Assembly (NCBI GenBank): GCA_041665145.1 | Contig: JBAYJK010000001.1 | Location: 165,629-229,628, forward strand | Reading direction: 5' to 3' | Source of the DNA: Patescibacteria group bacterium | Lineage (GTDB): Bacteria; Patescibacteriota; Microgenomatia; UBA1406 | DNA length: 64,000 nt | In this document: positions 1 through 64,000 of the stretch, piece after piece | Layout: every line of letters begins with the position of its first letter | How positions within the stretch are numbered: the first letter of the stretch is position 1 | Program-made: the position numbers and the translations under genes | The notes under the pieces: generated by a model | Databases searched by the model: none | Seen by the model: only the letters and a program-made list of their open reading frames with translations | What the model was told of the DNA's origin: nothing

Positions 1-696
1 ACACGGCTCTTGGACGGGAATAAACCATTTCTTGCTCAGGCAGATCCTCTGTCATTAAAGACATTTGCCGATGGTATGGCCGCGACCATAATCCAACCTG
101 GAGTGACTCATAGACCGGTGACACATTTCCCCTTGACCGTGAATTATGGCAAGCAAACCATAGTACTTAACTCGTATCCGTGGGTGATTCCGGATGAAGA
201 TCATGCATTAGATGGGAACGTTCCTTATTTACAGTACATGACGCAAGGAGGTCCATGGTTTGAGCAAGTAGACAGAAAAGAAATGATACGGCTTAACCAG
301 CCGGTCGGTCGTTCTCAGATTGAAATGCATGGAGAAGCAACTGCACGTGGTTTTTTGGGACCACTTGTTCCACATATTGAAGCGGTGTGGAAACAGTTTC
401 AACAGGAAAACCCGGGGGCACGGCTCGCACATTTTGTTATTCATCACGCAAGTCCCGGTGTTAACGGTATTGCTGAAAGAAAAGTGCAAAGAATGGGAAT
501 TGCGGAAACAGTTCCTTTCGTGCTTGAGGGCGGTAATTCCAGCTCCTCAACTATGTTGCGTGCGTATGTACGCTTGATGCGTGAATTCAAGCCGGAAGAT
601 TATGTCATGATAGTATCGTTTGGTGCAGGAATGTCTTTTACAGTTTTTATCATGCAAATGGGCTCGTTTGACCGCTCTTTACTGCACAATCACTAA
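1..696 (+). CDS. Thiolase-fold condensing enzyme, KAS III (FabH) / type III PKS-like, C-terminal part; 5' end lies outside the window
   Basis: The frame is open to position 1. C-terminal motifs match FabH-like enzymes: HHASPGVN (HxA[NS]), EGGNSSSS (GN[ST]S) and SFGAGMSF. Confidence 0.55.
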   Translation, partial: TRLLDGNKPFLAQADPLSLKTFADGMAATIIQPGVTHRPVTHFPLTVNYGKQTIVLNSYPWVIPDEDHALDGNVPYLQYMTQGGPWFEQVDRKEMIRLNQPVGRSQIEMHGEATARGFLGPLVPHIEAVWKQFQQENPGARLAHFVIHHASPGVNGIAERKVQRMGIAETVPFVLEGGNSSSSTMLRAYVRLMREFKPEDYVMIVSFGAGMSFTVFIMQMGSFDRSLLHNH

Positions 697-734
697 CCCG
701 GGTATCGAATTGGTATTTTGTATAGAATGAGAGT

Positions 735-2678
735 ATGTATGACATTTCTATGCTTGAAAAGCTGGCGAAGCTAATCCGGTATTACATTCTTGTTTCAACC
801 ACAGCAGCGGGAAGTGGCCATCCGACGTCGTCGTTATCCGCCGTGGAACTTATGGCCGGGCTATATTTCGGAGGTATTCTGCGGTACGATATAGAACATC
901 CGGAAAATCCCGCAAATGACCGGGTGATTTTTTCCAAAGGACACGCAGCCCCTCTCTTCTATAGTCTGTATGCGGCAGCAGGTATTGTTACCGAAAAAGA
1001 ACTGCTGACGTTACGGAGTTTCGGTTCCCGACTGGAAGGCCATCCGACCCTTGAATTTTCCTATACCGAAGCGGTAACCGGTAGTTTGGGTCAGGGACTC
1101 TCGATCGGAGTGGGGTATGCGTTGGCCATGCGTCTCAATAGTGAGATTGCTTCGTCGATTACTCCTCGCAATGACGCCGTGAATCCTAAAATATATGTGC
1201 TTTTGGGAGATTCGGAAATGGCTGAGGGTCAAAATTGGGAAGCGATGCAGGTGGCATCATACTATAAGCTCGGAAACCTGATTGCTGTTGTTGATGTTAA
1301 TCGCCTTGGCCAACGGGGAGAGACAATGATTGGGTGGGACACGGAAACATATATCGAACGGGCAGAAGCTTTCGGGTGGAAAACAATACTTATCAAAGAC
1401 GGGCACAATTTTGAGCAAATCTCTCAGGCATTGTATATTGCCCGAGAAAATCAGACTAAACCAATGATGATAATTGCCAAAACCACAAAAGGAAAGGGAG
1501 TATCTTTTCTTGAAGACAAAGAGAACTGGCACGGCAAACCGTTGAACGAAACACAATTGCGAGAGGCGTTGAAAGAACTGGGATCGATAGATAAAAGAGT
1601 AGTTGGGGAAATTACAAAACCAAATTCGAACATGCAGTCAGTAGTCGGTAGTCGGCAGATAGCTCTGGATGATCGAGATCAAATACGGCAGTTACTGGCA
1701 AAACTTATTGTGAATAAAGAAGAGCAAATAAAGGAGGCACAGAAAATTGATCGCGATAAACCGGCAGCTACCCGCAGCGAGTATGGCTCGACGTTGGTTG
1801 AGCTTGGGAAGAAATTTCGAGATGTAGTTGTACTGGATGCTGAAATGGCAAACTCCACCATGTCCGAGAAATTTAAGGCAGAGTTTCCTGAAAGATTTCT
1901 TGAGATGTTTATTGCCGAGCAGAATATGGCAAGCGTTGCCGTCGGATTGTCGAAGAACGGCTATATTCCATTCGTTTCCACGTTTGCGGCGTTTCTGACC
2001 CGAGCATACGATCAAATCCGTATGGCCCGTTATAACAATTCGAATATAAATTTTATCGGGTCACATGGAGGACTTGCTGCGACACAAGACGGGATATCCC
2101 AAATGGGACTTGAAGATTTCTCGATGTTTCAGAGCATTCCCGACAGTTTGGTTTTTTACCCTGCAGATGAAACAGCAACGCTGAAGCTTGTGTACCGTAT
2201 GTATGAACAACAGGGCATTGCCTACATGCGGACCACAAAGATTAAAACTGATGACCTGTACAATGCAACAGATGAGTTTTTCGCGGGCGGTTCCAAAGTG
2301 CTTCGTCAAAACAAGGAAGATGTCTGTGCGGTGTTTTCCGCGGGTGTTCCTCTGTATGAAGCGTTAAAGGCATACGACGTACTTAAGAAAGCTAATATAC
2401 ATATAACTGTTGTCGATCTGTATTCAATCAAACCACTTGATACAGCTACAATCCGTTCGCTGGCTCAAAAAACCAAACACATCGTGACCGTGGAGGATCA
2501 CTATTTAAACGGTGGGCTTGGCCAATCGGTAAATTCCATAATCCGTGATTTGGGTGCAAAGGTAATAAACCTCGCAGTTACTAAAGTTCCTCGAAGCGGG
2601 AGTATTAATGAGCTTTTGCATTATTGTGAGATAGATGCGGAAGCTATTCAGAAATCCGTGAAAGATCTGTTAAAATAA
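735..2678 (+). CDS. tkt: Transketolase with N- and C-terminal halves fused in one polypeptide
   Basis: Has the TPP-binding N-terminal motif AAGSGHPTSSLSAVELMAGLYF and GDSEMAEGQNWEA, plus a C-terminal pyrimidine-binding/transketolase_C region (FIAEQNM, GSHGG). A -10 box (TAGAAT, 723-728) sits 6 nt upstream of the ATG. Confidence 0.9.
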   Translation: MYDISMLEKLAKLIRYYILVSTTAAGSGHPTSSLSAVELMAGLYFGGILRYDIEHPENPANDRVIFSKGHAAPLFYSLYAAAGIVTEKELLTLRSFGSRLEGHPTLEFSYTEAVTGSLGQGLSIGVGYALAMRLNSEIASSITPRNDAVNPKIYVLLGDSEMAEGQNWEAMQVASYYKLGNLIAVVDVNRLGQRGETMIGWDTETYIERAEAFGWKTILIKDGHNFEQISQALYIARENQTKPMMIIAKTTKGKGVSFLEDKENWHGKPLNETQLREALKELGSIDKRVVGEITKPNSNMQSVVGSRQIALDDRDQIRQLLAKLIVNKEEQIKEAQKIDRDKPAATRSEYGSTLVELGKKFRDVVVLDAEMANSTMSEKFKAEFPERFLEMFIAEQNMASVAVGLSKNGYIPFVSTFAAFLTRAYDQIRMARYNNSNINFIGSHGGLAATQDGISQMGLEDFSMFQSIPDSLVFYPADETATLKLVYRMYEQQGIAYMRTTKIKTDDLYNATDEFFAGGSKVLRQNKEDVCAVFSAGVPLYEALKAYDVLKKANIHITVVDLYSIKPLDTATIRSLAQKTKHIVTVEDHYLNGGLGQSVNSIIRDLGAKVINLAVTKVPRSGSINELLHYCEIDAEAIQKSVKDLLK

Positions 2679-2682
2679 CCAT

Positions 2683-3102
2683 ATGGAAAACTGTGCGTTC
2701 TGCAATATTGTTTCAGGTATTTGGCCCAGTTATAAAGTGTATGAAGACGAAAAGTATCTGGGATTTTTAGATATCCGACCCCTTAATCCCGGGAATGTCC
2801 TTCTGGTTCCCAAAAAGCATTACCGGTGGACGTATGATGTTGAAAACTTCGGTGAGTACTGGGAGCTTGCAAAGAAAGTCGGTTTGGCAATTCTGAAAAC
2901 ACAGAAAGCATTGTCCATTAATTATGTGACGGTGGGTGAGGAAGTACCACATGCACATATCCGCATTATTCCACGTTACAAAGACGACGGAAACGTGATT
3001 GTCTTAAATGAATACAAACAGAAATTAAGTGATGAAAAAATGAAGGAGGTTGCTTCGTCACTTTTCGTCGAACTAAGTTCTCCTCATCGTTCCTCGCAAT
3101 GA
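2683..3102 (+). CDS. HIT (histidine triad) family protein
   Basis: Has the CAFC N-terminus and the histidine-triad motif VPHAHIRIIPR. Size (139 aa) is typical of the family. Confidence 0.85.
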   Translation: MENCAFCNIVSGIWPSYKVYEDEKYLGFLDIRPLNPGNVLLVPKKHYRWTYDVENFGEYWELAKKVGLAILKTQKALSINYVTVGEEVPHAHIRIIPRYKDDGNVIVLNEYKQKLSDEKMKEVASSLFVELSSPHRSSQ

Positions 3103-3401
3103 CAACTGTTTTTCAGAACGTGCTTGATGTTATTGAAAAGATTCCCAAAGGGAAAGTAATGACGTATGGACAAATTGCGCAACTGTTAGGAATGCGGAAT
3201 GTGCAGGTAGTCGGATACGCTTTACACAGTAATCCTGATCCCCAGAAATACCCGTGCCATCGGGTGATCAAAAAAAACGGAGAACTCGCGGTCGGGTATG
3301 CATTTGGCGGTTGGCAAAAACAGAAAGAACTGTTGGAAAACGAAGGAGTTAAATTTACGGAAAACAGAGTGGATATGGAAAAACATCAATTTACTCCTTG
3401 A
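3099..3401 (+). CDS. MGMT-family protein (methylated-DNA-protein-cysteine methyltransferase DNA-binding domain)
   Basis: Has the YGQIA helix and the PCHRV active-site motif. At 100 aa it is the C-terminal domain only. Confidence 0.8.
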   Translation: MTTVFQNVLDVIEKIPKGKVMTYGQIAQLLGMRNVQVVGYALHSNPDPQKYPCHRVIKKNGELAVGYAFGGWQKQKELLENEGVKFTENRVDMEKHQFTP

Positions 3402-3702
3402 CCTCATCAAGGATTATTCTGTCAAGAAACTTTCCTTTTTCAGTATTCTTTTTCCGGCGTAACTCTTCCAGTGTTTCACGGGGGTAGTTTTTATATTCGC
3501 AAATGGTATAGATCACCTGTAGAAGATCTGCAAGTTCTTCCATATCACCACTCTTAATATATTCGTTCGCCTCCTCGATAAGCTTTGCTTTTAACTCGTG
3601 GTAGTATTCTTCCTCAGTCGCCACATGCACCACAGGTTTTTTACCCTGTTTTTCGATTATTTTGGCTATGCGGTCGCGGACTAGTTTGTGAAAGATAACC
3701 AT
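3391..3702 (-). CDS. MazG-like / phosphoribosyl-ATP pyrophosphohydrolase-like nucleotide pyrophosphohydrolase
   Basis: The protein is all-helical, and EEANE and EELADLLQV resemble the EExxE/D metal motifs. I moved the start to the ATG at 3702 because the longer ORF (to 3735) overlaps the tRNA. Confidence 0.6.
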   Translation of the reverse strand: MVIFHKLVRDRIAKIIEKQGKKPVVHVATEEEYYHELKAKLIEEANEYIKSGDMEELADLLQVIYTICEYKNYPRETLEELRRKKNTEKGKFLDRIILDEVKE

Positions 3703-3703
3703 G

Positions 3704-3775
3704 TGCCGAAGGAGGGAATCGAACCCCCGACCCATCGCTTATGAAACGATTGCTCTACCTCTGAGCTACTTCGGC
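3704..3775 (-). tRNA. tRNA with CAU anticodon (elongator Met or lysidine-dependent Ile2), discriminator A, no encoded CCA
   Basis: Hand-folded cloverleaf: acceptor GCCGAAG/CUUCGGC, D stem GCUC/GAGC, anticodon stem AUCGU/GCGAU with loop UUCAUAA, T stem GGGGG/CCCUC with loop UUCGAUU. Length is 72 nt. Confidence 0.85.
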
Positions 3776-3840
3776 GTTTACCTGTATACCAATTGTATCA
3801 CGCACCTCTATTGGGTTCTAGTCTTTGTTACAATAATTCA

Positions 3841-5604
3841 ATGTTTGCCGCAGGCATTATAACCGTATTGTCTTTGACCTCTTATATATCTTCCGTACTT
3901 TTAACTTATTTTGAAAAAGAATTTATTTTACGATGGGTCGCATTCGGGCTTTCTCTGGTTCCTGTTATTTTAACCGGGTTCTGGATGTTCTTAAAACTGG
4001 TAAGGGGAAAGATAAGTCCGCTATTCTTAAGATCTTTTTATACCCGCGACGTTCTGTTGAGTATCGGTTTGTTGATTATTGTTTTATCCGTTGCTGCCAC
4101 CTTGCGTTTTCTGTTTCTCGGTTCATATCCGTTTGTTTCCGTGGGCGATGAAGTACGTGACGGAGGGTTACATGCATTTGAGATTGCGACCGGATTGCGT
4201 ACGGAGATATTTTCATATGGGGTGTATGAATCGCACGGTTTGATTATTGCTACAGCAGTCAGCTTTCTCTATCGCATATTTCAACACTCTGTGTACTCTT
4301 TCAGAGTCGCAGCAGCGCTTGTCGGTATCGCGGATGTTTTTATTTTATATGTATTTCTTCATAAATCACTCAACAAGTGGACCGCTTTTTTTGCTGCATT
4401 GATTCTGGCATGTTTGCCGATACATCTATTCTATAGTCGCACAGAGATAGTGGTGATTTTCAGCAGTTTTTGGACGACAGTGATACTTCTTTCCATGTAC
4501 CTGATGATTACCAAAAAAACGACGGCATTCATTATCTGGGCCGGTACCATCCTGGGTTTTGTCGCAGGTTTTCATACTTCTGCACGAACTGTTGTTTTCG
4601 GCGCATGTCTCATACTGATAACGTTTCTGGGCTCATGGTTAACTCACGCATTAATCGCACATAAACGTCGGGCAATCCGGTTACTGCAGTGTGCGGGTTT
4701 TATATTTTTCTTTTTTGCTGGTTTTGGACCACGTATATTGTATTCACCTGTGCACATCTTTTTTCAGAGCAGATCACTTAATGTGCACTCGTCACAAGTA
4801 CGGCCCGGTGAGAATTGGATACAGCAAGTTACAGATATTTCCATAAGCCTGAAAGATACGTATATAGACTCGTTCCTGGTATATCTGCAAAACCCCACGC
4901 TTTCGCACTATCCCGATCATCGACCCATACTACCACCCTTACTTGCATTGTTTTTTTTAATCGGTCTAACGGTGGCGGTCCTGATACTTAACGGGAAAAT
5001 ATGGAAAATCGTGGCTTTCTTAACATTGCTTATTCCGTTCACAAACAGCGCAATGACCGAAGCCGTAAATAATGATCACCGTCTTGCCCCGATGTTTGTA
5101 TTTGCTTCGATACTGAGCGGAATCGGTGTATGGTTTGTGGTATTTCGTTCGAAAGGGTTGCGGTTCGTACAGTGGTTGCTCGGCGCTGTTATCGTGCTCT
5201 ACATTATGTTGCACGGCGTTATGTTTTTCGGCGATCAGCCGGCAAGTAAAGATCGATATGTGCGTGATTATTTAGGTATGCACTTAATATACCAGTTACA
5301 ACAGCAACCGAAAATGTACCAAGACAACCATATCTGTTTACGTGTAAATCCGGGGATGGCCGAGTATCTTAACTTCATCCATGTTCGTGAGCAGTTTAAC
5401 TATTTTATCCCGAAACTGTATTACGACGTAGCCGCATCCGATACCGCTGTTAAGCCTAATGAACTGTATGTCATGGCAGATTGTGCAAAAGACTTGGGCC
5501 TATATCAGACCTTTCGCATTTCGTGTAATAGTGCGTTTGATTTCCGTTGCCCGATTACAGAACCGCAGTATAAAGAGTTTATTCTTCACGTAGCCCGGTA
5601 TTAG
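3841..5604 (+). CDS. Polytopic membrane glycosyltransferase, GT39/ArnT/PMT_2-like
   Basis: There are at least 10 predicted TM helices and an early loop with a DE-containing motif (VGDEVRDGG). The start is set at ATG 3841, which lies 6 nt after an extended -10 (TGtTACAAT, 3826-3834). Confidence 0.55.
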   Translation: MFAAGIITVLSLTSYISSVLLTYFEKEFILRWVAFGLSLVPVILTGFWMFLKLVRGKISPLFLRSFYTRDVLLSIGLLIIVLSVAATLRFLFLGSYPFVSVGDEVRDGGLHAFEIATGLRTEIFSYGVYESHGLIIATAVSFLYRIFQHSVYSFRVAAALVGIADVFILYVFLHKSLNKWTAFFAALILACLPIHLFYSRTEIVVIFSSFWTTVILLSMYLMITKKTTAFIIWAGTILGFVAGFHTSARTVVFGACLILITFLGSWLTHALIAHKRRAIRLLQCAGFIFFFFAGFGPRILYSPVHIFFQSRSLNVHSSQVRPGENWIQQVTDISISLKDTYIDSFLVYLQNPTLSHYPDHRPILPPLLALFFLIGLTVAVLILNGKIWKIVAFLTLLIPFTNSAMTEAVNNDHRLAPMFVFASILSGIGVWFVVFRSKGLRFVQWLLGAVIVLYIMLHGVMFFGDQPASKDRYVRDYLGMHLIYQLQQQPKMYQDNHICLRVNPGMAEYLNFIHVREQFNYFIPKLYYDVAASDTAVKPNELYVMADCAKDLGLYQTFRISCNSAFDFRCPITEPQYKEFILHVARY

Positions 5605-6641
5605 GTTATGAAATGGTTAAGATGCGTACGGGGCATCCGATCCAGATGAGTGATATCAGTACAGATGATCCCTTTTTGGTACTTATAGAATGCGGCAACT
5701 CCGATCATGGCAGCATTGTCGGCAGTGAGGTTCTTGGAAGTCGGAAAGTAAACAGGTGTGCTTCCAAATCCCAATTGACGAACATATTTTCTGAGAAATT
5801 TATTATCCGAAACACCACCACCGAAAACAATCTGTTTCGGTTGAAACTGCTGCACTGCTTTTTTAAGCTTTAAAACAAGAGATGTGACAATTGCCGATTG
5901 TGCGGCCTGCGCAAGATGAGCAAGTTCTTGTGGTAGTTCTTTTTCGGGAATAGACTCGTATAATCGTACAAAAGCAGTTTTCAGACCGGAATAAGAAAAA
6001 TCAAGTGATGTATGGTTTAGCATTGGGATAGGGAGTTTGTACCGTTCAGACAATGTACTATCACGCGCCAGTTTTTCAATCACTGCGCCACCGGGATATC
6101 CCAAGCCCATTGTCCGAGCGATTTTGTCGAATGCTTCTCCGGCAGCGTCATCCAGCTTTTGCCCGAGGATTTCATAGTGCACATGATCCTTCATGAGAAT
6201 AAGGTCGGTGTGCCCACCGGAAATGATGAATGCAAGAAGCGGGAACTTAAAGTCACGGATGGGCAAACCGTTTCTATTTTGAGCAAAAGATGAGTAAATG
6301 TGTCCTTCTATATGATCGACGGGAATAAGAGGTTTGTTATTAGTTGTTGCAAGCTCTTTCGCCTTGTTCAGACCTACTTCTAGCGCGGGGGCGAGGCCGG
6401 GTCCGAAAGTAACCGCAAACGCATCGATGTCTCTTTCAGCAATATGGACTCTTTGCAACGCTATTTTTACTGCAGGGTTTATTTTTGTTAAATGCTCGCG
6501 CTTTGCTACCGTGGGATAGACCCCACCGAATTCCGCATGGTATTTAACCTGCGAAAAGATAACGTTTGTAAGAATTTTACGCCCTTCGGTTATAGCGACG
6601 GAAGTGTCGTCACAACTCGTATCGATTGCCAAGATTTTCAT
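5601..6641 (-). CDS. tsaD: tRNA N6-adenosine threonylcarbamoyltransferase TsaD
   Basis: Has ILAIDTSCDDTSVAI, HIEGHIYS and GGVSDN motifs of the Kae1/TsaD family. Its start overlaps the stop of the upstream tsaC-tsaE gene. Confidence 0.9.
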   Translation of the reverse strand: MKILAIDTSCDDTSVAITEGRKILTNVIFSQVKYHAEFGGVYPTVAKREHLTKINPAVKIALQRVHIAERDIDAFAVTFGPGLAPALEVGLNKAKELATTNNKPLIPVDHIEGHIYSSFAQNRNGLPIRDFKFPLLAFIISGGHTDLILMKDHVHYEILGQKLDDAAGEAFDKIARTMGLGYPGGAVIEKLARDSTLSERYKLPIPMLNHTSLDFSYSGLKTAFVRLYESIPEKELPQELAHLAQAAQSAIVTSLVLKLKKAVQQFQPKQIVFGGGVSDNKFLRKYVRQLGFGSTPVYFPTSKNLTADNAAMIGVAAFYKYQKGIICTDITHLDRMPRTHLNHFIT

Positions 6642-7711
6642 AGTTCATATATTGAAAAACTTCTGCTGTTTTCGTCAAGAATTTCTATCTGACAATACAA
6701 AGCGATTGCCTTTTTACCTTTTAAAAGATTTTGTACAGAACCGATTTTTTCACCCCATTCGAAAACAAGTACATTACGAGGTTGCAGTAGTTTATTGATT
6801 TCAAGATTCTCCAGATCATCCTGATTCTCCGCACGATATAAATCAAAATGGTGGAACTTTGTGATAACTGAATGATTAGTAGTGTATTCATAGTAAAGCA
6901 CAAAAGTTGGCGAGACAACGTGTTCGGTATCTAGGTATTCGCCGATTCCTTGGGAGAAAACCGTCTTTCCGGCTCCTAAATTTCCCTGAAGTATTAAAAT
7001 AACCGGCATTTCGTGCGCCGCTTTCAAATACTTTGTAAGTAATGCAACAGCAAGTTGTTTAGTCTGACCGGCGGATACTGTTACCTTTCTCTCTATAAGT
7101 TTTAACTTCATGTCACCTTTTCTCAAAGTCGGCAAGGTGGATTCACTGAGATTCACGATGGTTGAAGGCAGGTTGTGCGGAAGCGTACCGTAATCAACGA
7201 TGAGATCAAGCAAGTTCTTTTTTGTATCCGAAAGAGTGTTAAGAAGCGCCTCAATCGAATAGTGTGGACCGCGGGCATGTATGTTAGCCGATGTTGCTGT
7301 GTATGGAAACGGCACAGTTTTTGAAAGCTGATGGAGAAACTCATAGTCCGGTATGCGTATCCCGAGAGTTTTGTCTTCTGCTTCCAATTGCGCGGATACG
7401 GTGTGGAGCGACGGTAATACTATAGTATATGCACCGGGAAGTATCATGTTCAGGGTCTGTTCCTGTTGTTTCGTCAGTGCAATATATTTTTTTGCATGAA
7501 CCAAGTCTTTCACCGCGATGGAAATTGCCTGACCGCGTGGTCGGTCCTTGAATGCCAGTAGCTTATTCACTGCCTTTTCCGAGTCCGCTCGTGCAGCAAG
7601 GCCGTACACTGTATCAGAAGGGAAAACGACCAGTCCATCGGTTAAAAGCGTTTTTTTAACTTCCTGTAATACTGAATTCCGATTGTTTGCGGTAAGCTGT
7701 ATGCGTCTCAT
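6638..7711 (-). CDS. tsaC/tsaE: Fusion of L-threonylcarbamoyladenylate synthase (TsaC/YrdC domain) and the t6A ATPase TsaE
   Basis: The N-terminal half has YrdC motifs (PSDTVYGLAA, KDRP, TSAN, PSTIV). The C-terminal half has TsaE motifs (GNLGAGKT, SPTF, HFDLYR, EWG). The start is set at ATG 7711, 7 nt after TATAAT (7719-7724, minus strand). Confidence 0.8.
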   Translation of the reverse strand: MRRIQLTANNRNSVLQEVKKTLLTDGLVVFPSDTVYGLAARADSEKAVNKLLAFKDRPRGQAISIAVKDLVHAKKYIALTKQQEQTLNMILPGAYTIVLPSLHTVSAQLEAEDKTLGIRIPDYEFLHQLSKTVPFPYTATSANIHARGPHYSIEALLNTLSDTKKNLLDLIVDYGTLPHNLPSTIVNLSESTLPTLRKGDMKLKLIERKVTVSAGQTKQLAVALLTKYLKAAHEMPVILILQGNLGAGKTVFSQGIGEYLDTEHVVSPTFVLYYEYTTNHSVITKFHHFDLYRAENQDDLENLEINKLLQPRNVLVFEWGEKIGSVQNLLKGKKAIALYCQIEILDENSRSFSIYEL

Positions 7712-7804
7712 GGGTAGTATTATACCAATCTGATGCTCTCCGGGATTTGACAAACGGGGCAAATTGCATTATTGTAGTAGTAATTATTTGTTTATTCATA
7801 ATCT

Positions 7805-8272
7805 ATGGCCACCACAAAAAATGGTAGCGATTGGAAAACGTACCTGGTCAAGCTCGAGGACACCTTCGATCTGTATTTAGTTAAGAAAGCACCGACAATT
7901 CCCAAAGCGTGGAAAGAAATGATCGTGTCATTTTCGCCATGGTTGACAGTTATTATGCTTGTGCTTCTGCTACCTGTAGTTTTTGCGATATTCGGTTTAT
8001 CAATGTTTGCAATGCCCTTTGCATACATGGGAGGGTTTAGGGCAGGCACCGGCTTTATCGTTTCGTGGGTTTTTAGTATTGTTACTCTCGTGCTCTATGG
8101 TCTTGCTATACCGGGACTTTTCAAGAGACAGAAGAAGGCGTGGACGTTCATGTATTACGCGGCGCTCATAACAGCGGTAGAAAATCTCGTTTCATTCAAC
8201 ATTGCGGGATTTGTAGTCGGAACGCTTATTTCCATGTACGTTCTGTTCCAGATAAAAGAATACTACAAATAA
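7805..8272 (+). CDS. Hypothetical small membrane protein (3-4 TM helices)
   Basis: The ORF has hydrophobic segments. I recognise no family motif. Confidence 0.45.
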   Translation: MATTKNGSDWKTYLVKLEDTFDLYLVKKAPTIPKAWKEMIVSFSPWLTVIMLVLLLPVVFAIFGLSMFAMPFAYMGGFRAGTGFIVSWVFSIVTLVLYGLAIPGLFKRQKKAWTFMYYAALITAVENLVSFNIAGFVVGTLISMYVLFQIKEYYK

Positions 8273-8274
8273 GT

Positions 8275-8412
8275 CTAAAGTCGTAAGTTGTAAGGTGAAA
8301 TAAAGGCTAAAGTTGTAAGTAAAAATAAGGACTAAGGTTGTAGGCGTATGTTTGTTCAACTTGCGACTTAACCAGCTACAGCTTTAATACAACTTACACC
8401 TTACAACTTCAT
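8275..8412. repeat. Array of about six copies (3 direct, 3 inverted) of an AAGTTGTAAG-like motif forming a long imperfect palindrome
   Basis: AAGTTGTAAGGTG (8285-8297) is the exact reverse complement of CACCTTACAACTT (8397-8409). Further copies start at about 8310, 8334, 8357 and 8389. The array ends 5 nt before the valS extended -10. Confidence 0.7.
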
Positions 8413-8428
8413 GTTATAATCTTATCCT

Positions 8429-10618
8429 ATGGATACTCGTTTTGTGCCTAAAGAACAAGAAGAGCGAATATATTCTCTGTGGGAAAAAAGCGGTGCATTT
8501 GCGCCCGAATCGGGAAAACCGTACACCGTACTTATGCCTCCACCAAATGCCAATGCGTCACTGCATGCCGGACACGGTATGTATGTAGTTGACGATATTA
8601 TTACACGATGGAAACGTCTTCAAGGCTACGCATCTCTCTGGATTCCCGGACGCGATCACGCGGGATTTGAAACCCAGTACGTGTATGAAAAAAAGCTTGC
8701 CAAGGAAGGTAAGTCGCGGATGGATTTTGACAGACAAACACTCTACAACAACGTATTCCAATTTGTGAATGATAACTCCGGCCTTATTTTCCAGCAGTTT
8801 CGTCGGCTTGGTTTCCTCGCCGATTGGAAGCGTAGCGTCTTTACGCTTGATCCGCATGTCTTGAAGCGAGTATTTTTGACTTTTCAACAAATGGAGAAGG
8901 AAGGTTTAGTCTATCGTGATAATTACATCGTCAATTATTGTACGCACTGCGGCACGTCGCTTGCCGAGCTTGAGGTGTTACATGAGGAACGAATTGACCC
9001 ATTGTACTACATGAAATATGGCCCGTTTACTCTTGCAACAGTTCGTCCGGAAACAAAATTTGGTGACACGGCAGTTGCGGTGCACCCGAAAGATAAGCGG
9101 TATGCTCAATGGGTGGGAAAAGAGGTTGGGGTTGAAGGACTCTTGGGGAAATTCAAGATTAAGGTGATTGCTGACGAAATGGTGGATATGAAATTCGGAA
9201 CGGGAGTCGTGAAGGTAACACCGGCACACGACCCGAATGATTTTGAAACAGGAAAACGACACGGACTTGAAGTAAAACAGGTGATTGACCTGAATGGCCG
9301 GTTAAACCACTATGCCGGGCCATATGCCGGACTTAAAGTGAAGGAAGCACGGAAACGAATCGCGGAAGACATGGAAAAAAAAGGTTTGATGGAGAAAGTC
9401 GATACAAACTATCTGCATGCCGTGACTGTCTGCTACAAATGTAGGCATGATTTGGAGCCAATGGTTATGCCGAACTGGTTTATTAAAGTAAAAGATCTGA
9501 AACAACCGGTTATTAAAGTTGTGAAAGAAAACAAGGTAAAATTCCACCCGGCAAAGTATAAGAAACAAATACTGCAGTGGTTGGAGAATATGCACGATTG
9601 GCCGATCAGCCGACAAATTGCATGGGGTATACGCATTCCTGTTTGGTACAGTGTGACGGAAAATCCGGAAATGTTTGTAACATTTCTTAACAGAGATAAA
9701 CAGATAGTCACTCTGAAAGTAAAAGATGCTCTCTCTCAGTTTTCGTTTAATGAGATAGAATCGGGTCTTCAAAAAATCTCAGCGCCTAAAAATGCCGCAT
9801 ATATAGTCTCGGAAACAAAACCTGAGGGTGAATTTTTGCAGGAAACCGACACGTTGGATACATGGTTTTCTTCCGGTCAGTGGCCGCTGGTGACATTGAA
9901 GGACGACGAGTATCAGTCGCGTTTTCCGACAGACTTTATGGGGACACTTGCGGATATACTTAACTTCTGGGTGTCGCGCATGATTATGTTTTCTTTATAC
10001 ATTCGGAAAGAAGTGCCTTTCAAAAACGTATATCTTTGGTCTATGGTGGTCGATGGGAAAGGCCAAAAAATGAGCAAGAGCAAAGGCAACGTGATAAACC
10101 CGATGGATCTGGTGGATAAACACGGTGCAGATGCGTTTAGGGCAGCTCTGTTGTTTGGGGTTTCACAAGGAGGACGGGTACCCTTATCAGAAGATAAAGT
10201 GATCGCGATGCGTAACTTTGCCAACAAGATTTGGAATATCGGACGATTTATTGATATGAGTAAAAACTCGAAGTCCGAAATCCGAAATTCGAAACAAGAA
10301 CCAAATAGTGAAATCATCGAAAACTTGAAAAAGGAGTTTGGGGAATTGAAAAAGAAAACGGTTAAAAATATGAATAGCTACAAATTTTCCCAGGCATTTA
10401 ATGATCTTTATGAGTTCGTATGGCACCGATATGCCGATTTTTACATTGAGGCATTGAAAGAAGACTTGCGAAATGGTAACATAGAGACGTGGAATAGTTT
10501 GAAAACGGTATTGTGTGACTCGTTGAAGCTACTGCACCCGTTTATGCCGTTTGTTACTGAGGCGGTATATCAGGAATTGGAAGGTACAAAAGTTATGATT
10601 ATAAGTTCAACGCTTTAA
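8429..10618 (+). CDS. valS: Valyl-tRNA synthetase (short form, 729 aa)
   Basis: Has the class I motifs [13 protein letters not shown] (HIGH) and KMSKSKGN, plus the [10 protein letters not shown] ValRS signature. An extended -10 (TGtTATAAT, 8412-8420) sits 8 nt upstream of the ATG. Confidence 0.9.
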
Positions 10619-10619
10619 A

Positions 10620-10769
10620 ATGGCTTACAAAGGCAATAAAACATCGAAAATTAAGAGAATTCGTACTCACGGTTTTCGTAAACGTATCAGCTCGAAAGAC
10701 GGACTTAAAGTATTAAAACGACGTCGGGCTGTTGGTCGGAAGCGACTTGCTGTTACGGTTCATAAATGA
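10620..10769 (+). CDS. rpmH: 50S ribosomal protein L34 (49 aa; absent from the ORF track because it is under 60 aa)
   Basis: My translation is [49 protein letters not shown], which carries the classic L34 signature (R.HGFR.R....G..VL..RR..GRK.L). Confidence 0.9.
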
Positions 10770-11629
10770 AAAAGTCAGGAATAGTTCTCTTACTAGGCAG
10801 ACCAAACGTGGGGAAGTCAACGCTTCTGAACACGCTCATTGGTCAGAAAGTTAGTATTACATCCCCAAAGTCTCAAACAACTCGCGCACCTCTTAAAGCG
10901 TTATTTGAGGATGAGCGGGGACAGCTTTTGTTTGTGGATACTCCCGGAGTTTTTTTGAAAGCGCAAGACAAGCTCTCAAAAACAATTAATCGACGAACCC
11001 TGTCTGCCGTAGAAGAAGATTTTGACGTGGCTGTGTACATGGTCGACCAAACGCGTGCGCGCAATTTTGAAGAGGGAAGAGTTGCCGGGATAGTCCGCGG
11101 TATTTCAAAACCCAAGATACTGGTCATTAATAAAATTGATGCAGAAGGACCCAACCACTATGCTGAGTACAGATATTTAGAAGATGAAATCCCGGAAGTG
11201 TACAAAATTTCCGCATTAAAACAGAAACATCTCAAGCCTCTTTTGGATGGAATCTTTGAAAAAGTGAACAGACCCTATCCCATCGTGCCACCTGAAGATG
11301 TCGGCCATCCAGGCTTAACTCTTCACAGCACACAGTTTGTTGAAGAAATAATACGTGAAAAAATTTATCTGTTTACCCGTGAAGAAGTTCCGTATAAAAC
11401 AGGTGTTCATGTGGAAGAAATAACAGAACGAAAAAGCGGACTACTCTATATAAAAGCACAGATATTGGTTACTGACAAACGGTACCGCAAGATGCTTATC
11501 GGAAGAGAAGGCCGGATGGTAACGGAAATCGGCCGTGCTGCACGTAAAGAACTGGAGCTTGCCCGTGGAAAGAAAGTATTCCTGGATCTGCGGATTGAAA
11601 CCGATTATCACTTGCTCGATAATGTTTAG
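10766..11629 (+). CDS. era: GTPase Era
   Basis: G1 is [10 protein letters not shown]3 is DTPG and G4 is NKID. The C-terminus is a KH domain. ATGA start/stop overlap with rpmH. Confidence 0.9.
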
Positions 11630-12438
11630 TTTTTCAAAGTAAAGAAAGACCTGTCTCCAATTTGAATTGGTATGGTCGTTTTGTAGCCTGAATATACTGC
11701 TGCAGCATGACTACTCTCTTGGTTCGAAGTAAACAGGGGTCTTAATACGTCGGTAGGAATTGATGCCACCTCTTTCATGGTATGTGCGTAGGCAAATAAT
11801 GACGCAGTTGTCGGAGCTCCTACGCAAGCACCAACACATGCCGAAAGATGCAACAACACGGCCAAATATTTTTCTGAAAGTTCAAATTTATCTGCCTCTG
11901 CGCTGAACGCTTGTAGAAGTCGTAGAGACTGAAAACTGTGTGCTGCAGTAAATTCGCGAGGAGACGCTTTTACCATAGGTGCTAAATACGGAGCTTCCAG
12001 ATTGTTTATGTATAAGACGTATCCCAATTGTATAAGGAAATCTGGACGTATTGTTTCAGGGATACCATCAAACCAGTTTTTGATTGCTTCAATTGTTTTT
12101 TTCCCTTCCCATATGCCGTTCGGCATAGTTCTCCGAAGCGGTGCGCAACAATCAGCCATTCTTTGAATTGTTAGCGCTTCGGCTGCTGAAAAGAATTCTG
12201 TTGCTGAAATTACTGCCTGCGCTGCGATACTTTGTTCGAGTGTTGGGGGGTTGTTCAACTGATCAACAACAAATCTTTGAGCTTCTTGTAAGTTTAGGTC
12301 AACCCCAAAACCCATAGGCAGAGCCAGTCCTTCAATTTTAATTACGCTACCTCGGGGAACAGTGAACTGGTTAAGTAATGCAGAAGTTTTTTTATAGTCT
12401 GTTCCCGGTTTAAGACTATAGAGATGCTCTAAAGACAT
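11626..12438 (-). CDS. Hypothetical protein (270 aa, no recognised family)
   Basis: The long ORF has a leaderless-type start, with TATAAT 5 nt upstream of the ATG on the minus strand. It contains the segment SACVGACVGAP. Confidence 0.5.
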   Translation of the reverse strand: MSLEHLYSLKPGTDYKKTSALLNQFTVPRGSVIKIEGLALPMGFGVDLNLQEAQRFVVDQLNNPPTLEQSIAAQAVISATEFFSAAEALTIQRMADCCAPLRRTMPNGIWEGKKTIEAIKNWFDGIPETIRPDFLIQLGYVLYINNLEAPYLAPMVKASPREFTAAHSFQSLRLLQAFSAEADKFELSEKYLAVLLHLSACVGACVGAPTTASLFAYAHTMKEVASIPTDVLRPLFTSNQESSHAAAVYSGYKTTIPIQIGDRSFFTLKN

Positions 12439-12508
12439 ATGGGATTATACCACAAAACTATAGGACACTAAAACCATTAGTCCATTATGTATGGTATTAT
12501 GTATCTAT

Positions 12509-13246
12509 ATGGAACTTAAAGGCAAAAAATTTTGGGATACCATTGCTCCGACATTCGTTAACGAATCAACCTTCAGCAGAAAATATGTGTTTGTACCCCA
12601 GTTAATAAAGATTCTTGGTAATGTTAAAAATAAGAAGATTTTCGAAATCGGTTGCGGACCGGGAAAAAATTTGATGATTTTTGCCCAAAAAGGGGCAATT
12701 TGTGCCGGGATAGATTATTCTGAGGACATGATCTCAGTCGCACGTCAGGAAGCCGAAAGAAAAAATGTGTACATAGACTATTCCGTTGTCGACGCACTAA
12801 ATCTCAAAAGTGTTACCGGCACATTTGATTTTGTGCTGATTGCTAACTTCCTGATATTTTTGAAGGGTAAAACAAATGTAGAGCGTGTTTTAAAGCATGC
12901 TGCACGATTATTAAGTCCTACCGGGAAGCTTGTTATCGGAGAACCGCATCCGGCCTTCGATTACTACATGAGAACCCACCTAAACGAGAATAAATTTGAT
13001 TATTTTACGAGCGGAATGTCGTATCAATTCTCCATGGATTTACCTTCAGGCAAATATTCATCGCACGCGTACCGCATAACGCTCGAAGATTATGCGCGCG
13101 TACTTCGCGCATCGGGGTTTGGAATACGTAATATTTATGAGCCGAAACCTGTTGCAAAGGCGTTCACGGAGCAGCCGGAAACGGCAAAGCAAAAATCACA
13201 TTTCCCGCCGTATATTTTTTTTGAATGCACGAAAGCTCAGTTTTGA
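12509..13246 (+). CDS. Class I SAM-dependent methyltransferase
   Basis: Has motif I EIGCGPGKN and a post-I acidic residue (GIDYS). The start is set at ATG 12509, 8 nt after TGgTATTAT. Confidence 0.75.
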   Translation: MELKGKKFWDTIAPTFVNESTFSRKYVFVPQLIKILGNVKNKKIFEIGCGPGKNLMIFAQKGAICAGIDYSEDMISVARQEAERKNVYIDYSVVDALNLKSVTGTFDFVLIANFLIFLKGKTNVERVLKHAARLLSPTGKLVIGEPHPAFDYYMRTHLNENKFDYFTSGMSYQFSMDLPSGKYSSHAYRITLEDYARVLRASGFGIRNIYEPKPVAKAFTEQPETAKQKSHFPPYIFFECTKAQF

Positions 13247-14652
13247 GCACCTATATTTCTGAGTCTATCAGAAACTCTTTCCTTGCCGATTATTTCCATT
13301 CCCTCGAATAACGGGGCAGTGACTTTCTGATTCGAAAGCGCAAAGCGGAGATCCATATAGAGTTTTACCGGTTTTACATTATGCTTGTTTGCGACATCTT
13401 CCGCAGTTTTGTAGATTTTGGTATGTGCCCATTGGTCCAATGAGTACAATGAATCTAATAAGTCCAATTTGACTAGCTTTAAAGTTTCCAGGGGAAATTC
13501 AATTTTGTCCGGTTGCTCAAATATAAACCGGACCAGTGGCCAATAATCAGAAAGCTTTTTCATTCGTGTTTGTACAAGTGGAATAGTTTTCTCTACAATC
13601 GCAGGGTCCAATTTTTTATCTTTGTACCTCTCCATATACTCCAACACTTTAGACTTTAAACTTTTTACTTTATACTTCCGTATGTACTCCCCGTTCATCC
13701 ATTCAAGCTTGGTTAAATCAAACTTGGGATTAATAGGGTCAAGATCCTTAAAGTCGAAAAGCCTAACAAACTCTTCAAAATCAAAAATCTCTTTTTGCTC
13801 CGGGTGGCTCCAACCGAGAAGTGCAATAAAGTTTAAGACTGCTTCCGGTAAATAACCCTGCTCCTGATACCAAGAAACACTAGCGTGACCGTTTCGCTTG
13901 GCCATTTTCGAACCATCCATGTTTGTGATCAGGGGAGTATGGGTCACGACAGGCATGTCCCAACCGAAATAATCGTAGAGCAGTTTATGTTTCGGATAAC
14001 TCGGTAGCCATTCCGGTCCACGAAGGATGTGTGTTGTTTCCATCAGGTGATCGTCAACAACAACTGCGAGATGATAAGTAGGGAACCCGTCAGTTTTAAG
14101 AATTACCTGATCATCAGTAAGTGATGAGTCGAAAGATACGTCGCCGCGAATGAGGTCATGCACGATGATTGTGGTATTTTCGGGAATCTTCATTCTGATA
14201 ACATATGGTTCTCCTTTTGCAATTCTTTCTTTTGATTCGGCGAGTGGAATATTTCGGCACTTTTTGTCATAAATAGAGGGCTTTTTTTCGAGCTGATTTT
14301 TTTTACGGACTTCATCTAGTCTCTCCGCGGTACAGAAACAATAATATGCATGATTCTTCTCTACAAGTTCAAGTGCATATTTCTTGTACAATTCTAGTCT
14401 CTCGGATTGTTTATATGGACCGTACTTTCCCGGATTCCGGGGACTTTCATCCTCGGTTAATTTGAACCAGTCAATCGATTCATAGATCTTGTTTTCCGCA
14501 CCTTCGACAAATCGTTTCTGGTCGGTGTCCTCTATGCGTATAAAAAACGTTCCATTATTTTTTGTTGCAAATGCCCGATCAAGCATCGCTTGATATACCG
14601 TTCCGATATGGGGAAAGCCTGTCGGAGAAGGGGCAATTCTTGTACGTACCAT
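13237..14652 (-). CDS. gltX: Glutamyl-tRNA synthetase
   Basis: Has RIAPSPTGFPHIGT (HIGH region) and SKMAKRNG (KMSKS). The start is set at ATG 14652, 6 nt after TATAAT (14659-14664, minus strand). The longer ORF to 14733 runs through repeat DNA. Confidence 0.9.
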   Translation of the reverse strand: MVRTRIAPSPTGFPHIGTVYQAMLDRAFATKNNGTFFIRIEDTDQKRFVEGAENKIYESIDWFKLTEDESPRNPGKYGPYKQSERLELYKKYALELVEKNHAYYCFCTAERLDEVRKKNQLEKKPSIYDKKCRNIPLAESKERIAKGEPYVIRMKIPENTTIIVHDLIRGDVSFDSSLTDDQVILKTDGFPTYHLAVVVDDHLMETTHILRGPEWLPSYPKHKLLYDYFGWDMPVVTHTPLITNMDGSKMAKRNGHASVSWYQEQGYLPEAVLNFIALLGWSHPEQKEIFDFEEFVRLFDFKDLDPINPKFDLTKLEWMNGEYIRKYKVKSLKSKVLEYMERYKDKKLDPAIVEKTIPLVQTRMKKLSDYWPLVRFIFEQPDKIEFPLETLKLVKLDLLDSLYSLDQWAHTKIYKTAEDVANKHNVKPVKLYMDLRFALSNQKVTAPLFEGMEIIGKERVSDRLRNIGAQN

Positions 14653-14678
14653 ATCTGTATTATACACATAATCATTTA

Positions 14679-14772
14679 AGCACGAAATTCGAATTTCGAA
14701 AACCGAAACAAATTCAAATTTTTTAAATTTCAAAGATATTTTCGGATTTCGTGCTTCGGATTTCGGATTTCT
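14679..14772. repeat. Inverted repeat plus CGAAAT/TCGGATTTCG micro-repeats in the divergent gltX / 14788 intergenic region
   Basis: AAGCACGAAATTCGAA (14679-14694) matches the reverse complement of TTCGGATTTCGTGCTT (14742-14757) with one mismatch. TTCGGATTTCG is tandemly reiterated at 14756-14772. Confidence 0.7.
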
Positions 14773-14787
14773 TTGTATACTGAATGT

Positions 14788-15864
14788 ATGACTCTTACGG
14801 AACTTTCATATCAGTCGCGAATCATCGCAAAACTGGCGCTTTTGTTTGTCGGAGGAAGCCTGGTTTTCTATGTCATGATGCTGCTTATGATCCAACTTTT
14901 GCAGCGCCCACAAAGTGTGCATGTGACGTTTAAACCCGCATTCGGCAAACTTGAAGCACCGGCGTTTGAACAAGCTCAGCGACCGAAAGACTTGGATTTT
15001 GTTCTCGACACTGTTGACGGAACCCTTCCACAAACAACACCCTCAGGACAAATCTTTTTCATCCCCCAGAAGCAAGCAACTCTTTTATATTTAACGAGAG
15101 CAAATGCTCTGGCGCAGAGTTTCGGTATCGACACTGAAGAATATCCTCAACAAACGGTCGATGATTCATGGGTACGGTTTGCGACTCCGTCCGATGAGTT
15201 GAAAGTAAACACGAAGTATTTTCACTTTAATTACACAATGAACCCGACCACCGCATTGCAACAGTTAATTGAAACGACCCCTTCCGCAAAGTTTACGCAA
15301 CTTGAGGATCAATTTGTGCAAACTGCAAAAGACGCCCTACTTGCCCGTTCTGCATATACTCCTGACGTTGCGGCAGGAAAAACGAACATTGTTTACTTGC
15401 GGTACAATCTTGATGCAAAGCAGTTTTATCCTATCACCGCAGACGAGGTTCCGCAGGCAGTAAGAATCGACTTTTTCCGCAAGGACGAATTGTTCAGCGT
15501 AGTTTCCCCACAGTATTTTGTAAGCCAAAACTATGTGATTCTTGCGCCATTGACCAATACAGCAAGCGCTGTGGCGATGCAATACAAGAGTTATGACGTA
15601 CTCAGAGATACAACCGGCGATTATCCCCTCAAATCTGCCACGATTGCGTGGGACGAGCTGACGAGCGGGGAAGCGGCAATCATATCGTTGCAGGATAATC
15701 CGACTGGCACGATCAGAATAAAACAGATCTTTTTGGCCTATTACGATCCGGAATCATATCAAAAATATCTCCAACCGGTGTTTGTCTTTTTGGGAGATCA
15801 GAATTACGTCGGATATTTGCCCGCAGTTCAATCAGACTATCTTATTCAATTGAAGAGTAAGTAA
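14788..15864 (+). CDS. Hypothetical membrane-anchored protein (N-terminal TM helix, large extracytoplasmic part)
   Basis: The ORF has one N-terminal TM helix (LALLFVGGSLVFYVMMLLMIQLL). The start is set at ATG 14788, 6 nt after TATACT (14776-14781). Confidence 0.5.
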   Translation: MTLTELSYQSRIIAKLALLFVGGSLVFYVMMLLMIQLLQRPQSVHVTFKPAFGKLEAPAFEQAQRPKDLDFVLDTVDGTLPQTTPSGQIFFIPQKQATLLYLTRANALAQSFGIDTEEYPQQTVDDSWVRFATPSDELKVNTKYFHFNYTMNPTTALQQLIETTPSAKFTQLEDQFVQTAKDALLARSAYTPDVAAGKTNIVYLRYNLDAKQFYPITADEVPQAVRIDFFRKDELFSVVSPQYFVSQNYVILAPLTNTASAVAMQYKSYDVLRDTTGDYPLKSATIAWDELTSGEAAIISLQDNPTGTIRIKQIFLAYYDPESYQKYLQPVFVFLGDQNYVGYLPAVQSDYLIQLKSK

Positions 15865-16771
15865 GGTTCGTATTCACAAGATCGATGAGTAGTCGTGTAT
15901 CGGCGAAACGATCTTCGCTCTTAAGTATGACAATCGCCAATTGTTTGCCGTTTTTGGTGTAATAGGAAATGAGATTTTGTCCTGCCAGTTCCGTCGTTCC
16001 GGTTTTCAAACCGCCAAGATGCGGAATTTCCCCGACTAATTCGTTCAAGTTAGACAAATAATGATAGCGGGTATAATCTGCGTCGGTTACGGTAATGTAT
16101 TTTGTGGAGGTGATGTTTAGCAGAAATGGGTGGTATATGAATTCCCGTGCCAGAAGAGCCAGATCCCGCGCAGTCGTTGTTTGTTGTGGGTCGTCAAAAC
16201 CGATAGGGTTTGTGAAGTGTGTCTGATTCATGTGTAGTCTCTGAGCCAATGTGTTCATTTCCTCCACGAACGCCGGAATTCCTCCGGTGTAATGCTCCGC
16301 AAGAGTATATGCTGCATCATTCGCCGAATACATGAGTGCTCCGTAAAGAAGATTAAGTACGCTGATTCGTTCGCCAACAGTCAGATCCATTTTTGTCTCT
16401 TCTTCTATGGTGCTTTTTACCGTGACCACATCATCCAACTTATAGTGAGTGTAGGAAACCAAAGATGTTGCGAGCTTGACGGTTGATGCGGGCATCATGG
16501 ATTTTGTCGCATTTTGAGAAATAATAGGGGTAAATGAATCAAGATCATAGATAGCGTATGCATGTGCAGAAATCTGCGGAACCGTAGCATTTGTCAGAAA
16601 CGGAAGCGGAAACGGCTGGAATGGAGTTACTGGACGCGGTAAGAATGCGGATGGGTTTTTGGAATACCATTCCAACGGTTGTTGCTGGCCGGGATACAAT
16701 ATAAACATCAGCCCACATAACACATATAAGAAGTATTTGCCGAATTTTCTTACATTATTTTTTGCGTGCAT
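15842..16771 (-). CDS. D-alanyl-D-alanine carboxypeptidase (peptidase S11, PBP5-like)
   Basis: Has the SxxK (ASTVK), SxN (YSAND) and KTG (LKTGTT) motifs and an N-terminal signal/anchor. Confidence 0.8.
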   Translation of the reverse strand: MHAKNNVRKFGKYFLYVLCGLMFILYPGQQQPLEWYSKNPSAFLPRPVTPFQPFPLPFLTNATVPQISAHAYAIYDLDSFTPIISQNATKSMMPASTVKLATSLVSYTHYKLDDVVTVKSTIEEETKMDLTVGERISVLNLLYGALMYSANDAAYTLAEHYTGGIPAFVEEMNTLAQRLHMNQTHFTNPIGFDDPQQTTTARDLALLAREFIYHPFLLNITSTKYITVTDADYTRYHYLSNLNELVGEIPHLGGLKTGTTELAGQNLISYYTKNGKQLAIVILKSEDRFADTRLLIDLVNTNLTYSSIE

Positions 16772-18167
16772 TCGTTGATAGCCCCAATTCTAGTAACTGT
16801 TCGGTACTGGGTTCACTCGGGGCATCCATAACGGCAGTTTTTCCGCTCGAATTCATGGGGAAGGCAATAGCCTCTTTTAATGAATTCTGGCGGGACATTA
16901 TCATTACGTGCCGATCAAGACCGAGAGCAATCCCTCCGTGCGGAGGTGTTCCATAACCGAATGCATCGATAATATGTCCGACGCTTGCCGATGTTTCCTC
17001 GTTACTGTATCCCATAATGCGGTATGTTGCTTCCAGAATTTCGCTTTTATGTGCGCGTATGCTTCCCCCTCCTGCCTCATAGCCGTTACACACAAGATCA
17101 TATTGGGTAGTAGTAATCTCATCAACATGAGTTCCTGCAAGGTGCCATTCGAGGTGCTCGGGTATCGGCATGCTGAAAGGGTTGTGTGTGAAAGTCCATC
17201 CGCTTTTACCATCCGTAACTTCTGCCCGGTCCTGTTTGTCGACTTTCTTGAAAAAGGGGAAATTTATGACCCAAGCGAATGCCAAAACGCCGTCTGCTTT
17301 TTCCTGCTCAGATCTGAGATCAAATTTATCAGCCCCGAATTGCTTTATGGCATCGTTATAACTGAACACGGGAAACGTATCTTTTTGCAGCTTTCCTCCG
17401 GTGGCTTTAACCGCATTTTTGACGATCTCTTCGACCGTAGCCATTACATCCTCGCGATTCACGAAACTCATTTCGATATCAAGTTGCGTGTGTTCAAAAC
17501 CGCGATCCGCACGCAAATCCTCGTCCCGTATACAACGTGCAAATTGGAAGTACCGTTCGACTCCCGAGACCATCAGCAGTTGTTTATATTGTTGCGGCGA
17601 TTGAGGAAGTGCGTAAAATTTTCCGGGTTGCAATCGCGATGGAACCAGAAAATCCCGAGCCCCTTCTTTAGTTGCTTTTGTGAGCATAGGAGTCTCTACT
17701 TCAATAAACGACTTTTTTCCCAATTCACTTCTGAGAGCACGATAGTAGTCTGATCTTAATTTCAGTGTTTCCATCATCCGTGCTCTCCGTAAATCAAGAT
17801 AGCGATATTTCAGACGAAGCTCTTCATCAATTTCAAGACCATCGGTGTCGATAGGGAACGGAGGAGTTTTTGCATGGCTCAGAATATCGAGGGATTCCGC
17901 CTGTATTTCAATAGTACCTGTTGGAATATCTTTATTGATCAGTTTCTCCGGACGTTCTTTCACAAGACCGATGATATGAACAACATCTTCACTGCTCACG
18001 TCTCCGAGCGATTTGTCCCCGACAACCTGCACGATTCCCGTATGGTCTCGGATATCAAGAAAAACTAGCTTACCATGTTCGCGTTTGCTGAAAACCCACC
18101 CGAACAAATCAACTTTTTCGCCCGTGTGTTTCGCAAGGTCTTCGAAAAATATTTTTTTAGTATCCAT
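16755..18167 (-). CDS. aspS: Aspartyl-tRNA synthetase, bacterial type but lacking the GAD insertion domain
   Basis: Has the OB-fold N-terminus, motif 2 FRCIRDEDLRADRGFEHTQLDIEMSF and motif 3 GGIALGLDR. Only about 30 aa separate DKFDLRS and WVINFPFF, where the GAD domain normally sits. Confidence 0.9.
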   Translation of the reverse strand: MDTKKIFFEDLAKHTGEKVDLFGWVFSKREHGKLVFLDIRDHTGIVQVVGDKSLGDVSSEDVVHIIGLVKERPEKLINKDIPTGTIEIQAESLDILSHAKTPPFPIDTDGLEIDEELRLKYRYLDLRRARMMETLKLRSDYYRALRSELGKKSFIEVETPMLTKATKEGARDFLVPSRLQPGKFYALPQSPQQYKQLLMVSGVERYFQFARCIRDEDLRADRGFEHTQLDIEMSFVNREDVMATVEEIVKNAVKATGGKLQKDTFPVFSYNDAIKQFGADKFDLRSEQEKADGVLAFAWVINFPFFKKVDKQDRAEVTDGKSGWTFTHNPFSMPIPEHLEWHLAGTHVDEITTTQYDLVCNGYEAGGGSIRAHKSEILEATYRIMGYSNEETSASVGHIIDAFGYGTPPHGGIALGLDRHVMIMSRQNSLKEAIAFPMNSSGKTAVMDAPSEPSTEQLLELGLSTNARKK

Positions 18168-20298
18168 GTACACGGAATATGAAATTATTATTTGTTTGAT
18201 AAATAGGACTCCCTATTTTATAAAATTTCTTGTAATTTAGCGAGGGGTATTTGTCGCGTTCGAACTTGGAAACCACAATGTATTTGACATTGTACTTTTT
18301 TAAAATTGAACTGACGGTTGAAATGTCCTTTTCGTCGCTCTCGTAAATTTGCTGCACTTCCTGAGCACGAGGTCCGACAATGTCATACGATCCTCTCCAT
18401 AACCATTCGTGTACTGGCCATCCGACAATGGTAGGAATTCCGGTTTGTGCAGAAAATATATCGTAATCCGTGTACGAGTCCCCGTGAGCCTCAACTATTG
18501 CAAAGGGGTGATCGGGGTCTTTTAGGTTATTTAGGACGGTTATCATTTCCGAGACTTCCGGAAAAGACTCTTTTATCCAATGTGAGCCATCGAGTGTTTT
18601 GAATTTCAACTCACCGAAGTATGACGGGACCGAGAAAAACGGGTAAATGGATATTAAAAAAAGTGTGGGAACCATGATAAGAAGATATACGATGCGTTTC
18701 TTCAGTTTTACTATTCCATCGACGAACAGGGAATTGACGATTACGACGGCTGAAAGAACCGACATAATAATAAAGGCCTGATAACCAAGTTTGAACATGG
18801 TGTTCGCCCTGAAATGTGCCGGGTAAATATCTTTAAAATAGAAAAACTCGGAAAACATAGTCAACAGAATGGAATAAACAAAACCAAAAAAAATAAAATA
18901 CGTAATTTTATGGCTTGTCGATAGGGAGTCTTTGACTTTAAAAAAGGTGAATCGCAAGAAAGCCGCGAATTGAATCCAAAAGAACCCCCACAAAACTCCA
19001 AGCATCCATATGGGACTTGTTTGGCATTTGTCTTTTTCGAAAACAAACGGCCCGATGCGTTCTTTTTGTACAAGAAACGAAGGTGCGCAATTAACCCCCA
19101 ACGCACTCGCAAACGGTTTGAAACTGATCGAAAACGGCAAAGTAACTACGAGCGCGAGAAGAAGGACAGAAATGTAGTTGAGCAGCACATGTTTTATTGA
19201 ACGATATTTGATTACGGTAACAAAAAAGAACAGTGCCCCATAAACAAGATAATCGGTAGAGTTGGTCATATAAGCTATGCCGAGGGCAAGTATGATGAGT
19301 CCGTTCGTTATGAGATGGGTTTTCTTCTCAGTGTTGACGAGAAATACAATAAAAAGACTTAAAAGAAAAAGCACAAACGGTATATCGAGAACATGTCCAT
19401 GCAGATCTGAAACAACATATGAGTACGAAGGAAATTCGTGGATTGTATAGGGGATAAAACGAGTGGCATTTGGATACCAATAGGCTCCCGGGTTAAACCA
19501 TGAAATAATGTTCCAAAACGGAACAGGATTGTCATTTGGGTAGCCCTTTGTAAAGAGGTAGATGGTATGTAGATTACCTCCGAGATTTGTTATATATGCG
19601 GCAATGATACCGACGATAATGGCGTACCAGATCCGCCGGGGAGATTTGCTGTTGTCCAAAAACAAAAAAAGGTTGAATCCGATAGAAAAACAAATAGTTG
19701 TGCTGAGCGCAAATATCGTAGCGATCATCAGGTTGTATGTTACGGTGGGTGGCAGGTTGGTGAGACGCGTCATGAACGCAACAATGAAATGGCCGAAATA
19801 ATAGTAATTTATAGGAAAGGAAGTGTTCTGTGTTGCCGCAAACCACATGTCTTGGGGAGGTAAATATTTACTATTCAGGATGCTTTGAATAAATCCGAAA
19901 TCCATATATTTTTCCAGGCTATGAATTGACGGCTCGGTCCCTTTTATAAATGCCCAAAAGGCAAGCATCACAAAAAAGAAGACTTCATATAGAATAATGG
20001 TTTTGAGACTTGGACGATTAGCGGGCAGATACTTACGGGCAAGAACAATGACGATCAAAAATAAAAGCAAGACTACAAATATCGACTCCGTGGAAATGGT
20101 AAGTAATTTAAGCCGTGACAGAACAAATAGGGAGTATCCGCATATGCTGAGTGTGAGTAATCGATATATAGGATAACCTTTATCGGCGAACTTCTTGAAG
20201 ATTACTGATCCGAGGGGAAATGCGAGTAAACTGAGTACGAGCCACCCAACGTACCATATGCCGATAACGCTGAGCCAATACACAAACTGTGCAAACAT
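18157..20298 (-). CDS. DUF2298 / Chlor_Arch_YYY-domain polytopic membrane protein (putative glycosyltransferase)
   Basis: Has many TM helices and the eponymous motif FPINYYYFGHF. The start is set at ATG 20298, 7 nt after TATAAT (20306-20311, minus strand). Confidence 0.75.
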   Translation of the reverse strand: MFAQFVYWLSVIGIWYVGWLVLSLLAFPLGSVIFKKFADKGYPIYRLLTLSICGYSLFVLSRLKLLTISTESIFVVLLLFLIVIVLARKYLPANRPSLKTIILYEVFFFVMLAFWAFIKGTEPSIHSLEKYMDFGFIQSILNSKYLPPQDMWFAATQNTSFPINYYYFGHFIVAFMTRLTNLPPTVTYNLMIATIFALSTTICFSIGFNLFLFLDNSKSPRRIWYAIIVGIIAAYITNLGGNLHTIYLFTKGYPNDNPVPFWNIISWFNPGAYWYPNATRFIPYTIHEFPSYSYVVSDLHGHVLDIPFVLFLLSLFIVFLVNTEKKTHLITNGLIILALGIAYMTNSTDYLVYGALFFFVTVIKYRSIKHVLLNYISVLLLALVVTLPFSISFKPFASALGVNCAPSFLVQKERIGPFVFEKDKCQTSPIWMLGVLWGFFWIQFAAFLRFTFFKVKDSLSTSHKITYFIFFGFVYSILLTMFSEFFYFKDIYPAHFRANTMFKLGYQAFIIMSVLSAVVIVNSLFVDGIVKLKKRIVYLLIMVPTLFLISIYPFFSVPSYFGELKFKTLDGSHWIKESFPEVSEMITVLNNLKDPDHPFAIVEAHGDSYTDYDIFSAQTGIPTIVGWPVHEWLWRGSYDIVGPRAQEVQQIYESDEKDISTVSSILKKYNVKYIVVSKFERDKYPSLNYKKFYKIGSPIYQTNNNFIFRVHGY

Positions 20299-20305
20299 AG
20301 CCCTT

Positions 20306-20317
20306 ATTATATACAAT
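20306..20317. promoter_or_regulatory. Back-to-back -10 boxes of two divergent, apparently leaderless genes
   Basis: The sequence is ATTATATACAAT. TATAAT on the minus strand (20306-20311) is 7 nt from ATG 20298, and TACAAT on the plus strand (20312-20317) is 7 nt from ATG 20325. Confidence 0.6.
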
Positions 20318-20324
20318 TAGAATT

Positions 20325-21329
20325 ATGCGCGTTGGTATACATAACAAAGGAATACTGGATTTATCCGTAGTTCGTGGAGTCGGAAGTTATGTAACAATGA
20401 TGCTTGAAGCAATCGGACAATATGGTGAACGCTATGATTTGAAATTGGATCAATCAAATTATGATGTACTTGTTCATCCGGGTTTCTTTCCATTTGTAAC
20501 TCCGGAACTTAATAAAAAGAAAAAAAACGCCGTTGTTATCCATGATCTTATACCAATTAAATACCCACAGTTTTTTCCAGCCGGCTGGAGGGGAATTTGG
20601 AAGTGGTTCAAAAATAGTCAGGCATTGTTGGGGAGCGATGCCTTTATTACGGATTCGCATGTGGTACAGGCAGAAATAGCACGGCGGTTGTCCGTACCGA
20701 TTGCGAATATTGATGTTGTATATCCAGCGGCAAAAAAAGTATTTTATAGCCCGAAAAAGCTGAAAGAAAACCTCATTCAGAGAGCAGCGTTACCTGCAAA
20801 ATATGCGTTATATGTGGGAGATGTAACGTGGAACAAGAATCTCGAAACTCTTGCACGGGCTGTGCAGGAGGCTAATATCACTCTTGTTCTTGTAGGTAAG
20901 GCATTAGCTCAGCGGGATACAATCTCTCATCCATGGCAAAGAAGTTTCAGAAAATTTCTCTCGCTAACTGAAGGTGATAAACGGTTTATCTTTCTCGGAT
21001 ACGTTCCTGATGAGCAAGTAGTTTCGTTGTATCAACATGCTGTCTTTACAATCCTACCCTCATATGACGAAGGATTTGGTCTGCCGTGGTTGGAAGCCGC
21101 ACTCTCAGGGTCTCCGGTTATCGTCTCGAAAATACCGGTCATTGAAGAAATAACGCAAGGCGTGTCCGTCTATTGTGATCAGACAGATGTGCATGCGATG
21201 GCACAAACAATGGGTGAAATGTACTTTAATAGGGTAGAAGTAGATCTTTCCGCACAATTGAAGCAGGCGAAGAAATTTTCTCAAGAAGCGTTCGTTAAAA
21301 GTCTTGCCCACTGTCTTCACAAACTGTAA
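20325..21329 (+). CDS. Glycosyltransferase family 4 (GT-B, GT1/GT4)
   Basis: Has the C-terminal EGFGLPWLEAALSGSPVIVS motif (E(x7)E type). Confidence 0.8.
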   Translation: MRVGIHNKGILDLSVVRGVGSYVTMMLEAIGQYGERYDLKLDQSNYDVLVHPGFFPFVTPELNKKKKNAVVIHDLIPIKYPQFFPAGWRGIWKWFKNSQALLGSDAFITDSHVVQAEIARRLSVPIANIDVVYPAAKKVFYSPKKLKENLIQRAALPAKYALYVGDVTWNKNLETLARAVQEANITLVLVGKALAQRDTISHPWQRSFRKFLSLTEGDKRFIFLGYVPDEQVVSLYQHAVFTILPSYDEGFGLPWLEAALSGSPVIVSKIPVIEEITQGVSVYCDQTDVHAMAQTMGEMYFNRVEVDLSAQLKQAKKFSQEAFVKSLAHCLHKL

Positions 21330-21769
21330 TGTTAAATTATTGGATGATCGCTGCAGGTGTTGTTTTTATGATATTCGAAATTTTGTTTGGTGCTCTCACA
21401 GGTCTTGACGTTTTTTTTCTCGGCGTCGGATTTGTTATCGGCGGCGTTGTATTGATGTCCGGTGGGGCCGTTGAGTTTTCATTAGTAACTGTCGGAATTT
21501 TCTTTTTATTTTATACCGTTTACCTGCGAACACCATACAAGAAAACTTTCTTGGTTTTTTTGCAAAAAGCCGGATTGGATTGTATCGTCGGAAAATACGG
21601 AATTGCATGTACAAACATCACCTCGTTTAAAACCGGTGAGGTTGTCGTAGACGGTGAACTGTGGATTGCAAAATCAGCAGAATCAATTAAAAGTGGAGCA
21701 AAAATAGTGGTCATCGAATACACCTCCGGTCTTCTGGTAATTGCAAAACCCTCACCTCCTGCTCTCTGA
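21329..21769 (+). CDS. NfeD-family membrane protein
   Basis: Has N-terminal TM helices and a C-terminal OB-like segment GEVVVDGELWIAKSAESIKSGAKIVVIE. Confidence 0.65.
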   Translation: MLNYWMIAAGVVFMIFEILFGALTGLDVFFLGVGFVIGGVVLMSGGAVEFSLVTVGIFFLFYTVYLRTPYKKTFLVFLQKAGLDCIVGKYGIACTNITSFKTGEVVVDGELWIAKSAESIKSGAKIVVIEYTSGLLVIAKPSPPAL

Positions 21770-21803
21770 GTTTAAAAAACTTCAATATTCTGCTATAGTG
21801 GTT

Positions 21804-23837
21804 ATGATGATTGCTCTCCCTTTTTTTCACAAAAAAACAGAAGTAAGTGCAGGGTATGTTTTTCTCCTATTTTTGGCTGGAGAAAAGATTTATGGAATCG
21901 CCTTTAATAAGAATAACCCTCAGGTAAAATCTTCACTGTATGTCGAACACGCCGACCCGTTTTTGAAAGATGCGGCGATAAAGCTCGATAAAATCCTCGC
22001 TAACTGCGAACGGGATTTAGGAAAAAACATTTTTCTCAAGGAGACTGTGCTTTTTGTTAATTCATTATATGTGACAGAATCAGGAACTATACGTGAAGAT
22101 TTTCTAAAAAGTATTAAAAAACTTCTTCACGACATGGAGTTGGCCAATGACGGATATGTCAATTTTTATGAAGCATTGGCACATGAGTATGGTAAACACC
22201 ACCAGCACTACTATCTGTTTGAAGAAAGTATGTATGACTATGTTATATATGAATTGTCAGGAACAAAACTGGTTAAGACGGTAAAAGTAGCTAAAACTCA
22301 GAACGAAAAGACCGATATCACGCAGCTTTTGGAACTTTGTCCTCCTGAGGCACACGTATTTGCTTTCTATTCGCATAAAATGAAGGGACCACTGTTTGCA
22401 CATGAAAAAGTGATCGAAGATAAGGACTTGGGCGACCTGTTCATGCACCTGTATTTGCAGAGCGATTCTAAAACAACCGCAGAACAGATCGGTGAGGTAC
22501 CGACGGTAGTGAGCGAATCAGAAAAAAAACAGACAAAGCTCCACACCGCCCCGGGGTTTGTTGTGGAAGAGTTGGGTACCGTGAAGCAGGTGACTCATCA
22601 GACAGTTTTGGATGAGCGGGCGTTGGTTCCTGAAGAAACAGAAGAAGCGCTTTTTGAAGATGTGCCTGAGGCGGTTGCTGAAAATAAAACGAAATTCTCT
22701 TTTGACAAGATGAAATACCTATTACCAAAGTTTCAGCGACGTTATTTGTTGGCTCTTCTACCTGTTTTGGTTATTTTGATGATAGGCATATATGTTCTAA
22801 AAATTCATGGGGCAACTGTTTACGTAACTACGGAAAAAGAGAATTTTTCAACACAGACGAGTTTTGTAGTAGGAAAAGCAGCGAGTCTCGGAAAGTCGTA
22901 CACTGCGCATTTTTCGGAAACAGCGTCGATGGCAACAACCGGGCAAAAATCTATCGGGAGTGTGTCAAAAGGCGAAGTAACAATTTACAGCGGCTTGTTC
23001 CAAACAAAAACGCTTCCGGCAGGAACCCAAATGAAAACATCTTCCGGTGTTTCGTTTACACTCGCGAAAGACACTACGGTCCCGGGGGCAACAACATCAG
23101 GAACGCTTGATACGGGTGGCATTGTCACGAAACCCGGAAAAATAACGCTCACGGTTTCATCATCACAGATAGGTCCGGAGGGAAACATAAATCAAAATAC
23201 AAAAATGTTCGTGAATCAAATCAGTGAAACGGATATGTATGGGGTCGCTAACCAGGATTTTACCGGTGGGTACCGACGTAAGGTGCGTGTTTTTTCCGAA
23301 GCCGATGCGGCTGCTTTGGAAAAAAAAGTACTTGCCCAAGCAACTCAAAGTATTCAAAAAAAATTGTCAGCTGATAATTCGGTAGATACGATTGTTTTTA
23401 ACGAGACGGTAGCTGTCGATAGCGGAGATAAGCAGTTTTCCGAAAAAGTCAATACGGAGACGGACGACGCGACTCTGACTTATTCGGGTGACGCATCTAT
23501 TTTATATGCTCCCAAAGATGAACTGATTCGAAAAGTCCAACAAGAGAAATTGAAAAATAAGGAATTCGTTGCCGGCACGTTTACCTTGAGCAAGCTCAAG
23601 CTTTCTGACACTGATAAAACCGGTTATACATATTCAGCGCAGGTAAATGGAAAAGTACAACGATTTGTCGATAAGAAAACACTCGCGCAAGAGGCCTCTG
23701 GCAAAACAACTTCAGCTGCGATTAAAGCTCTTTTATCACAACACAATATTACAAATGCCCGGATTGCGACAAAACCGATCCCGATTCCTTTTATACCGTG
23801 GGACGCATCACGGATTAGTATTCAATTTGAAAACTGA
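21804..23837 (+). CDS. Hypothetical protein: cytoplasmic N-domain, single central TM helix, Thr/Ser/Gly-rich extracytoplasmic C-domain
   Basis: The long ORF has a TM helix at YLLALLPVLVILMIGIYVL. An extended -10 (TGcTATAGT, 21791-21799) lies 4-7 nt before the tandem ATGs at 21804/21807. There is no C-terminal LPXTG. Confidence 0.5.
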   Translation: MMIALPFFHKKTEVSAGYVFLLFLAGEKIYGIAFNKNNPQVKSSLYVEHADPFLKDAAIKLDKILANCERDLGKNIFLKETVLFVNSLYVTESGTIREDFLKSIKKLLHDMELANDGYVNFYEALAHEYGKHHQHYYLFEESMYDYVIYELSGTKLVKTVKVAKTQNEKTDITQLLELCPPEAHVFAFYSHKMKGPLFAHEKVIEDKDLGDLFMHLYLQSDSKTTAEQIGEVPTVVSESEKKQTKLHTAPGFVVEELGTVKQVTHQTVLDERALVPEETEEALFEDVPEAVAENKTKFSFDKMKYLLPKFQRRYLLALLPVLVILMIGIYVLKIHGATVYVTTEKENFSTQTSFVVGKAASLGKSYTAHFSETASMATTGQKSIGSVSKGEVTIYSGLFQTKTLPAGTQMKTSSGVSFTLAKDTTVPGATTSGTLDTGGIVTKPGKITLTVSSSQIGPEGNINQNTKMFVNQISETDMYGVANQDFTGGYRRKVRVFSEADAAALEKKVLAQATQSIQKKLSADNSVDTIVFNETVAVDSGDKQFSEKVNTETDDATLTYSGDASILYAPKDELIRKVQQEKLKNKEFVAGTFTLSKLKLSDTDKTGYTYSAQVNGKVQRFVDKKTLAQEASGKTTSAAIKALLSQHNITNARIATKPIPIPFIPWDASRISIQFEN

Positions 23838-23843
23838 CCTTTT

Positions 23844-24578
23844 ATGAGATATGCCTACGTCAAAAAAGAATATAAATACAAGCGCCCTGCGGTAATCATA
23901 TTTTCGACTTTATCGCTTATCATCGGGACAACAACGCTTTTATGGGCTTTTTTTCCCATAATTACTTATCAATTTGCACACTTGTTTTCTTTTGCCGAAG
24001 AGATAAGTCCGCTTCCGCGAAGTGTATTGGCCTCTTCACTACAGAAAGGGTTACGGGTTTATGACAGTGAGAATTTGCCGTATTATTCGAGTTATCTAAA
24101 GGATTTCACGCGTGTCCAAGAGTGGTTTCCCAAGCAACCTCAACTATTAACTCACAAGAAAAAAGTGAAAGATTACACAATCGATGTCTCAAAAATCAGC
24201 GTTCATGGTGCATCAGTGACTATCGGTGGTGATGATCTTGCAACATCCTTGGTCCAATACGGCGACCAGGTTGTTCCCGGTGAAATCGGGAATGTCGTTA
24301 TTGTAGGGCATTCAACTCTTCCGCAGTTATTCAAAGACAAAGATTATAAGTCAATTTTCTCCTACTTGCCTTCGATCGAGCGGGGAGACAAGATTCAGGC
24401 TAACGTTAATGGTTTTACGTACACATATGACGTGTACGACATGTTTGTTGTAGAGCCCGAAGAAGTATGGGTCCTCGATCCCAAATCGGACGAAGCGACA
24501 TTAACGCTTATTTCGTGTGTTCCTCCCGGAACTGTTTGGAAACGCCTCGTTGTCAAATCGAGGCTCAGTAGCCTCTAA
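23844..24578 (+). CDS. Sortase-family transpeptidase
   Basis: Has an N-terminal TM anchor, the catalytic His (VGHSTL), the TLISCVPPG Cys motif and a downstream Arg (WKRLVV). Confidence 0.8.
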   Translation: MRYAYVKKEYKYKRPAVIIFSTLSLIIGTTTLLWAFFPIITYQFAHLFSFAEEISPLPRSVLASSLQKGLRVYDSENLPYYSSYLKDFTRVQEWFPKQPQLLTHKKKVKDYTIDVSKISVHGASVTIGGDDLATSLVQYGDQVVPGEIGNVVIVGHSTLPQLFKDKDYKSIFSYLPSIERGDKIQANVNGFTYTYDVYDMFVVEPEEVWVLDPKSDEATLTLISCVPPGTVWKRLVVKSRLSSL

Positions 24579-24638
24579 TCGCTGTTTACTTGTCCTATAA
24601 CAAGTGTTATAATTCGGTTGTTATTTTTCCTTATATTT

Positions 24639-26852
24639 ATGGTGATTGACAAACTGCTGGTATTTTTTGTTTCAGCATGTATCTTTGTGGGTGATGTGGT
24701 CTTACGAGTTGTCATGCTCCCTTTTTTGCTTTTGGAATTGCTCATAAGAATTATCCGAAAAACGTCGGTATTGTTGCTTGAGAATTTTTTCAAGGCACTA
24801 GCTGTTGGTGTTTGGCAATTTTTTAAGCGGCCGAAACACAGAAAGAAAGCATTATTTTCGGTCAGTTACTACCTGTTTTTCTATAGGATAAAATACTTTG
24901 TCTTAGGTTTCTTGATAGCGACCATACTATTTTTTGTCAAAACCTCAATAGATTTTATAGGTACTCTGCCAAATCCTGCATTGGTAGAGAATTATCACGC
25001 AAGTCTATCTACACATATTTATGACCGTAACGGGAAGCAGCTGTATGAGATTTATCGCGAACAGAACAGAACTCCCGTCAAGCTGACTGAATTGCCTTCT
25101 TATGTCATGCAGGCCACGATAGCTATTGAGGACAAAAATTTCTACAAGCATCCAGGTGTTTCTATTGTCGGAGGAATCGGTAGGGCGATAGTTGAAATGG
25201 CAATGCACAAGCGGCTACAGGGAGGTTCGACGATAACACAGCAACTTGTTAAGAGTGCTCTTTTATCTTCCAGCAGAACGATTGAACGAAAGGTGAAAGA
25301 AATAGTTCTGGCATTACTCGTTGAACGTAAATACTCTAAACAACAAATTCTTGAAATGTATTTAAACCAGGTTCCGTATGGTGGTACTGCGTGGGGTATT
25401 CAGGAGGCTTCTCTTTTATATTTTGGCATTGATGCGAAACACCTATCGCTAGCACAAGCTGCTCTGCTTGCCGGCTTACCTCAGGCGCCGTCGGATTATT
25501 CTCCTTTTAGTAATCCCCAAGCGGCGACGAACAGGCAACGAGCCGTCCTGACACAAATGTATCAGGAACACTATATAACAAAAGCGCAGTACGATGCCGC
25601 TCGAAGTACCCGACTTACATTTCGTCGGCCGAGCAGCACGATTCTCGCACCGCATTTTGTTTTTTATGTAAAAGACCAGCTTGAGTCTATGTACGGAATA
25701 AAATCGGTTCAGGAGGGTGGGTTTAGGGTGTACACAACTCTTGATTATAAAATACAATTACTTGTTGAAAAAATTCTGAAAGAGGAAATGGCAAAACTGC
25801 AGGATTTGTCCGTTGGGAATGGGGCAGTGCTTGTAACACAACCTTCCACGGGTGAGATACTTGCAATGGTCGGTTCGAAGGATTTTTTTGACGGGCAATA
25901 TGGTGCCTTCAATGTGACAACAGCACTCAGACAACCGGGGAGTTCGGTAAAACCAATTACTTACACCCTCGGGTTGGAGAAAGGGCTAACTGCCGCATCG
26001 CTTATACAGGATACTCCGACTAATTTTGCACTGCAGGGAGCGACTCCTTATTCACCGGTTAATTATGACGGGAAGTTCCATGGAATCGTTCCTCTCCGTT
26101 ACGCCTTGGCCAATTCCTATAACATTCCGGCGGTGAAAGTATTGCAGCAAGTTGGGGTAGGCAGTTTTATTGATTTTGCTGCACGGATGGGTATCACCAA
26201 CTGGCAAACAGACAGAGAACGATATGGACTGTCGCTTACGCTCGGCGGTGGAGAAGTAACTATGATCGAAATGGCAACTGCATATGGGACGATTCGAAAC
26301 CTCGGTGTGCGACATACGCTTGATCCACTTTTAAAGATAGAAGATCCGGTAGGACAAGTGCTTTATCAGCACACTTCAGAAGGTGAACGGGTAACGAGCG
26401 CCGGAGAGCCCTTTATTATCTCGGATATTCTTGCGGACAATGTCGCTCGTGGCTGGGCATTTGGTCCGAATTCCGTATTAAATTTCGGGAACGGTATTGT
26501 CTCTGTAAAAACAGGAACGACAGATGAAAAGAAGGATAATTGGACAATTGGGTATACCCGACCTACAACTAATGAGCGACAGGATGACGTGCTGGTAACA
26601 GTATGGGTAGGAAACAATGACAATCAACCCATGAACCAGGCGTTGACTTCGGGGATTACGGGTGCTGCTCCGATCTGGAGAAGGGTAATGGAAAAACTGG
26701 TTAATACCGATTTACTTAAAGAATCTCTGTACGTTCCTCAGACAGTCGAGAAGAAAAACTGCTATTTCGGAAGAGCAGAGTACTTTGTTGCAGGAACATC
26801 CTCAACTATAAATTGCTCCGGGTACAAGCCCAGTCCGACACAGGTACAATAG
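24639..26852 (+). CDS. Bifunctional penicillin-binding protein 1A (GT51 transglycosylase + transpeptidase)
   Basis: GT51 motifs are IAIEDKNFYKHPG and GGSTITQQLVK. Transpeptidase motifs are SSVKP, SYN and KTGTT. I chose the ATG start at 24639; the track starts at the TTG at 24618. Confidence 0.9.
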   Translation: MVIDKLLVFFVSACIFVGDVVLRVVMLPFLLLELLIRIIRKTSVLLLENFFKALAVGVWQFFKRPKHRKKALFSVSYYLFFYRIKYFVLGFLIATILFFVKTSIDFIGTLPNPALVENYHASLSTHIYDRNGKQLYEIYREQNRTPVKLTELPSYVMQATIAIEDKNFYKHPGVSIVGGIGRAIVEMAMHKRLQGGSTITQQLVKSALLSSSRTIERKVKEIVLALLVERKYSKQQILEMYLNQVPYGGTAWGIQEASLLYFGIDAKHLSLAQAALLAGLPQAPSDYSPFSNPQAATNRQRAVLTQMYQEHYITKAQYDAARSTRLTFRRPSSTILAPHFVFYVKDQLESMYGIKSVQEGGFRVYTTLDYKIQLLVEKILKEEMAKLQDLSVGNGAVLVTQPSTGEILAMVGSKDFFDGQYGAFNVTTALRQPGSSVKPITYTLGLEKGLTAASLIQDTPTNFALQGATPYSPVNYDGKFHGIVPLRYALANSYNIPAVKVLQQVGVGSFIDFAARMGITNWQTDRERYGLSLTLGGGEVTMIEMATAYGTIRNLGVRHTLDPLLKIEDPVGQVLYQHTSEGERVTSAGEPFIISDILADNVARGWAFGPNSVLNFGNGIVSVKTGTTDEKKDNWTIGYTRPTTNERQDDVLVTVWVGNNDNQPMNQALTSGITGAAPIWRRVMEKLVNTDLLKESLYVPQTVEKKNCYFGRAEYFVAGTSSTINCSGYKPSPTQVQ

Positions 26853-26855
26853 ATG

Positions 26856-26864
26856 TGATATAAT
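26856..26864 (+). promoter_or_regulatory. Extended -10 promoter (TGaTATAAT) for the GNAT-M20 unit
   Basis: TG at 26856-26857 and TATAAT at 26859-26864, directly after the PBP1A stop and 6 nt before ATG 26871. Confidence 0.5.
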
Positions 26865-26870
26865 GCTTTC

Positions 26871-26924
26871 ATGTTCTGGAAAACCGTAAACACTATCGCT
26901 ACCTCACTCATCCGTAGGCGCTAA
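26871..26924 (+). CDS. Candidate leaderless 17-codon upstream ORF (MFWKTVNTIATSLIRRR)
   Basis: The ATG lies 6 nt after the -10 box, the same geometry as the validated gene starts in this window. A 65-nt pyrimidine-rich leader follows before the ATG at 26990. Confidence 0.3.
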   Translation: MFWKTVNTIATSLIRRR

Positions 26925-26989
26925 GCCTCTATCCTCCCTCCTTTTCCATAAACAATCTTTCTTTTTCTTTTACAAATTAACGTATTACT

Positions 26990-27607
26990 ATGAAAATCGA
27001 ACATGCATATGTGCCTGTACCAGCAGGACTACAGCCTTGGCAGATTGAGCCGGGGTTACTTTCAGTGTTTAACAATCAAGCCGCTATTCCGGTCAGCAAC
27101 AATCTGTCTATCGCCAGGCCGTTAGTGCAACATACAGATAATATTCTGGCACTTCTTAATGGTGAGGCTGCCCTTGTCCCCGTGCAAGGGGCGGAGATTG
27201 CGCAGACCATTGCAGCCGGTCTGAACCTTATCGCGTACGATCATGCGGCAGGTGCGGTTGTCGGGTACCAATCGATTGGTCTCTGGAATCAACTAGGCCT
27301 GCTTGAATTACGGTCGGCAAAGGTTTTGCCGAACTACCGGGGTAACGGGCTCAACACCGTTATGAAACAGCTTGCAATATCAATTGGTATGCAACAGTTT
27401 CCGGGACGGAAATTTTTGGGATTTACCGAAGCAGAGAGCAAGAGTCGGGGAATATTATCCAAACTTGGGTTCCAAGAGATGACAATGCAACAAGTTGCTG
27501 CGAAATGGCAGGAGTTGTCGTCAATTTGTCCCGACCAATGCTTTATTAAAACAGGCCATCCGTGTGGCTGTAAAGTTTATATACTTGATCCATATGAAAC
27601 CAAATAA
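26990..27607 (+). CDS. GNAT-like acetyltransferase (weak assignment)
   Basis: The C-terminal half has a VLPNYRGNGLNTVMKQL segment resembling the GNAT acetyl-CoA (R/Q-x-x-G-x-G/A) motif. Confidence 0.4.
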   Translation: MKIEHAYVPVPAGLQPWQIEPGLLSVFNNQAAIPVSNNLSIARPLVQHTDNILALLNGEAALVPVQGAEIAQTIAAGLNLIAYDHAAGAVVGYQSIGLWNQLGLLELRSAKVLPNYRGNGLNTVMKQLAISIGMQQFPGRKFLGFTEAESKSRGILSKLGFQEMTMQQVAAKWQELSSICPDQCFIKTGHPCGCKVYILDPYETK

Positions 27608-27608
27608 T

Positions 27609-28679
27609 ATGTCAAAAACAATAACCGAGGTTTTTATGGATTTAGTGCACATACCATCACCGAGCGGCAACGAAAAAAAAGTAGCTGAATATGTGACTCA
27701 ATTTCTGAAACCGCTTGGTTGGAACACATTCATTGACGATAAAGGGAATGTTATCGCACGTACTTCGCACCGTACCGTAAAACCGGTGGTATTTGTTGCT
27801 CACATGGATACGGTTCAAAAACCGGGTGAGATTGTGCGTCCGCAATTTGATGGCATACATTTTACCAGCGATGGTACTACGATTTTGGGAGCAGATGATA
27901 AAGCGAGTGTTGCTGTACTTCTTGCCTTGGCAAGAAGTTTTTATGAAAGCAAAACTGAACCTCCTGTCGTGCTCATATTTACCACCCGAGAAGAGGCGGG
28001 AACGATGAGTTCGTCTGCTCTTTCTTTTGAGGAGATAAATCCACTATTTATCTGTAATGTTGATGGATCAAATGCTTTGGGGACAATTGACTATCGATCA
28101 TATGGTCAAACAATATTCGAGTTGTCGATCCACGGCAAAGCAGCGCATGCCGCTATTGAGCCAGAGAAAGGAGTACACGCTATTTCGATTCTCGCTCGGA
28201 TAGTAAGTGGTTTGCGTATGGGCAAGTCAAAGTCACGAACCCTAAATATTGGCAGTATTTCTGGGGGCGGGGCAACTAACATTGTTCCTGCTACTGCATC
28301 TGTACGTGGCGAGGTGCGGAGTTATAGACAAGCTATGATCAAATCAACACTTGATAAGATCCTGCAGGATGCAACCCGCATAGCGAAAAAATATGGTGCT
28401 ACTGCTCGACTAAAGATAGTAGAGAACACTCCACCATTTATTGGGGCTAAGTCATCTTTTGCGGTAAGTCGTGTTGTAAATGCACTGAAGAAATCCGGCG
28501 TTGCTCCGATAGTACAGAGTGCGACCTATACAAGCGATTCAGGGTATTTGTCTGCTTCGGGGTATCCGACTGTAACGCTTTGTAAGGGTGGATTAAATCC
28601 CCATAGCACGAGCGAATCGATTACTCTGGTGGAGATGGAGATGCTTCTTGAAATTGTGCAAAAGATAATTATTGATTGA
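27609..28679 (+). CDS. M20-family metallopeptidase/amidohydrolase (PepT/ArgE-like)
   Basis: Has IPSPSGNEKKVAEY, VAHMDTV, GADDKASVA, TTREEAG and a dimerisation-domain pattern. The start is moved to ATG 27609 because the track ORF from 27495 overlaps the upstream gene. Confidence 0.8.
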   Translation: MSKTITEVFMDLVHIPSPSGNEKKVAEYVTQFLKPLGWNTFIDDKGNVIARTSHRTVKPVVFVAHMDTVQKPGEIVRPQFDGIHFTSDGTTILGADDKASVAVLLALARSFYESKTEPPVVLIFTTREEAGTMSSSALSFEEINPLFICNVDGSNALGTIDYRSYGQTIFELSIHGKAAHAAIEPEKGVHAISILARIVSGLRMGKSKSRTLNIGSISGGGATNIVPATASVRGEVRSYRQAMIKSTLDKILQDATRIAKKYGATARLKIVENTPPFIGAKSSFAVSRVVNALKKSGVAPIVQSATYTSDSGYLSASGYPTVTLCKGGLNPHSTSESITLVEMEMLLEIVQKIIID

Positions 28680-28704
28680 CAAGTTTAGTACGTACTAGTA
28701 TACT
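28676..28704 (+). promoter_or_regulatory. Sigma70-type promoter TTGACA-17-TATACT driving a leaderless TrpR-family gene
   Basis: TTGACA at 28676-28681, a 17-nt spacer and TATACT at 28699-28704. The ATG at 28713 is 8 nt downstream. Confidence 0.7.
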
Positions 28705-28710
28705 AGTACG
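28691..28710. promoter_or_regulatory. TrpR-type operator: perfect 20-bp palindrome CGTACTAGTATACTAGTACG
   Basis: The core GTACTAGTATACTAGTAC differs from the idealised E. coli trp operator GTACTAGTTAACTAGTAC only at the two central positions. It covers the -10 box and the predicted transcription start. Confidence 0.8.
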
Positions 28711-28712
28711 GT

Positions 28713-28973
28713 ATGAAAAACAAAGCAGAAATCGAACAGCTGGTACATGTATTACTTAATCTTAGCAACAAGGAAAGAATGGTGGATTTTCTAGAGGGTA
28801 TTTTGACACCTTCAGAACTTGAGGAAGTTGCTCATAGGCTGCAGATAGTAAAAATGTTGAAACTAGGTGTACCGCAAAAAAATATAGCTAAGGAATTGGG
28901 TGTCGGTATTGCAACCGTTACCCGGGGATCTCGTGAGTTGAAGCAAAACAGATTTTCGTATCTTTGGCAATAA
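28713..28973 (+). CDS. TrpR-family (Trp repressor / YerC-YecD-like) DNA-binding protein, 86 aa
   Basis: Has the HTH region NIAKELGVGIATVTRGSRELK (compare E. coli TrpR ELGAGIATITRGSNSLK). The preceding helix motif is LTPSELEEVAHRLQIV. Confidence 0.85.
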   Translation: MKNKAEIEQLVHVLLNLSNKERMVDFLEGILTPSELEEVAHRLQIVKMLKLGVPQKNIAKELGVGIATVTRGSRELKQNRFSYLWQ

Positions 28974-28977
28974 AGCT

Positions 28978-29024
28978 GGCTCGTGTGTGTTTTCTGAGAA
29001 GAGAACGTGCACGAGCCATTTTTT
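28978..29024 (+). terminator. Intrinsic terminator after the TrpR-family gene
   Basis: GGCTCGTG (28978-28985) pairs with CACGAGCC (29010-29017), and T6 follows at 29019-29024. Confidence 0.65.
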
Positions 29025-29117
29025 GTGGCAATTATTATTAGTTACAAATAACTGTTATGTCAGCTGAAAATGCTTTTCCAGTGATCGGAGACGTGGGACT
29101 CGTCTCATCCAGGTTTA

Positions 29118-29783
29118 TTGAGTTACAAAATGGGTTTCCCTGGCGTCATAAAAACACATATAGTCGGGGACGGTATTGAAGGGTTTGACCGCGTGCACGA
29201 AATGACCGAACTTACCTCAAATGCTTTTGGAGTTATGATGGACGAACCGGATGTTGCTCGGCATCTGCTTGGGCACCTTGTGGTAGATGTGGCAGTTGAA
29301 AACAGATCGATAGGGTTTGCAAGCGCCAAGTATTTCAGAACTCAAGCAGGAAACGTCTTATATATTTCCGGAATGGCAATCCATAAAGATTTTCAAGGCC
29401 AGAGAATTGGACCATTGTTGGTTTCTGAAATGTACGACTATTACCAACAGGCAGGAAAAGATGTTGCATATATAGCAGGAAGAACATCAAATCCAAGAGT
29501 AGCCCGATCACGAAGGGTATATTGCGAGGGTAATGGTACATATCCGATTGACCGTGCACCCGACGATAAAGTGGTTGTTGTGGCACAGCATATCCGACAG
29601 GCATTGGGTATGGTGGGAGCTTTTGATCCGTCAACTTTGGTATGTAAAGATGTATATCGCCAACCCTTATACATTGAGCGCCCGAGTAGCGGCGACCAAA
29701 AAATCGATACATTCTTTTTAAGAAATGTAGGAACACGTGATGCGGTTTTTATAATCGGAATTCCTGATTTTAGCAGTTCATAG
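29118..29783 (+). CDS. GNAT-family acetyltransferase-like protein
   Basis: Has ISGMAIHKDFQGQRIGPLLVSEMYDYY (Q-x-x-G-x-G/A-like CoA motif). The start is uncertain: TTG at 29118 or ATG at 29130. Confidence 0.5.
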   Translation: MSYKMGFPGVIKTHIVGDGIEGFDRVHEMTELTSNAFGVMMDEPDVARHLLGHLVVDVAVENRSIGFASAKYFRTQAGNVLYISGMAIHKDFQGQRIGPLLVSEMYDYYQQAGKDVAYIAGRTSNPRVARSRRVYCEGNGTYPIDRAPDDKVVVVAQHIRQALGMVGAFDPSTLVCKDVYRQPLYIERPSSGDQKIDTFFLRNVGTRDAVFIIGIPDFSSS

Positions 29784-29792
29784 AAACCGACC

Positions 29793-30710
29793 ATGTTACC
29801 AGAATTAATTATAGACACAGATGCGGGTCACGACGATATTTTGGCCATTATACTGTTGGTTAAATCAAAACTTTTTAGTATTAAGGCTATTACTACGGTG
29901 GCGGGAAATTCCTCAATTAGAAATGTAACGCGGAATGTATTTTATGTGCTTAACTTATTGCATGAGTCAAATATTCCCATATATTCGGGTTTCCCGTCAC
30001 CTCTTAAACGAAGACTTATTAAAGCAGTTATACACGGCAAAAACGGACTCTCCGGTGCGGACACATCAAAAACAAAATATCACCTGACTAAAGATGCTCC
30101 GGAACAATTAATCAAGATTGTCAAAAATTCACCCCGAAAAGTAACAATCTTGACACTCGGTCCATTATCAAATATTGCGCGGGTGTTGCAAAAAGACCAC
30201 TCAATTGCGACTTCAATAGACAAGATAGTTATGATGGGTGGGTCGTTAAACGGTTATGGTAATAAAAGCAGAGTTGCTGAATTTAATATGTTTGTAGACC
30301 CGGAAGCCGCAGATATTGTATTTAAATCACCCATTCAAAAAATATTACTTCCACTAGATGCTTGTAACGAATGCGCATTTTCTTTAAAAAGCTTTACGCA
30401 ATTACCTACATCCGTTTTGAATACAGCTATTACACAGATGATGAGAGAATATATCTCGAAGATAAAAATTCGGACAGGTATAGAAGGAACTCTGGTTTAT
30501 GATGCGCTTGCGGCTTATTACCTTATCAGTCCAACAGTCTTTACAACTCGCCTTATGGATATCGTGATTGAGAAAAGAGGAAAATATACATCCGGGATGA
30601 CAGTAGCTGAGCGGCGGTTTAGTGTTGTAAAAAAGAATAATGTGAGCGTTATAGAAAAAGTAGAGTACGAAAAGTTTAAGAGTTACTTTTTTGCTTTGTT
30701 AAAAAGTTAA
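29793..30710 (+). CDS. Inosine-uridine-preferring nucleoside hydrolase family (IUNH), copy 1
   Basis: Has the N-terminal Asp cluster LIIDTDAGHDDILAI (DxDxxxDD) and the family-typical length of 305 aa. Confidence 0.85.
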   Translation: MLPELIIDTDAGHDDILAIILLVKSKLFSIKAITTVAGNSSIRNVTRNVFYVLNLLHESNIPIYSGFPSPLKRRLIKAVIHGKNGLSGADTSKTKYHLTKDAPEQLIKIVKNSPRKVTILTLGPLSNIARVLQKDHSIATSIDKIVMMGGSLNGYGNKSRVAEFNMFVDPEAADIVFKSPIQKILLPLDACNECAFSLKSFTQLPTSVLNTAITQMMREYISKIKIRTGIEGTLVYDALAAYYLISPTVFTTRLMDIVIEKRGKYTSGMTVAERRFSVVKKNNVSVIEKVEYEKFKSYFFALLKS

Positions 30711-31014
30711 AGTAACCTCCGCACCCGCGATAAAGCCAATGGGCAACGCGGGTGACGGTTGCAGTTGATGTTTTTAATTTTTTAGCAATTTCCTTATATG
30801 AACTGCCGGTAAAAATAAGGCGGGCCATCTCGAGACGGTTGGCAAACTCTTCTATTTCAGCAGGGGTTAGCATGTCCCGCATAAGCGCTGCCGCTGCAGC
30901 CGTATCTTTCAATGAAGCAAATGCTCGTGTTAAATTTTCCTCCTTAATGTTACGGGGAGAAAAGTGCTCTGACTGTTTAAATTTACTAACAACACCTGTC
31001 CGCGCTTTTACCAT
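30676..31014 (-). CDS. TrpR-family / YerC-YecD-like regulator, copy 2 (112 aa)
   Basis: Has LTPAEIEEFANRLEMARL and the HTH EIAKKLKTSTATVTRVAHWL. The leaderless-type start has TGaTATAGT 6 nt upstream on the minus strand. Its 3' end overlaps the IUNH copy 1 gene by 35 nt (convergent). Confidence 0.8.
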   Translation of the reverse strand: MVKARTGVVSKFKQSEHFSPRNIKEENLTRAFASLKDTAAAAALMRDMLTPAEIEEFANRLEMARLIFTGSSYKEIAKKLKTSTATVTRVAHWLYRGCGGYFNFLTKQKSNS

Positions 31015-31033
31015 ATTTCTACTATATCACAGT

Positions 31034-31061
31034 CACTCCATTTAATTGTTTAAATGGAGTG
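31034..31061. promoter_or_regulatory. Candidate operator: perfect 12-bp inverted repeat CACTCCATTTAA-N4-TTAAATGGAGTG
   Basis: It sits between the divergent promoters of the TrpR-family copy 2 gene and the PRT-HAD operon, and abuts the plus-strand -35 box. Confidence 0.65.
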
Positions 31062-31062
31062 C

Positions 31063-31091
31063 TTGACATCAATGTATTAATGTGATAATAT
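31063..31091 (+). promoter_or_regulatory. Promoter TTGACA-17-TAATAT with TG extension
   Basis: TTGACA at 31063-31068, a 17-nt spacer, TG at 31083-31084 and TAATAT at 31086-31091. Confidence 0.7.
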
Positions 31092-31100
31092 GTTGAAGTC

Positions 31101-31169
31101 ATGAATATTTTACGCAAAAATATAGTTAGTCAAGAAATGCATCATAGCCCCACTCATTCGGGGCAATAA
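31101..31169 (+). CDS. Candidate 22-codon leader peptide MNILRKNIVSQEMHHSPTHSGQ
   Basis: The ATG is 9 nt after the -10 box. The His codons at 31140-31145 immediately precede hairpin arm 1. The stop at 31167-31169 lies just past arm 2. Confidence 0.35.
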   Translation: MNILRKNIVSQEMHHSPTHSGQ

Positions 31170-31198
31170 ATTTACCGCAACAAAATAGAAATTTATCA

Positions 31199-31220
31199 CC
31201 CCGCCAATGGCGGGGTTTTT
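31199..31220 (+). terminator. Leader terminator/attenuator hairpin CCCCGCC-aat-GGCGGGG + T5
   Basis: A 7-bp GC stem is followed by TTTTT, 36 nt upstream of ATG 31257. An alternative pairing of CGGGG (31159-31163) with CCCCG (31199-31203) is possible. Confidence 0.6.
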
Positions 31221-31256
31221 AGTGGGTTAAAACATTAATAATTAAAACAAAAAAAC

Positions 31257-32840
31257 ATGAAACCAGAAATACCAAAGTACATATTGACTGATGATAGCCG
31301 GGCACTTTTCTCTAAGTTAAACGGAGGAGAAGACATTATTGAAGATAGAGTATTTAACCAGGCTGCATCAAAATATTTTGCGATCATTAATCAGCAAATC
31401 GAGCAGGCATTTGATGGGCCACTGAAGATAGTTGGGGAAACGGAAAGAAGAATTGAAAGCCGACTGCAAAGCAGGGTTCGCTCCATTCTGAAATCGGATC
31501 AGAATGTAGTCTGTATTTGTCTGGACCGGTTTCTCTTCGCTGATTTTGATAAAGACCAGACCTTTGCTGACAGGTTTTTTAGATTTAGTACGTGTCGGAC
31601 TATTGACGGACGAAAAGAACCTCGACAAGGAAATCCTTCGTTTGCAGACCAAATTCAGAACTTGCTGAGAAGCATTCCCGATATTAGAAATAGGAAGGTG
31701 GTTGTCGTCGATGACGGTCTGTTTTCTGGCGGTACTATTAATGATTTCCTGATGTTACTCAAAAGTAACGGGATTGAAATAAATCTGGAAAAAATAATCG
31801 GATACATGGGTCCCCGATCGGTCATGAAAGCTTCAGACAGAAAAACTGAAATCCTGCAGCCCATAGACAATTTATTTGAATGGGTGGATGTGCGTGATTT
31901 TAGCCCGCTTGGAGGTAAAAAACTAAATGCCAGTGCCAATAATATGGTAACCACATCAATCCCATATTTATACCCATGGAGTGAGGGAAGTGCGGCAACA
32001 CTCGATATGTCTCCCGCATTTTTTGATACCAGTATCGCGATTATGAAAGGATTCAGACAATTAGTAGTAACGTACGAACTTTTGCGAAATACCAAATTAA
32101 GGTTCAGAGATTTGATTAAGGCCGGTTACCCTTTACCAACCGATAAAGAAAAGACTGTTCCCATCTCAATTAATGACACTGTTACCGATTATTTGGATCG
32201 TTGTATTGGTTTGGTGGAACAAGAGAAAAATAGAAAAGTGGTTATTTGCGACATGGATGGAACGTTTTACCAGCTTGATGGTAAAGGAGGTGGTTATCAA
32301 AATTCTAAGCTAGAGTTAGCAGTACAAACCAATGCCTTATTATTTATACAACGTAGAGAGAAATGCACACCCGATCAAGCACAGTTAATATTTTCTAGAG
32401 CCCAACAAGATCCAGTGGGGGCAAGTTTGTTCTTAGCGGAGAAATATGGAATTTCCCGTACAGATTATTTTAATGAAGTCTGGAATATCGATCCTGCTGG
32501 AATAGTTGTTAATTACGAAGTTGCAACTGGGTCGTTGTGCCAGTTTAAAGGAAAGTACCCGGGGGTGAAACTAGTTTTATTAACGTCAGCTCCCAGAGTT
32601 TGGGCTGAAAAAGTTTTAAAATTCTTGGGTATCAGGGAGCAATTTGAGCTTATATATACCGGAGAACAATTTGGGTCAAAAACAGAAGTTTTTGCACTGC
32701 TAGCTGGTCGTTATAAACCGGAAAACATGCTGTCTATTGGTGATCAGCAGGCAACTGATATTGAACCAGCTCAACAATTGGGAATGAGCACTCTCGTAAT
32801 TAATAGCCCCGACGAAGTTAGTAGAATATTACAATTATGA
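31257..32840 (+). CDS. Fusion protein: type I phosphoribosyltransferase-like N-domain + HAD-superfamily hydrolase C-domain
   Basis: Has the PRPP-binding motif KVVVVDDGLFSGGTI. HAD motif I is VVICDMDGTF, motif II is LLTSAP and motif III/IV is SIGDQQATD. Confidence 0.7.
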   Translation: MKPEIPKYILTDDSRALFSKLNGGEDIIEDRVFNQAASKYFAIINQQIEQAFDGPLKIVGETERRIESRLQSRVRSILKSDQNVVCICLDRFLFADFDKDQTFADRFFRFSTCRTIDGRKEPRQGNPSFADQIQNLLRSIPDIRNRKVVVVDDGLFSGGTINDFLMLLKSNGIEINLEKIIGYMGPRSVMKASDRKTEILQPIDNLFEWVDVRDFSPLGGKKLNASANNMVTTSIPYLYPWSEGSAATLDMSPAFFDTSIAIMKGFRQLVVTYELLRNTKLRFRDLIKAGYPLPTDKEKTVPISINDTVTDYLDRCIGLVEQEKNRKVVICDMDGTFYQLDGKGGGYQNSKLELAVQTNALLFIQRREKCTPDQAQLIFSRAQQDPVGASLFLAEKYGISRTDYFNEVWNIDPAGIVVNYEVATGSLCQFKGKYPGVKLVLLTSAPRVWAEKVLKFLGIREQFELIYTGEQFGSKTEVFALLAGRYKPENMLSIGDQQATDIEPAQQLGMSTLVINSPDEVSRILQL

Positions 32841-33745
32841 ATCAAATAATCATTGATACAGATCCGGGAGTTGACGATGCCTTAGCGATCGCCCTAGCTT
32901 GTCTTTCAAAACTGAATGTGGTCGCTCTGACAACGGTTTATGGTAATGTCAATATTGCCGATTCAACTCGCAATGCACTGACGATATTGTCAGTCATTAA
33001 TAAAAAAGTTTCCGTATACCAAGGGGCGAGTAAACCTTTGATAAATAATGCGATCAAGGCGCAATCTCACGGAGAAAAAGGATTGGGTGGATTCGCAACC
33101 AAACTTAATTGGCAAAAAAGCCGGCGTAGTGCACGAAAATACTTGGAAGATACCTTTGGCTCAGCAGCGGATACGTCTATTACGCTTGTATGTATTGGTC
33201 CTGCAACTAACATTGCCAAATTATTTATTGCCAATCCTCAATCTGTAACAAAAATAAAAGACCTCGTGATTTTAGGTGGGGTATTTAACGAAAAAGGGAA
33301 TATGTCTCAATATTCCGAGTTTAATGCTATCAATGACCCTGAAGCATTAAAAATAGTTTTAAATGCCAATTGCAATAAGGTGCTGATACCTATAAACATT
33401 TGCAGGAAGGTTGTCTTTAAAAAAAGTGATTTTAATAAACTAATAAATAAGAAATTACAGCGATCTTTTGGCGCTATTGCCGATGCTTATATCAACTATT
33501 ATACCTCTGGAAGTAAATATGGTCAGTTTACCGGTGGAGTAATGTACGATTTGCTCACTGTTGTCTATCTTCTAGAGCCGAAGTTATTTAAAACTATAGA
33601 TGCAAATGTAAATGTCATCACAAGATTGGGCCCAATGTACGGTAGGACCATAATAAAGAAAATAGGAAAAGTGAATTGCCGCGTCGTCAGCGAAATTAAG
33701 CCAAGAAAAGTAAAGCAAGTATTTTTTAACGTTTTAAATAAATAA
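32837..33745 (+). CDS. Inosine-uridine-preferring nucleoside hydrolase family (IUNH), copy 2
   Basis: Has IIIDTDPGVDDALAI. Its start overlaps the stop of the upstream gene (ATGA). Confidence 0.85.
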   Translation: MNQIIIDTDPGVDDALAIALACLSKLNVVALTTVYGNVNIADSTRNALTILSVINKKVSVYQGASKPLINNAIKAQSHGEKGLGGFATKLNWQKSRRSARKYLEDTFGSAADTSITLVCIGPATNIAKLFIANPQSVTKIKDLVILGGVFNEKGNMSQYSEFNAINDPEALKIVLNANCNKVLIPINICRKVVFKKSDFNKLINKKLQRSFGAIADAYINYYTSGSKYGQFTGGVMYDLLTVVYLLEPKLFKTIDANVNVITRLGPMYGRTIIKKIGKVNCRVVSEIKPRKVKQVFFNVLNK

Positions 33746-33747
33746 AA

Positions 33748-34839
33748 ATGGAACTAACAAAAATTCTTTCTAAGCTAATCACAATTCCTTCTTTTGTCGA
33801 TGAGAAAAACAACGAGCAAAAACTTGCCGTTTTTATCGAAAGTTATTTGAAGGTTAATGCTCCTTGGCTTAACTTGTCGCGCCAGTATGTGGCTGAGGAC
33901 CGATGGAATATTATCGCCGGTGAAGCTAAAAACCCGGAACTGGTTTTTGTCTGTCACATGGATACGGTGCAACCTACAGGTGATACGCAAAAAATGCTCT
34001 CTCCGTCAGAAAAAGACGGGTATATCTATGGGCTTGGAGCAGCCGACATGAAAGGCGGAACTGCAGCATTGCTTGCGGCGATAAAAGCTGTTGGTCCGAC
34101 AAAAAATGTCGCATATGTGTTTGACTGCGACGAAGAATATTACTTCAAGGGAGCCAAACAGTTATTGAAAAAATGTAAGTGGAATCCCCAACTGGTTATT
34201 TGTCCCGAACCGACGGATATGGAAATCGTAAACGGTTGTCGTGGAATTATTGAGATAAAATTAGACGTAATCGGAAAAAGTGCGCATGCCGGACGGCCTG
34301 ATTTTGGAATCAATGCAATCGAAAAAGCTGTTGCTGTTATCTCGGAACTTAAGAGTAAGATAGGCGAGTTTGATGAGAAGAAACTCGGTAGAACAACAGT
34401 GAACTTAAGTAGATTGGATGGGGGGAAATTACAGAATGGACAGATAATTACCCAAGGGAATGCAGTCCCCGATGTTGCGCGCGTACTCTTGGACATACGA
34501 CCGGCAAGCAATAAATTGAATGGCGATAGAATAATAAGGATGCTTATGACTATTGCGAAAAGGAATAATGTGACGTTGTCAGGTCCGACTGTTACGATTG
34601 ATTATCCGGCATATTATTCAATTCCGAACGAATGTATTAATAGGCCATATCGAGCCAATTTAGGAAAAGGTGGTTTTTACGAAGCGGCTTTATTTTCCCG
34701 AGCCTGGCAATGTACGGCATTTACATTCGGTCCGGGTGACGCAAGTACTTCGCACAGCCCTGATGAGCGGGTAAAACTAGCTGACTTGACGAGTGTAAAG
34801 AAGGTATTCGAAAAGCTTCTATTGACATATCGTGTATAA
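33748..34839 (+). CDS. M20-family amidohydrolase (ArgE/DapE-like), copy 2
   Basis: Has CHMDTV, GAADMKGG, DCDEEY and SAHAGRP motifs. Confidence 0.8.
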   Translation: MELTKILSKLITIPSFVDEKNNEQKLAVFIESYLKVNAPWLNLSRQYVAEDRWNIIAGEAKNPELVFVCHMDTVQPTGDTQKMLSPSEKDGYIYGLGAADMKGGTAALLAAIKAVGPTKNVAYVFDCDEEYYFKGAKQLLKKCKWNPQLVICPEPTDMEIVNGCRGIIEIKLDVIGKSAHAGRPDFGINAIEKAVAVISELKSKIGEFDEKKLGRTTVNLSRLDGGKLQNGQIITQGNAVPDVARVLLDIRPASNKLNGDRIIRMLMTIAKRNNVTLSGPTVTIDYPAYYSIPNECINRPYRANLGKGGFYEAALFSRAWQCTAFTFGPGDASTSHSPDERVKLADLTSVKKVFEKLLLTYRV

Positions 34840-34853
34840 TTATCATAGTTAAA

Positions 34854-35142
34854 AGCTTTGATAGAGACCGAGTAGCCCCGACGAGTCGTGGGTGAATTAC
34901 ACTCTAGAGCTGTAAGCTGAAAAGCAAGTAAGCCGAGCCGGGTGCGCCCCGTGATAGCGCAAGAGTATGTCAGCGTAAGCCGGAGTACTCGATAATGAGC
35001 GTTTGTGCTTTTAATCGAGTCCCGCATAATGGCGGGATTTTTTTTAGCATAAACTGGAAGACAAGGTGGTACCGCGAGCATTAAGCCCTCGCCCTTGTTG
35101 TGAGTCATATTTTTATGACTGACAGGGGTGAGGGCTTTTTTT
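34854..35142 (+). promoter_or_regulatory. T-box riboswitch leader (transcriptional), minimal Stem I, probable Tyr (UAC) specifier
   Basis: The T-box sequence is GGUGGUACCGCG (35065-35076). The antiterminator has helix A1 ACAAGG/CCUUGU, a 7-nt bulge UGGUACC and helix A2 GCGAG/CUCGC. It competes with a 15-bp terminator (35084-35098 / 35122-35136) followed by a T-run. The Stem I base is a K-turn: AGC-UUU-GA (34854-34861) opposite GA-GCU (34907-34911). The specifier loop reads ACCGAGUA / GAAUUACA. TATAAT at 34835-34840 is upstream. Confidence 0.75.
35020..35045 (+). promoter_or_regulatory. Stem III-position hairpin TCCCGC-ataatg-GCGGGA followed by T8 (terminator-like)
   Basis: A 6-bp GC stem plus U8 lies inside the T-box leader. 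It belongs to the CCCGC/GCGGG hairpin family seen at 31199, 52233 and 53241. Confidence 0.55.
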
Positions 35143-35259
35143 GTGGAAATGAAACATTTTAAAAACAGATGCACAGGAAGCAGGAATTTTTATTATATTC
35201 AGCCCTTCTATGGAGGGCGATGGTTGTTTGCTTTTATAAATTGGAAATCAAAAATTACT

Positions 35260-36294
35260 ATGAAAAAACAAAAAATGTTATGGTTTCAGGATGATTTAAA
35301 GCTAGGTGCTCGTAAGTCATGTTGGCAGAGAATAGATTCCCTCACAGGAGCTCTTGTACGAGCAGTTGGTCATCCGAATATGGATCATGAAATTGTGGAT
35401 CCAAGACCACATATAAGTGCGCTTGCTGAAAAGCTCCCACGGGACGCAACATGCGTTATTGACTTAACAAATGGCCAACTTATGGGAGTGCTGTCAGGAT
35501 TATTTGAGAGCAGCACTCTTGTTACTGGTTTCCATTTGAGCAGGCTGCGAGTTGTGTCTTCGGCACGGTTGGATGGTTCAGGTTTTATGTTAAATAAGAC
35601 AGTGAGAGAATTCGCTGCCTTACCATCGCTTATTGACACCTTCCGGACAGTGATACTGGATGATGTTGGTTGGTCTGGAAGATCAGCACTTGAGGTGTGC
35701 CGACTCTTTGGTCTTCCAGTAGCACAAACCACCTTTGGGTTTGTTATGGGTAATGCCGGTGAGTTTGGTCCTTCACCGGGAGCTGTAAATTTATTGCAGA
35801 GTCTGGGAGGTCGAGTAGTTACTGGTGGTTTGGTTGCGACACCCCGTGACGACGGATTTCATGTTTCAGATTTCTGTAGCACTAATAACATTTCTCATTC
35901 CGAATTAATAGAAGCTTTGTTGGTAATTCAGAGTTTGCGAGAGCATGCTGCTCAATTTCCTGGAGAGAGCAAAGAAGTAGAAAAAAGAATAATGCAGCTT
36001 TTTAAGGAGGCTCGCGATCTGCTCTTTCCAAACGCTCTTAGTTCGACTATGATAAAAGAATTAATGCGAGAGGGAAAGGTAATTTGTATGAACGGTATAC
36101 CAAAAGATGCACTCTTTCAGACGAATCCATTAAATTGGTTACTTCCTTCTTTTGCTAAGCGTGTTCGAAGTGAAGATTTGCAACAGAATTTGGCAATTGT
36201 CATTGGCTCTTTAGATGAGTTACGGGCGATCAAAGAAGAAGGTAATGTGCAAGGAATAGAAGGTAACTTTCTAAATATGGAGATGAGACTATGA
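35260..36294 (+). CDS. PRT-like protein (degenerate PRPP motif), paralogous in layout to the N-domain of the 31257 protein
   Basis: Has TVILDDVGWSGRSALEV (hydrophobic strand, DD, small residues). The start is moved to ATG 35260 because the track ORF from 35128 runs through the T-box terminator. Confidence 0.5.
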   Translation: MKKQKMLWFQDDLKLGARKSCWQRIDSLTGALVRAVGHPNMDHEIVDPRPHISALAEKLPRDATCVIDLTNGQLMGVLSGLFESSTLVTGFHLSRLRVVSSARLDGSGFMLNKTVREFAALPSLIDTFRTVILDDVGWSGRSALEVCRLFGLPVAQTTFGFVMGNAGEFGPSPGAVNLLQSLGGRVVTGGLVATPRDDGFHVSDFCSTNNISHSELIEALLVIQSLREHAAQFPGESKEVEKRIMQLFKEARDLLFPNALSSTMIKELMREGKVICMNGIPKDALFQTNPLNWLLPSFAKRVRSEDLQQNLAIVIGSLDELRAIKEEGNVQGIEGNFLNMEMRL

Positions 36295-36818
36295 CAAAGA
36301 AAAGAAAGATTCAAATAGCAGTTGTTGGTTCAATGTTCGACTTGCCGCAAAACCGGTCTACTATCGCGCTTGCAAGAGATATTGGAAGAGAATTAGCCAC
36401 TAATAAAGCAGTTTTGTTATATAGCTTCGAAGGGGATAGTCAATCACTTTCTTATATAGCAGCTAGAGAAGCTGAAAAATGTGGTGGAGAAATTATCGCA
36501 TTTCTTTGGGGTAATACGAAAGTGACGGGCTCTGTAGTAGGAAAAGCAGTTCGAACCGGGCAACTCCGAGGAGGAGGCAGAGAATTCCCACTAATTTTAA
36601 GTGCTAACGCTGTTATAAGTATTGGTGGTGGATCAGGGACTCTTATGGAGATAGCTATGTCTTATCAAGCGGGAATTCCTGTCATTGCTCTCGAAAATAC
36701 TGGTGGATGGAGTGAACGCCTGATGAATACGTTTATGGATGAAAGAAAAAGAAATAAAGTGCTTTCAGCAAAAGATGCTCGAAGTGCAGTGCTTCTGGCG
36801 ATAAAGGAAAGTATTTAG
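36291..36818 (+). CDS. TIGR00725 / LOG (SLOG)-family Rossmann protein
   Basis: Has IAVVGS at the N-terminus and the ISIGGGSGTLMEIAMSYQAGIPVIAL motif (GGGxGTxxE). ATGA overlap with the upstream gene. Confidence 0.7.
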   Translation: MTKKRKIQIAVVGSMFDLPQNRSTIALARDIGRELATNKAVLLYSFEGDSQSLSYIAAREAEKCGGEIIAFLWGNTKVTGSVVGKAVRTGQLRGGGREFPLILSANAVISIGGGSGTLMEIAMSYQAGIPVIALENTGGWSERLMNTFMDERKRNKVLSAKDARSAVLLAIKESI

Positions 36819-38632
36819 CCTTTCATGATTTTCTCGAATTCGTCCTGATCAAGCGTTTCTTTCTCGAGAAGCTCTTTGGCGACGGCATCAAGCTGAGGTT
36901 TGTGTTCTTTCAGTGTGGCTACTGCTTTTTTGTAGCAGGCATTAATGAGCTTACTTATCTCTGCGTCAATTTTTGCCAATGTTTCTTGCGACAAACTTGA
37001 ACCTTCTCCGCGTGACCAGCTGGTCACATCAAAGTCGTCACCGAGATTAATCGGGCCAAGGCTACTCATTCCGTATTCAGTAACCATTTCGCGGGCAACA
37101 GCAGTTGCCTGATTGAAATCGTTTGCTGCACCGGTGGTAATTTCGTTAAAGATGAATTCTTCTGCTGCACGTCCGCCGAGCATCGCAGTAATTTGGTTTA
37201 CTAAGTGAGTTTTAGTTTCATGCACGATATCCTTCTGTGGAGGAATAAGTGTGTAACCCAATGACATACCGCGCGCAACGATCGAAATTCGGTGAACTGG
37301 GTCCATTCCCGGGAGCGATCTGGTGACTACTGCATGACCCGCTTCGTGATAAGCGGTAAGTTTTTTATCTTCATCGGTTTGCATTCGTTTCTTTTCGGGA
37401 CCAAGTTTAACCTTGGTGGCCGCTTCTTCAAGAATATTCATGGTGATTTTATCCTTACTCATGCGCGCGGTAAGAATGGCAGCCTCATTTAACATATTTT
37501 CCAGATCCGCACCGGAGTACCCGACTGTTCGACGCGCAAGCCGTTTCCAATCGACACCTTTTTCAAATGGTTTACCGGTTGAGTGTAATTTCAAAATAGC
37601 TTCACGCTCTTCAAGGTCAGGGTAATGTACTACGATACGTCGATCAAAACGTCCAGGTCGCATAAGAGCTGGGTCAAGCAAATCACCACGGTTTGTAGCT
37701 GCTATCACAACAACTTTTTCAGTTGGTTGAAAACCGTCCATTTCGACCAGGATCTGATTGAGTGTCTGCTCCCGTTCGTCGTGTCCACCCATGACTCCAC
37801 TGGAACGTGCTCGGCCGATTGCATCTATTTCATCAATAAAAATTATCGACGGGGCGTTGAGCTTTGCGGTCTTAAACAAGTCGCGAGCTCGTGCGGCTCC
37901 GATACCGACAAGCATTTCCATAAATTCTGAACCTGCGATTGAGAAGAACGCGACATTTGCTTCACCTGCAATTGCCTTTGCCAGCAGTGTTTTTCCGCAC
38001 CCGGCAGGGCCAACAAGCAGAACACCTTTCGGTGTGCGCGCGCCGATTTTTTTATACTTATCCGGGTTTTTCAGAAAATCGACAACCTCCTGCAATTCCT
38101 CTTTAGCTTCTTTGATGCCGGCAACATCCTTAAAGGTAATTCGCGAAGTGCCCTTATTGAATCGCTTTGCCCGGGATTGACCGAATGAAAATATCGAGTC
38201 TTGTGTTCCCCGTGCTTGTCGGAATAAGAATACGAAAAAACCGATCATCAGAAGTGTAGGTACGATATTGATCAGTATATTGGCGATAGTTCCAAATTGT
38301 GAGCTGTTATTGTTTTTGATGGTAACAGATAAAGGATTAATTCCTGAATCTTTGAGCATCTCAAAGACCGTGGCATTGGGCTCTTTTGTTGTTTTCGCAA
38401 ACGTTCCATTTTTATATTGAATGAGCAATTTATCTTCAACGACTTCGATTTCTTTCACTTTGGATTTTTTAACGTCGGTTAAGACGCTTGAAATTGATTT
38501 CTCAGGTATGGTTTTGTCGATGTAATCTTTGCCGCTTAGTGCAATCGACAAGATAAAAAACCCGATTATGAGTACAAAAAACACGAACTGAAGATTGAAT
38601 TGAAGCTTGAATTGCTGTTTCTTTTGTGCCAT
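36815..38632 (-). CDS. ftsH: ATP-dependent zinc metalloprotease FtsH
   Basis: Has Walker A GPAGCGKT, the SRH region and the zinc site HEAGHAV, plus two N-terminal TM helices. Confidence 0.95.
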
Positions 38633-38648
38633 CGGAACCTACATTATA

Positions 38649-38963
38649 TCATCCCCAGAATATTTTTGTCGCAATCTGTGCAAGCCAATATGAAAGTGCC
38701 AGCATAATAATCCCGACTATGGAATTTGTTATGCGGGATTTTGCTTTTTTAATAAGTTCGGGACTGTTCCAGCTGCGTGCCATATCGAAACCCGACCACA
38801 GGAGATATATAAATAAGACAAAAAGAGCAAGCGGAAAAACTGCTTGCATGACAACGGTCACCACGTCTCCGATAGTGGCAAATTTTGCAGGCAGGGGTCC
38901 GTTAAGGGTAAATGAACCCTGCGTCCCGTTAATCGTTAAAGCTTGTGCCAACAGATGCTTCAT
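38649..38963 (-). CDS. Small two-TM protein resembling CPR 'T4SS pilin' (TrbC/VirB2-like)
   Basis: The pattern is ...LFIYLLWSGFDMARSWNSPELIKKAKSRITNSIVGIIMLALSYW, i.e. TM, G.PE..KKAK..I.N.I.G, TM. The start at ATG 38963 is 6 nt after TACAAT (minus strand). Confidence 0.55.
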   Translation of the reverse strand: MKHLLAQALTINGTQGSFTLNGPLPAKFATIGDVVTVVMQAVFPLALFVLFIYLLWSGFDMARSWNSPELIKKAKSRITNSIVGIIMLALSYWLAQIATKIFWG

Positions 38964-38990
38964 ATCCACATTGTATAACTTAATAATTAT

Positions 38991-39019
38991 TTGACAAGCA
39001 CTCTAAATTTCTTCATAAT
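38991..39019 (+). promoter_or_regulatory. Promoter TTGACA-17-CATAAT for leaderless clpC, sharing its -35 region with the divergent minus-strand promoter
   Basis: TTGACA at 38991-38996 and CATAAT at 39014-39019, with ATG 39026 6 nt downstream. On the minus strand, TTGTCA (38992-38997) -16- TACAAT (38970-38975) drives the pilin-like gene. Confidence 0.65.
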
Positions 39020-39025
39020 GGTCAC

Positions 39026-42000
39026 ATGGGTATGTTTGATTTTTTGGGAAGTAAGAAGAATGACCAGTCAGGAAGCCCCAGCCAAGATGCGCAAGGGACA
39101 ACGACCTCATCAACGGTGACGACGGTAACCACTGATCAATCATCTGTGCAATCAGCGCAGAGTGGCACCATGTATAATGGTGTTGGTTCTGCTCCTGCAG
39201 GTGCGGTAACAACAGATGGAATAACGCCACCTCAAGCCCCAAAAGCAGCACAACCTTCGGGACAAACGCAGACAGCGGGGATTCCCACAGCAGCTGCTAA
39301 CACGCAACAACCTGCTACACCAATGGATAAGAAAACAGGAATGGATATAATGACTCGTCTTACACAACGCTCGAACAGAGTTCTTCTTGTTGCGGCACAA
39401 AAAGCGCAAGCGCTCAACAATCCTCTTGTTGACAGCGAGCATGTTCTATATGGTTTGTTGGCAGACCAGGAAATTTTCAATTTGCTTTCTCAACTCAAAC
39501 TGATTCCACAGGAAGTCGTTAAGCAGTTGGAAGCAACGTTCCATAAAGGAACAACTCCGACAAAACCTCAACTTGCTCCCCGGGTAAAGAAGATTTTGGA
39601 AGACGCACTGATTGTAGCGCGTAAGCTGGGATACGAATTTATCTCCCCGGAACATATTTTGTATGCCCTGTATCATGAGGGCGAAGGAGTCGGTTCGCGC
39701 ATTTTAGTTAAGGTAGGATTAAACAAGGACGAATTGAATATCAAGGTTCTTGGTAAGAAAAAAGGTCTTGAGACACAACAACAGGAAGAAAGAAAACAAA
39801 GCGCATTGGAAAAGTACACAACAGACCTTACGGCAAAAGCTGCTGCAGGGCAGCTTGATCCGGTAGTTGAACGGTCTCAAGTCATCGAGCGCGTAATTCA
39901 CATTCTTTCTCGAAGATCAAAAAATAATCCTGTCTTGACCGGCGAGGCGGGAGTCGGAAAAACGGCAATTGTTGAGGGTCTGGCCGAAAAAATAGTTTCG
40001 AAAGAAGTCCCTGAAACCTTGTTAAATCACCGTGTTTTGCAACTCGACCTTATGGCGATTCTAGCAGGCGCTTCACATAGGGGTGAATTTGAAGAGCGTT
40101 TGAAAGGGGTTATGGACGAATTGAAAGCCATGATGGGCAAAGTTATTCTTTTTATAGATGAGATTCACAACATCGTCGGCGCAGGTGGGGAGGCTGGGTC
40201 AGGAGACGCGGCAAACATTATTAAACCGGCGCTTGCGCGAGGCGAAGTTCAGCTAATCGGTGCAACTACCACCTCAGAATACCGAAAATATATTGAAAAA
40301 GATCCGGCACTTGAACGGCGTTTCCAGCCGATAGAGGTTCCCGAGCCATCGGAAGATGCGGCCATAAAAATGCTTCGAGCCATACGTGATAAATATGAAG
40401 CCTTTCATAAAGTTAAAATTCCTGATGAGGCAATCGAAGCTGCTGTTAAGCTCTCTAAACGGTACGTCGGCGGACGATTTCTTCCTGATAAGGCAATCGA
40501 TCTTATAGATGAAACAGCCTCAGCTGTGCGTCTTCCGATTATCTCTCTACCTGAAGAAATAAAGTCTCAAGAAGAAAAAATAAAAGCGATGCAGCAGGAA
40601 CGAATGGAGGCTCTGAAGATTAATAACAAAGTAAAGGCCAATATCTATGAAAAGAAAATAATCGATGCACAAGACCTCCTCAAGCAGAAGCAGGAGGAAT
40701 ACTTGCAGAAAAAAGCTATGTCTGTCGGTGTTGTTAATCTTCAAATGATTAAGGACGTAATTGCCCGGTGGACGGGAATTCCGGTAAATAAAATTACGGA
40801 GTCGGAAAAGGATAAAATTTCCAACCTCGAAGACATCATGCATAAGCGTCTCATTAATCAGAAAGTGGCAGTTGCCGCGGTAGCTCAGGCGATCAGACGC
40901 GGAAGAGCTGGTCTTAAATCAACGCAGCGACCTATCGGAAGTTTTATCTTTCTCGGTCCCACGGGTGTAGGAAAAACAGAATTGGTGAAAACACTCGCTG
41001 AGGTTTTGTTCGGAACCGAAGATTCCATGGTGCGATTCGACATGACGGAGTACATGGAAAAACACGAAGTCGCAAAATTGTTAGGCGCTCCTCCAGGATA
41101 TGTTGGATACGAAGAAGGAGGAAAGCTTACCGAAGCAGTCAAAAGAAAGCCGTATAGCGTTGTGCTGTTTGATGAGGTGGAAAAAGCACATCCTGATATT
41201 TTTAATATTTTGCTTCAGATTCTTGACGATGGGCGATTGACTGACAACAAGGGCCATACTATCTCTTTTAAAAATACGGTGGTTATATGTACTTCAAATA
41301 TCGGTTCACGCACTATTCAACAAGAATTAATGAAGAGTGGCAAGGATCAAATAGAAGAGCCTCTCGCGCTTAATACGTATGTTGTTTCGCCGCGGGGACG
41401 TGCTATTGTAACTGTCGGTAACACGGTGTTTTTGAAAGAGGCAGAAACAAATACCTGGGCGGAATCGATATTGCGCGATTATTTTGCAGGGCAAAAAATT
41501 TTAACAATAGACGAGAATGGTAAAGACAAGGAAGTTGATTTTTCTTTGTTCAAAATTCAGACGCATGCAATATCACCACAAGGGTCAGAATACATAACCG
41601 CAGAGGAGAATTTGTATGTGAGAACAGCCACAACGGCGAAAGAGTGGCGCCTGATGAAGTTGCTTGATTACGCAAAAGACGCTGTGGTAGTAAATGGATT
41701 ACCTGATACTCCCGAGGAGCAATTACCGACCATCAAGTTCCACACGCACGCCTTCACTTCGCAAGAAGAAGAGATTGTGACGTACAAAAATAGAATGTGG
41801 AAAAGAAAAACGGGAACGAACGACTGGCAAACCCAAACTCTTTCGGAATATTTGAATGGAGCAAAAACCTCGGATAATAAACCGTTGCCGGTTGCATATT
41901 GGAATATTCATCTATTCAATTCTAAGGGTGAGGAATTGATTGTGGTTGGAGAAATGGTGTATCACAGATCAGGTACGGTATGGGAAGCAAAGCCGGTGGT

Positions 42001-42745
42001 TGAATTCTTCGGAGAAGGGTTCCCATTGCAAGCCGAAATAAAACGGATGCAGGAAGTTCAGGAAGAAGTTGATAAACAAAAATTTGGCAAAATCAAAGAC
42101 AGAGTCATGGATGAACTGATGAAGTTTATGCGTCCTGAACTGGTTAACCGGTTTGACGAGGTGGTGGTTTTCGAACCGCTCCGATATGAGCACATGTTGC
42201 TGATCGTGAAACTACAAATAAAAGGATTGCGCACGTTGCTTGAAGAGCAAAGTTTCGGACTTGAAGTTACGGAGGCCGCTCAAAAAGAAATCGTCAGGGT
42301 GGGGTTTGACCCGGTATTTGGTGCACGACCCCTGAGACGCGCATTACAGAAGCTAGTTGAAAATCCGATTTCTGAGCTGATAATTGCCCAGAAAGTTAAG
42401 GAGGGTGAAGCAATATTAGTAGATTATGACGGTGAGAACTTTACGTTTACCATGGCACAGGCCGAGCTTAATCCTCAACAGGAGGAGAAGAAAGAGTCAT
42501 TCACCTGCCAATACTGTCAGTATAAATTTGAAACGATCGTCCGGAAAGGAAAAAGCACCGTAGTTTGTTCGAAGTGTGGGAAAGGGCAAAAGGAAAAGAA
42601 AGACGATAACAAACAGCAGGCTTCGGATAAAAAAGAAGATGAGAAGAAAACCGAGCCGGCAATATCAATGACATTGCCTCCAACAGCAGATATTAACGGG
42701 AAGGCTGCTCAGAATAATTTTCAACCGCAACTCGCCACGTTGTAA
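39026..42745 (+). CDS. clpC: ClpC/ClpB-type AAA+ chaperone-unfoldase with N-terminal low-complexity extension, about 220-aa repeat insertion in AAA2 and C-terminal zinc ribbon
   Basis: Has Clp_N repeats, Walker A1 [15 protein letters not shown], a short M-domain, Walker A2 [15 protein letters not shown] and sensor-2 GARPLRR. The insertion lies between TSNIGS and [10 protein letters not shown]. The C-terminal CxxC...CxxC is FTCQYCQ...VVCSKCG. Confidence 0.85.
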
Positions 42746-42785
42746 ACAATTTTCAATTTTTAGTTCTTAATTTTTATTCAGTTTT

Positions 42786-42869
42786 CAGCTGAAAAAGTTT
42801 TCAAACACATAGGCGTTTGAAATTTGAGTCTTGGAAATTGATTGAAAACTGCAAACTAAAAACTGAAAA
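42786..42869. terminator. Cluster of palindromic hairpins between convergent clpC and yidD (bidirectional terminator region)
   Basis: TTTTCAGCTGAAAA is a perfect 14-bp palindrome. TTTCAAAC/GTTTGAAA is an 8-bp inverted repeat. GTTTTCAG also pairs with a distal CTGAAAAC. Confidence 0.5.
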
Positions 42870-43106
42870 CTATTTCACCGGGTCATATCCGCCCTTGTTC
42901 CACGGATGGCATCGCATAACACGTTTGAGTCCGAGCACACTTCCTTTCAGGGCTCCATATTTTTCAATTGCCTGGTAGGTATATTGAGAACAAGTCGGAT
43001 GAAAACGACAAACGTCAGATACCATGAGCAATCGCTTAAGTATATCTAAATGAAGACTCTGGGTTTTTTGATAAAAAATAATAACTCTCAGGAGAAACGA
43101 CTTCAT
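42870..43106 (-). CDS. yidD: Membrane protein insertion efficiency factor YidD
   Basis: Has [19 protein letters not shown]...[13 protein letters not shown], the canonical YidD signature. Confidence 0.85.
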
Positions 43107-43807
43107 GTGAATTTCTCATTAAAAATGTGAGATTCAGGAACGGTGAATTCGGTACGCAAAGCCTTTTTGACTTCATCAACTGTATTTGGGCGTCCACATA
43201 GGTAAAATTCATGACTGAGGAGAAAATTATTGTTCGGAAAAAGTATGCGCAAACCGTCTTGTACATATCCTTTAAGCTCGGTTGTGTCCTCGGGATCCTC
43301 TCGTGAATAGCAGATGTGGTAATGAAAGTTGCGATTAAGTCTATCAAGATTGTTCAATTCCCGTTTAAAATAAGCATCCTTATGCGAACGTAATCCCCAT
43401 AAAATATGATAGTCTTCAACGAATGCCCGATGCGCTAAATCAAGCACCATGGATTTTATCGGGGCGATCCCTGTTCCGGTTGCAAGGAAAATTTTTGGTA
43501 GATTTGTTTTCTGTAACATAAAGACCCCTAACGGAGCCCGAAACGTAACCTGTTCACCGAGTTTGAATGCTTGTAAGTACTTTGAGCCAATACCCATCGG
43601 TGCAATGTCTACAATTATTTCAATCTCGTCAGTCTGGTGAGGCGAAGAGGAGATCGAATACTGACGATATCCGCCAGGAACATTAAGTAATAAATATTGA
43701 CCGGCATTAAACGCTATGCTTTTGTCTGGCAGGGTGAAAACAAAACGAAAAACGCCCGGTGCGATTTCCTCTTTTACAATTGTCGAAGCGGTATAAGTTT
43801 GCAGCAT
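43103..43807 (-). CDS. Ferredoxin-NADP reductase-like FAD/NAD(P)-binding oxidoreductase
   Basis: Has the RQYSISS (RxYS FAD motif) and LATGTGIAP (NAD(P) motif). Confidence 0.75.
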
Positions 43808-43813
43808 TGTAAC

Positions 43814-44356
43814 TTAATCTCTCTCGGGAGTCCAAAATGATTCACCTGCGCTTGTGTAAGGGAGCCTGTTCTCATCGGGTTTATCTTTATCAAATTGCTC
43901 GTTCATAAAATAGAAAAGCTCTGCGGCTCTGTTCGAAAAATTTGCACAGCCATGTGCAACTCCATGTGGTATGAATATGAGATACGATTTTCCGTATCCG
44001 CACGACAGTCTCATTTTAATGTCGTTAGTTGGTGAGTTTGTACGTGTGTCCCACAATCCGACAACAAGATGACTGGTCGGTAAAACAAACCAAACCTCGT
44101 CTTGTTTGAAATGCAAGTGCCACGCTTTAATTGCTTTCGGAAACATGGAAGTACGACTGATTTGGCGTATGTGAAAATTCGGGAATTCTGCTATATCACC
44201 ATTTTGCGCTAAGCGTAAAACTTCTCCGAAATCGCCCTCTTCACCGACGAAGTTTGTGAGCGGGACAACTTTCACGCCTTCAATTACCGGCTTCTTTTCG
44301 TAGCTTTGTACGTATAATTTCTTTTGCAACAAGGCTCCTAAATCGTGTTTATCCAT
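43814..44356 (-). CDS. RmlC-like cupin (dTDP-4-dehydrorhamnose 3,5-epimerase family)
   Basis: Has FGEVLR, KAWHLH, VVGLWDTRTNSPT and IPHGVAHG motifs. The start at ATG 44356 is 6 nt after TATAAT (minus strand). Confidence 0.65.
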   Translation of the reverse strand: MDKHDLGALLQKKLYVQSYEKKPVIEGVKVVPLTNFVGEEGDFGEVLRLAQNGDIAEFPNFHIRQISRTSMFPKAIKAWHLHFKQDEVWFVLPTSHLVVGLWDTRTNSPTNDIKMRLSCGYGKSYLIFIPHGVAHGCANFSNRAAELFYFMNEQFDKDKPDENRLPYTSAGESFWTPERD

Positions 44357-44408
44357 AGTGTCATTATAGGCGGAATGCATGTTTGTGTCAAATTGGTATA
44401 ATATGGTT

Positions 44409-45206
44409 ATGACGCGATCTATTAAGCTTTCAGTAGGTATTGCAGCACGCAACGAAGAACAGAATATTGCGCGTTGTATTAAATCGGTTTATGAACTTGC
44501 TGATGAAATTGTTGTGATAGATGCCACATCTACGGACAAAACTGTTTCAATTGCACGATCTTTTGGAAGTAAAGTAAAAGTGTTTGTAGAAAAGCATGTT
44601 TCCATGTTTCATATAAATAAGCAGAAAGCACTAGAAAAGGCGCGAGGCGAATGGATAGTACAGCTTGACGCAGATGAAGAAGTAACAGACAATCTTCGAG
44701 ACGAGATCTCTCAGATTGTAAGCTCGAAACTCGAAGCTCGAAGCTCGAAAACTCCTGTTGCTTTTTCAATTCCAAGATTAAATTATTTTCTCGGAAAGCC
44801 CTTAAGGAAAGGTGGGCAATATCCGGATTATACAATCAGACTTTACAGAAACGGTGCCGCCAAATTTCCATGCGAATCTATACATGAACAGGTTACCGTA
44901 CAAGGAGAAATTGGATTTTTGAAGAACCCGATAAACCACTATCCGTACAAGACATTCACTGATTATATTGCTAAATGGGATCGTTACTGTGATTTGGAAG
45001 CACAAAATCTGTACGATAGAAAAATTAAACTGACTTTTTGGCTATTTTTGGAATACTTTCTTGTCAAACCGAAAACGTGGTTTGTTGTTACGTACTTCAG
45101 ACATAAGGGGTTTATGGACGGATTTCCGGGATATATTTTTTCCTTATTCTCTTCGATGAGATTTCTTCTTATTTATATAAAGTTATATGAAAAAAACAAC
45201 AAATAA
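44409..45206 (+). CDS. Glycosyltransferase family 2
   Basis: Has LSVGIAARNEEQNI, VIDATSTDKT and QLDADE (DxD). The start at ATG 44409 is 6 nt after TGgTATAAT. Confidence 0.8.
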   Translation: MTRSIKLSVGIAARNEEQNIARCIKSVYELADEIVVIDATSTDKTVSIARSFGSKVKVFVEKHVSMFHINKQKALEKARGEWIVQLDADEEVTDNLRDEISQIVSSKLEARSSKTPVAFSIPRLNYFLGKPLRKGGQYPDYTIRLYRNGAAKFPCESIHEQVTVQGEIGFLKNPINHYPYKTFTDYIAKWDRYCDLEAQNLYDRKIKLTFWLFLEYFLVKPKTWFVVTYFRHKGFMDGFPGYIFSLFSSMRFLLIYIKLYEKNNK

Positions 45207-46338
45207 TTTCCGAAATCTGAAAGTAGCGTTGGTTCACGATTATTTCCGTGAGTATGGCGGTGCGGAACGGGTACTGGAGGAGATCCATAATATGTTTCCG
45301 GACTCCGATGTGTTTACTGCTTTGGTGAATCCGAAAAATTTGCAGGTACATTGGTATCGGTTATCCGATTGGAATTTCAAAGTATCATGGTTCGGCAAGA
45401 TTCCGTTTGTCAGAGATTATCCCTCATTGTTCAGATTCTGGTCTCCCCAGATTTGGGAAAGTTTCGATCTTTCACAGTATGATTTAGTGATCTCTTCCTC
45501 AGGCTGGTTTATGTGCAAAGGGGTTATTACCCGTCCGGAGACACTCCATATTTCATACGTTCATCACCAAAACAAGTTTCTGACTTATTATGAAACTCCG
45601 GATGATTGGCAACAGAATTTCCTTAAACGACTATACGGATATGCCGTAGGGACACCGTTACGGATGTGGGACTTTATCGGTTCACAGCGGCCGGATGTAT
45701 TGGTCGCAAATTCCGAAGAGACGCAACGGAGAATCACCAAATATTATCGTCGTGATTCCGCCGTAATTTATCCGCCGATTTATAATCCACATATCAATAT
45801 CGGTGAAAAACTGAAAAAAACCCAAGATTACTATATTACGATAAATCGTCTCGCGAAACCGAAGCACGTTGATGTACTTATACAAGCAGCGCACGACGCC
45901 AATGTTCCGTTATATGTTGTCGGAAAGGGTAAAGAATACGGTTACCTTAAATCAATGGCAGGGACAAATATTACATTTACCGGGGAGGTAAGCGATATTG
46001 AACTTGAACGGTTAAAACTCGGTGCAAAAGCATTTTTATTTGCCTCTGTTGACGAGGAGTTCGGCATGGCTCCTGTTGAAGCCATGATGTATGGAGTTCC
46101 CGTCATTGCATATAAAAGCGGCGGACTGAAAGAAACAATTGTTGAAAACACAAACGGATATCTTGTGGATGAACTAACTCCTCAAGCATATGTGCGCGCT
46201 ATTAAAAAAATTACGAACAAGAATTATCAATCTTTAGCTGAGGGAGCGGCTTCTCTTGCTGAGCGGTTTGATGTTGCGGTCTTTCGCGAAAAGATGATAC
46301 GGCTTGTTACCGACCATTTGAAATCACGGAATGCTTAA
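45187..46338 (+). CDS. Glycosyltransferase family 4 (GT-B)
   Basis: Has the N-terminal VALVHDYFREYGGAERV and the C-terminal EEFGMAPVEAMMYGVPVIA. Confidence 0.8.
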   Translation: MKKTTNNFRNLKVALVHDYFREYGGAERVLEEIHNMFPDSDVFTALVNPKNLQVHWYRLSDWNFKVSWFGKIPFVRDYPSLFRFWSPQIWESFDLSQYDLVISSSGWFMCKGVITRPETLHISYVHHQNKFLTYYETPDDWQQNFLKRLYGYAVGTPLRMWDFIGSQRPDVLVANSEETQRRITKYYRRDSAVIYPPIYNPHINIGEKLKKTQDYYITINRLAKPKHVDVLIQAAHDANVPLYVVGKGKEYGYLKSMAGTNITFTGEVSDIELERLKLGAKAFLFASVDEEFGMAPVEAMMYGVPVIAYKSGGLKETIVENTNGYLVDELTPQAYVRAIKKITNKNYQSLAEGAASLAERFDVAVFREKMIRLVTDHLKSRNA

Positions 46339-47053
46339 GCTCCAAAATATTACCGTATCGTTCCAAGAAAAGGTTATTGTTCATAATGTCAGTCTGGAAT
46401 TGCAACGGGAAACCATTACCGTACTCATGGGACCGAACGGGTCGGGTAAATCAACCTTAGCCAGTGCACTCATGGGACATCCGTTTTATCGTATGGATGC
46501 CACATCACATATTGAACTTGACGGCGAAGATATCGTGAATCTACCGCCGAATGAACGAGCTCAGAAAGGTCTGTTTATGGGTTTTCAGAATCCGGTAGCT
46601 GTGGCGGGCGTTAGTCTGACTAAACTGCTGAGAGAGACGAGCGACCCGAAAACGATGGACACGAAGCATTTTATGCAGGATCTTCGCTATCTTGCCAAGG
46701 GTCTTCAGTTTTCTGAAGGACTACTCATTCGCGGATTAAATGACGGATTCTCTGGTGGGGAAAAGAAAAAAATTGAGATGGTACAGGCGCGGTACTTGGC
46801 AAGGAAGTATGCTTTGTTTGATGAAGTAGATACGGGACTCGATGTGGATGCATTGAAAAAAGTTGCCGTTATGATGAACGAATTGAAAAGAAAAACCGTT
46901 GGGTGTCTGATCATTACCCATCACCCACGATTAATAGAGTATCTTGATGTCGATCGGATTATCGTCATGTCAAAAGGGGTTATTGTTGATGAGGGAGGCA
47001 GGGAACTCGTTAAAAAAATAGAACACGCCGGGTATGCAGGATACACACACTAG
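46331..47053 (+). CDS. sufC: Fe-S cluster assembly ATPase SufC
   Basis: Has Walker [10 protein letters not shown], the signature FSGGEKKK and Walker [11 protein letters not shown]. Confidence 0.9.
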
Positions 47054-48419
47054 TCAATGGGATTTTAAGGACAATACAAAGTATTCGTTCGTTGCCAAAA
47101 AAGGACTGACCGAAACACTGGTCCGACAAATCTCAAAAAAAAAGAATGAGCCGGAATGGATGCTCGACTTTCGATTGGCGGCATTGAAAATATACTACGG
47201 AAAAAAAATGCCGTTATGGGGTGGCGACCTTTCGGGCATAGATTTCGAGAATATTCATTATTATTTGCGTTCACAAGAAAAGCAGGCAAAAAGTTGGGAG
47301 GAGCTACCGTCAGATATCAAAAAAACCTATGATTATCTCGGTATTCCGGAAGCTGAAAAAAAGTTCCTTGCCGGAGTATCCGCACAATACGAATCGGAAG
47401 TCCTCTATAAATCCATTCAAAAAGAACTTACTAAAAAAGGAGTCGTGTTTTTGGATACCGATTCCGGGTTGCGGGAGTATCCCGAAATTTTCAAGAAATA
47501 TTTCGGTAAGTTGATTCCTCCGGGTGATAACAAATTTTCAGCACTTAACTCTGCCACGTGGTCCGGTGGAAGTTTTGTCTATATTCCGAAGAATGTAAAA
47601 GTGACAATGCCTTTGCAGGCATATTTCAGAATTAACGCTCAGAACGTCGGTCAGTTTGAACGAACACTCATTGTTGCAGAAGAAGGCAGCTCTGTACATT
47701 ATATAGAAGGGTGCAGTGCACCAGTTTACTCGACCTCCTCACTTCATGCTGCAGTTGTCGAGATTTTTGTTCATGAGAACGCACATGTCCGATACACGAC
47801 AGTTCAGAATTGGAGTCCGAATATCTATAATCTTGTCACTAAACGGTCGCGGGTAGAGAAAAATGGTGTAATGCAGTGGATAGACGGCAACCTTGGTTCC
47901 CGGCTTACCATGAAATATCCCAGTTGTTATCTGGTTGGTGAAGGTGCCAAGGGAGAAGTATTGTCCATAGCTTATGCAGGACGTGGGCAGCATCAGGATG
48001 CCGGGGCAAAGATGATACATCTTGCACCGCACACAACGTCCCGTATTGTTTCGAAATCAATATCCAAAGATGGAGGGCGCACGTCGTACCGGGGGTTAGT
48101 GCATGTTCGCAAAGGAGCACATCATGTTATGTCGAAAGTTGTCTGCGATGCACTTATATTAGATGAACATTCCAGATCAGACACATACCCCACCATGAGT
48201 ATCGACGAACAAAAAGTGAAAATAGAACACGAAGCAACAGTATCTAAAATAGGCGAAGAGCAGTTGTTTTATCTGCAGTCCAGGGGAATTAAGAAAGAGC
48301 GAGCCGAAGCGCTTATCGTAAATGGTTTTTTGGAATCTGTTGTTAAGGAATTGCCACTTGAGTATGCTGTTGAATTAAACCGTTTGATGATCATGGAAAT
48401 GGAAGGAAGCGTAGGGTAA
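47034..48419 (+). CDS. sufB: Fe-S cluster assembly protein SufB
   Basis: Has the typical SufB beta-helix core and the C-terminal [12 protein letters not shown]...A..L.V.GF motif. Confidence 0.9.
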
Positions 48420-48434
48420 AAATTCAAAATTCAA

Positions 48435-49067
48435 ATGACAAATCCACAAATCAAACTCAAAATTCGAAAGAATCCCAAACAAGTGAAAGTGGCGACTACT
48501 AAAGGGGAGAAGAAAATAGTTGTTGTTGTTTTTAACTATCGGGATACCGTCGCAACGGTGCCGGTTACTTTATCAATTGCCGAGAATAGTCAGGTATTTT
48601 GTGTTATTTGTTGCAATTTACTGGGAAACAGCAATGTGTCGTTAGTGACGAATCAGGACCACAATAATATGGGAGGAGTGTCCCACCTCTTGTGTAAAAC
48701 CGTTTCACACGACGGGTCGAAATTTTCTTTTTCCGGTACAATCACTATTTCCAAAAAAGGCCAAAAAAGTCATGCGTATCAGCGAAATGAAAACTTACTG
48801 TTGGGGACTGAAGGAGCGGTTACGTCTGAACCGAAACTACAGATACTGGCAAATGATGTTTTTTGTACTCATGGTTCGACAACAGGATATCTTGATGAAG
48901 AACAAGTGTTTTATCTTCAGTCACGCGGTTTGTCAAAAGAAAAAATAAAAGCGCTTTTATCAAAAGGATTTTTACTTTCGGGAGTCGACATGTTGGTGAA
49001 TGCCGGTCTGCCGCTGCCGGTTATTCAGGATCTCTCCGACGAGGTTGAAAAGGCCTTATTGGTATAA
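48435..49067 (+). CDS. sufD: SufD-like Fe-S assembly protein (short, 210 aa)
   Basis: Has the SufB/D C-terminal motif EEQVFYLQSRGLSKEKIKALLSKGFL. Its position after sufB supports the call. Confidence 0.7.
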   Translation: MTNPQIKLKIRKNPKQVKVATTKGEKKIVVVVFNYRDTVATVPVTLSIAENSQVFCVICCNLLGNSNVSLVTNQDHNNMGGVSHLLCKTVSHDGSKFSFSGTITISKKGQKSHAYQRNENLLLGTEGAVTSEPKLQILANDVFCTHGSTTGYLDEEQVFYLQSRGLSKEKIKALLSKGFLLSGVDMLVNAGLPLPVIQDLSDEVEKALLV

Positions 49068-49075
49068 TACAAAGC

Positions 49076-49438
49076 ATGCACGACGATCTATACCGTGAAG
49101 AAATTCTTGATCATTATCATCATCCGCGAAATGCGGGGAAACTCGATCACTGTTCGCATCACGCGTTGAAAGATAATCCGTTATGTGGCGATAAAATCGA
49201 GATTTTTTTGCAGGTTGAGGTTGGAACGATCAGAAAAATTAATTTTGTTGCCACCGGATGTGCGATTTCTGTTGCATCGGCAAGTATGCTCAGCGAAATG
49301 GTTACAAACTGGAAGATCGAAAGAACCAAAAAATTAGCAGCAAAGGATATTCTGGAAATGCTTAAAATTGAGTTAACCCCGACACGGCTTAAATGCGCAC
49401 TGCTTTCACTGGAGACTCTTCAAAGAGCATTACCGTAA
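49076..49438 (+). CDS. sufU: SufU/IscU-type Fe-S scaffold protein
   Basis: Has the NPLCGD, GCAIS and RLKCALL cysteine motifs. Confidence 0.8.
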   Translation: MHDDLYREEILDHYHHPRNAGKLDHCSHHALKDNPLCGDKIEIFLQVEVGTIRKINFVATGCAISVASASMLSEMVTNWKIERTKKLAAKDILEMLKIELTPTRLKCALLSLETLQRALP

Positions 49439-49473
49439 TGCTGTTAGCGGTCCCGGCCACTTATATTTCCGTT

Positions 49474-49501
49474 TTGCATTTAGCAGTTTTTCGTGTATAA
49501 T
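49474..49501 (+). promoter_or_regulatory. Promoter TTGCAT-16-TATAAT for leaderless rpsO
   Basis: TTGCAT at 49474-49479 and TATAAT at 49496-49501. ATG 49509 is 7 nt downstream. Confidence 0.6.
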
Positions 49502-49508
49502 CCATCCC

Positions 49509-49949
49509 ATGGTTAAAGAAACAAAAAAAGAAAAAACAGTCAAGAAGGCTGTCAAAACCCCTGAAAAAACAGTTAAAGAAGTGAAGACCAAGAAGGTTGT
49601 CGCTCCCAAAAAAGAAGAGAAGGTTGAGGTAAAACCAGTGAAGGTTCCCGTAGTAAAGCCGGTTACCACAGCCAAAAGTGAAGAAGACGAGAAACAAGAT
49701 GTTATTAAAGAATTTGCCACGCAGGCAAATGATACAGGATCTCCCGAGGTTCAGGTAGCCATACTTACTTGGAAGATTGTTCGCCTCCAGAAACATTTGG
49801 CCGAAAATCCAAAAGACAATCATTCTCGACGCGGACTTCTTAAAATCATTTCAAAGCGCCGCCGTATCATGAACTATCTGAAGAAAAAAGACGAAAAACG
49901 ATACACGGTACTTGAAGCAAAAATCCAGGACTATCAGAAGCGGGGGTAA
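49509..49949 (+). CDS. rpsO: 30S ribosomal protein S15 with an N-terminal Lys/Val/Glu-rich extension of about 60 aa
   Basis: The C-terminal 85 aa carry the S15 signature (GSPEVQVAILT..I..L..HL..N.KD.HSRRGLL..I.KRR....YL). The N-terminus is KKEKTVKKAVKTPEKTVKEVKTKK... Confidence 0.85.
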   Translation: MVKETKKEKTVKKAVKTPEKTVKEVKTKKVVAPKKEEKVEVKPVKVPVVKPVTTAKSEEDEKQDVIKEFATQANDTGSPEVQVAILTWKIVRLQKHLAENPKDNHSRRGLLKIISKRRRIMNYLKKKDEKRYTVLEAKIQDYQKRG

Positions 49950-49959
49950 TTAGGGTTGT

Positions 49960-52041
49960 ATGAAACAAATTAATAAATCAATCGAACTGGCAGGACGAAA
50001 GCTGGTCTTTCGTATTGGCGAGGTTGCCGAACAAGCAACTGCCGCTGTTATAACTCAATACGGTGAAACAACAATTCTCACCACTGTTGTCGTCGGAAAA
50101 GAAAATCCTGACCTCGACTATTTTCCTCTTGGCGTAGAGTACGCTGAAAAACTGTATGCTGGTGGACGAATTAAAGGTTCTCGTTGGGTAAAGCGTGAAG
50201 GACGCCCGAATGACAGCGCCATACTTGCTGCACGACTAATTGATCGATCAGTTCGTCCGTTATTTGACGATTCATTCCGCAGAGACGTACAGGTCATTAA
50301 TACTGTTTTGTCGATCGACGGAGTTAATTCCCCTGAAATTGTTGCTGCTCTTGGTTCCTGTTGCGCATTATCATTATGTTCAATTCCCTGGAATGGTCCA
50401 GTGGCGACGCTTGAAATCGGATTGGTAAACGGTGAAAAAGGCGGAAAAGGACAATACATCGTTAATCCAACTTCACAGGAAGATAAATTATCAAGAATGA
50501 GCCTCATAGTTTCTGCTACGAATAAAAAGGTCGTCATGATCGAAACGAAGGCTGAGGAAGTTTCGAACGAGGAAGTTTCGGAAGGTATTAAACTTGCCAA
50601 AAAAGAAATGCTTCCCCTTATTGCTTTGTTTTCAGAACTTCGTAAGGAGGCAGGCGTAAAAGATTATGTTGCAAAAGCTACGGAAGAGAAAAAAGATGTT
50701 GTAACGTTAATCTCCAAAAAATACCATGAAGAACTTATAAAACGTCTTCAAGATATGGCTGATAAGGAAAATGTCGATGCATCAGGAGATGAACTGGTTA
50801 CAAAGATTGCGGAAGAGTTCCAACTCGAAGAAAAAGAAGCGCCAAAAGTTTTGAAGAAAATATATAAGAAACTGATGAAAGAGCTTGTTCTGAAAATGGG
50901 CAAGCGAGCTGACGGACGTAAAATGGATCAAGTCCGACCATTGTCCGCACAAGTAGGTGTCATTCCCCGAATTCATGGTTCAGCGATATTTAAGCGCGGA
51001 GCTACGCAAGTATTATCGATTGCTACCCTCGGCCCGCTTTCATTACAGCAATGGATTGAAAACCCGGAAGGCGAATTCATGAAACGTTATATTCATCATT
51101 ACTTTATGCCTCCGTACTCTGTCGGAGAAACGGGACGCGTCGGTACACCAAATAGGCGTGAAATCGGACATGGTGCATTGGCAGAAAAAGCCATTGAACC
51201 AATGTTGCCTGAGGAAATAAAATTCCCCTACACTGTCAGAATTGTTTCGGAAGTTTTGTCTTCGAACGGATCAACCTCAATGGCGTCCACGTGCGGATCA
51301 AGCTTGGCTCTTATGGACGCGGGAGTTCCTATCAAAGAGCAAGTCGCTGGTATTGCCATGGGACTTGTTCGCGAAGACGACACGAAGTATCAAATACTTA
51401 CCGACATTATTGGGATTGAAGACTTTTTCGGCGAGATGGATTTTAAAGTAGCCGGAACAAAAAACGGGATTACTGCTATTCAACTTGATGTCAAAAACGA
51501 CGGTATTAACGATGCAATGATTGATACCGCCTTATCAGGCGCTCAAGTAGCGCGAATGACCATTCTTGATGTCATGAATAAGGCGATCGACAAGCCACGT
51601 AAAGAGCTGTCGAAGTACGCACCTCGTGTTGTTATGCTTACACCTCCGGCTGACAAGATCGGCGAGATCATCGGACCGGGAGGAAAAAATATTAAAAAGC
51701 TCATCGCAGATACCGGTTGTGAAATCGATATCGACGACGACGGTAAAGTGTCAATCTCAGGCGTGAACGCCGAAGGGGTTGAACGGGCTGTCAGAGCAAT
51801 CGAGGCAATGTCCAAAGAATACAAACTTGGAGAAGTATACGAAGGAACAGTCATTAAAATACTTCCGTTCGGAGCAATCGTCGAGATTGGTCCAGGAAAA
51901 GAAGGCCTTTTACATGTCTCTCAAATGGGTATGGGATTTGTGAAAGATGCCAATGAAGTGTTCAAAGAGGGTCAATCAGCCAAGGTTGAAGTAGCTGAGT
52001 TAGATGATAGGGGCCGTATGAAATTCAAATTGGTGAAATAA
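49960..52041 (+). CDS. pnp: Polyribonucleotide nucleotidyltransferase (PNPase)
   Basis: Has two RNase PH domains, a KH domain (GPGGKNIKKL) and a C-terminal S1 domain (GTVIKILPFGAIVEI). Confidence 0.95.
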   Translation: MKQINKSIELAGRKLVFRIGEVAEQATAAVITQYGETTILTTVVVGKENPDLDYFPLGVEYAEKLYAGGRIKGSRWVKREGRPNDSAILAARLIDRSVRPLFDDSFRRDVQVINTVLSIDGVNSPEIVAALGSCCALSLCSIPWNGPVATLEIGLVNGEKGGKGQYIVNPTSQEDKLSRMSLIVSATNKKVVMIETKAEEVSNEEVSEGIKLAKKEMLPLIALFSELRKEAGVKDYVAKATEEKKDVVTLISKKYHEELIKRLQDMADKENVDASGDELVTKIAEEFQLEEKEAPKVLKKIYKKLMKELVLKMGKRADGRKMDQVRPLSAQVGVIPRIHGSAIFKRGATQVLSIATLGPLSLQQWIENPEGEFMKRYIHHYFMPPYSVGETGRVGTPNRREIGHGALAEKAIEPMLPEEIKFPYTVRIVSEVLSSNGSTSMASTCGSSLALMDAGVPIKEQVAGIAMGLVREDDTKYQILTDIIGIEDFFGEMDFKVAGTKNGITAIQLDVKNDGINDAMIDTALSGAQVARMTILDVMNKAIDKPRKELSKYAPRVVMLTPPADKIGEIIGPGGKNIKKLIADTGCEIDIDDDGKVSISGVNAEGVERAVRAIEAMSKEYKLGEVYEGTVIKILPFGAIVEIGPGKEGLLHVSQMGMGFVKDANEVFKEGQSAKVEVAELDDRGRMKFKLVK

Positions 52042-52064
52042 TATTTGAAACGTACGATTTGCGC

Positions 52065-52094
52065 TTGACTATTTTTTTATTCGTAGTCTAAAAT
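52065..52094 (+). promoter_or_regulatory. Candidate promoter TTGACT-18-TAAAAT downstream of pnp
   Basis: TTGACT at 52065-52070 and TAAAAT at 52089-52094. Confidence 0.4.
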
Positions 52095-52120
52095 ACTACC
52101 GTTACATATCTGATGTATAA

Positions 52121-52144
52121 AACTCCACGTGTTGGAGTTTTTTT
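52121..52144 (+). terminator. Intrinsic terminator AACTCCA-cgtgt-TGGAGTT + T-run (pnp terminator and/or leader attenuator)
   Basis: A 5-7 bp stem is followed by T7. An 11-codon ORF (52113-52148, MYKTPRVGVFL) reads through it. Confidence 0.6.
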
Positions 52145-52232
52145 GTGAAATAAATTGATTTATTAGCTGATGATTACGCACAAAATTGTTCTTTGCATTA
52201 CAAATAAAGAGCTTTGGCTCTTGAAATTTTAA

Positions 52233-52257
52233 CCCCGCTTAAAGCGGGATTTTTTTT
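52233..52257 (+). promoter_or_regulatory. Terminator-like hairpin CCCGC-ttaaa-GCGGG + T8, ending 4 nt before ATG 52262
   Basis: A GC stem plus U8 sits immediately upstream of the start codon, with no SD sequence between them. Confidence 0.5.
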
Positions 52258-52261
52258 GACT

Positions 52262-53161
52262 ATGACAGATAGATTACGTAGCGGTTCAATAACAGAAGAG
52301 CACGTTCGAAGAATCACCGAGTACCATGGTCGACGGTTAGTTATCATAACGGGCAGTCTGCCCTCCACACAAGAAATTTACGCCCAAGGAGGAATCCAAC
52401 TGAGTGGAGATCCTGCTTTGCGTTTATTTTCAGGCAGGGGGGAAGATTATTACGGAAAAACAAGTGGTGTCGGGCCGATTGTCAATTCACACAGAGCGCA
52501 TTCTCATACGGTCGAAGCGGCTGGAGCTAAAACTATCGGCGTGATGGTTGGAGTTCAAACACACCCTGAGCTTTTGCAGACTGATATTACTGATCTGGCG
52601 CTGGGTACTCGTGATACCGCACATTCATTCGTGAGTCCGGATGGCACCGTTCAGACGGTGCTCAATAAGGCTGATAAAGGTGACTCTACACAAATTGACG
52701 CTTTGGCTCGGCAGTTTTTTATTATGGCAGAGCGGGGAGATCGGGCTAGCATTGCAACGTCGATGGCGCAATTAAGTCCCGATCATAATTCAATTCGACT
52801 CCTTTTAACTCGACTGCACTATGGAGTCGTCGCTCCTGAAATTTCTGAGGAGGAGCTGAAGGAATATATGCTTGCGCATGGTGCAGGAATTGCCGGAAGC
52901 ATCGACTGGTTAGTTGCGGTAAAAATGGGTGTTATCCAGCCGTTCAATAGAGCCACGTTCGTTCATCAACAACTTACTATCGGAGCAGATTCTCCGGAAG
53001 TTGCACCACAGGATTTATGGAGATGGATGCGAACGTCTCCTCAGGAAAGGGAACCGCTTCAGGTTGTTGACGAAGTACGCGGTGAACTTCCGTTTTGCCC
53101 TGGAGATCCTGCAAACCGGCAGCAGCTTCTTTTGCTCAGTCGAGGTATTTTAACCCAATAA
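52262..53161 (+). CDS. Hypothetical protein (300 aa); possible Rossmann/SLOG-like N-half (very tentative)
   Basis: The ORF starts at ATG 52262; the track's TTG at 52214 would read through the hairpin. The segment RLVIITGS...AAGAKTIGVMVGV weakly recalls TIGR00725-type proteins. Confidence 0.45.
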   Translation: MTDRLRSGSITEEHVRRITEYHGRRLVIITGSLPSTQEIYAQGGIQLSGDPALRLFSGRGEDYYGKTSGVGPIVNSHRAHSHTVEAAGAKTIGVMVGVQTHPELLQTDITDLALGTRDTAHSFVSPDGTVQTVLNKADKGDSTQIDALARQFFIMAERGDRASIATSMAQLSPDHNSIRLLLTRLHYGVVAPEISEEELKEYMLAHGAGIAGSIDWLVAVKMGVIQPFNRATFVHQQLTIGADSPEVAPQDLWRWMRTSPQEREPLQVVDEVRGELPFCPGDPANRQQLLLLSRGILTQ

Positions 53162-53163
53162 AC

Positions 53164-53192
53164 TTGCAATCCGTCTATTCGCTCGGTATAAT
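53164..53192 (+). promoter_or_regulatory. Promoter TTGCAA-17-TATAAT
   Basis: TTGCAA at 53164-53169, a 17-nt spacer and TATAAT at 53187-53192. Confidence 0.7.
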
Positions 53193-53197
53193 TAAAC

Positions 53198-53266
53198 ATG
53201 GATAGGTTGGAATCCGACAGTAGGAAACTGTTTTTATTAGCCCCGCATTTTTGCGGGGTTTTTTAG
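53198..53266 (+). CDS. Candidate leaderless 22-codon upstream ORF MDRLESDSRKLFLLAPHFCGVF that reads through a terminator hairpin
   Basis: The ATG is 5 nt after the -10 box. The ORF covers the hairpin at 53241-53264. Its stop (TAG, 53264-53266) is followed by GGGGGA (an SD-like sequence) and ATG 53279. Confidence 0.35.
   Translation: MDRLESDSRKLFLLAPHFCGVF
53241..53264 (+). terminator. Leader terminator-like hairpin CCCCGC-attttt-GCGGGG + T6
   Basis: A 6-bp GC stem and U-run sit between the promoter and the HD-gene start. Confidence 0.55.
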
Positions 53267-53278
53267 TTGGGGGAAACT

Positions 53279-54700
53279 ATGAGTGCAGAACAAACAATCA
53301 TTTATCAAAAAATATCAGACAGAGCCCGGGGAGTGAGAAACTGTTACCCGTATGATTCAAGCCCCCCGATGGTCTTTCATAATGGGGACAAACCGGTCCA
53401 TCTTCGAGATTATCTGCTAAAAAGTAAAGTTGACGAAGAACATATCATTCGGTTGGAACAAGCACTCAACAATGGACCAAAAGATCGTATTGGCACTATA
53501 AATTCATATAGATTGCGAGATTATGTAGAACAGATTCAAGAAAGAAAAAGGATAGAAAATCGAAAAGCTCCACGAATCGCACGTCGTCATGCTGGTAAAA
53601 AGGAACGGCAAGTCTTACAGTATTGGCTAGCCCAAGCTGGTGAACAATCAAATCTACCCGATTTAAATCCCTACAAACTTGATCTTGGTGATTTATTTTC
53701 ATTAATGAATAACCGGCTTGCATGTGTCTTCGAAGCGGTAAATCCTTCTCTTGATGAATCATTACCCCTCGGGTTCAATAAGCATGGTGAACAACATGTC
53801 ACTAATGTTACCTTACAAACATTGGCACTACTGCGGATAAGGCAACATCTGCTATATGGGGGCAAAGTTCCTCTTGAACGACAAAAAGAAGAGCATGCTA
53901 TTTTAGCACGAGGAACTGCCATCGGTATGGGGCACGATGTTGGAAATCTTCTCAACAGAGATAATCACGAAGCGCTTTCTCCAGCCATATTAGGTACGCT
54001 TATCCCCGAACTGCTCTGCGACGCGCACGAGTGGGACAGAATTACACAGGGAATTGCGTTTCACAACGATTCTCTTATAGAACTTGTTTTTGCTGCTCAT
54101 GGCTTTACAACTCGTGCAGAAGAAATTAATTGGCTGAGAGATAATTTATGGCCTGATGCACTTGCGGTACTTGTCAGCGACATATCTCAATCCGTGGGTC
54201 GGGACAGAGTTTCGGATAAGCCAGATACTCGGGCAGCAGTTGATGCAGACAGACATCTTGCGTTGAGCCTGCTATTTCAATATGGAGAGCTTTCACTTTC
54301 TGAGGACGGAAAACATATGCTTTGTCCGCTCGATTTTACTCCTGGATTATCAAAGGAAGAAGAAGCCAGATATAGTCAATTTGCCCGTGGTAAAGCAAAT
54401 CAAGTGGTTGTTCCGACGCACACACATCAAATACACAGTGAATACGGAATTCCTCACCTATTCACCGAGGATTCAGATCTGAAGCACGTTTTTTTTGACA
54501 AGATAGTGCTCATGGTAGAAGCGGCATTTGCTCTGTTTCCCACGCTTGAAATATTTGATTTCCAAACAACCGATAGAGTGCCTGGTTCTCAAGGGGGAAC
54601 AATAATTATCGAAAGAATTTCGAGAGCTGGAATAGAAGCTGACATTGCTCAACTAAAACTTAAATATGTTACCAAAGAAGCAAAACAGGATGGCAACTAA
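53279..54700 (+). CDS. HD-domain metal-dependent phosphohydrolase
   Basis: Has H...HD motifs: KHGEQHVTNV and AIGMGHDVGN. SD-like GGGGGA lies 5 nt upstream of the ATG. Confidence 0.65.
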   Translation: MSAEQTIIYQKISDRARGVRNCYPYDSSPPMVFHNGDKPVHLRDYLLKSKVDEEHIIRLEQALNNGPKDRIGTINSYRLRDYVEQIQERKRIENRKAPRIARRHAGKKERQVLQYWLAQAGEQSNLPDLNPYKLDLGDLFSLMNNRLACVFEAVNPSLDESLPLGFNKHGEQHVTNVTLQTLALLRIRQHLLYGGKVPLERQKEEHAILARGTAIGMGHDVGNLLNRDNHEALSPAILGTLIPELLCDAHEWDRITQGIAFHNDSLIELVFAAHGFTTRAEEINWLRDNLWPDALAVLVSDISQSVGRDRVSDKPDTRAAVDADRHLALSLLFQYGELSLSEDGKHMLCPLDFTPGLSKEEEARYSQFARGKANQVVVPTHTHQIHSEYGIPHLFTEDSDLKHVFFDKIVLMVEAAFALFPTLEIFDFQTTDRVPGSQGGTIIIERISRAGIEADIAQLKLKYVTKEAKQDGN

Positions 54701-55337
54701 AATAATTACCATAGTCGGCAATATCGGGTCTGGAAAATCGACGCTGCTTCCTGTTGTGACCAAAGCCCTCAAAGCCAAAATGCTTGATGCCGATAGTTTG
54801 TTTCAAACTACTGACCCATTCAGAGAACTTTATCTGAGAGATTTAAAAAGATGGGCATTTGCGAATGAGCTGTGGCTCACGACACAGCGGGCAAGCATGT
54901 TGGAAAAACACGTTCGAAAATATCAGGGAAAACTAACCGTCATTGATAGCGGGCTTCTGATGAGTTGGGTATATACCTACAGCCATTTTGTAACAAAAAA
55001 TATTACCAAAGCGGAATGGGACTTATATCAACAGCTGTTTAAGGGATTAACAAAAAATTCACTTGAGGGGTCTCTCGTTATTTTTCTGGATTGTTCCATA
55101 AAAACTCTTCTGCAGCGAATTAAAAAAAGAGGCAGAGGCTATGAATTAAAGTTCTATACGGCTTCCTATTTGAGGCAGATTCAAAAAGGATTACGAGCGC
55201 TTAAACAACAATTTAAAAAATGGAATATTAGGGCGGTCGTAGTTTCTGAGAAGGCAGCCGGAAATTTTGATCAAGACAAGAAAGATAGACAAAAAATAAT
55301 TAAAATCATTTATAAATCTTACAACAACCGGAAATGA
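54690..55337 (+). CDS. Deoxynucleoside kinase family protein
   Basis: Has the P-loop IVGNIGSGKSTL, the LID-like RIKKRGRGYE and ERS-like motifs. The start at ATG 54690 overlaps the end of the HD gene by 11 nt. Confidence 0.8.
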   Translation: MATKIITIVGNIGSGKSTLLPVVTKALKAKMLDADSLFQTTDPFRELYLRDLKRWAFANELWLTTQRASMLEKHVRKYQGKLTVIDSGLLMSWVYTYSHFVTKNITKAEWDLYQQLFKGLTKNSLEGSLVIFLDCSIKTLLQRIKKRGRGYELKFYTASYLRQIQKGLRALKQQFKKWNIRAVVVSEKAAGNFDQDKKDRQKIIKIIYKSYNNRK

Positions 55338-56512
55338 ATCATGTCGATGTCGAACCGGTGGGACTCGAGCGCCATACCGCCCAACAGTTAGTTCAGGGAT
55401 TATTTCAAAACTCCGGTTTGCATGTTGTTAATATGGAACCACTCCAACAGGGTGCATTCTCGAGAGGGAGAGTTGTTGTCGTTCAAAATGGGGGTATCGA
55501 TACGCGGAGGTTGTTTTTGAAGCATCCGACACATATCACCGGGGTACTTACGCACTCGCACATGGACGAGCTGCATACAAATGCCCGTGCAATACCTCAT
55601 GGTATGACTACTCACGGCGTACTTGGAATGCGCAACGACCATGTTTTACATCCATTGGAAGCGGGGCATCGTGTTGAACGAATATATATGGTTTTAGACG
55701 CATTACCGGCTGAATCGATAAAGCTCACACGACTGCTGAGCCACTACGGTTTAGACACTGTTCAATCTGAAAGAACTCCCGTCGTAGACGCGGTCCACAT
55801 GGCGTTTCTTTTGAATAATATGAGTACTATATACAGCAACGTAATAGATGTGCTTGCAACTATTCATGAAGGAGCGCTTCCTCCAGAAAATGAGCGCGCA
55901 CGTTTGTATGCTGCCGGCCTTCAGAACATAATTACCGACCCAATCCGACTTGACGGAATAGCCAGTATTTATTTTGGATTTGGACAGGAATCCGCACTCA
56001 ACCATGATGCCTTCATGATGTTACGGAAGCGAATGGTATTACTTGCCCAAGCAAAAGGTGGCGAAGCGCAACGTTTGCGTACTGTTCATGGTGATTCATG
56101 GGGACCGAATATATTTGTGGACAACCACTTACAAACCCATTTTATAGATCCGGCAATTGCGCTTTCCGACGCAGGACTTGATGTTGTATTTGCTACGGCT
56201 GATATTGCGCATATTGCTATTAAGGAAGGAGTTCCTGAAGCTCCACAGATTTTTCTCGGTTTTGCGGACGAACTGGTAGACCATTATGCTCGAAAAACGG
56301 GAGACGTATCGATAAGAAAAAATATGGCTTTATTCTACGGTTTTAAAGGATTTGTTCGGGCTGTCTTTGACGCAAAAACGGAAGAATCACGGATGCAGGC
56401 ATTTTGCGGTGCACTTGGAGCAGTCACTCTAGCATTACGGGACCCTAATTTTGAATTCAGATTCTCTGACTTGGGAAAATATGCTGCCGTTGGAAAACAA
56501 CAATTACACTAA
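55334..56512 (+). CDS. Aminoglycoside/choline-kinase-like phosphotransferase (protein-kinase-like fold)
   Basis: Has a catalytic-loop-like VHGDSWGPNIFV and a downstream FIDPA...SDAGLD (Brenner/DxD-type motifs). ATGA overlap with the upstream gene. Confidence 0.6.
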   Translation: MNHVDVEPVGLERHTAQQLVQGLFQNSGLHVVNMEPLQQGAFSRGRVVVVQNGGIDTRRLFLKHPTHITGVLTHSHMDELHTNARAIPHGMTTHGVLGMRNDHVLHPLEAGHRVERIYMVLDALPAESIKLTRLLSHYGLDTVQSERTPVVDAVHMAFLLNNMSTIYSNVIDVLATIHEGALPPENERARLYAAGLQNIITDPIRLDGIASIYFGFGQESALNHDAFMMLRKRMVLLAQAKGGEAQRLRTVHGDSWGPNIFVDNHLQTHFIDPAIALSDAGLDVVFATADIAHIAIKEGVPEAPQIFLGFADELVDHYARKTGDVSIRKNMALFYGFKGFVRAVFDAKTEESRMQAFCGALGAVTLALRDPNFEFRFSDLGKYAAVGKQQLH

Positions 56513-57112
56513 GAAATTGTTTCCATATTCAAGTCGCTTATGAGCGAGGATTAGTCCAATTTTTCGAATTTCTGGGTGAATGAACGTGGGCAATCTCCAA
56601 TTAATTACTTCCTTATTCACAAACCGTTCATTGTCAGCTTTTGAAAATGTCGGTTTCACGCGGTCCACGTCAATCATTCCCAACGTATCCGCCTCCATAA
56701 TGGAAATTTCATCGACGCCTTTCAAGGAATCAACTTTGTCGTGAATCCATACGAGATGTGCTGTTTCGTTAATCTGTTGGCTGTTGACGAATTGAGAGCA
56801 GGAACTGTTTAATAAGTGTTTTACTTTTTCGGCACCTCTGTCCATATGTGAAAGTTTTTGTTTAGCGATTTCTTTGGGGTCATCGCTGTTAAAACCATCA
56901 AATAATCCGATATATCCCCAGTCATGCGCATAGGCTGCCGGAATCATTACATACGGGTCAAGGTCATTCTCTGTATTGTTCAAAATGTATTTCATCCAAA
57001 AGACAACTGCTTCGGTGTGGGGCCGATCAAAATTTTTCCGTCCTCGGTCGAGATCCGGAAGTATAGCGTGTTGGAGAATCTCTTCAAATACTGGAGGAAT
57101 ACTTTTCGGCAT
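56504..57112 (-). CDS. HD-domain phosphohydrolase
   Basis: Has RPHTEAV ... AAYAHDWGY (H..HD). The start at ATG 57112 is 6 nt after TATAAT (57119-57124, minus strand). Confidence 0.7.
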   Translation of the reverse strand: MPKSIPPVFEEILQHAILPDLDRGRKNFDRPHTEAVVFWMKYILNNTENDLDPYVMIPAAYAHDWGYIGLFDGFNSDDPKEIAKQKLSHMDRGAEKVKHLLNSSCSQFVNSQQINETAHLVWIHDKVDSLKGVDEISIMEADTLGMIDVDRVKPTFSKADNERFVNKEVINWRLPTFIHPEIRKIGLILAHKRLEYGNNFLV

Positions 57113-57160
57113 GCAGCTATTATATAGCAACAATTTCTGAGTTTGTATATAATTGGTCAC

Positions 57161-59299
57161 ATGGGACGACACAAACAGATGAAGATTCCGTTTTTGAAAA
57201 TGAAGCTGAAGTCGGGTACGATTTACAGTATTTTTGCGCTCCTTATGTTTTTGGCATTTTTGTTGACCATTTTTTCGTTTTACCAGAAAGCGACATTTCT
57301 TAATTCACTTAACGAACTGTTGGTGTTTTATTTTGGAAAGGGTGCAATATTCACTCCGGTTATGTTTTTGTTTGCCGCCGGCGTGATGATTCAAACAAAG
57401 AAAATGCGCATTGTCAAACCTCATTGGTTTTTGGGTTATATGATTATGTTTGTGTCGTATCTCATTATTCTTAATGCCGGTTATTTCGGTTCGACATTCA
57501 GTTCGCAGATTTCGGACTTTATTTCACGGCCGGGTACGATTGTGTCATTTGTTATCATCTTTCTAATCGGAGCACTGGTTATGTTTGAAATGTCGATTAT
57601 AGACGGGATTAAGGTAGTGGCAAACTTCGTTGCTTCGCTGTCGGGTCAGATGGAAAAAATGCAGGGAACTCTCAGTAAGGGTAAAGAAAAGAACGAGCTA
57701 CTCAGCCGCGGTAACAAAGATGATTTTGTAGGAGGCGGTAACAAAAAGGAACATGATCATATGCTGATACCCAAGTCCAATGTGACTCTTTCCAAAGACA
57801 CGCCGATAAAAGGCACTATCGACGGTTCATTCAAGCCAATAGAGCATAAATCCACCGGTGTTGCCTGGAAATTTCCTCCTTTATCATTATTGGATGCAAG
57901 TAAAGGAACAGATGCTGACAGAGGAGACGTAAAGCATAATTCTGACATGATCGAGGAAACACTCGACAGTTTCGGCATTAAAGCCCGTGTTGCAGACGTA
58001 AATTATGGTCCTGCTATCACCCAATATGCGATACAGATTGCCAAGGGAGTTAATCTTAGCAAGGTAACCGCTTTATCAAACAACCTTGCTCTTGCACTGG
58101 CTGCTCCCAACGGACAAATCCGTATTGAGGCGCCGATTCCCGGAAAATCACTTATTGGTATAGAGGTTCCAAATATCCGTTCTCAAGTAGTGACTCTGAG
58201 ACAAATGCTGTCTGATCCGATCTTTGGCGACCGGTCAAAATTGCTACTTGTTCCGATGGGGGTTGATGTTTCTGGTCAACAAGTGGCTCTGGAAATTAAT
58301 AAAATGCCCCATGTGCTTGTTGCGGGAACTACTGGCTCAGGAAAGTCGGTTATGCTTTCTTCGTGGATATGTACCCTCATGTTCAGAACAACTCCTGACG
58401 AGGTCGGCTTGGTACTGATTGACCCGAAACGCGTGACATTCATGATGTTTGACGAAACCCCACATCTTATTACTCCCGTTATAACTGATCTTACACAGAC
58501 GGTATCGGCACTGAAATGGGCAGTCAAAGAAATGGAAGACCGCTACAAAACCCTTGCTGATGCGCGGAGTAGGGATATTTTTTCTTATAATGAAGCAGCT
58601 GAACGTGATAAACGCATGCGACTGATCATTATATGTATTGATGAGCTTGCTGATCTTATGATGTATGCTTCAAAAGAAGTGGAAGACTCGATAACGAGGA
58701 TTGCCCAAAAGGCGCGTGCTGTCGGGATTTATTTAGTAGTAGCAACGCAACGGCCTTCGGTCGATGTTATTACCGGTCTCATGAAAGCGAATATACCCGC
58801 ACGTATTGCTTTTAATGTTTCGAGTATGATTGATTCGAGGGTTATTATCGACATGCCAGGTGCGGAAAAATTGCTCGGTCGTGGTGATATGCTTTTCCTG
58901 TCACCCGAGCAATCGAAACCACGGAGAATTCAAGGTCCGTTTGTTACCGACAAAGAATTGAAGAGTATGGTCGAGTTTCTGAAAACAACTACTCCAGTTG
59001 TTCATTATACCGAGGAAGTTACCCAACAATCCGTGAAGCAAGTGATGGACTCTAAGGGTAATGTATCAATAAAATCGACAAATCACGATGCATTATTTGC
59101 GGATGTAGTTCGGTTTGTCTGTCAGACTAAAAAAGCATCATCATCTCTGTTGCAACGTAAATTCTCTATCGGATATTCCCGAGCGGCGCGTATTGTTGAC
59201 GAGCTAGAACAGGCAGGCGTTGTGGGACCTGCTGACGGCCCGAAAGCTCGCGATATTCTCGTGAGTGATCCGGAAGAATTTTTGAAAAGTCTCTCGTAA
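57161..59299 (+). CDS. ftsK: DNA translocase FtsK
   Basis: Has N-terminal TM helices, the motor-domain Walker A GTTGSGKS, Walker B IIICIDELADL and the C-terminal gamma winged helix (LLQRKFSIGYSRAARIVDELE). ATG 57161 is 7 nt after TATAAT (57148-57153). Confidence 0.9.
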   Translation: MGRHKQMKIPFLKMKLKSGTIYSIFALLMFLAFLLTIFSFYQKATFLNSLNELLVFYFGKGAIFTPVMFLFAAGVMIQTKKMRIVKPHWFLGYMIMFVSYLIILNAGYFGSTFSSQISDFISRPGTIVSFVIIFLIGALVMFEMSIIDGIKVVANFVASLSGQMEKMQGTLSKGKEKNELLSRGNKDDFVGGGNKKEHDHMLIPKSNVTLSKDTPIKGTIDGSFKPIEHKSTGVAWKFPPLSLLDASKGTDADRGDVKHNSDMIEETLDSFGIKARVADVNYGPAITQYAIQIAKGVNLSKVTALSNNLALALAAPNGQIRIEAPIPGKSLIGIEVPNIRSQVVTLRQMLSDPIFGDRSKLLLVPMGVDVSGQQVALEINKMPHVLVAGTTGSGKSVMLSSWICTLMFRTTPDEVGLVLIDPKRVTFMMFDETPHLITPVITDLTQTVSALKWAVKEMEDRYKTLADARSRDIFSYNEAAERDKRMRLIIICIDELADLMMYASKEVEDSITRIAQKARAVGIYLVVATQRPSVDVITGLMKANIPARIAFNVSSMIDSRVIIDMPGAEKLLGRGDMLFLSPEQSKPRRIQGPFVTDKELKSMVEFLKTTTPVVHYTEEVTQQSVKQVMDSKGNVSIKSTNHDALFADVVRFVCQTKKASSSLLQRKFSIGYSRAARIVDELEQAGVVGPADGPKARDILVSDPEEFLKSLS

Positions 59300-59310
59300 A
59301 GACAAACCCT

Positions 59311-59922
59311 ATGAAAACGATCAGCGATATTTTGACGGAGCGTCGTACCGAACTTGGATTAAGTATCTCTCGAGTTAATAAAGATACCAAAATTCCGGTT
59401 CAGTACCTTACGGATGTGGAGGCGGGCGTCTGGAAAAATTTCTCATCGACGACATTAGCGCAGGGCGTAGTTAAAAAATACGCCGGTTATTTGAAGTGTG
59501 ACAATAAAAAAATCAGCGCAATGTTACGACGGGAACTTATTGAAGACCCGACCAAATTTATACTCGAATCGAGTTATAAAGAAAAAACGTCGATCGTGAC
59601 CCATCAGTTAATTCTATTTATTTTTCTTCTTATTTTTGTAGCTTATTTTGGGATTCAGGTAATTATATTCGCGCGTAAACCGCCGATACAACTCCGACCA
59701 CTTCCTGCAGTTATCAGGTCAAGTCAGCCGTTTGTTATTGAAGGCACAACAGAGAAAGGGGCGCTTGTATATTTAAATGAAGAGAGAGTGTATCAGAATA
59801 GTAAGGGGGTATTTCGTGAAGAGATGTATTTAAAAAAAGGAAAAAAGGTTATTACGCTTAAAGTCATCGGGACAAATGGTACAATTGAGAGCAGAATAAT
59901 TACAGTTACCGTTACCGAATAA
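59311..59922 (+). CDS. RodZ-like HTH-domain membrane protein
   Basis: Has an N-terminal XRE-type HTH (LTERRTELGLSISRVNKDTKIPVQYL), one TM helix and an extracytoplasmic C-domain. Confidence 0.6.
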   Translation: MKTISDILTERRTELGLSISRVNKDTKIPVQYLTDVEAGVWKNFSSTTLAQGVVKKYAGYLKCDNKKISAMLRRELIEDPTKFILESSYKEKTSIVTHQLILFIFLLIFVAYFGIQVIIFARKPPIQLRPLPAVIRSSQPFVIEGTTEKGALVYLNEERVYQNSKGVFREEMYLKKGKKVITLKVIGTNGTIESRIITVTVTE

Positions 59923-59924
59923 AA

Positions 59925-60248
59925 ATGATTACTATTGACGATTTTTCCAAACTCGATATCCGTATTGGTACTATCGTGGCCGTAGAGAAGGTTGAAAACG
60001 CCGACAAGCTTCTCAAATTTGAGATAAATTTTGGTGACGAACAGAGGCAGGTAATGAGCGGTATAGCCGAATTCATTCCGGATCCATCGACGCTTATCGG
60101 GAAACAGGTTCCTGTTTTGCTGAATCTTCCTTACAGAAAGTTTCGTGGATTCGAAAGCCAGGGAATGATTTTAATGGGTGACGATGGCGTTGAACCGGTG
60201 CTTCTGCATCCTGCAAAAAGCATAACGGCAGGGTCTTCGGTTCGGTGA
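59925..60248 (+). CDS. tRNA-binding domain protein (CsaA / MetRS C-terminal EMAP-like OB fold)
   Basis: Has DIRIGTIVAVEKVENADKLLKFEINFGDEQRQVMSGIA. Confidence 0.75.
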   Translation: MITIDDFSKLDIRIGTIVAVEKVENADKLLKFEINFGDEQRQVMSGIAEFIPDPSTLIGKQVPVLLNLPYRKFRGFESQGMILMGDDGVEPVLLHPAKSITAGSSVR

Positions 60249-60295
60249 GTTAAATGTGAGTTGACTATTCCGTTGTTTTATTAGATCATGTATCC

Positions 60296-60556
60296 ATGAA
60301 CCTTGAAACAATTCAGATTGTTATTGTGGCAGCGCTTTCAGTTTCCACAATACTTATTGTCATTATTGGTATACAAGTCGTGCTTCTCCTAAAAGATCTG
60401 CGAAAGATTGTCCGTCGAGTCGAGAAAATTACCGCGGGAGTGAGTACGGTTTCGACATTTATCGAGAAATCTCTTCTTGATGTAGGCTCACTTGCCGATG
60501 TTGGAAAAGGCGTTTTCAAAATAATCGCCAAAATTATTGATCGAAAAACAGCATGA
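60296..60556 (+). CDS. DUF948-like small membrane protein
   Basis: Has an N-terminal TM helix followed by an amphipathic helix (LLKDLRKIVRRVEKITAGV). Confidence 0.45.
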   Translation: MNLETIQIVIVAALSVSTILIVIIGIQVVLLLKDLRKIVRRVEKITAGVSTVSTFIEKSLLDVGSLADVGKGVFKIIAKIIDRKTA

Positions 60557-60825
60557 GTATGCATAATGAAAACCATCAGGAAGGAAATTTCTTTACTGGC
60601 ATGATCATGGGATGCGTGCTTGGGGCGGGTGCAGTGTACTTAACCATGACGAAAGAAGGCAGGAAAATTGCTCACGCACTTCTTAATGCTGCCGAAGAAT
60701 TGGGTGAAAAAGGCGAGGTGTACTACCAGGAGTTGGTATCTGAAACGGAAAAAACAGCAGTAAAAGATAAAGATACAGGCTCAAAGGTGAAAATTAAGAC
60801 CTTGATGGAGAAGCTGAAGAAATAA
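60553..60825 (+). CDS. YtxH-like small membrane/stress protein
   Basis: Has the G-rich TM helix FFTGMIMGCVLGAGAVYL followed by a charged helical tail. Confidence 0.5.
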   Translation: MSMHNENHQEGNFFTGMIMGCVLGAGAVYLTMTKEGRKIAHALLNAAEELGEKGEVYYQELVSETEKTAVKDKDTGSKVKIKTLMEKLKK

Positions 60826-60840
60826 GCGTTAAAAAGGGTC

Positions 60841-60869
60841 TTGACAGTGGCTTGAGCGTAATGTATACT
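60841..60869 (+). promoter_or_regulatory. Promoter TTGACA-17-TATACT upstream of rpoB (72-nt leader)
   Basis: TTGACA at 60841-60846, a 17-nt spacer and TATACT at 60864-60869. Confidence 0.65.
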
Positions 60870-60941
60870 AACAACTCGCACGTAGTCGAGCGTACTCTTT
60901 GTACGCTTTTCTTTTGTTTTATGTTCAAGTAGCACGAACTA

Positions 60942-63900
60942 ATGTCTAAACAAACTACTCTAAAAAAACCCGAAGACGAAAATATTCGGAAATTATTATC
61001 TCCACGTGCCCAAAGCACTGATTTCTCTTCGCTCGACTTTGTCTCATTCCAGAAAGAGTCGTACAGCAGCTTTCTTTCCACAGAATTTGAGGAAATCTTA
61101 CGGGAGTTTTTTCCAATAGAAGACTATACTCATAAAAACTGGACACTATACTTAGAAAAAGTAGAATTTCAAGCTCCCAAAATTACCGAAGAAGAAACAT
61201 TCGAGAAACAACTGACGTACCAATTTCCTGTTTACCTTCATGTTTCCTTAAAGAATAACCAAACCGGCAAAACCAAATCACAACGTCTCTATTTCTGTGA
61301 TTTGCCGACCATGACGGAAAGAGGCACATTTATTGTCAATGGTATTGAGCGGTGTGTTATTGGACAAATCGTTCGCGCTCCCGGTGTTTACTATACTGGG
61401 GAGCTTGAGCGCTCAACCGGTGTTACTGTATATAATGCTGAAGTCCGTCCGTACATCGGCGCATGGCTTGACTTTTTCATCGGAAAAACCAAACAAATCG
61501 AATCGAAAATAAATAAGCGCCGTAAATTTCCGGCAACACTGTTGTTGAAAATCTTCGGAATGACGAAGGAAGAGATTCTTAAAGAGTTCTCTGACCTTGA
61601 TCAGACGCTGTTCAAAGATTATGTCCTTGGCACTCTTGAGAAAGACAGATCGGAAAACTATGAAGAAGCAGTACTTGAGCTCTACAAGAAAATCAAGCCT
61701 GGTGAGGCTCTTGTTCTTGAGAATGCAAAAGAAACGATTCAAAACCTTTTTTTCAACCCACGCAGATATTCACTTGCTCCGGTTGGACGGTATAAGATAA
61801 ACAAGAAGCTCAACCTGAAAGTCCCAGAGGACAAAGAACACTTTTTGTTGAATAAGGCGGATTTGGTTGCGATCTTGAAATATCTTATTACCAATACCAA
61901 GACTCGTGCGGGATTTGATAATATCGATCATCTCGGTAACCGTCGCGTCCGACGCGTTGGCGAACTCTTGGGTATGTATGGTATTCGTGTTGGTATGATG
62001 CGTGTTGAGCGGGATACAAAAGAACGCATGAGTCTTATTTCTACTGCAAACGATGTAACTCCGTCTCAAATGGTCAACCCGAAACCTCTTATTGCATCGA
62101 TTAACTCGTTTATCAAGACAAGCCAACTTTCGACAATTCTCGATCAGACGAATATATTAGCAGAACTGGACAACTTGCATCGCTTGACCGTCGGAGGCCC
62201 AGGTGGTATTCAAAAAAACCGCGCGTCATTCTCGATTCGTGACATTTCTCCTTCACAGTATGGTCGTATTTGTCCGATCAGAAGTCCTGAGGGACCGAAT
62301 ATCGGTGTTGTCACTTATATGGCACTTTATGCGCGGATTAATCCCTATGGATTCATTGAAGCGCCATACGCGCAGGTTGTAAAAGAAGAAAAAAACGGTG
62401 TCGTTAAGATGCGACAGACAGACAAAATTGTTTACTTGCAACCTGATGATGAGGAAAAATATTTCATCACTCATTCAGGTGTGCACAAAGACGAAAATGG
62501 ATACTTACTTGATCTTCGTGTTCCTGCCCGCCACAAGGGTGAATTTATTGAAACGTCAACTTCTGAGATTCAACTCATAGACATATCGCCGCGTGAAGTT
62601 GTCGGATTATCTGCTTCACTAATTCCGTTTTTGGCAAATGACGACGCAAGTCGTGCTCTTATGGGTACTCACATGCAATGTCAGGCCGTTCCTTTGATCA
62701 GAGCAGAAGCTCCAATTGTCGGAACAGGAATCGAAAAAACCATAGCGCAAAGCGATCAACGCACTATTCACGCTCCGGAAGATGGAACAGTAAAATACGT
62801 CGACGCCAAAAAATTGGTTTTCGTTGGTAAAAGCGGTAAAGAGTATGTTTACAATCTTCATGTTTTCCGGAGGACTAACAAAGACACCAGTTTTTCACAA
62901 ACTCCAATCGTGGAAAATGGTCAAAAAGTCAAAAAACTGGACACGCTTGTCGATGGTCCGACAACTAAAAACGGTGAAATTGCAATCGGTCAAAATCTTC
63001 TCGTTGCCTATATGGCATATGAAGGTTTAGGCTTTGAAGACGCTATTGTCATCTCCGAACGTGTTCTAAAAGAAAATTTCCTGTCCTCAATCGTTATTGA
63101 AGAATTCCGAGCTGACGTAGTTAATACAAAACTAGGACCCGAGGAAATTACTCGCGACATACCGAATGTGCGTGAAGAAATACTTGCCAATCTTGACAAA
63201 AAGGGAATTGCTATCGTCGGATCTCAGGTAACCGGAGGAGACATCCTTGTCGGAAAAGTAGCTCCGAAGGGTGAAAAAGAACTTACTGCAGAAGAGCGGC
63301 TCCTGAAAGCAATTTTTGGTGAAAAAGCGAAGGAAGTACAAGACACATCGCTCACCGTTCCTTACGGAAAAGGCGGAACAGTTGTTGATGTGAAAACCTT
63401 AACGGAAAAAGACGGTGCGGAGCTTGAACCAGGTGTTTTACGAAGAATTGTCGTTCGTTTGGCAGAACTTCGGAAAATTATGGTCGGTGATAAGCTTGCA
63501 GGACGTCATGGTAACAAGGGTGTTGTCTCAAAAATTGTAGCGGTTGAAGACATGCCATATATGGCAGACGGTACTCCGATCGATATAATTATTTCACCGC
63601 TTTCCGTAATTTCACGTATGAATTTGGGTCAGTTATTTGAGACATACATCGGTATGGCTGCCCGCTCACTTGGCTACAAAGTTGCTGTTCCTGTTTTCGA
63701 TCGTATTCCGGAAGAAATACTTATTGGCGAAATGAAGAAAGCAGGATATCCTGCTGACGGAAAATTCACACTGTATAACGGGAAAACCGGAGAAGCATTC
63801 AAAAACCAAATTGTCGTCGGTAACGAATACATACTGAAGCTCGCACACATGGTGAAGGACAAGATCCATGCGCGTTCAACCGGACCTTACTCTTTGGTTT

Positions 63901-64000
63901 CACAGCAACCTCTCGGTGGTAAAGCACAGATGGGTGGTCAGAGATTCGGAGAGATGGAGGTTTGGGCACTTGAAGCACATCGTGCAGCTTATACACTCCA
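60942..64000 (+). CDS. rpoB: DNA-directed RNA polymerase beta subunit, 5' portion (runs off the window; not in the ORF track)
   Basis: My translation from ATG 60942 reads MSKQTTLKKPED...FPIEDYT...TERGTFIVNGIERCVIGQIVRAPGVYY... Later it has GGPGGI, SQYGRICPIRSPEGPNIG, RALMGTHMQCQAVPL, GRHGNKGVVSKI and QQPLGGKAQMGGQRFGEMEVWALEAH. The frame is open to the window end. Confidence 0.95.
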   Translation, partial: MSKQTTLKKPEDENIRKLLSPRAQSTDFSSLDFVSFQKESYSSFLSTEFEEILREFFPIEDYTHKNWTLYLEKVEFQAPKITEEETFEKQLTYQFPVYLHVSLKNNQTGKTKSQRLYFCDLPTMTERGTFIVNGIERCVIGQIVRAPGVYYTGELERSTGVTVYNAEVRPYIGAWLDFFIGKTKQIESKINKRRKFPATLLLKIFGMTKEEILKEFSDLDQTLFKDYVLGTLEKDRSENYEEAVLELYKKIKPGEALVLENAKETIQNLFFNPRRYSLAPVGRYKINKKLNLKVPEDKEHFLLNKADLVAILKYLITNTKTRAGFDNIDHLGNRRVRRVGELLGMYGIRVGMMRVERDTKERMSLISTANDVTPSQMVNPKPLIASINSFIKTSQLSTILDQTNILAELDNLHRLTVGGPGGIQKNRASFSIRDISPSQYGRICPIRSPEGPNIGVVTYMALYARINPYGFIEAPYAQVVKEEKNGVVKMRQTDKIVYLQPDDEEKYFITHSGVHKDENGYLLDLRVPARHKGEFIETSTSEIQLIDISPREVVGLSASLIPFLANDDASRALMGTHMQCQAVPLIRAEAPIVGTGIEKTIAQSDQRTIHAPEDGTVKYVDAKKLVFVGKSGKEYVYNLHVFRRTNKDTSFSQTPIVENGQKVKKLDTLVDGPTTKNGEIAIGQNLLVAYMAYEGLGFEDAIVISERVLKENFLSSIVIEEFRADVVNTKLGPEEITRDIPNVREEILANLDKKGIAIVGSQVTGGDILVGKVAPKGEKELTAEERLLKAIFGEKAKEVQDTSLTVPYGKGGTVVDVKTLTEKDGAELEPGVLRRIVVRLAELRKIMVGDKLAGRHGNKGVVSKIVAVEDMPYMADGTPIDIIISPLSVISRMNLGQLFETYIGMAARSLGYKVAVPVFDRIPEEILIGEMKKAGYPADGKFTLYNGKTGEAFKNQIVVGNEYILKLAHMVKDKIHARSTGPYSLVSQQPLGGKAQMGGQRFGEMEVWALEAHRAAYTL

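Follow-up and report, generated by a model that had tools for sequence, protein, structure and literature searches.

Introduction

Among the genome classes distinguished by GeneMarkS-2, group C contains the leaderless-rich genomes of the Actinobacteria and Deinococcus-Thermus, for example M. tuberculosis and D. deserti, in which a Pribnow box lies 6-8 nt before the first genes of operons and is absent before internal genes, and for which the leaderless fraction is quoted as 25-50% (PMC6028130). The window described here, which is the whole stretch of 64,000 nucleotides that was analysed from an uncultured, ultrasmall bacterium, resembles these genomes (PMC6028130) in that its -10 boxes lie 6-8 nt before the starts of operon heads and mostly not before internal genes. 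It differs from them in belonging to the Patescibacteria/CPR lineage, in its moderate GC content (0.42), and in that its genes lack any detectable Shine-Dalgarno (SD) signal, whereas the other genes of group C carry SD sites; the proportion of heads with the arrangement is also higher (about 60% as against 25-50%), although the window provides a sample of only 28 heads.

Two further classes share some of these properties. With group B of the Bacteroidetes and Cyanobacteria the window has in common that SD sites are nearly absent and that A-rich sequence precedes leadered and internal genes, but the group B motif stands before every gene and does not act as a promoter, whereas the window motif has the character of a promoter and is found at operon heads. 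The archaeal genomes of group D have a similarly high share of leaderless transcription units, but their TATA box is about 26 nt upstream, rather than a bacterial -10 hexamer at 6-8 nt.

The window also contains a very short divergent intergenic region that invites comparison with the bidirectional promoters described by the Grainger laboratory in E. coli and other prokaryotes, in which the transcription start sites (TSSs) are 10, 18 or 23 bp apart and the -10 elements are symmetrical and shared or overlapping (PMC12825309). The likeness to these promoters (PMC12825309) is in the divergent transcription from one short AT-rich block and in the mutually exclusive binding of polymerase, which would be expected here too; the differences are that the predicted TSSs are 27 bp apart (20298 and 20325), that the hexamers (20306-11 and 20312-17) abut without overlapping, and that the TSSs would coincide with start codons. 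Leaderless initiation is already known as a mechanism in Actinobacteria, Deinococcus and archaea, and what appears to be new is its probable occurrence in a CPR lineage, for which we found no report of leaderless initiation in the literature searched.

Results

Two abutting -10 boxes in a 26-bp divergent region

The region lies between a gene for a DUF2298 membrane protein and a gene for a GT4 glycosyltransferase, which are transcribed away from each other:

18157..20298 (-): DUF2298 membrane-protein gene, 713 aa (Pfam PF10060; also 713 aa according to the gene callers)
20306..20311 (-): TATAAT, the -10 box for the DUF2298 gene, separated from ATG 20298 by 7 nt
20312..20317 (+): TACAAT, the -10 box for the GT4 gene, separated from ATG 20325 by 7 nt
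20325..21329 (+): GT4 glycosyltransferase gene, 334 aa, putatively starting without a leader at ATG 20325 (Pfam, gene calls)

When the coordinates are re-derived from the sequence, the minus-strand ATG is read as CAT at 20296-20298 and the plus-strand ATG begins at 20325, and the 26 nt between them consist of 7 nt (a-gccctt), ATTATA, TACAAT and 7 nt (tagaatt). The earlier note had described this gap as two abutting -10 boxes, each 7 nt from its start codon, and this is exact. The putative leaderless start of the DUF2298 gene is thus ATG 20298, instead of the TTG at 20316 that opens the longest reading frame. Neither promoter has a -35 match or a canonical TGn extension, so that the strength of both depends on the -10 hexamers alone, and because the hexamers abut, the upstream promoter DNA of each gene sits within the other gene.

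The region would represent the most compact form of the arrangement, two back-to-back leaderless promoters with abutting -10 hexamers, and is close to the shortest possible such pair in which the hexamers do not overlap; competition between the promoters would be expected, with one RNA polymerase accommodated at a time. Five more divergent pairs in the window have leaderless-type promoters on both strands (ATGs 12438/12509, 14652/14788, 38963/39026, 44356/44409 and 57112/57161), the gaps measuring no more than 48-135 nt. Compact divergent arrangements of this kind thus recur in the window, and the 20299-20324 region is not unique.

A catalogue of -10 boxes next to start codons

Each of the 20 -10/ATG geometries listed in the earlier note was re-derived and found in its place. 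Together with three that were absent from that list, one of them doubtful, the geometries beyond the focal pair are as follows, with the gap counted between hexamer and ATG:

723..737 (+): tkt, TAGAAT (723-728), gap 6 nt, ATG 735 (gene calls; Transketolase_N)
2671-2676: box of a HIT gene, a doubtful case, absent from the earlier list
3829..3843 (+): PMT_2/GT39 gene, TGtTACAAT (box 3829-3834), gap 6 nt, ATG 3841 (587 aa according to the callers)
7709..7724 (-): sua5-tsaE, TGgTATAAT (box 7719-7724), gap 7 nt, ATG 7711 (alternative start; callers choose TTG 7762)
8415..8431 (+): valS, TGtTATAAT (box 8415-8420), gap 8 nt, ATG 8429 (gene calls; Pfam)
12436..12449 (-): 270-aa gene, TGgTATAAT, gap 5 nt, ATG 12438 (gene calls)
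12495..12511 (+): methyltransferase gene, TGgTATTAT (box 12495-12500), gap 8 nt, ATG 12509 (alternative start; callers choose ATG 12491)
14650..14664 (-): gltX, TATAAT (14659-14664), gap 6 nt, ATG 14652 (gene calls; Pfam catalytic domain)
14776..14790 (+): 358-aa gene, TATACT, gap 6 nt, ATG 14788 (gene calls; orthologues)
27580..27596 (+): M20/M28 peptidase gene, TATACT (27580-27585), gap 8 nt, ATG 27594 (absent from the earlier list)
28676..28715 (+): TrpR-1, TTGACA, 17 bp spacer, TATACT (28699-28704), gap 8 nt, ATG 28713 (consensus scan)
31012..31026 (-): TrpR-2, TGaTATAGT, gap 6 nt, ATG 31014 (gene calls)
38630..38648 (-): ftsH, TGaTATAAT, gap 10 nt, ATG 38632 (a weak case, which would give a short leader)
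38961..38997 (-): pilin-like gene, TTGTCA, 16 bp spacer, TACAAT, gap 6 nt, ATG 38963 (gene calls; consensus scan)
38991..39028 (+): clpC, TTGACA, 17 bp spacer, CATAAT, gap 6 nt, ATG 39026 (gene calls; consensus scan)
44354..44391 (-): 180-aa RmlC-like gene, TTGACA, 17 bp, TATAAT, gap 6 nt, ATG 44356 (12/12 consensus match)
44397..44411 (+): GT2 gene, TGgTATAAT, gap 6 nt, ATG 44409 (265 aa according to the callers; domain offset)
49063..49078 (+): nifU, TGgTATAAT (box 49063-49068), gap 7 nt, ATG 49076 (absent from the earlier list)
49496..49511 (+): rpsO, TATAAT, gap 7 nt, ATG 49509 (gene calls; Pfam)
57110..57124 (-): 202-aa gene, TATAAT, gap 6 nt, ATG 57112 (gene calls)
57148..57163 (+): ftsK, TATAAT, gap 7 nt, ATG 57161 (gene calls)

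The ftsH case is weak not only for its gap of 10 nt; its start is 16 nt past the preceding gene. Also weak are sua5-tsaE and the methyltransferase gene, for which both callers prefer a different start. The promoter of the M20/M28 peptidase gene sits within the 3' end of the gene before it, and just beyond the 3' end of the window fusA has TGgTAGTAT 7 nt before its ATG.

Two observations on individual genes are recorded here. The product of rpsO (49509-49949, plus strand), ribosomal protein S15, is extended at its N terminus by about 60 lysine-rich residues ahead of the Pfam S15 domain (residues 62-137). At 3391-3735 on the minus strand a public pipeline calls a 114-aa reading frame that overlaps a tRNA-Met gene (3703-3775, minus strand) and has no family match; this is probably a spurious call.

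Enrichment at the heads of transcription units

The window lies on the 438-kb ENA contig ERZ27249449 k141_362789, which is also represented in SRR18595301 and SRR6484324. Two independent public gene-calling runs on this contig supplied the gene starts, and a gene was counted as the head of a transcription unit if its neighbour was divergent or the gap was 35 nt or more. With these independent calls a near-consensus -10 box lies 5-8 nt before the start at 17 of 28 heads, whereas at other offsets only 0-3 heads have one, and shuffling of the upstream 40 nt (5000 runs) yields a mean of 1.0±1.0 heads and a maximum of 6. Operon-internal genes have the box in 4 of 30 cases, significantly less often than the heads (p=2.8e-4). 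The motif is missing from 11 of the 28 heads, at least one of which is clearly leadered (the T-box leader described below).

A scan of -10 hexamers against ATGs over the whole window and on both strands shows enrichment with a sharp peak at 6-7 nt: a near-consensus -10 hexamer is followed by an ATG opening a reading frame of at least 80 codons 11 times at a spacing of 6 nt and 8 times at 7 nt, as against about once at each other spacing. A start-agnostic version of the test considered 53 non-overlapping long ORFs and admitted any in-frame ATG within the first 40 codons; a strong -10 hexamer was found at 5-8 nt in 13 of the 53, and in one at each of three control offsets (Fisher p=9e-4). The same pipeline gave 0 of 39 in a control stretch of E. 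coli and 2 of 40 in a stretch of the AT-rich B. anthracis plasmid pXO1, which is the background level, and both of these have a clear SD peak. A stretch of the MP1 plasmid of Deinococcus radiodurans gave 1 of 39, the expected signal being missed by the strict -10 definition; this result says little, as the plasmid is rich in GC and would probably call for a looser motif.

The boxes have the properties of promoters

The earlier note had described a TG extension as being frequently present, and when the boxes are aligned on the hexamer a TGn is indeed found in 10 of the 23. A perfect TTGACA is positioned at 17 bp in three promoters (TrpR-1, clpC and the 180-aa gene); for the pilin-like gene the -35 element reads TTGTCA and the spacing is 16 bp. 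An independent scan of the 28-48 kb segment for the sigma-70 consensus places the promoters of TrpR-1, clpC and the 180-aa gene as its top three (12/12 matches for the 180-aa gene, 11/12 for each of the other two) and also lists those of the pilin-like gene and ftsH.

The canonical distance from the -10 hexamer to +1 is 6 nt. The modal gap in the window is likewise 6 nt, so that the first base of the ATG would be at +1, while in 12 of the 23 cases the gap is 7-10 nt. A pyrimidine immediately precedes the ATG in 20 of 21 box-bearing cases as against 20 of 35 other genes (p=0.002), and with +1 on the A this would give the usual Y-1/R+1 start dinucleotide.

Which ATGs are the starts

Leaderless mRNAs use a 5'-terminal AUG as their start, and GUG and UUG work poorly; all 23 candidate leaderless starts in the window are ATG. 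The two gene-calling pipelines choose 18 of the 20 listed starts, the exceptions being the methyltransferase gene (ATG 12491) and sua5-tsaE, where TTG 7762 is the sole TTG start chosen by the callers and the ATG alternative has the better box. Protein domains extend close to the proposed starts. The Pfam GluRS catalytic domain of gltX begins at residue 28 when counted along the 498-aa ORF; with ATG 14652 as the start, this residue becomes the first of a 471-aa product. Domains begin at residue 9 in tkt (position 4 of the Transketolase_N profile), 14 in valS and 6 in nifU, and that of GT2 at about residue 8, counted from ATG 44409. The suggestion that many starts in the ORF track needed correction is right, as illustrated by four genes, which move from 14733 to 14652, from 20316 to 20298, from 44452 to 44356 and from 57172 to 57112.

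Shine-Dalgarno sequences are at background level

No positional peak of SD 4-mers was found before the genes of the window. Assuming a canonical anti-SD tail, duplexes of -4.4 kcal/mol or lower are available to 10% of 58 genes as against 8% in shuffles, and among the genes that are not leaderless the figures, on the same assumption, are 14% and 10%; in the same test E. coli reaches 62% as against 30% in shuffles. The absence of SD sequences from box-bearing starts, also claimed in the earlier note, is in keeping with these values. In the part of the contig beyond the 3' end of the window (L089, 13782-21778), the ATGs of rpsL, rpsG, rpoB and rpoC are preceded by no SD site and by no -10 box. 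Regular expressions that match four universal 16S segments and tolerate 2 mismatches at most found no 16S gene in any fetched locus. An anti-SD motif is reported to be missing from some Parcubacteria (Tsurumaki 2022, PMC9297842), which is the closest related finding in the literature searched.

Roughly half of the operon-internal genes overlap the preceding gene, by 4, 8, 11, 14, 17 or 20 nt; of the others, the majority start within about 15 nt of it. This overlapping or abutting arrangement suggests that internal genes are translated by translational coupling.

Leadered genes and possible operators

Some of the heads with long gaps are genuinely leadered for regulation, as illustrated by a T-box leader (Rfam RF00230) at 34849-35099 on the plus strand, which scores 62.6 bits (E=2e-13 in a 441-nt search), below the gathering score. 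The surrounding region (34822-35143, plus strand) contains the GGTGGTACCGCG box and a terminator/antiterminator and is preceded by the promoter TTGACA-16-CATAGT. The regulated gene (35275-36294, 339 aa) has no Pfam or NCBIfam match, and downstream of it is a LOG-like TIGR00725 gene.

The two Trp_repressor-family genes are associated with symmetrical sequences. A perfect 18-bp palindrome, GTACTAGTATACTAGTAC, at 28692-28709 (plus strand) overlaps the -10 box of TrpR-1 and ends 4 nt short of the start, and differs little from GTACTAGTTAACTAGTAC, the E. coli trp operator consensus. The position over the -10 box and the near match to the trp operator suggest that this first family member could be an autoregulated leaderless trpR-like gene. 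Upstream of TrpR-2 (30990-31060, minus strand) there is a 12-bp inverted repeat, CACTCCATTTAA-acaa-TTAAATGGAGTG, at the place expected for a -35 element, which may act as an operator or form a hairpin.

Ahead of the PRTase-HAD gene at 31257 there is a gap of 242 nt, in which the segment 31063-31256 (plus strand) contains a promoter TTGACA-17-TAATAT with TGn and a GC-rich hairpin with a T-run (31198-31216). An Rfam search of this gap gave no significant match. The gene is leadered, with a possible attenuator.

The geometry is conserved in related genomes

The best matches of LysS are in Patescibacteria MAGs, with 70% identity to UBA1370 and 58-60% to Dojkabacteria. In 19 close loci the -10 peak at 6-8 nt is present at 60 of 331 ORFs as against 13 at control offsets (p=4e-9), and in 58 other Patescibacteria loci at 111 of 832 as against 25 (p=4e-15); 65 of 77 CPR loci exceed their own control. 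By class, the proportions with box and control are 28% and 1% for Microgenomates-type loci, 11% and 3% for the Parcubacteria type, and 12% and 3% for Saccharibacteria. The TGn extension accompanies 40% of start-proximal boxes across the CPR as against 7.7% of all such hexamers (p=5e-28), and the gaps are most often 6 nt (67), followed by 7 nt (51) and 8 nt (34).

The LysS-anchored loci include no DUF2298/GT4 pair, and orthologues of the focal pair were obtained by anchoring a further scan on DUF2298. In each of the four DUF2298 orthologues that are closest (L091-L094, 53-59% identity) the distance between TATAAT and the ATG is exactly 7 nt despite unrelated spacers, and three of the four keep a divergent gap of 29-32 nt to the GT4 orthologue. 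Two of the GT4 orthologues also keep the geometry, with TATAAT in L093 and TATATT in L091, both at a gap of 6 nt. Elsewhere the arrangement is retained in 9 of 13 orthologues of the 358-aa gene and in 12 of 34 of gltX, some of the other gltX orthologues having short leaders, so that conservation of the geometry is accompanied by some turnover.

Discussion

Alternative explanations

Since TAnnnT is common, with about 40 occurrences at each offset before any ATG, and two of the listed genes need a start that the gene callers passed over, it might be supposed that AT-rich intergenic DNA and a free choice among in-frame ATGs are sufficient to yield apparent -10 boxes by chance or bias. This explanation is contradicted by the start-agnostic and positional controls, by the composition-preserving shuffles and by the AT-rich pXO1 control, as well as by the agreement of independent callers on most of the starts and the retention of the geometry across orthologues; we find it extremely improbable, and reject it as unsupported. 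The motif could instead be a non-SD ribosome-binding or translation-enhancer element of leadered mRNAs, modelled on the AT-rich group B motif of Bacteroidetes, with the true promoters further upstream. In a genome lacking SD sites leadered genes must use some other translation signal, the distance of the motif from the start is like that of a ribosome-binding site, and there are A-rich upstream regions at genes that are not leaderless. However, the group B motif precedes internal genes too (PMC6028130), whereas the motif here is specific to heads (17 of 28 as against 4 of 30). Neither TGn nor a correctly spaced -35 TTGACA has a role in translation, and both are present, which together with the Y-1/R+1 dinucleotide and the modal gap of 6 nt leads us to reject this reading too; divergent gaps of 26, 48 and 52 bp, moreover, are too short to hold another promoter outside coding sequence. 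We consider an enhancer element of this kind very unlikely.

A different question is whether the promoters are real but the mRNAs not strictly leaderless, having leaders of 1-5 nt or a start codon further downstream. The distance from -10 to TSS in bacteria varies by a few nucleotides (PMC12825309; PMC12641261), more than half of the gaps are longer than 6 nt, and those of 8-10 nt (valS, TrpR-1, M20/M28 and ftsH) may give leaders of 1-4 nt. Such near-leaderless transcripts seem unlikely to be the general case, given that the modal gap is 6 nt both in the window and in the CPR loci, that transcription from the A agrees with the Y-1/A+1 dinucleotide, and that in gltX, nifU, tkt, valS and GT2 Pfam domains begin at residues 1-14, too early to allow a start further downstream; leaders of 5 nt or less are in any case conventionally counted as leaderless.

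A model for initiation

We therefore favor leaderless initiation, and think it likely, from the arrangement of the sequences, that sigma-70-type promoters are placed so as to produce leaderless mRNAs on which translation begins at a 5'-terminal AUG. Each of the sequence-level predictions of leaderless initiation that we examined in the window was borne out. The promoters would be of the ordinary sigma-70 type, some with -35 and -10 elements, some with an extended TGn -10 and some with a -10 alone, and transcription would begin at the first base of the start codon, or no more than 1-2 nt away from it. The resulting mRNAs would have no 5' leader and no SD site, and by analogy with characterised leaderless mRNAs the ribosome and initiator tRNA would bind directly to the 5'-terminal AUG. 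The mode was called dominant in the earlier note; this description is appropriate for transcription-unit heads, about 60% of which would use it, but not for all genes, for which the proportion is roughly 36-40% and no majority. The remaining, leadered genes would also be without SD sites.

Implications for gene annotation and for the CPR

Gene starts in thousands of CPR metagenome-assembled genomes have been predicted with SD-tuned models. With a leaderless, SD-free architecture the longest-ORF or SD-guided start is often wrong, as in about ten cases in the window. The geometry would also offer a simple rule for locating promoters and operon heads in organisms that are mostly unculturable, and would be useful for the design of expression cassettes in the few genetically tractable CPR strains.

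Whether leaderless initiation and near-absent SD use are a trait of the whole phylum Patescibacteria (CPR), strongest in Microgenomates- and Dojkabacteria-like lineages, in which about 25-28% of long ORFs start at a -10-proximal ATG, is a proposal for which we judge the case to be evenly balanced. If it is correct, the CPR would join Actinobacteria and Deinococcus-Thermus as a third large bacterial lineage rich in leaderless genes, and the trait might be linked to the reduced ribosomes of these organisms. The finding bears on how start codons are selected by the reduced CPR ribosome, one CPR subgroup having been reported without an anti-SD (PMC9297842), and on the idea that leaderless initiation is ancestral.

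Follow-up and report, generated by a model that had tools for sequence, protein, structure and literature searches.

The tiny genome of a Patescibacteria (CPR) bacterium carries a site closely resembling the E. coli trp operator over the −10 box of a small TrpR-family gene that is not surrounded by trp genes. What is this site, and why is it found in such a distant lineage? To our knowledge, almost nothing is known about the transcription factors of Patescibacteria/CPR and their sites, and a literature search yielded nothing relevant on TrpR or tryptophan synthase in these bacteria. We analyzed the 64-kb stretch of DNA that contains the gene (the window) together with 81 related loci (L001 to L081), giving 82 orthologous loci. 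Based on sequence comparisons and a structural model, the element is very probably the promoter-operator of a bona fide, autorepressed TrpR orthologue.

RESULTS

Promoter and operator of the trpR gene

By direct reading and a promoter scan, the trpR promoter consists of the −35 hexamer TTGACA (28676 to 28681, + strand) and the −10 hexamer TATACT (28699 to 28704, + strand) with a 17-bp spacer, and it matches the consensus at 11/12 positions in the scan. The TrpR-type operator identified by direct reading and scans is the perfect 20-bp palindrome CGTACTAGTATACTAGTACG (28691 to 28710, not assigned to a strand), with the core GTACTAGTATACTAGTAC at 28692 to 28709. The CTAG cores of its half-sites are at 28695 to 28698 and 28703 to 28706, i.e., spaced by 8 bp, and the dyad sits inside the −10 hexamer, which is the operator centre. 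The trpR start codon is the ATG at 28713, 8 nt 3' of the −10 box; an earlier start is excluded because of an in-frame TAG at 28704 to 28706. The sequence-only reading from which this work started had placed the palindrome, the promoter and the ATG correctly, and its description of the core as nearly identical to the idealised TrpR operator holds at 16/18 positions.

The TrpR operator consensus, TGTAcTnGTnnACnAgTACA, has CTAG-centred half-sites 8 bp apart (PMC9413887), and the window site has the same layout. Compared with the trpEDCBA operator as it occurs in E. coli (CGAACTAGTTAACTAGTACG), the 20-mer agrees at 17/20 positions. When the 40 nt at 28676 to 28715 were aligned without gaps with E. 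coli Ptrp, the sequence of which we confirmed upstream of trpL (100% identity), 26/40 positions agreed. The two promoters share the −35 TTGACA, the 17-bp spacer and a −10 that serves as operator centre (TTAACT in E. coli), while the central dinucleotide of the operator is TA in E. coli and AT here, resulting in the −10 TATACT.

A palindrome search also detected the overlapping 12-bp palindrome TAGTACGTACTA (28686 to 28697, not assigned to a strand), with its centre 9 bp upstream of that of the main dyad. In its place, relatives have a third TACTA unit located upstream at a distance of exactly 8 bp, which recalls tandem TrpR binding (PDB 1TRR). TAGTACGTACTA could possibly represent an auxiliary half-site pair, but its role is uncertain because the window copy is out of register with the 8-bp TACTA unit of the relatives.

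Among the perfect palindromes of the window, CGTACTAGTATACTAGTACG is the longest. Because perfect palindromes of at least 20 bp also arose in 11/100 dinucleotide shuffles of the window, palindrome length by itself is weak evidence, and it is the sequence match that carries the weight. With up to three mismatches, GTACTAGTNNACTAGTAC occurs once in the window versus 0.06 times expected, and CTAG is depleted ~6-fold (38 occurrences seen versus 237 expected). For scanning, we used a 22-column weight matrix derived from the orthologous sites as well as a mismatch scan. The matrix gave the trpR site 31 bits and the next best site in the 64 kb 10.4 bits, and thus no second operator in the window; with up to three mismatches, no second operator was found in 458 kb (the window plus the 81 related loci). 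At the other strong window promoters, the ACTAG and AGTAC flanks are absent.

Conservation of the operator and the predicted leaderless start

Among the 82 orthologous loci, the 16-mer TACTAGTATACTAGTA over the −10 box was present with zero, one, two and three mismatches in 28, 28, 11 and 7 loci, respectively, i.e., with at most one mismatch in 56 and at most three in 74. The palindrome, whose absence from orthologous loci would have spoken against the original proposal, thus recurs widely. TTGACA was found in nearly all of the 57 distinct orthologous promoters, and the −10 at the equivalent place is TATACT or TATAAT, while the sequences flanking the site have diverged among relatives, e.g., L001. 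Judged from this conservation, the operator is likely functional.

No Shine-Dalgarno sequence precedes the trpR ATG, and 49 of the 57 distinct orthologous promoters have no more than 12 nt between the −10 box and the start codon, most often 7 nt. The transcription start predicted from the sequence would make the trpR transcript effectively leaderless, as had been suggested from the distance of 8 nt between the −10 box and the ATG. This feature is, however, not special to trpR: a Shine-Dalgarno-like sequence was seen for only 6/45 long open reading frames (ORFs) of the window, and in many cases TATAAT is located 6 to 9 nt before the ATG, indicating that leaderless starts are probably a genome-wide habit.

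The 86-aa TrpR-like protein

The trpR-like gene (28713 to 28973, + strand) encodes a predicted minimal Trp repressor of 86 aa with helices A to E and no helix F, as characterized using Pfam, NCBIfam, AlphaFold and Foldseek. The Pfam check called for in the sequence-only reading gave a clear match to Trp_repressor (PF01371; E 1.2e-22, 80.2 bits, cutoff 27). The best-scoring NCBIfam model was TrpR (TIGR01321) with 62.7 bits, which is 4.5 bits short of its curated equivalog cutoff (67.25). The YerC/YecD model (TIGR02531) gave 44.3 bits, 18 bits less than TrpR, but this score exceeds its own cutoff of 42.2. The protein carries the NCBI name YerC/YecD because it passes the latter cutoff and misses the former. 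Its identity to E. coli TrpR is 40% across 70 residues, a PDB sequence search returned matches to E. coli TrpR, and the recognition region GIATVTRGSRELK aligns to E. coli GIATITRGSNSLK, in agreement with the TrpR-like recognition helix noted before.

In the AlphaFold monomer model (pLDDT 94.2), helices span residues 4 to 16, 20 to 30, 33 to 50, 55 to 62 and 66 to 77, and the best Foldseek matches were the TrpR structures 1TRO and 1TRR (operator complexes) and 1ZT9 with TM scores of 0.75 to 0.81. The model and these matches support the all-helical TrpR fold with the helix-turn-helix D-E. A sixth helix (F) is not present in the model, the chain stopping 8 to 9 residues past helix E, and helix F is missing across the whole ~85-aa clade. 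In E. coli TrpR, helix F is part of the dimer core, R69 makes a direct contact to G, and established structures define the roles of the Trp-pocket residues, with S88 contacting the Trp amino group. Eight of nine Trp-pocket residues are identical to those of E. coli (T44, P45, R54, I57, V58, T81, R84 and G85), and the pocket and DNA-contact residues are retained in 114 to 120 of 120 homologues. The S88 position is occupied by Glu here (Glu75 of the 86-aa protein) and in 119/120 homologues, and that of R69 by Lys, with His, Arg or Gln elsewhere. To look for protein-DNA covariation, we set the amino acid at the R69 position against the nucleotide 5' of TACTAG. No clear signal emerged among His, Gln and Lys; Arg was enriched among G-flanked sites, an enrichment confounded by phylogeny. 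The palindromic site implies that the protein would act as a homodimer.

These data support that the 86-aa protein is a true TrpR and not a YerC/HisR protein. HisR keeps just 2/9 Trp contacts, and its operators have the sequence cacTTTAnnnnnnTAAAgtg with a TTTA-N6-TAAA core (PMC9413887). HisR (YerC/YecD) and the 86-aa protein are alike in being short, all-helical helix-turn-helix proteins of the same Pfam family with 20-bp palindromic operators and frequent autoregulation (PMC9413887); however, the window operator is of the CTAG type and the Trp contacts are kept, so that the 86-aa protein has neither HisR property. A second TrpR-family paralogue at 30676 to 31014, which is YerC/HisR-like and has its own HisR-type palindrome, fits HisR better than the 86-aa protein does. 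Treating TrpR and YerC as one group, as had been done at the outset, hides this distinction between the two genes. Rfam searches matched no known RNA family to the trpR locus or to the leader at 31000 to 31300.

Gene neighborhoods in this genome and in relatives

An intrinsic terminator (28977 to 29024, + strand), with a 19-pair stem at 28977 to 29018 followed by TTTTTT, lies directly after the gene, and trpR is therefore monocistronic here. The L001 orthologue, which is 88% identical, is followed by an equivalent hairpin and T-run. Based on Pfam, the trpR neighbours encode M20 peptidases and nucleoside hydrolases, as first reported, and also GNAT acetyltransferases; no trp gene is present within the 64-kb window. 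No window neighbour gene recurs beside trpR in the other loci. We rejected a functional link between trpR and its M20, GNAT, nucleoside-hydrolase and PRT-HAD neighbours because these genes neither recur beside trpR elsewhere nor have an operator.

Of 49 distinct loci, 36 have trpB, trpEGD or trpS co-directionally downstream of trpR, while the remaining 13 have no trp genes within 4 kb. NCBIfam equivalog matches downstream were obtained for trpB, trpS, trpD and trpG, and a TrpE-family match was below its cutoff. Of 10 unlabelled genes that follow trpR in relatives, 9 had no Pfam match, and the neighbour clusters that recurred in the orthologous loci included no his gene. Short ORFs with at least two Trp codons (e.g., MKNKINSKNWWTNFLW) were found in 20/74 distinct downstream regions, most of them then followed by T-runs. 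These candidate leader peptides and T-runs suggest attenuation as a second regulatory layer in CPR relatives.

Thus, the window trpR appears to be an orthologue within a CPR-wide TrpR clade, with a non-trp neighborhood peculiar to this genome. The conservation of the operator in this lineage, initially regarded as unexpected, loses that character given the extent of the clade and the position of trpR at the head of trp genes in most distinct loci. The E. coli-type operator is no longer anomalous if the gene is an orthodox autorepressed trpR.

DISCUSSION

Our analyses support the original proposal of an autoregulated TrpR-family gene with a TrpR-type operator over its −10 box. We propose that RNA polymerase would use TTGACA-17-TATACT and start at the 28713 ATG or no more than ~3 nt from it, yielding a leaderless mRNA. 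The 86-aa product is predicted to fold as TrpR helices A to E, presumably dimerises, and would accommodate L-tryptophan or a very similar indole amino acid in the E. coli-like pocket. The liganded dimer would then contact the 20-bp palindrome via the two CTAG-centred half-sites 8 bp apart and, given that the −10 hexamer encloses the dyad, occlude the promoter, so that trpR would repress its own transcription. We infer dimerisation, ligand identity, binding, repression and the transcription start point from the sequence comparisons and the model. In related CPR genomes, an equivalent promoter-operator would also drive trpB, trpEGD and/or trpS, often with an added Trp-codon leader-peptide attenuator. 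In this genome, trpR would stand by itself as an autoregulated unit, and any additional targets would be located beyond the 64-kb window.

The isolation of the gene raises the possibility, for which we see a limited chance, that trpR is an evolutionary remnant whose former trp genes were lost or moved, leaving trpR as its own only target. The monocistronic arrangement with a strong terminator, shared with the closest relative L001, fits this scenario, as do the lack of trp genes in the 64 kb and of a second operator in the 458 kb scanned, neighbours that do not accompany trpR in other loci, and the 13/49 distinct relatives that likewise lack trp genes within 4 kb. On the other hand, the perfect palindrome, the 11/12 promoter and the intact ORF with all key residues argue for ongoing selection on trpR. 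Moreover, ~855 kb of the 918,908-bp contig lie beyond the window, and the essential trpS, which is part of the trpR operon in relatives, must be located somewhere.

It is improbable that the protein binds the palindrome but senses another ligand, such as histidine, indole or a nucleoside-related metabolite, and belongs with its nucleoside-hydrolase, M20 and GNAT neighbours. The YerC/YecD name and the passed cutoff of that model would agree with such a ligand, as would the nucleoside-salvage genes around trpR and the Glu in place of S88, a position that alters ligand specificity in engineered TrpR variants (titles of PDB 6EJZ, 6ENI and others). However, eight Trp-pocket residues are kept, unlike in HisR, the operator is of the CTAG type and not TTTA-N6-TAAA, the orthologues precede trp genes and Trp-codon leader peptides, and the neighbours neither have an operator nor are conserved with trpR. 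The site itself is not diagnostic of TrpR, and its sequence alone does not identify its binder: among the exact matches to GTACTAGTNNACTAGTAC listed (at least 120 across genomes other than the present one), 62 adjoin genes for GntR-family regulators of ~130 aa in other phyla, e.g., Acidobacteriota and Eremiobacterota (GntR/YtrA type). These matches, and the recovery of a 20-bp perfect palindrome in 11% of the 64-kb shuffles, would be compatible with an unrelated GntR/YtrA-type binder or with a mere conserved promoter or restriction-type palindrome (ACTAGT). We consider either highly unlikely. No GntR-like gene is present in the window or in L001 to L081, and we rejected a GntR-type binder in CPR because no such gene is nearby; the motif and the trpR-like gene occur together, at a fixed place, in at least 74/82 loci; the other strong window promoters lack the ACTAG/AGTAC flanks; and the site matches the operator of the closest characterised homologue, that of E. 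coli, at 17/20 positions.

As an autorepressed TrpR, the protein resembles E. coli TrpR in family, fold, pocket residues and the recognition helix GIAT(V/I)TRGS, and the E. coli trpR promoter in negative autoregulation (here predicted) and CTAG units phased by 8 bp. It differs in length (86 versus 108 aa), lacking the N-terminal arm and helix F, and has Glu and Lys in place of S88 and R69. Moreover, its mRNA is predicted to be leaderless, and the operator is present on trpR only, with no trp biosynthetic operon attached. The CPR relatives resemble Chlamydia trachomatis trpRBA, in which trpR also comes first, a TrpR-controlled promoter precedes trpB, and the trpR–trpB intergenic region has a second regulatory layer in a reduced-genome, host-dependent bacterium (PMC7755916, PMC6504234). 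In C. trachomatis, this second layer is YtgR, whereas the CPR relatives seem to have a leader-peptide terminator with Trp codons; also unlike C. trachomatis, the relatives frequently have trpS and an amino-acid racemase in the operon, while the window genome has trpR alone.

The TrpR/operator system is known; new here is a CPR member found on its own, trpR being followed by trp genes in relatives but not in this genome. For the window itself, the result is mostly explanatory, i.e., the operator belongs to an apparently orthodox but orphaned trpR. More broadly, the sequences point to TrpR-type repression in CPR lineages, and regulator, operator, promoter and likely ligand can all be read from one CPR sequence. 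They also correct a systematic annotation error, since PGAP calls such proteins YerC/YecD. The 86-aa five-helix form would represent a natural minimal version of a classic model protein of structural biology, and cross-complementation in an E. coli trpR mutant is feasible because the operator is so near that of E. coli. We speculate, with some reserve, that the ~85-aa CPR proteins are natural minimal TrpRs (five helices, no helix F, Glu88) acting on an E. coli-type operator in the E. coli promoter layout, that this module of TrpR, CTAG operator and −10 box is either of extreme age or able to spread horizontally as one unit, and that the stand-alone copy senses tryptophan for targets beyond trp biosynthesis (trpS, uptake, host-dependent functions) in an organism that possibly lacks the pathway.

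Short TrpR-like proteins with a comparable site are also present in Halomonas/Vreelandella, where GTACTAGT-N2-ACTAGTAC lies 0 to 26 nt upstream of each of three genes (L121, L153 and L178) and abuts the ATG in L121. L121 is 51% identical to the 86-aa protein over 68 residues and matches Pfam Trp_repressor, and L153 and L178 match the family profile. These proteins differ from the 86-aa protein in being proteobacterial and 94 to 96 aa long.

Promoter and predicted operator of trpR

Direct reading of 28400-29200 places a TTGACA −35 box at 28676-28681 and a TATACT −10 box at 28699-28704, separated by a 17-bp spacer, upstream of the ATG at 28713 of trpR, all on the + strand. The perfect palindrome CGTACTAGTATACTAGTACG spans 28691-28710, and all of these positions agree with the sequence-only reading. 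Because of an in-frame TAG at 28704-28706, the ATG at 28713 is the earliest possible trpR start. A consensus scan scored the promoter at 11 of 12 consensus positions and identified a terminator hairpin of 19 pairs followed by a T-run (28977-29018, + strand) directly 3' of the trpR stop codon; trpR is monocistronic. A perfect palindrome of ≥20 bp also arises in 11 of 100 dinucleotide-shuffled versions of the window, so the length of the palindrome is weak evidence by itself. When up to three mismatches are allowed, the window contains a single GTACTAGTNNACTAGTAC site, where 0.06 would be expected, and CTAG is six-fold depleted across the window (38 observed versus 237 expected from base composition). 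Using a weight matrix built from orthologous sites, the operator scored 31 bits and the runner-up in the window 10.4 bits. A 12-bp palindrome (28686-28697) overlaps the operator.

For comparison, we used the E. coli trpEDCBA promoter-operator (Ptrp), the sequence of which was confirmed by a 100% identical match 5' of trpL in genomes of E. coli. In a gapless alignment, Ptrp and 28676-28715 share 26 of 40 positions, while the operators are identical at 17 of 20. The two promoters also agree in the placement of the −35 box, in the 17-bp spacer, and in having the −10 hexamer at the centre of the operator. In architecture, the trpR promoter is therefore the classic trp promoter-operator.

Conservation in orthologous loci

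The closest orthologous locus (L001; protein 88% identical) retains GTACTAGTATACTAGTAC together with the −35 box, the same spacer length, and a terminator, while the flanks have diverged. Including 80 further metagenomic CPR loci and the window, we compared TACTAGTATACTAGTA with the sequence around the gene start in 82 loci; the best match has 0, 1, 2, and 3 mismatches in 28, 28, 11, and 7 loci, respectively, i.e. the palindrome is present with at most three mismatches in 74 of 82 loci. The matches always overlie a TTGACA-~17-TATA(C/A)T promoter. Many orthologous loci have a weaker third TACTA unit exactly 8 bp upstream, and some have three full 8-bp units, echoing tandem TrpR binding; the window promoter lacks the phased third unit. 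No second site with three or fewer mismatches was found in 458 kb (window and loci).

Among 57 distinct orthologous promoters, 49 have the start codon ≤12 nt from the −10 box; the commonest distance is 7 nt. Within the window, a Shine-Dalgarno-like tetramer precedes only 6 of 45 long ORFs, and many first genes have a TATAAT-like box 6-9 nt 5' of the ATG, e.g. 6638-7711(−), 8429, 11626-12438(−), 13237-14652(−), 14788, 36815-38632(−), and 57161. Leaderless initiation, therefore, appears to be the norm in this organism rather than specific to trpR. Altogether, the core of the sequence-only reading holds, i.e. a TrpR-type operator probably covers the −10 box of a TrpR gene that would repress itself and give a leaderless transcript.

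The trpR product is a short TrpR

The 86-aa trpR product matches Pfam Trp_repressor (80.2 bits, E 1.2e-22). Among NCBIfam models, TrpR ranked highest at 62.7 bits, below its cutoff of 67.25, and YerC/YecD second at 44.3 bits, above its cutoff of 42.2, which explains the name that an identical protein has at NCBI, 'YerC/YecD family TrpR-related protein [Patescibacteria group bacterium]'. Over 70 residues, the protein is 40% identical to E. coli TrpR, the aligned part of which spans residues 22-91. An AlphaFold model based on 35 homologues (pLDDT 94.2) has five helices, and TrpR and TrpR-like structures rank highest among its PDB matches (TM 0.75-0.81), with 1TRO and 1TRR, both complexes with the operator, among them. 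Because the protein ends 8-9 residues past the recognition helix, it has no counterpart of helix F, the sixth in E. coli TrpR; the same applies throughout the ~85-aa clade.

The columns that, from established TrpR structures, we take to form the tryptophan pocket (E. coli T44, P45, R54, I57, V58, T81, R84, and G85) and the DNA contacts (I79, A80, T83, and S86) are kept in 104-120 of 120 homologues. The S88 position is Glu in 119 of 120 homologues; that of R69 is Lys in the window protein and His, Arg, or Gln in the others. Of nine Trp contacts, the histidine repressor HisR (YerC) retains only two, and its operator is cacTTTAnnnnnnTAAAgtg (PMC9413887).

trpR is linked to tryptophan genes in CPR relatives

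We clustered the genes flanking the 81 CPR loci and identified recurrent downstream co-directional clusters using NCBIfam. These include trpB, trpS, trpD, trpG, and an amino-acid racemase, as well as anthranilate-synthase component I, with TrpE-family matches that are all under equivalog cutoffs. Of the 60 loci in which the sequence extends ≥900 bp downstream, 43 have at least one trp gene 3' of trpR; with duplicates removed, the count is 36 of 49 loci. Recurrent operons are trpR-trpB-(amino-acid racemase)-trpS and trpR-trpE-trpG-trpD (e.g. L004, L006, L036, L043, L052, L071, L078, and L081), gene orders that resemble the chlamydial trpRBA salvage operon (PMC7755916). Moreover, 20 of 74 distinct regions between trpR and trp genes contain a short ORF with ≥2 Trp codons, followed in 18 cases by T-runs. 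Conserved examples between trpR and trpB or trpE are MKNKINSKNWWTNFLW and M..NWWQINYPRSGWRF. These ORFs lie 0-110 nt past the trpR stop codon (L036, L052, L056, L070, L076, L079, L031, L007, L078, and others), several loci also have GC-rich hairpins 3' of them, and they resemble the classic leader-peptide attenuators of trp operons. The window has no such ORF.

The trp genes downstream in relatives settle the TrpR family assignment and explain the operator. Thus, contrary to the sequence-only reading, conservation of the operator is not unexpected: the window gene is a regular TrpR orthologue, and its clade is predicted to control trp genes in CPR. It is a further member of the known TrpR system, of which we found no description for Patescibacteria in the literature.

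Several sizeable genes directly 3' of trpR in relatives have no Pfam match (L023 2520-4016, L066 1798-3111, L080 4472-5959, L069 4716-5807, L035 854-1939, and L042 4722-5651), and in L012 (3570-5705) a C-terminal HAD domain is the only match. These genes represent uncharacterised families with a genomic tie to a tryptophan repressor.

The palindrome occurs beyond CPR trpR

Scanning one genome per species, we found exact GTACTAGTNNACTAGTAC matches at ≥120 loci. GntR-family regulators (~130 aa, YtrA-like) adjoin 62 of the 120 matches listed, in high-GC Acidobacteriota, Eremiobacterota/Vulcanimicrobiota, Acidimicrobiia, and others. Here, GTACTAGT-N2-ACTAGTAC lies in the promoters of the GntR genes (e.g. 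L082 7019-7036, L090 4385-4402, and L091 4161-4178), mostly with AC/GT centres, i.e. as tandem GTACTAGT units. The palindrome is, therefore, not a hallmark of TrpR alone, and two unrelated HTH families seem to share one operator sequence. No GntR-like gene is present in the window or the 81 CPR loci. TrpR-family genes adjoin 10 of the 120 matches listed, in CPR and Halomonas. Another 6 matches come from Vibrio, have the canonical TTAA at the centre, and lie beside a PHP-domain gene. Halomonas/Vreelandella (L121 7501-7809, L153, and L178) encode short TrpR-like proteins of 94-96 aa; the one from L121 shares 51% identity with the window protein, and GTACTAGTACACTAGTAC directly abuts the ATG of its gene. 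Thus, neither the short clade nor an operator just 5' of the start codon is confined to CPR.

Three exact CPR matches lack an adjoining trpR: L138 3225-3242 (Woesebacteria), 7 nt 5' of a GNAT acetyltransferase gene; L200 2023-2040 (Nomurabacteria), 17 nt 5' of a DUF218 gene and inside a 34-bp extended palindrome; and L093 3131-3148 (Saccharimonadales), upstream of a membrane protein gene. These sites may be outlying members of the regulon or may serve other regulators.

Genomic setting of trpR

None of the trp-type genes found downstream in relatives is present in the 64-kb window, i.e. this trpR is detached from the trp genes that its CPR clade is predicted to control. It neighbours M20 peptidase, GNAT, and two nucleoside hydrolase genes and a phosphoribosyltransferase-HAD (PRT-HAD) fusion gene. 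Mismatch scanning and the weight matrix found no operator at any of these neighbours, and they never lie beside trpR in other loci; we, therefore, rejected a functional tie to trpR. With no trp genes in 64 kb, a monocistronic unit, and unlinked neighbours, trpR is thus predicted to be isolated and autoregulated.

The region 26990-34839 contains duplicated modules, with two M20 peptidases (27495-28679 and 33748-34839), two inosine-uridine nucleoside hydrolases (29793-30710 and 32837-33745; 31% identical), and two GNAT-like genes, together with the PRT-HAD fusion, and looks like a nucleoside/peptide salvage island.

A second TrpR-family gene (30676-31014, − strand; 112 aa) has a higher score for YerC/YecD (HisR-like) than for TrpR. 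Just upstream, the 12+12-bp inverted repeat CACTCCATTTAA-TTGT-TTAAATGGAGTG (31034-31061) has a TTTA-N6-TAAA core that agrees with the published HisR motif (PMC9413887). Thus, the window encodes both a TrpR-type and a HisR-type regulator, and each has a cognate-looking operator of its own. On the + strand, the PRT-HAD fusion gene (31257-32840) has a ~165-nt leader (leader region 31063-31256), with a promoter-like TTGACA (31063-31068) upstream of it. Rfam searches of this leader returned chance-level matches only. It contains a 22-codon ORF with three His codons (MNILRKNIVSQEMHHSPTHSGQ; 31101-31169, + strand), a CCCC/GGGG hairpin, and the strong terminator CACCCCGCCAATGGCGGGGTTTTT, and may represent a small attenuator of the His type or a riboswitch of unknown kind.

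Follow-up and report, generated by a model that had tools for sequence, protein, structure and literature searches.

Repressor dimers of E. coli TrpR reportedly bind in tandem at palindromic operators that share an 8-bp register. Other repressor systems, such as lac (O2 and O3) and gal (OE and OI), possess auxiliary operators of variable position, which may lie upstream, downstream, or, at a distance of a few hundred base pairs, in or after a gene. Within the TrpR fold family, YerC of B. subtilis has been described as HisR, a histidine-dependent repressor that recognizes 20-bp palindromic sites and frequently regulates its own gene (Ashniev et al. 2022, PMC9413887). The Firmicutes/Actinobacteria consensus and the proteobacterial consensus belong to different HisR lineages, and HisR and His-leader attenuators were likewise found in different lineages; Patescibacteria lie outside the coverage of that study (PMC9413887).

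The stretch of DNA analyzed here, 64,000 nt (64 kb) from an uncultured Patescibacteria group bacterium and hereafter called the window, encodes two TrpR-like paralogues. Copy 2 (positions 30676-31014, minus strand) is a 112-aa TrpR-like regulator of the YerC/YecD (HisR) family. It matches Pfam Trp_repressor (PF01371) with E = 1.7e-16, scores 46.4 bits against TIGR02531, above the cutoff of 42.2, and has the YerC-type proteins 3g1c, 3frw, and 3kor as its best solved relatives in the PDB; it is annotated in one source as a YerC/YecD family protein from a Patescibacteria bacterium. TIGR02531 and Trp_repressor are also the families of the published HisR proteins (PMC9413887). The HisR family had thus already been described in the literature, and the identity of copy 2 with it went unrecognized in the earlier note. 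The recognition helices given there, IATVTRGSRE for copy 1 and TATVTRVAHW for copy 2, are correct, and the proposed divergence in specificity between the two TrpR-family paralogues gains support from the operator of copy 1, a textbook TrpR-type CTAG site at 28691-28710.

Divergent from copy 2 lies an operon (31257-34839, plus strand) encoding a PRT-HAD fusion (31257-32840), a nucleoside hydrolase (32837-33745), and an M20 ArgE/DapE-type deacylase or peptidase (33748-34839). Histidine-related genes follow the promoter in related loci, including HisG (6), histidinol dehydrogenase (3), HisA/F (3), and aromatic or histidine ammonia-lyase (5), in agreement with the published HisR regulons; the operon in the window differs from these in consisting of salvage/peptidase-type enzymes, with no his biosynthesis genes (PMC9413887).

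The regulator and the operon are served by two back-to-back extended -10 promoters, an arrangement that the earlier note had described and that holds in detail, as does the string TGTGATA common to both. The operon promoter (P+, 31063-31091, plus strand) comprises a -35 element TTGACA (31063-31068), a 17-nt spacer, a TG dinucleotide (31083-31084), and a -10 element TAATAT (31086-31091), with a predicted transcription start near 31098; its GTCAAG/TTGACA block and an associated 20-bp box are kept in orthologous loci, and the TGTGATA of this promoter is part of that box. The regulator promoter (P-, 31014-31029, minus strand) has a TG-extended -10 element (TGaTATAGT, 31029 to 31021) followed after 6 nt by the ATG at 31014. 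Because the -10 element stands 6 nt before the ATG, with conserved spacing and TG extension, the regulator mRNA is almost certainly leaderless. The extended -10 element precedes the regulator gene in 40 of 61 related loci, and the spacing is exactly 6 nt in 44 of the 61. GTCAAG and the -10 of the regulator promoter bound a slot of variable length; in most related loci, GTCAA stands 16 to 32 nt from the regulator ATG.

This slot harbors in the window a 28-bp perfect palindrome, CACTCCATTTAA-ttgt-TTAAATGGAGTG (31034-31061, without strand assignment), detected by inverted-repeat search. Its arms, previously reported as perfect over 12 bp, are indeed complementary at 12 of 12 positions around a 4-nt center, and their extension is blocked by T31033 opposite C31062. 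The coordinates also confirm that the element touches the -35 of the plus promoter and overlaps the -35/spacer region of the minus promoter. It extends from -20 to -47 relative to the regulator promoter and from about -37 to -64 relative to the predicted plus start, upstream of the plus -35. No other inverted repeat in the 64 kb combines perfect arms of 12 bp or more with a loop no longer than 10 nt; 200 first-order Markov simulations yielded a mean of 0.055 such repeats per window, with one or more in 5% of simulations. The palindrome has a GC content of 32% and folds as single-stranded DNA with -11.2 kcal/mol (z = -6.4). Its architecture is heptamer-N14-heptamer, in which CACTCCA (31034-31040) and TGGAGTG (31055-31061) flank an AT-rich interior (TTAA-N4-TTAA), and the consensus-like part is confined to the outer heptamers.

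Several known element types were compared with the palindrome, and most were rejected. An intrinsic terminator is at odds with the low GC content, the lack of a T-run after the element, and its place between two promoters. A divergent pair of -10 hexamers, suggested by TACAAT in some relatives, would need a TAnnnT hexamer, which the arms in the window lack. The resemblance to 28-bp dif/Xer-type sites in length and AT-rich center is weak, and the element type is tied to one gene across many lineages; for an NrdR box, neither half-site nor length fits. Rfam gave nothing relevant for the palindrome or the adjacent leader, either over the whole window at gathering thresholds or over 30950-31300 at permissive E-values. 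Like REP/BIME- or MITE-like repeats, the palindrome is short, perfect, intergenic, and patchy among relatives; in the 64 kb covered, however, it is present in one copy, and its half-site with up to one mismatch does not recur, and its relatives always adjoin one particular gene. An exact scan for ACTCCATTTAA-N2-6-TTAAATGGAGT in 185,579 species genomes, the source genome evidently not being among them, returned a single match in Chlamydiia, which is a terminator hairpin after an ORF and is regarded as an unrelated chance match. The degenerate pattern of the 28-mer family described below had no match in the viral contigs scanned.

The likely primary operator of the operon is a different element, namely a 20-bp HisR-type palindromic box, TGTATTAATGTGATAATATG (31073-31092, without strand assignment), which lies 12 bp from the palindrome and covers the spacer and -10 of P+. 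This box is the top-ranked position of the window under the published Bacillaceae HisR matrix (12.4 bits) and under a matrix built from related loci (21.2 bits), ranks second under the published proteobacterial matrix (15.1 bits), and has an equivalent in 65 of 74 related loci, including those of other phyla. It combines the length, symmetry, matrix score, conservation, and promoter overlap of a HisR operator. By comparison, the 20-mer at 31012-31031, at P-, is a weak match to the conserved-box matrix (1.3 bits, rank 7 in the window). Where related loci have a second strong box, its offset is always either 8 bp (29 and 35 of 62 loci) or 16 bp, and the native operators of this HisR subfamily are lattices of at least 28 bp. 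The box had been overlooked in the earlier note.

These observations bear directly on the earlier proposal that the palindrome is the principal operator, through which alone copy 2 would repress its own promoter and gate the PRT-HAD/nucleoside hydrolase/M20 operon. Its central place between the promoters, its contacts with both -35 regions, and its HisR-like heptamers speak for such a role. However, it is the box that is conserved and lies over the plus spacer and -10, the published HisR matrices choose the box and not the palindrome, and a site ahead of the plus -35 is poorly placed to repress P+ on its own. We consider this version very improbable, and the view of the palindrome as the operator by which copy 2 gates the operon is not supported.

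Comparison with the closest orthologous loci (L004-L006, 78-80% identity), whose recognition helix is near-identical, shows that they lack the palindrome, which corresponds to a net 23-bp insertion with flanks kept almost base for base. Counted from the regulator promoter, the primary box begins at -78 in the window, as against -55 to -57 in L004-L006. The palindrome does not form a phylogenetic footprint; apart from the window, just two loci, L038 and L042, have a related 28-mer in this slot. The conservation in relatives that had been expected of it is therefore absent where the loci are closest, while related 28-mers do occur in other lineages. This pattern also fits a neutral or purely structural insertion, arising for instance from a template switch or hairpin replication error in a tolerant slot between independent promoters and recognized by no protein, whose effects would be limited to displacing the box by 23 bp relative to the regulator promoter and, at most, permitting cruciforms to extrude from the negatively supercoiled DNA between divergent promoters. 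Such an origin, which we rate as unlikely, would agree with the near-intact flanks, with the variable length of the slot, which has also taken up unrelated insertions, an 8-nt tandem repeat in L013 and, in L058, L067, and L030, a GC-rich element about 100 nt long, with a TG-extended regulator promoter that needs no -35, and with perfect arms and an AT-rich center suited to cruciform formation. It leaves unexplained, however, that the heptamers equal published HisR half-sites, that the palindrome is a single copy in 64 kb with none in the other collections scanned, and, if pure chance is invoked, that the same 7-N14-7 format with related heptamers recurs at the same gene in independent lineages.

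Predicted Actinobacteria HisR sites (PMC9413887, supplementary file 3) contain half-sites identical to the heptamer CACTCCA/TGGAGTG, which is of the inverted half-site form cacTTTA/cacTCCA/tgcTTTA. Among the published predicted sites with CACTCCA are cactccaTCAAAGtggagta and cactccaCCATGAtggagta, each of which precedes a hisR gene. The location between a hisR-like gene and a divergent operon is likewise that of a HisR operator, and an operator adjoining hisR implies autoregulation in the published systems as here (PMC9413887). The published sites, though, have a 20-bp heptamer-N6-heptamer format, whereas the palindrome spans 28 bp with a 14-bp spacer. A canonical 20-bp HisR box in any register was rejected, as the best frame of the palindrome reaches 0.0 bits (Bacillaceae), -5.9 (Actinobacteria), and -13.6 (Proteobacteria), below the training minima of these matrices of 11.8, 13.6, and 17.1, respectively. 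A copy of the conserved box was rejected as well, every frame scoring -18 bits or lower with the related-locus matrix.

The contrast between CACTCCA and the box heptamers TGTATTA and CATGTTA raises the alternative that the palindrome is the operator of a different protein, either a further TrpR/HisR paralogue whose specificity resembles that of Firmicutes or Actinobacteria or an unrelated dimeric regulator whose gene lies outside the window, and would provide a second input to the regulator promoter. The very poor fit of the palindrome to the box matrix, the assignment of the published consensuses to different HisR lineages (PMC9413887), and the existence of genomes with two hisR paralogues of diverged roles would suit this alternative. 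Against it, no third TrpR-like gene is present in the window or in the loci bearing related 28-mers, the CTAG operator that serves copy 1 is clearly of another kind, the 28-mers closely follow the copy-2 gene, and 28 bp is the native two-box lattice of the conserved operator. A separate protein thus appears quite unlikely. Across loci, cases that would relate heptamer type to recognition helix by co-variation are few.

A search of 388 kb (the window plus related loci) revealed 11 distinct perfect heptamer-N14-heptamer palindromes with YRYTNYR half-sites, against 0-4 for each other spacing from 0 to 30, although both the family and the YRYTNYR pattern were defined post hoc, after the data had been seen. 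In the unconstrained control, even spacings were inflated by nested matches from long palindromes. Besides the window, ten lineages carry such 28-mers, all within about 200 nt of the regulator gene, and their half-sites include the published HisR forms TGCTTTA, TACTTTA, and CACTTTA. CACTACA-N14-TGTAGTG occupies the exact slot of the window palindrome in L038 and L042, and L042 also has a perfect match to the published consensus, CACTTTAATTAATTAAAGTG, adjoining the promoter. The matches TACTTTATGATACTGGAGTA (L035, position 3382) and CACTTCGATTAATCGAAGTG (L042, position 477) both lie inside ORFs and are set aside as possible chance matches. With a matrix derived from the ten 28-mers outside the window, the window palindrome came first among 64,000 positions, with 21.0 bits against 11.1 for the next, and the palindrome shares the YRYTNYR heptamers 14 bp apart, the AT-rich interior, and the proximity to a hisR-like gene that characterize the family.

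The 28-mers vary in position: some lie upstream of the operon -35, that of L058 directly follows the operon -10, and those of L022, L023, L026, and L087 directly follow the regulator stop codon. The latter four, together with those of L058 and L042, which would be transcribed as the 5' end of the leader RNA, could be taken to mean that the element acts as an RNA hairpin, for example as a 5' stabilizer or terminator, rather than as a DNA site. For the window palindrome this is hardly credible, since it lies upstream of both predicted starts, beyond the minus -10 and the plus -35, is not followed by a T-run, and matches no Rfam family.

We tentatively favor the reading that the palindrome is a lineage-restricted accessory operator of HisR type that exceeds the canonical box by one step of the 8-bp lattice, its spacer measuring 14 bp instead of 6 bp. 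Histidine-bound copy 2 would bind the box at 31073-31092 and shut off the operon, because the box covers the P+ spacer and -10. This box lies at -36 to -55 of the leaderless regulator promoter in the closest relatives, where it probably also confers autoregulation. The net 23-bp insertion between the back-to-back promoters, which looks recent, has shifted the box in this genome to -59 to -78 of the regulator promoter, and the palindrome at -20 to -47 may restore or strengthen autorepression, acting mainly on the regulator's own promoter. Cooperative binding with the primary box is also conceivable, because the palindrome abuts the operon -35. Some observations weigh against an accessory operator: a single protein must accept both TGTATTA-type and CACTCCA-type heptamers, the palindrome is absent from L004-L006, no 20-bp frame scores, the positions of the family vary, and the half-site pattern is post hoc.

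As an accessory site, the palindrome would resemble the auxiliary operators of lac and gal, which are weaker or non-canonical extra sites near a primary operator and vary in position as the 28-mers do among lineages; it differs in showing no sign of looping or of regulator oligomerization beyond the dimer. The likeness to E. coli TrpR extends from the protein fold family to palindromic operators on an 8-bp lattice, the palindrome being exactly one step longer than a single box. By contrast, the TrpR half-site is CTAG-based, and the tandem binding seen for TrpR is only a proposal for HisR.

A second layer of control probably acts on the same operon through a leader ORF, MNILRKNIVSQEMHHSPTHSGQ* (31101-31169, plus strand), which contains tandem His codons at 31140-31145 and was recognized from its reading and from relatives. 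A small ORF containing HH occupies the leader position in 42 of 65 related loci, and synonymous CAT/CAC changes in the His codons are visible in L004-L006. Inverted repeats, a terminator scan, and the minimum-energy fold together delineate a putative attenuator RNA (31147-31221, plus strand). Its hairpin 1:2 is formed by GCCCC (31147-31151) with GGGGC (31160-31164), its alternative antiterminator 2:3 by pairing of 31159-31173 with 31189-31203, and its terminator 3:4 by 31198-31216 followed by TTTTT; the minimum-energy fold of the leader contains hairpin 1:2 and the terminator. The His-His leader peptide with this terminator and antiterminator would attenuate the operon. The arrangement of tandem regulatory codons and 1:2, 2:3, and 3:4 pairings is that of leader-peptide attenuators such as E. 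coli his and trp (RF00513-type), but the leader here has only 2-3 His codons and matches no Rfam family. The attenuator, as a second control layer on the operon, was not recognized in the earlier note. The combination of a HisR box and a His-leader attenuator on one operon departs from the published distribution, in which the two occur in different lineages (PMC9413887), and is shared with the E. coli trp operon, which has a repressor and an attenuator.

Collectively, these comparisons locate the likely real operator of the operon at 31073-31092, place each of the two Patescibacteria TrpR-like paralogues in a known system of its own, copy 1 in a TrpR-type system with a CTAG operator and copy 2 in a HisR-type system, and extend the HisR regulon concept to a phylum not covered by the published study (PMC9413887). 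A broader and doubtful generalization from these motifs is that HisR-like repressors of Patescibacteria use 8-bp-lattice operators whose unit is a 28-bp heptamer-N14-heptamer site occupied by two staggered dimers. Lineages may then repeatedly gain extra 28-bp sites around the hisR promoter, retuning autoregulation, with the window palindrome as a recent gain, and the HisR box and His-codon attenuator may together exert a trp-operon-style dual control of salvage/peptidase genes in an organism that is probably unable to make histidine. Should the 28-bp format prove to be a true mode of binding, a TrpR-fold repressor would be seen to use the 8-bp lattice for stronger or accessory sites, and the locus would illustrate how a 23-bp insertion can rewire promoters in nature. 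The presence of a HisR box and a His leader peptide before non-biosynthetic genes hints at the sensing of histidine supply in reduced, auxotrophic bacteria.

Between the divergent genes lies a 28-bp palindrome, CACTCCATTTAA-ttgt-TTAAATGGAGTG (31034-31061), whose arms are complementary at 12/12 positions. No other inverted repeat in the 64 kb of the window combines perfect arms of 12 bp or longer with a loop of up to 10, against a mean chance expectation of 0.055 per window in simulated sequences of the same dinucleotide make-up, and its half-site has no second occurrence in the window at up to one mismatch. The operon promoter on the plus strand, ahead of the PRT-HAD, nucleoside hydrolase and M20 genes, consists of TTGACA (31063-68), a 17-nt spacer and TG-a-TAATAT ending at 31091, and the minus promoter consists of TGaTATAGT (31029..31021), 6 nt ahead of the ATG (31014) of copy 2, a TrpR-like regulator gene; an inverted-repeat search, a consensus scan and reading of the sequence bear out all details of the palindrome and both promoters as described in the earlier note. 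A TAnnnT -10 exactly 6 nt 5' of the ATG occurs in 44/61 related loci and is TG-extended in 40/61, and this widely kept spacing supports both the minus promoter and a leaderless regulator mRNA. An extended -10 in this leaderless arrangement recurs directly 3' of a PBP gene, where TGTGATATAAT, 6 nt and an ATG (26853-26910) open a 17-codon ORF, MFWKTVNTIATSLIRRR. Relative to the inferred start sites, the palindrome spans -20 to -47 on the minus-promoter side and about -37 to -64 on the plus-promoter side. An RNA hairpin is a most improbable identity for an element so placed. The one match to the palindrome in a genome-collection scan was an unrelated Chlamydiia terminator hairpin, and a viral scan gave no match.

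Copy 2 (30676-31014, minus strand) encodes a 112-aa protein with a Trp_repressor domain that exceeds the curated cutoff of TIGR02531 (YerC/YecD family), is labelled a YerC/YecD family protein of a Patescibacteria bacterium in one source, and has YerC-type proteins as its closest solved structures. YerC of B. subtilis has been published under the name HisR, a TrpR-family repressor that binds DNA when histidine is present (PMC9413887). Predicted HisR sites are 20-bp palindromes of two consensus types, cacTTTA-N6-TAAAgtg in Firmicutes and Actinobacteria and TGTAnTAr-N4-yTnTTACA in Proteobacteria, and hisR autoregulation was seen in about half of the genomes studied (PMC9413887). Copy 2 and the upstream nucleoside hydrolase gene, which is on the plus strand, converge and share 35 nt at their 3' ends (30676-30710). 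The TrpR-like paralogue, copy 1 (28713-28973, 86 aa), is preceded by a textbook CTAG-type operator, CGTACTAGTATACTAGTACG (28691-28710), a near-perfect E. coli-type trp operator that overlaps copy 1's own -10 (TATACT, 28699-28704); with only 8 nt between this -10 and the start codon (28713), the transcript would be almost without a leader.

A metagenome scan yielded 80 further loci (44-66% identity), and among the 74 non-redundant loci used for the box count, 65 carry a strong 20-bp box upstream of the regulator gene (consensus CATGTTAACATGTTAACATG). This box adjoins TTGTCAAG, the reverse complement of the operon -35, in most Patescibacteria loci, and overlaps the regulator's own -10 in loci of other phyla. 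In the window it reads TGTATTAATGTGATAATATG (31073-31092) and covers the plus promoter's spacer and -10, where the earlier note had picked out the TGTGATA string and missed the full 20-bp element. It ranks first in the window with the published Bacillaceae HisR-site matrix (12.4 bits) and with a matrix from the related loci (21.2 bits), and second to copy 1's operator with the proteobacterial matrix (15.1 bits). Judged by sequence, the copy 2 protein and this box belong to the HisR system as published, here extended to Patescibacteria. Second boxes occur solely at 8-bp (29 and 35 of 62 loci) or 16-bp offsets, and native operators would therefore be lattices of at least 28 bp with an 8-bp step, a likeness to TrpR, which binds in tandem on DNA. 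The third-best window match to the conserved-box matrix, CAAATTAACGTATTACTATG (26973-26992; 12.7 bits), extends over the start codon of a 205-aa ORF that has no annotation (26990-27607), itself upstream of a PepT-like M20 peptidase and copy 1, and may mark a second regulon member. Neither this ORF nor one of 388 aa (35128-36294), both beside salvage/peptidase genes, matches any Pfam or NCBIfam model.

The intergenic region is identical in three contigs from other samples. The nearest non-identical orthologues (loci L004, L005 and L006, 78-80% identity) keep the block ATATTATCAC(A/G)TTAATACATTGATGTCAAG, the leader hairpin and the terminator almost base for base, and lack the palindrome, with a 23-nt alignment gap immediately 3' of GTCAAG. 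The recognition helix, STATVTRVAHWLYxGCGGY, hardly varies across 55% to 100% identity, so a cognate operator would be expected to be conserved; the palindrome is not, contrary to what its proposed role as the copy-2 operator gating the operon had implied. Despite its location between the two promoters, it is thus quite improbable as the sole operator of copy 2. In L004-L006, the conserved box begins at -55 to -57 from the regulator ATG and therefore reaches the -35 region of the regulator promoter, whereas in the window it begins at -78, a shift equal to the 23-bp insertion. Other elements occupy this slot, which runs from GTCAAG to the regulator -10, elsewhere: L013 (about 2900-2980) repeats the 8-nt unit CGAAGCTC about eight times in tandem, a period equal to that of the operator lattice, and L058 (2828-2925), L067 and L030 have a ~100-nt insertion between operator and regulator promoter that carries a hairpin rich in GC (…CTCCTCCGACGCGAGGACGTAGACCTCGGGAGGAG…) plus another copy of GTCAAG.

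No 20-bp frame of the palindrome scores above 0 with the published HisR matrices or above -18 with the related-loci matrix, which is compatible with a site for a different protein. However, its heptamers recur: in 388 kb (window plus related loci), CACTNCA...TGNAGTG elements have a 14-bp interval in every case and occur in the window, in the same slot in L038 and L042, just 3' of the operon -10 in L058, and just past the regulator stop codon in L023, where L022 has the near-identical AACTACA…TGTAGTG (one mismatch). The looser half-site YRYTNYR, a class chosen after seeing the data, gives 11 distinct perfect inverted heptamer pairs at spacing 14 versus 0-4 at each other spacing from 0 to 30; an unconstrained control in near-gene regions gives 27 pairs at N14 versus 6 at N13 and 3 at N15, with nested hits from long palindromes inflating even spacings. 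The heptamers so added, TGCTTTA (L057), TACTTTA (L031), TACTTCG (L026), CATTACA (L045), TGTTACA (L016) and TGTTTTA (L087), are of the published HisR form, and CACTCCA is found within predicted Actinobacteria HisR sites in the published site list, several of them upstream of hisR. In one control region of L042, the conserved box is flanked by CACTTTAATTAATTAAAGTG (2856-2875), which fits the published HisR consensus perfectly and sits just 3' of the operon -10, and by a 28-bp CACTACA-N14-TGTAGTG palindrome (2941-2968) in the window's slot. With a matrix from ten non-window 28-mers, the window palindrome ranks first at 21.0 bits versus 11.1 for the next position. That runner-up (30687-30714, TAAAGTA heptamer) lies at copy 2's 3' end with a single recognisable half-site; L022, L023, L026 and L087 have full 28-bp palindromes at the same place. 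Given this recurrence, binding by a different protein is rather unlikely, and a neutral or structural insertion, as the absence from close relatives would allow, is a somewhat stronger but still doubtful alternative. The palindrome shares half-site sequence and location with HisR sites and differs from them in its spacer, which is not 6 bp, and in its conservation, and for these two reasons it is not classed as a canonical HisR operator and is treated as a variant of that kind.

Genes 3' of the promoter in related loci encode HisG (6), HisG_C (4), histidinol dehydrogenase (3), HisA/F (3), aromatic or histidine ammonia-lyase (5), M15 peptidases (8), GNAT acetyltransferases (8) and M20 peptidases. 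In the window, the leader is 165 nt long and comprises a 22-codon plus-strand ORF with tandem His codons, MNILRKNIVSQEMHHSPTHSGQ (31101-31169), a 1:2 hairpin (31147-31164), an alternative 2:3 antiterminator pairing (31159-31173 with 31189-31203) and a 3:4 terminator (31198-31216) followed by a T-run. A small ORF with HH or HHH directly 5' of the hairpin occupies the equivalent place in 42/65 related loci, and close relatives show synonymous CAT/CAC changes in the leader His codons. No Rfam family matches the leader, and 31101-31221 looks like a leader-peptide attenuator. In the published survey, His-leader attenuators were found only in lineages without HisR (PMC9413887), whereas the window operon combines a HisR-type box with a predicted His leader attenuator, a dual control resembling that of the trp operon.

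Collectively, the best-supported reading, which we hold tentatively, is that the conserved box and the His leader attenuator gate the operon, with the palindrome as a lineage-specific accessory site in the operator format of HisR-type boxes, its two HisR-like heptamers one lattice step wider apart than in the canonical box. The insertion bringing it would also have pushed the primary box away from the regulator promoter, and a HisR-like protein on the palindrome, if it binds, would restore autorepression. If the 28-bp format reflects a tandem-dimer binding mode, the palindrome gains in interest, and joint control of non-biosynthetic genes by a repressor and an attenuator would be a noteworthy combination.

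Follow-up and report, generated by a model that had tools for sequence, protein, structure and literature searches.

In an uncultured, ultra-small bacterium of the Patescibacteria (CPR), a switch that we describe here from comparative sequence analysis very probably turns a histidine-linked operon on when histidine is short. The element lies within the 64,000-nucleotide stretch of DNA that was analysed, hereafter the window, and we consider it likely to be a ribosome-mediated attenuator that senses charged tRNA-His and is layered on a HisR repressor-operator switch. The original prediction, made from this DNA alone, had proposed a trp/his-type attenuator and had left its signal undecided; comparative data identify histidine as that signal, since a HisR-family repressor and its candidate operators adjoin the leader, hisS belongs to the operon in relatives, and the same device precedes hisS-hisG-hisC-hisD. 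A single window sequence would be suggestive only, and it is the occurrence of the whole layout in 25 other leaders that carries the case beyond chance. The parts of the window element are these:

30676-31014, - strand: hisR-like repressor gene (TrpR/YerC-YecD family), divergent from the leader
31039-31056, no strand assigned: candidate HisR operator 1, the perfect palindrome CATTTA-attgtt-TAAATG, lying between the two divergent genes
31063-31091, + strand: leader promoter, -35 TTGACA (31063-31068), 17-nt spacer, -10 TAATAT (31086-31091)
31074-31091, no strand assigned: candidate HisR operator 2, GTATTA-atgtga-TAATAT with 1 mismatch, which overlaps the -10 box
31101-31169, + strand: leader peptide ORF (uORF) of 22 codons, MNILRKNIVSQEMHHSPTHSGQ and stop, with its ATG 9 nt past the -10 box; probably leaderless
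31105-31123, + strand: ATATTTT-acgca-AAAATAT, a perfect inverted repeat of 7 bp at the uORF's 5' end, present in the MFE and centroid folds
31140-31145, + strand: tandem His control codons CAT CAT, a conserved His pair or run that is in frame across leaders
31147-31164, + strand: hairpin 1:2, GCCCC (31147-31151) with GGGGC (31160-31164), 8-nt loop, -10.8 kcal/mol
31159-31203, + strand: antiterminator 2:3, CGGGG (31159-31163) paired to CCCCG (31199-31203), together with an inner stem
31166-31173 with 31189-31196, + strand: antiterminator inner stem, bringing 2:3 to a total of -12.1 kcal/mol
31198-31220, + strand: intrinsic terminator ACCCCGCC-aat-GGCGGGGT and the U run after it
31222-31232, + strand: conserved box GTGGGTTAAAA directly after the terminator, identical in the window, locus L035 of CP066689 and L044
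31257-34839, + strand: regulated operon of PRT-HAD, nucleoside hydrolase and M20 genes, assigned by Pfam and NCBIfam matches
31257-32840, + strand: PRT-HAD fusion, first operon gene
32837-33745, + strand: inosine-uridine-type nucleoside hydrolase, second operon gene
33748-34839, + strand: M20 ArgE/DapE-type deacylase, third operon gene

When checked against the sequence, the uORF, promoter spacing and segment coordinates of the original prediction were all present, as was its terminator, with a stem at 31198-31216 and a T run to 31220. The leader promoter matches 10 of 12 consensus positions, carries an extended -10 TG-n and is the top sigma-70 match across 30000-36500, and other free-standing leaders have TTGACA-type promoters at the same place. 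The uORF ends with TAA at 31167-31169 and contains a third His codon at 31155-31157, inside the loop of hairpin 1:2. Folding, which had been suggested as a check, returned both hairpin 1:2 and the terminator in the RNAfold MFE and centroid structures (z-score -2.4 against shuffles), and the terminator has 8 pairs, 7 of them G-C, with an energy of -15.3 to -15.9 kcal/mol. No counterpart of the inverted repeat at 31105-31123 was seen in the other leaders. We also asked whether terminators of this genome generally carry GTGG behind their U run and rejected the idea; terminators in the window do not share the box as a rule. Downstream, the operon genes overlap or abut, no promoter match was found between the terminator and 31257, and the next terminator-like site after the operon lies at 35017-35040. 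Gene order is conserved in relatives as PRT-HAD, IUNH, an optional M20 and hisS; a tblastn search found hisS absent from the 64-kb window. The operon probably serves histidine scavenging.

The predicted RNA can adopt three competing pairings, whose energies in the window are -10.8 (1:2), -12.1 (2:3) and -15.9 kcal/mol (3:4). Antitermination by pairing of segments 2 and 3, as originally proposed, stands in that their complementarity is locus-specific; the window's 5 bp alone are weak (-6.0 kcal/mol) and need the inner stem. Across loci, the duplex formed by a leader's own segments 2 and 3 has a mean energy of -12.7 kcal/mol, compared with -9.9 +/- 0.5 in cross-locus permutations, 0 of 20000 of which reached the observed value, and when transcripts were cut before segment 4 the 2:3 pairing was the MFE structure in nearly all leaders. 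The three-way complementarity is kept in unrelated sequence classes, namely GGAGGG (L043), CGUGCUGA (L060), AGCGG-UGUGA (L067) and GGCUGGUGA (L071). The permutation test was used instead of alignment covariation for 2:3; MAFFT misplaces the register in L001, L043 and L061. In the class-I alignment, the 2:3 helix is 82.5% paired as against about 50% with the partner columns slid, and is free of compensatory change, as expected of sequences that hardly vary; helix 1:2 of the same alignment has 83% of its cells paired and a covariation score above that of 497 of 500 shuffles.

Spacing places these pairings under the reach of a translating ribosome. Segment 1 starts 1 nt past the His hexamer, and the stop codon lies 3 nt past segment 2 and 28 nt before segment 3, so that with modelled footprints, their sizes taken from general knowledge, a stalled ribosome is predicted to mask segment 1 only and a terminating one to mask segment 2 and not segment 3. 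With the ribosome modelled at His1 or His2 the antiterminator is the MFE structure of the nascent transcript, and with the ribosome modelled at the stop codon the antiterminator is abolished. Hairpin 1:2 would be the anti-antiterminator, and possibly also a pause hairpin. Some of the predictions weigh against the attenuator reading. A ribosome that stalled at the third His codon (31155) would cover segment 2, and termination would be favoured. At equilibrium the window terminator wins even with segment 1 masked, so that the switch has to work kinetically. Many relatives have a 2:3 pairing whose predicted stability exceeds that of 1:2 with no ribosome present.

Our comparison set consists of 25 homologous Patescibacteria leaders and the window, 26 in all, and their downstream PRT-HAD proteins are only 31-52% identical. 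A homologue scan based on the full-length alignment gave at least 3 full-length loci among a mass of matches to the generic HAD motif, and the scan was repeated on metagenomes using a PRT-domain-only alignment. The four-segment layout recurs in these homologous leaders of very different sequence, and the uORF and its His codons, whose conservation in related genomes had been named as a check, are kept: 17 of 17 free-standing leaders have an ORF that begins with ATG and continues through the His hexamer, and the other two frames are open in 1 and 0 of the 17. The free-standing uORFs place 8-13 codons ahead of the His pair and retain their ATG and open frame in very divergent genomes. Of the 26 leaders, 23 have an in-frame His pair or run and the remaining three a single His (H-Q in L038 and L043, H-Y in L061), and the codons used are CAT (50 times) and CAC (15 times). 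Among folded leaders, the hairpin begins 1-3 nt past the His codons or includes them. A terminator occupies the equivalent position in 23 of the 26 leaders, a clear one not being found in L042, L045 and L068; the distance from first His codon to stop codon is 15-45 nt across leaders, and 20-34 nt lie between stop codon and segment 3 in each of the 23 with a terminator. In most loci only 7-40 nt separate the terminator from the next start codon, which leaves no space for a separate promoter, and the terminator must therefore be read through. A covariance model recovered instances outside its training set (L046, CAC CAC; a second copy in L048, CAC CAT; L005, HHHH). Its weak match at window positions 52190-52256 was rejected; this site consists of two consecutive terminators without His codons or 2:3 complementarity.

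The genes that surround these leaders tie them to histidine. The product of 30676-31014 matches Pfam Trp_repressor (1.7e-16) and NCBIfam TIGR02531 YerC/YecD (46.4 against a cut-off of 42.2), and its closest solved relative is 3g1c, an E. eligens protein that Ashniev et al. (2022; PMC9413887) treat as HisR. A hisR-like gene is adjacent at most related loci. The published HisR operator consensus is cacTTTAnnnnnnTAAAgtg (PMC9413887), and in a palindrome scan candidate operator 1 carried its TTTA-N6-TAAA core. ATGTTA-N6-TAACAT or ATATTA-N6-TAATAT lies over the -10 box at the same position in L001, L035, L069, L045 and L068; ACTTTA-N6-TAAAGT is found upstream of hisR in L038, L040, L049, L060 and L065-L067, and ACTTTA-N6-TAAAG[T/C] in L070-L073. 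HisR would be expected to bind these putative operators. Further downstream, hisS follows in L002, L003, L038, L053, L066 and L068, and in L072 the same hisR tail, hairpin and U run stand ahead of hisS-hisG-hisC-hisD. The same arrangement precedes histidine-racemase homologues in L005, L009 and L073; the 270-aa protein of L005 and L009 had been considered as a PRT-domain homologue, for which no homology was found, and is the histidine-racemase homologue. Queuosine sensing through Asn/His/Asp/Tyr codons near the His pair was set aside because of the HisR operators, hisS and the true his operon.

From the computed parts, spacing, pairings, conservation and gene link we infer a mechanism that would involve ribosome stalling, translation of the leaderless uORF and kinetic competition between structures. 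Transcription would start at about 31098. There is no Shine-Dalgarno sequence upstream of the uORF, which must be translated as a leaderless mRNA; among 45 long ORFs of the window, 13 have a -10-like box that ends 5-11 nt ahead of their ATG, an SD-like core is present in only 3 of 46, and leaderless mRNAs appear common in this genome. This explanation assumes that the uORF is translated without a leader and that transcription and translation are coupled in Patescibacteria. When His-tRNA is plentiful, the ribosome would reach the stop codon at 31167 and cover segment 2 (31159-31164), the terminator (31198-31216) would form, and transcription would end at about 31220; were the ribosome already gone, segment 2 would be held in hairpin 1:2, likewise with termination. 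When His-tRNA is scarce, the ribosome would stall with CAT 31140 or 31143 in its A site, covering segment 1 (31147-31151), and the freed segment 2 could pair with 31199-31203, aided by the inner stem, before the 3' arm of the terminator is made. RNA polymerase would then read into the PRT-HAD, nucleoside hydrolase and M20 genes.

A second form of the leader, subfamily B, has no separate leader ORF. Its His hexamer lies within the hisR gene itself, in a C-terminal extension, and the same sequence block forms the hisR 3' end and then the terminator; in subfamily A, the peptide is detached from HisR and its position relative to hairpin and terminator is kept. HH or HxH occurs in the C-terminal extension of 106 of the 120 closest subfamily-B HisR proteins, and His makes up 13.6% of tail residues as against 0.1% in the HisR body; the search behind this sample turned up 886 HisR homologues. 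We hypothesize, with somewhat better than even confidence, that in a large Patescibacterial HisR subfamily the last 10-20 codons of hisR act as an attenuator leader peptide, tRNA-His charging being read at the in-frame His run and deciding read-through into histidine-linked genes. The genes so controlled would be the his operon, hisS, histidine-racemase homologues, or the PRT-HAD and nucleoside hydrolase pair. To our knowledge, there is no precedent for the tail of a repressor gene serving as a leader peptide.

Several other explanations bear on the same data. An anti-antiterminator under protein or ligand control, in which a PyrR-like PRT domain, HisR or a small molecule stabilises 1:2 and the ORF is incidental, would account for the topology of anti-antiterminator, antiterminator and terminator, which is that of PyrR-type systems. 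The PRT domain weakly matches solved structures including PyrR (E 0.003-0.04, PRPP loop only), one PRT-HAD homologue is labelled PyrR/UPRT by JGI, and the nucleotides of GCGGGGTAAT are preserved in L048 and L050 too, which read them in a different frame. What is constant across sequence classes, however, is the in-frame His codons and the complementarities only, with no loop or bulge motif; the His codons vary synonymously, the His frame alone is open, and no Rfam family, PyrR-site, T-box and riboswitch models included, matches above chance level in a search at E<=10, which makes this account unlikely. The make-up of the subfamily B block, hisR 3' end and terminator, would explain the origin of the uORF tail if the leader were an unregulated leaky terminator or insulator and the short ORF a decaying 3' remnant of a once co-directional hisR. 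Yet divergent free-standing uORFs preserve their start codon, their open frame and a stretch of 8-13 codons leading up to the His pair, segments 2 and 3 stay complementary in spite of differing sequences, and no promoter space exists past the terminator; the enrichment of His in the tail over the HisR body argues for selection and not decay, and we hold a mere remnant to be quite unlikely.

The same His-rich tails of the 106 subfamily-B proteins make a protein-level role on a histidine-binding repressor plausible, with the peptide acting as a peptide, whether as a metal- or ligand-binding tail that modulates HisR or as a free micropeptide, and with the RNA structures being ordinary terminators. 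We think this very unlikely, as the subfamily A peptide is detached and yet fixed relative to hairpin and terminator, the residues past the His pair track the RNA hairpin class (LASAG for CUCGCUUCCGCGGGG) and not a peptide motif, and in three leaders there is one His only. A unit of about 122 nt is indeed enclosed by a strong promoter and a strong terminator, as would befit a small RNA or small-protein gene that stands on its own, with promoter, about 120 nt and terminator, and is independent of the operon; the unit is, however, always immediately upstream of a histidine-linked operon on the same strand, or fused to hisR, and no operon promoter was found downstream of it, so that an independent gene is highly improbable.

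The attenuator that we favour can be compared with known systems. Like hisL and trpL of E. coli and Salmonella, it has a short ORF with tandem codons for the regulatory amino acid, four segments with 1:2, 2:3 and 3:4 alternatives, and an intrinsic terminator ahead of the first structural gene, and the energy ranking in trpL is the same as that of the window (-10.8, -12.1, -15.9 kcal/mol). As in the trp system, where TrpR is combined with trpL, the window attenuator is combined with a TrpR-family repressor and operator. The window has two adjacent His codons only, which we counted against the attenuator reading; E. coli trpL likewise has two control codons only, and hisL has 7 His codons as against 2-3 in the window. 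Unlike hisL and trpL, the window uORF is leaderless and without an SD, its host is a Patescibacterium, and its target is non-biosynthetic, made up of PRT-HAD, nucleoside hydrolase and M20 deacylase genes, to which relatives add hisS. The pyr attenuators of Bacillus controlled by PyrR consist of three mutually exclusive hairpins (anti-antiterminator, antiterminator, terminator) and can sit between genes of one operon, as the subfamily B attenuator sits between hisR and the gene that follows. What drives PyrR systems is protein-RNA binding and not a ribosome, whereas the conserved element here is an in-frame codon pair.

Database and literature searches place the leader outside described families. 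The original prediction had named a match to a known riboswitch model as the alternative, and Rfam returned neither a riboswitch nor any other family match at the leader: over the whole window, the sole match at gathering score is a tRNA, and a search of 31040-31270 at E<=10 gave sub-threshold, chance-level matches only, with His_leader (RF00514) not among them and Trp_leader at 19 bits against a gathering score of 41. One study describes candidate His leaders in Firmicutes (Ashniev et al., 2022; PMC9413887), in which alternative hairpins closely follow predicted leader peptides that contain 3-5 His codons. The HisR (YerC) regulon outlined there has the same repressor family and TTTA-N6-TAAA palindromic operators as the window, and the attenuators in that study are reported in lineages without HisR, whereas here both controls are on one operon. 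Patescibacteria lie outside the coverage of that paper, in which the word does not occur, and its passages drawn on here hold no mention of the hisR-tail form. Full-text literature searches found no report of leader-peptide attenuation or HisR in Patescibacteria. The mechanism is classical; the host phylum, leaderless uORF, target operon and repressor-tail form are, as far as we have found, new.

Since most Patescibacteria cannot be grown in culture, their gene regulation has hardly been explored. Our findings suggest that the enterobacterial combination of repressor and attenuator operates in the CPR, on leaderless transcripts, which argues for tight transcription-translation coupling in these bacteria. 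If the hisR-tail hypothesis is true, one gene would encode both a DNA-level and an RNA-level histidine sensor, transcription and translation would be functionally coupled in CPR bacteria, and the regulon would mark PRT-HAD and nucleoside hydrolase as parts of a histidine-acquisition route in auxotrophic episymbionts. The regulon also tags as histidine-related the PRT-HAD protein, its paired nucleoside hydrolase, M20 and M15 hydrolases, a GNAT protein and a CntK-like racemase, and these tags offer a testable entry into histidine acquisition by amino-acid auxotrophic episymbionts.

The attenuator interpretation of the leader ahead of the PRT-HAD operon is supported by in-frame His codons, by locus-specific complementarity between segments 2 and 3, and by a geometry conserved in homologous leaders. 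The parts on which the original prediction had been built, namely a 22-codon upstream ORF (uORF) with tandem His codons, three short pairing segments and a terminator, were all confirmed in the sequence, and hairpin and terminator are both present in the minimum free energy (MFE) and centroid folds. Within the surrounding 6.5 kb, the leader promoter is the top sigma-70 match and the terminator the strongest listed.

Features of the leader and its neighbourhood in the window
27495-28679, + strand: PepT-like M20 peptidase
29118-29783, + strand: GNAT
29793-30710, + strand: second nucleoside hydrolase; its 3' end overlaps the hisR 3' end by 35 nt (30676-30710)
30676-31014, - strand: hisR-like gene, TrpR family, divergent from the leader
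31039-31056: candidate HisR operator, CATTTA-N6-TAAATG
31063-31091, + strand: leader promoter, TTGACA, 17-nt spacer, TG-n-TAATAT
31074-31091: candidate HisR operator over the -10 box, GTATTA-N6-TAATAT
31101-31169, + strand: 22-codon uORF
31140-31145, + strand: His codons, CAT CAT
31147-31151, + strand: segment 1, GCCCC
31160-31164, + strand: segment 2, GGGGC
31199-31203, + strand: segment 3, CCCCG
31198-31216, + strand: terminator, followed by a U run
31257-34839, + strand: PRT-HAD fusion, inosine-uridine-type nucleoside hydrolase and M20 deacylase, mutually overlapping or abutting

The host belongs to the Patescibacteria (CPR) and is Microgenomates-like, and the nearest PRT-HAD relatives, in Roizman-, Woese- and Beckwithbacteria, share at most 52% identity. 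Among homologous loci gathered from genomes, metagenomes and assemblies, the same device recurs upstream of homologues despite protein identities of just 31-52%, and a terminator is present in 23 of the 26 leaders. For transcripts truncated ahead of the terminator's 3' arm, pairing of segments 2 and 3, the antiterminator, is the MFE structure in nearly all leaders. The segment-2 region forms a duplex with its own segment 3 at a mean of -12.7 kcal/mol, against -9.9 +/- 0.5 in cross-locus permutations, none of which (0/20,000) reached the observed value, so that the complementarity is locus-specific. A simple duplicated hairpin is excluded, since leaders of unrelated sequence retain the three-way relation: GGAGGG with CCCUC (L043), CGUGCUGA with UCAGCACG (L060), AGCGG-UGUGA with UCACCCGCU (L067) and GGCUGGUGA with UCACCAGCC (L071). 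Covariation in the class-I alignment, which is nearly invariant, is modest for helices 1:2 and 3:4 and absent for helix 2:3, a limitation of the comparative support.

The geometry fits control by a translating ribosome. In homologous leaders segment 1 includes the His hexamer or begins 1-3 nt 3' of it, the stop codon lies 15-45 nt 3' of the first His codon, and 20-34 nt separate the stop codon from segment 3 in every terminator-bearing leader. The predicted energies in the window are -10.8 kcal/mol for 1:2, -15.9 for 3:4 and -6.0 for 2:3 alone, or -12.1 for 2:3 with an inner stem (31166-31173/31189-31196). With a ribosome modelled at either His codon the antiterminator stays the MFE structure of the nascent RNA; with one at the stop codon it is abolished. 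The terminator is favoured at equilibrium, and the switch must therefore be kinetic, as is also the case for trpL. The device is mechanistically of the classical kind, with every step of the mechanism beyond sequence and predicted structure being inferred.

Two arrangements recur. Type A, to which the window belongs, has a promoter and then a free-standing uORF of 15-34 codons, encoding for example MKSLTLQTSKIVHHNLAPAG (L035), MIIKLLSSLHHTHAHAG (L001) or MNLINFVDLISHHSLASAG (L069), with 8-13 codons before the His pair in most cases. In type B, hisR is co-directional and its frame extends beyond the conserved domain into His codons (...RLSHHTHAKAG*, ...NTHHHGSLSPLGEDS*, ...SHHTPAKLAV*), so that the codons are part of a bona fide gene. 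All 17 type-A leaders (17/17) have a frame that starts with ATG and stays open through the hexamer in the His register, against 1/17 and 0/17 for the other two frames; His codons vary synonymously across leaders (CAT 50 times, CAC 15). HH or HxH occurs in the C-terminal extensions of 106 of the 120 closest subfamily-B HisR proteins, and the His content is 13.6% in the tail versus 0.1% in the remaining protein. We identify histidine as the signal sensed, a point the original prediction had left open. The missing Shine-Dalgarno sequence of the uORF is no objection in this genome, because only 3 of 46 long ORFs (>=150 aa) in the window have such a core, and a TAnWWT -10-like box ends 5-11 nt before the ATG in 13 of 45 (control offsets, 3 and 1), which suggests widespread leaderless mRNAs; the uORF's 9-nt spacing fits this pattern.

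Trained on ten leaders, a covariance model recovered instances outside its training set: L046 (CAC CAC), a second copy in L048 (CAC CAT), L005 (HHHH) and the hisR tail of L009 (HHH). A weak match in the window (29 bits) was rejected, having neither His codons nor antiterminator complementarity; the site (52120-52262) consists of two terminator-like hairpins in succession, each with a U run, within ~140 nt and upstream of an ORF whose start is near 52263. In L048 (587-1930) the whole module of hisR, promoter, His uORF and terminator is tandemly duplicated, placing two complete attenuators in series ahead of PRT-HAD. Three loci (L042 2880-2990, L045 2880-3000, L068 2390-2500) have a His uORF and hairpin 1:2 without a clear terminator. 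Because the downstream stem in L045 pairs CCUCCU with AAGGAGG immediately before the start codon, it suggests a variant that may act on translation through ribosome-binding-site sequestration.

Two further elements accompany the window's leader. A perfect 7-bp inverted repeat (ATATTTT-acgca-AAAATAT, 31105-31123) spans uORF codons 2-8, close (a few nt) to where the transcript presumably starts; it was not seen in other leaders and could interfere with initiation on a leaderless mRNA or serve as another operator. Directly 3' of the terminator U run, the box GTGGGTTAAAA is shared without change by the three closest leaders (window 31222-31232, L035 4977-4987, L044 ~100-112) and absent after the window's other terminators; its GUGGG could base-pair with CCCAC of segment 1 (31149-31153).

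The product of the divergent gene scores above the NCBIfam YerC/YecD cut-off, and its best solved relative is 3g1c, whose family is treated by Ashniev et al. (2022, PMC9413887) as HisR, a repressor with histidine as co-repressor and the operator consensus cacTTTAnnnnnnTAAAgtg. HisR-type sites also occur upstream of hisR at type-B loci (ACTTTA-N6-TAAAG(T/C)) and over the -10 box at type-A loci (ATGTTA-N6-TAACAT or ATATTA-N6-TAATAT). Just upstream in the window (27495-30710, + strand) is a second group of genes for the same types of enzyme, and GNAT, M20, HAD and nucleoside hydrolase genes are also grouped in the L005 and L009 operons that have the His attenuator.

The leader belongs to no Rfam leader family. 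Judged against the literature searched, several aspects are new: the phylum, the leaderless uORF, the pairing of attenuator and HisR on a non-biosynthetic operon, and the subfamily whose repressor-gene tail is the leader peptide.

The recurrent operon order is hisR, attenuator, PRT-HAD, nucleoside hydrolase, optional M20 and hisS, with hisS downstream in six of the compared loci. Free uORFs or hisR tails also precede other gene sets (L072 4501-9336, L073 4501-6984, L005 860-5847, L009 1182-5048): hisS-hisG(+Inositol_P)-hisC-hisD follows a hisR tail in L072, and in L005, L009 and L073 the device precedes homologues of cofactor-independent histidine racemase (best solved match 9cr6, 'Histidine racemase', E 7e-17; Pfam CntK_N found). 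In one such set a CntK_N-GNAT fusion is accompanied by an M15 dipeptidase; another joins a racemase homologue with GNAT, M15, HAD, nucleoside hydrolase and M20 genes. In L070 (4815-4892) and L071 (4815-4960) a hisR-tail device stands ahead of proteins without a Pfam match, of 281 and 436 aa respectively; the start called for the L071 gene falls within the attenuator, whereas its likely start follows the terminator and a GGAG. Together, the other gene sets look like a Patescibacterial histidine regulon. Because HisR-type operators, hisS, a his operon and histidine-racemase homologues accompany the device, the genes it regulates are histidine-linked, probably serving scavenging.
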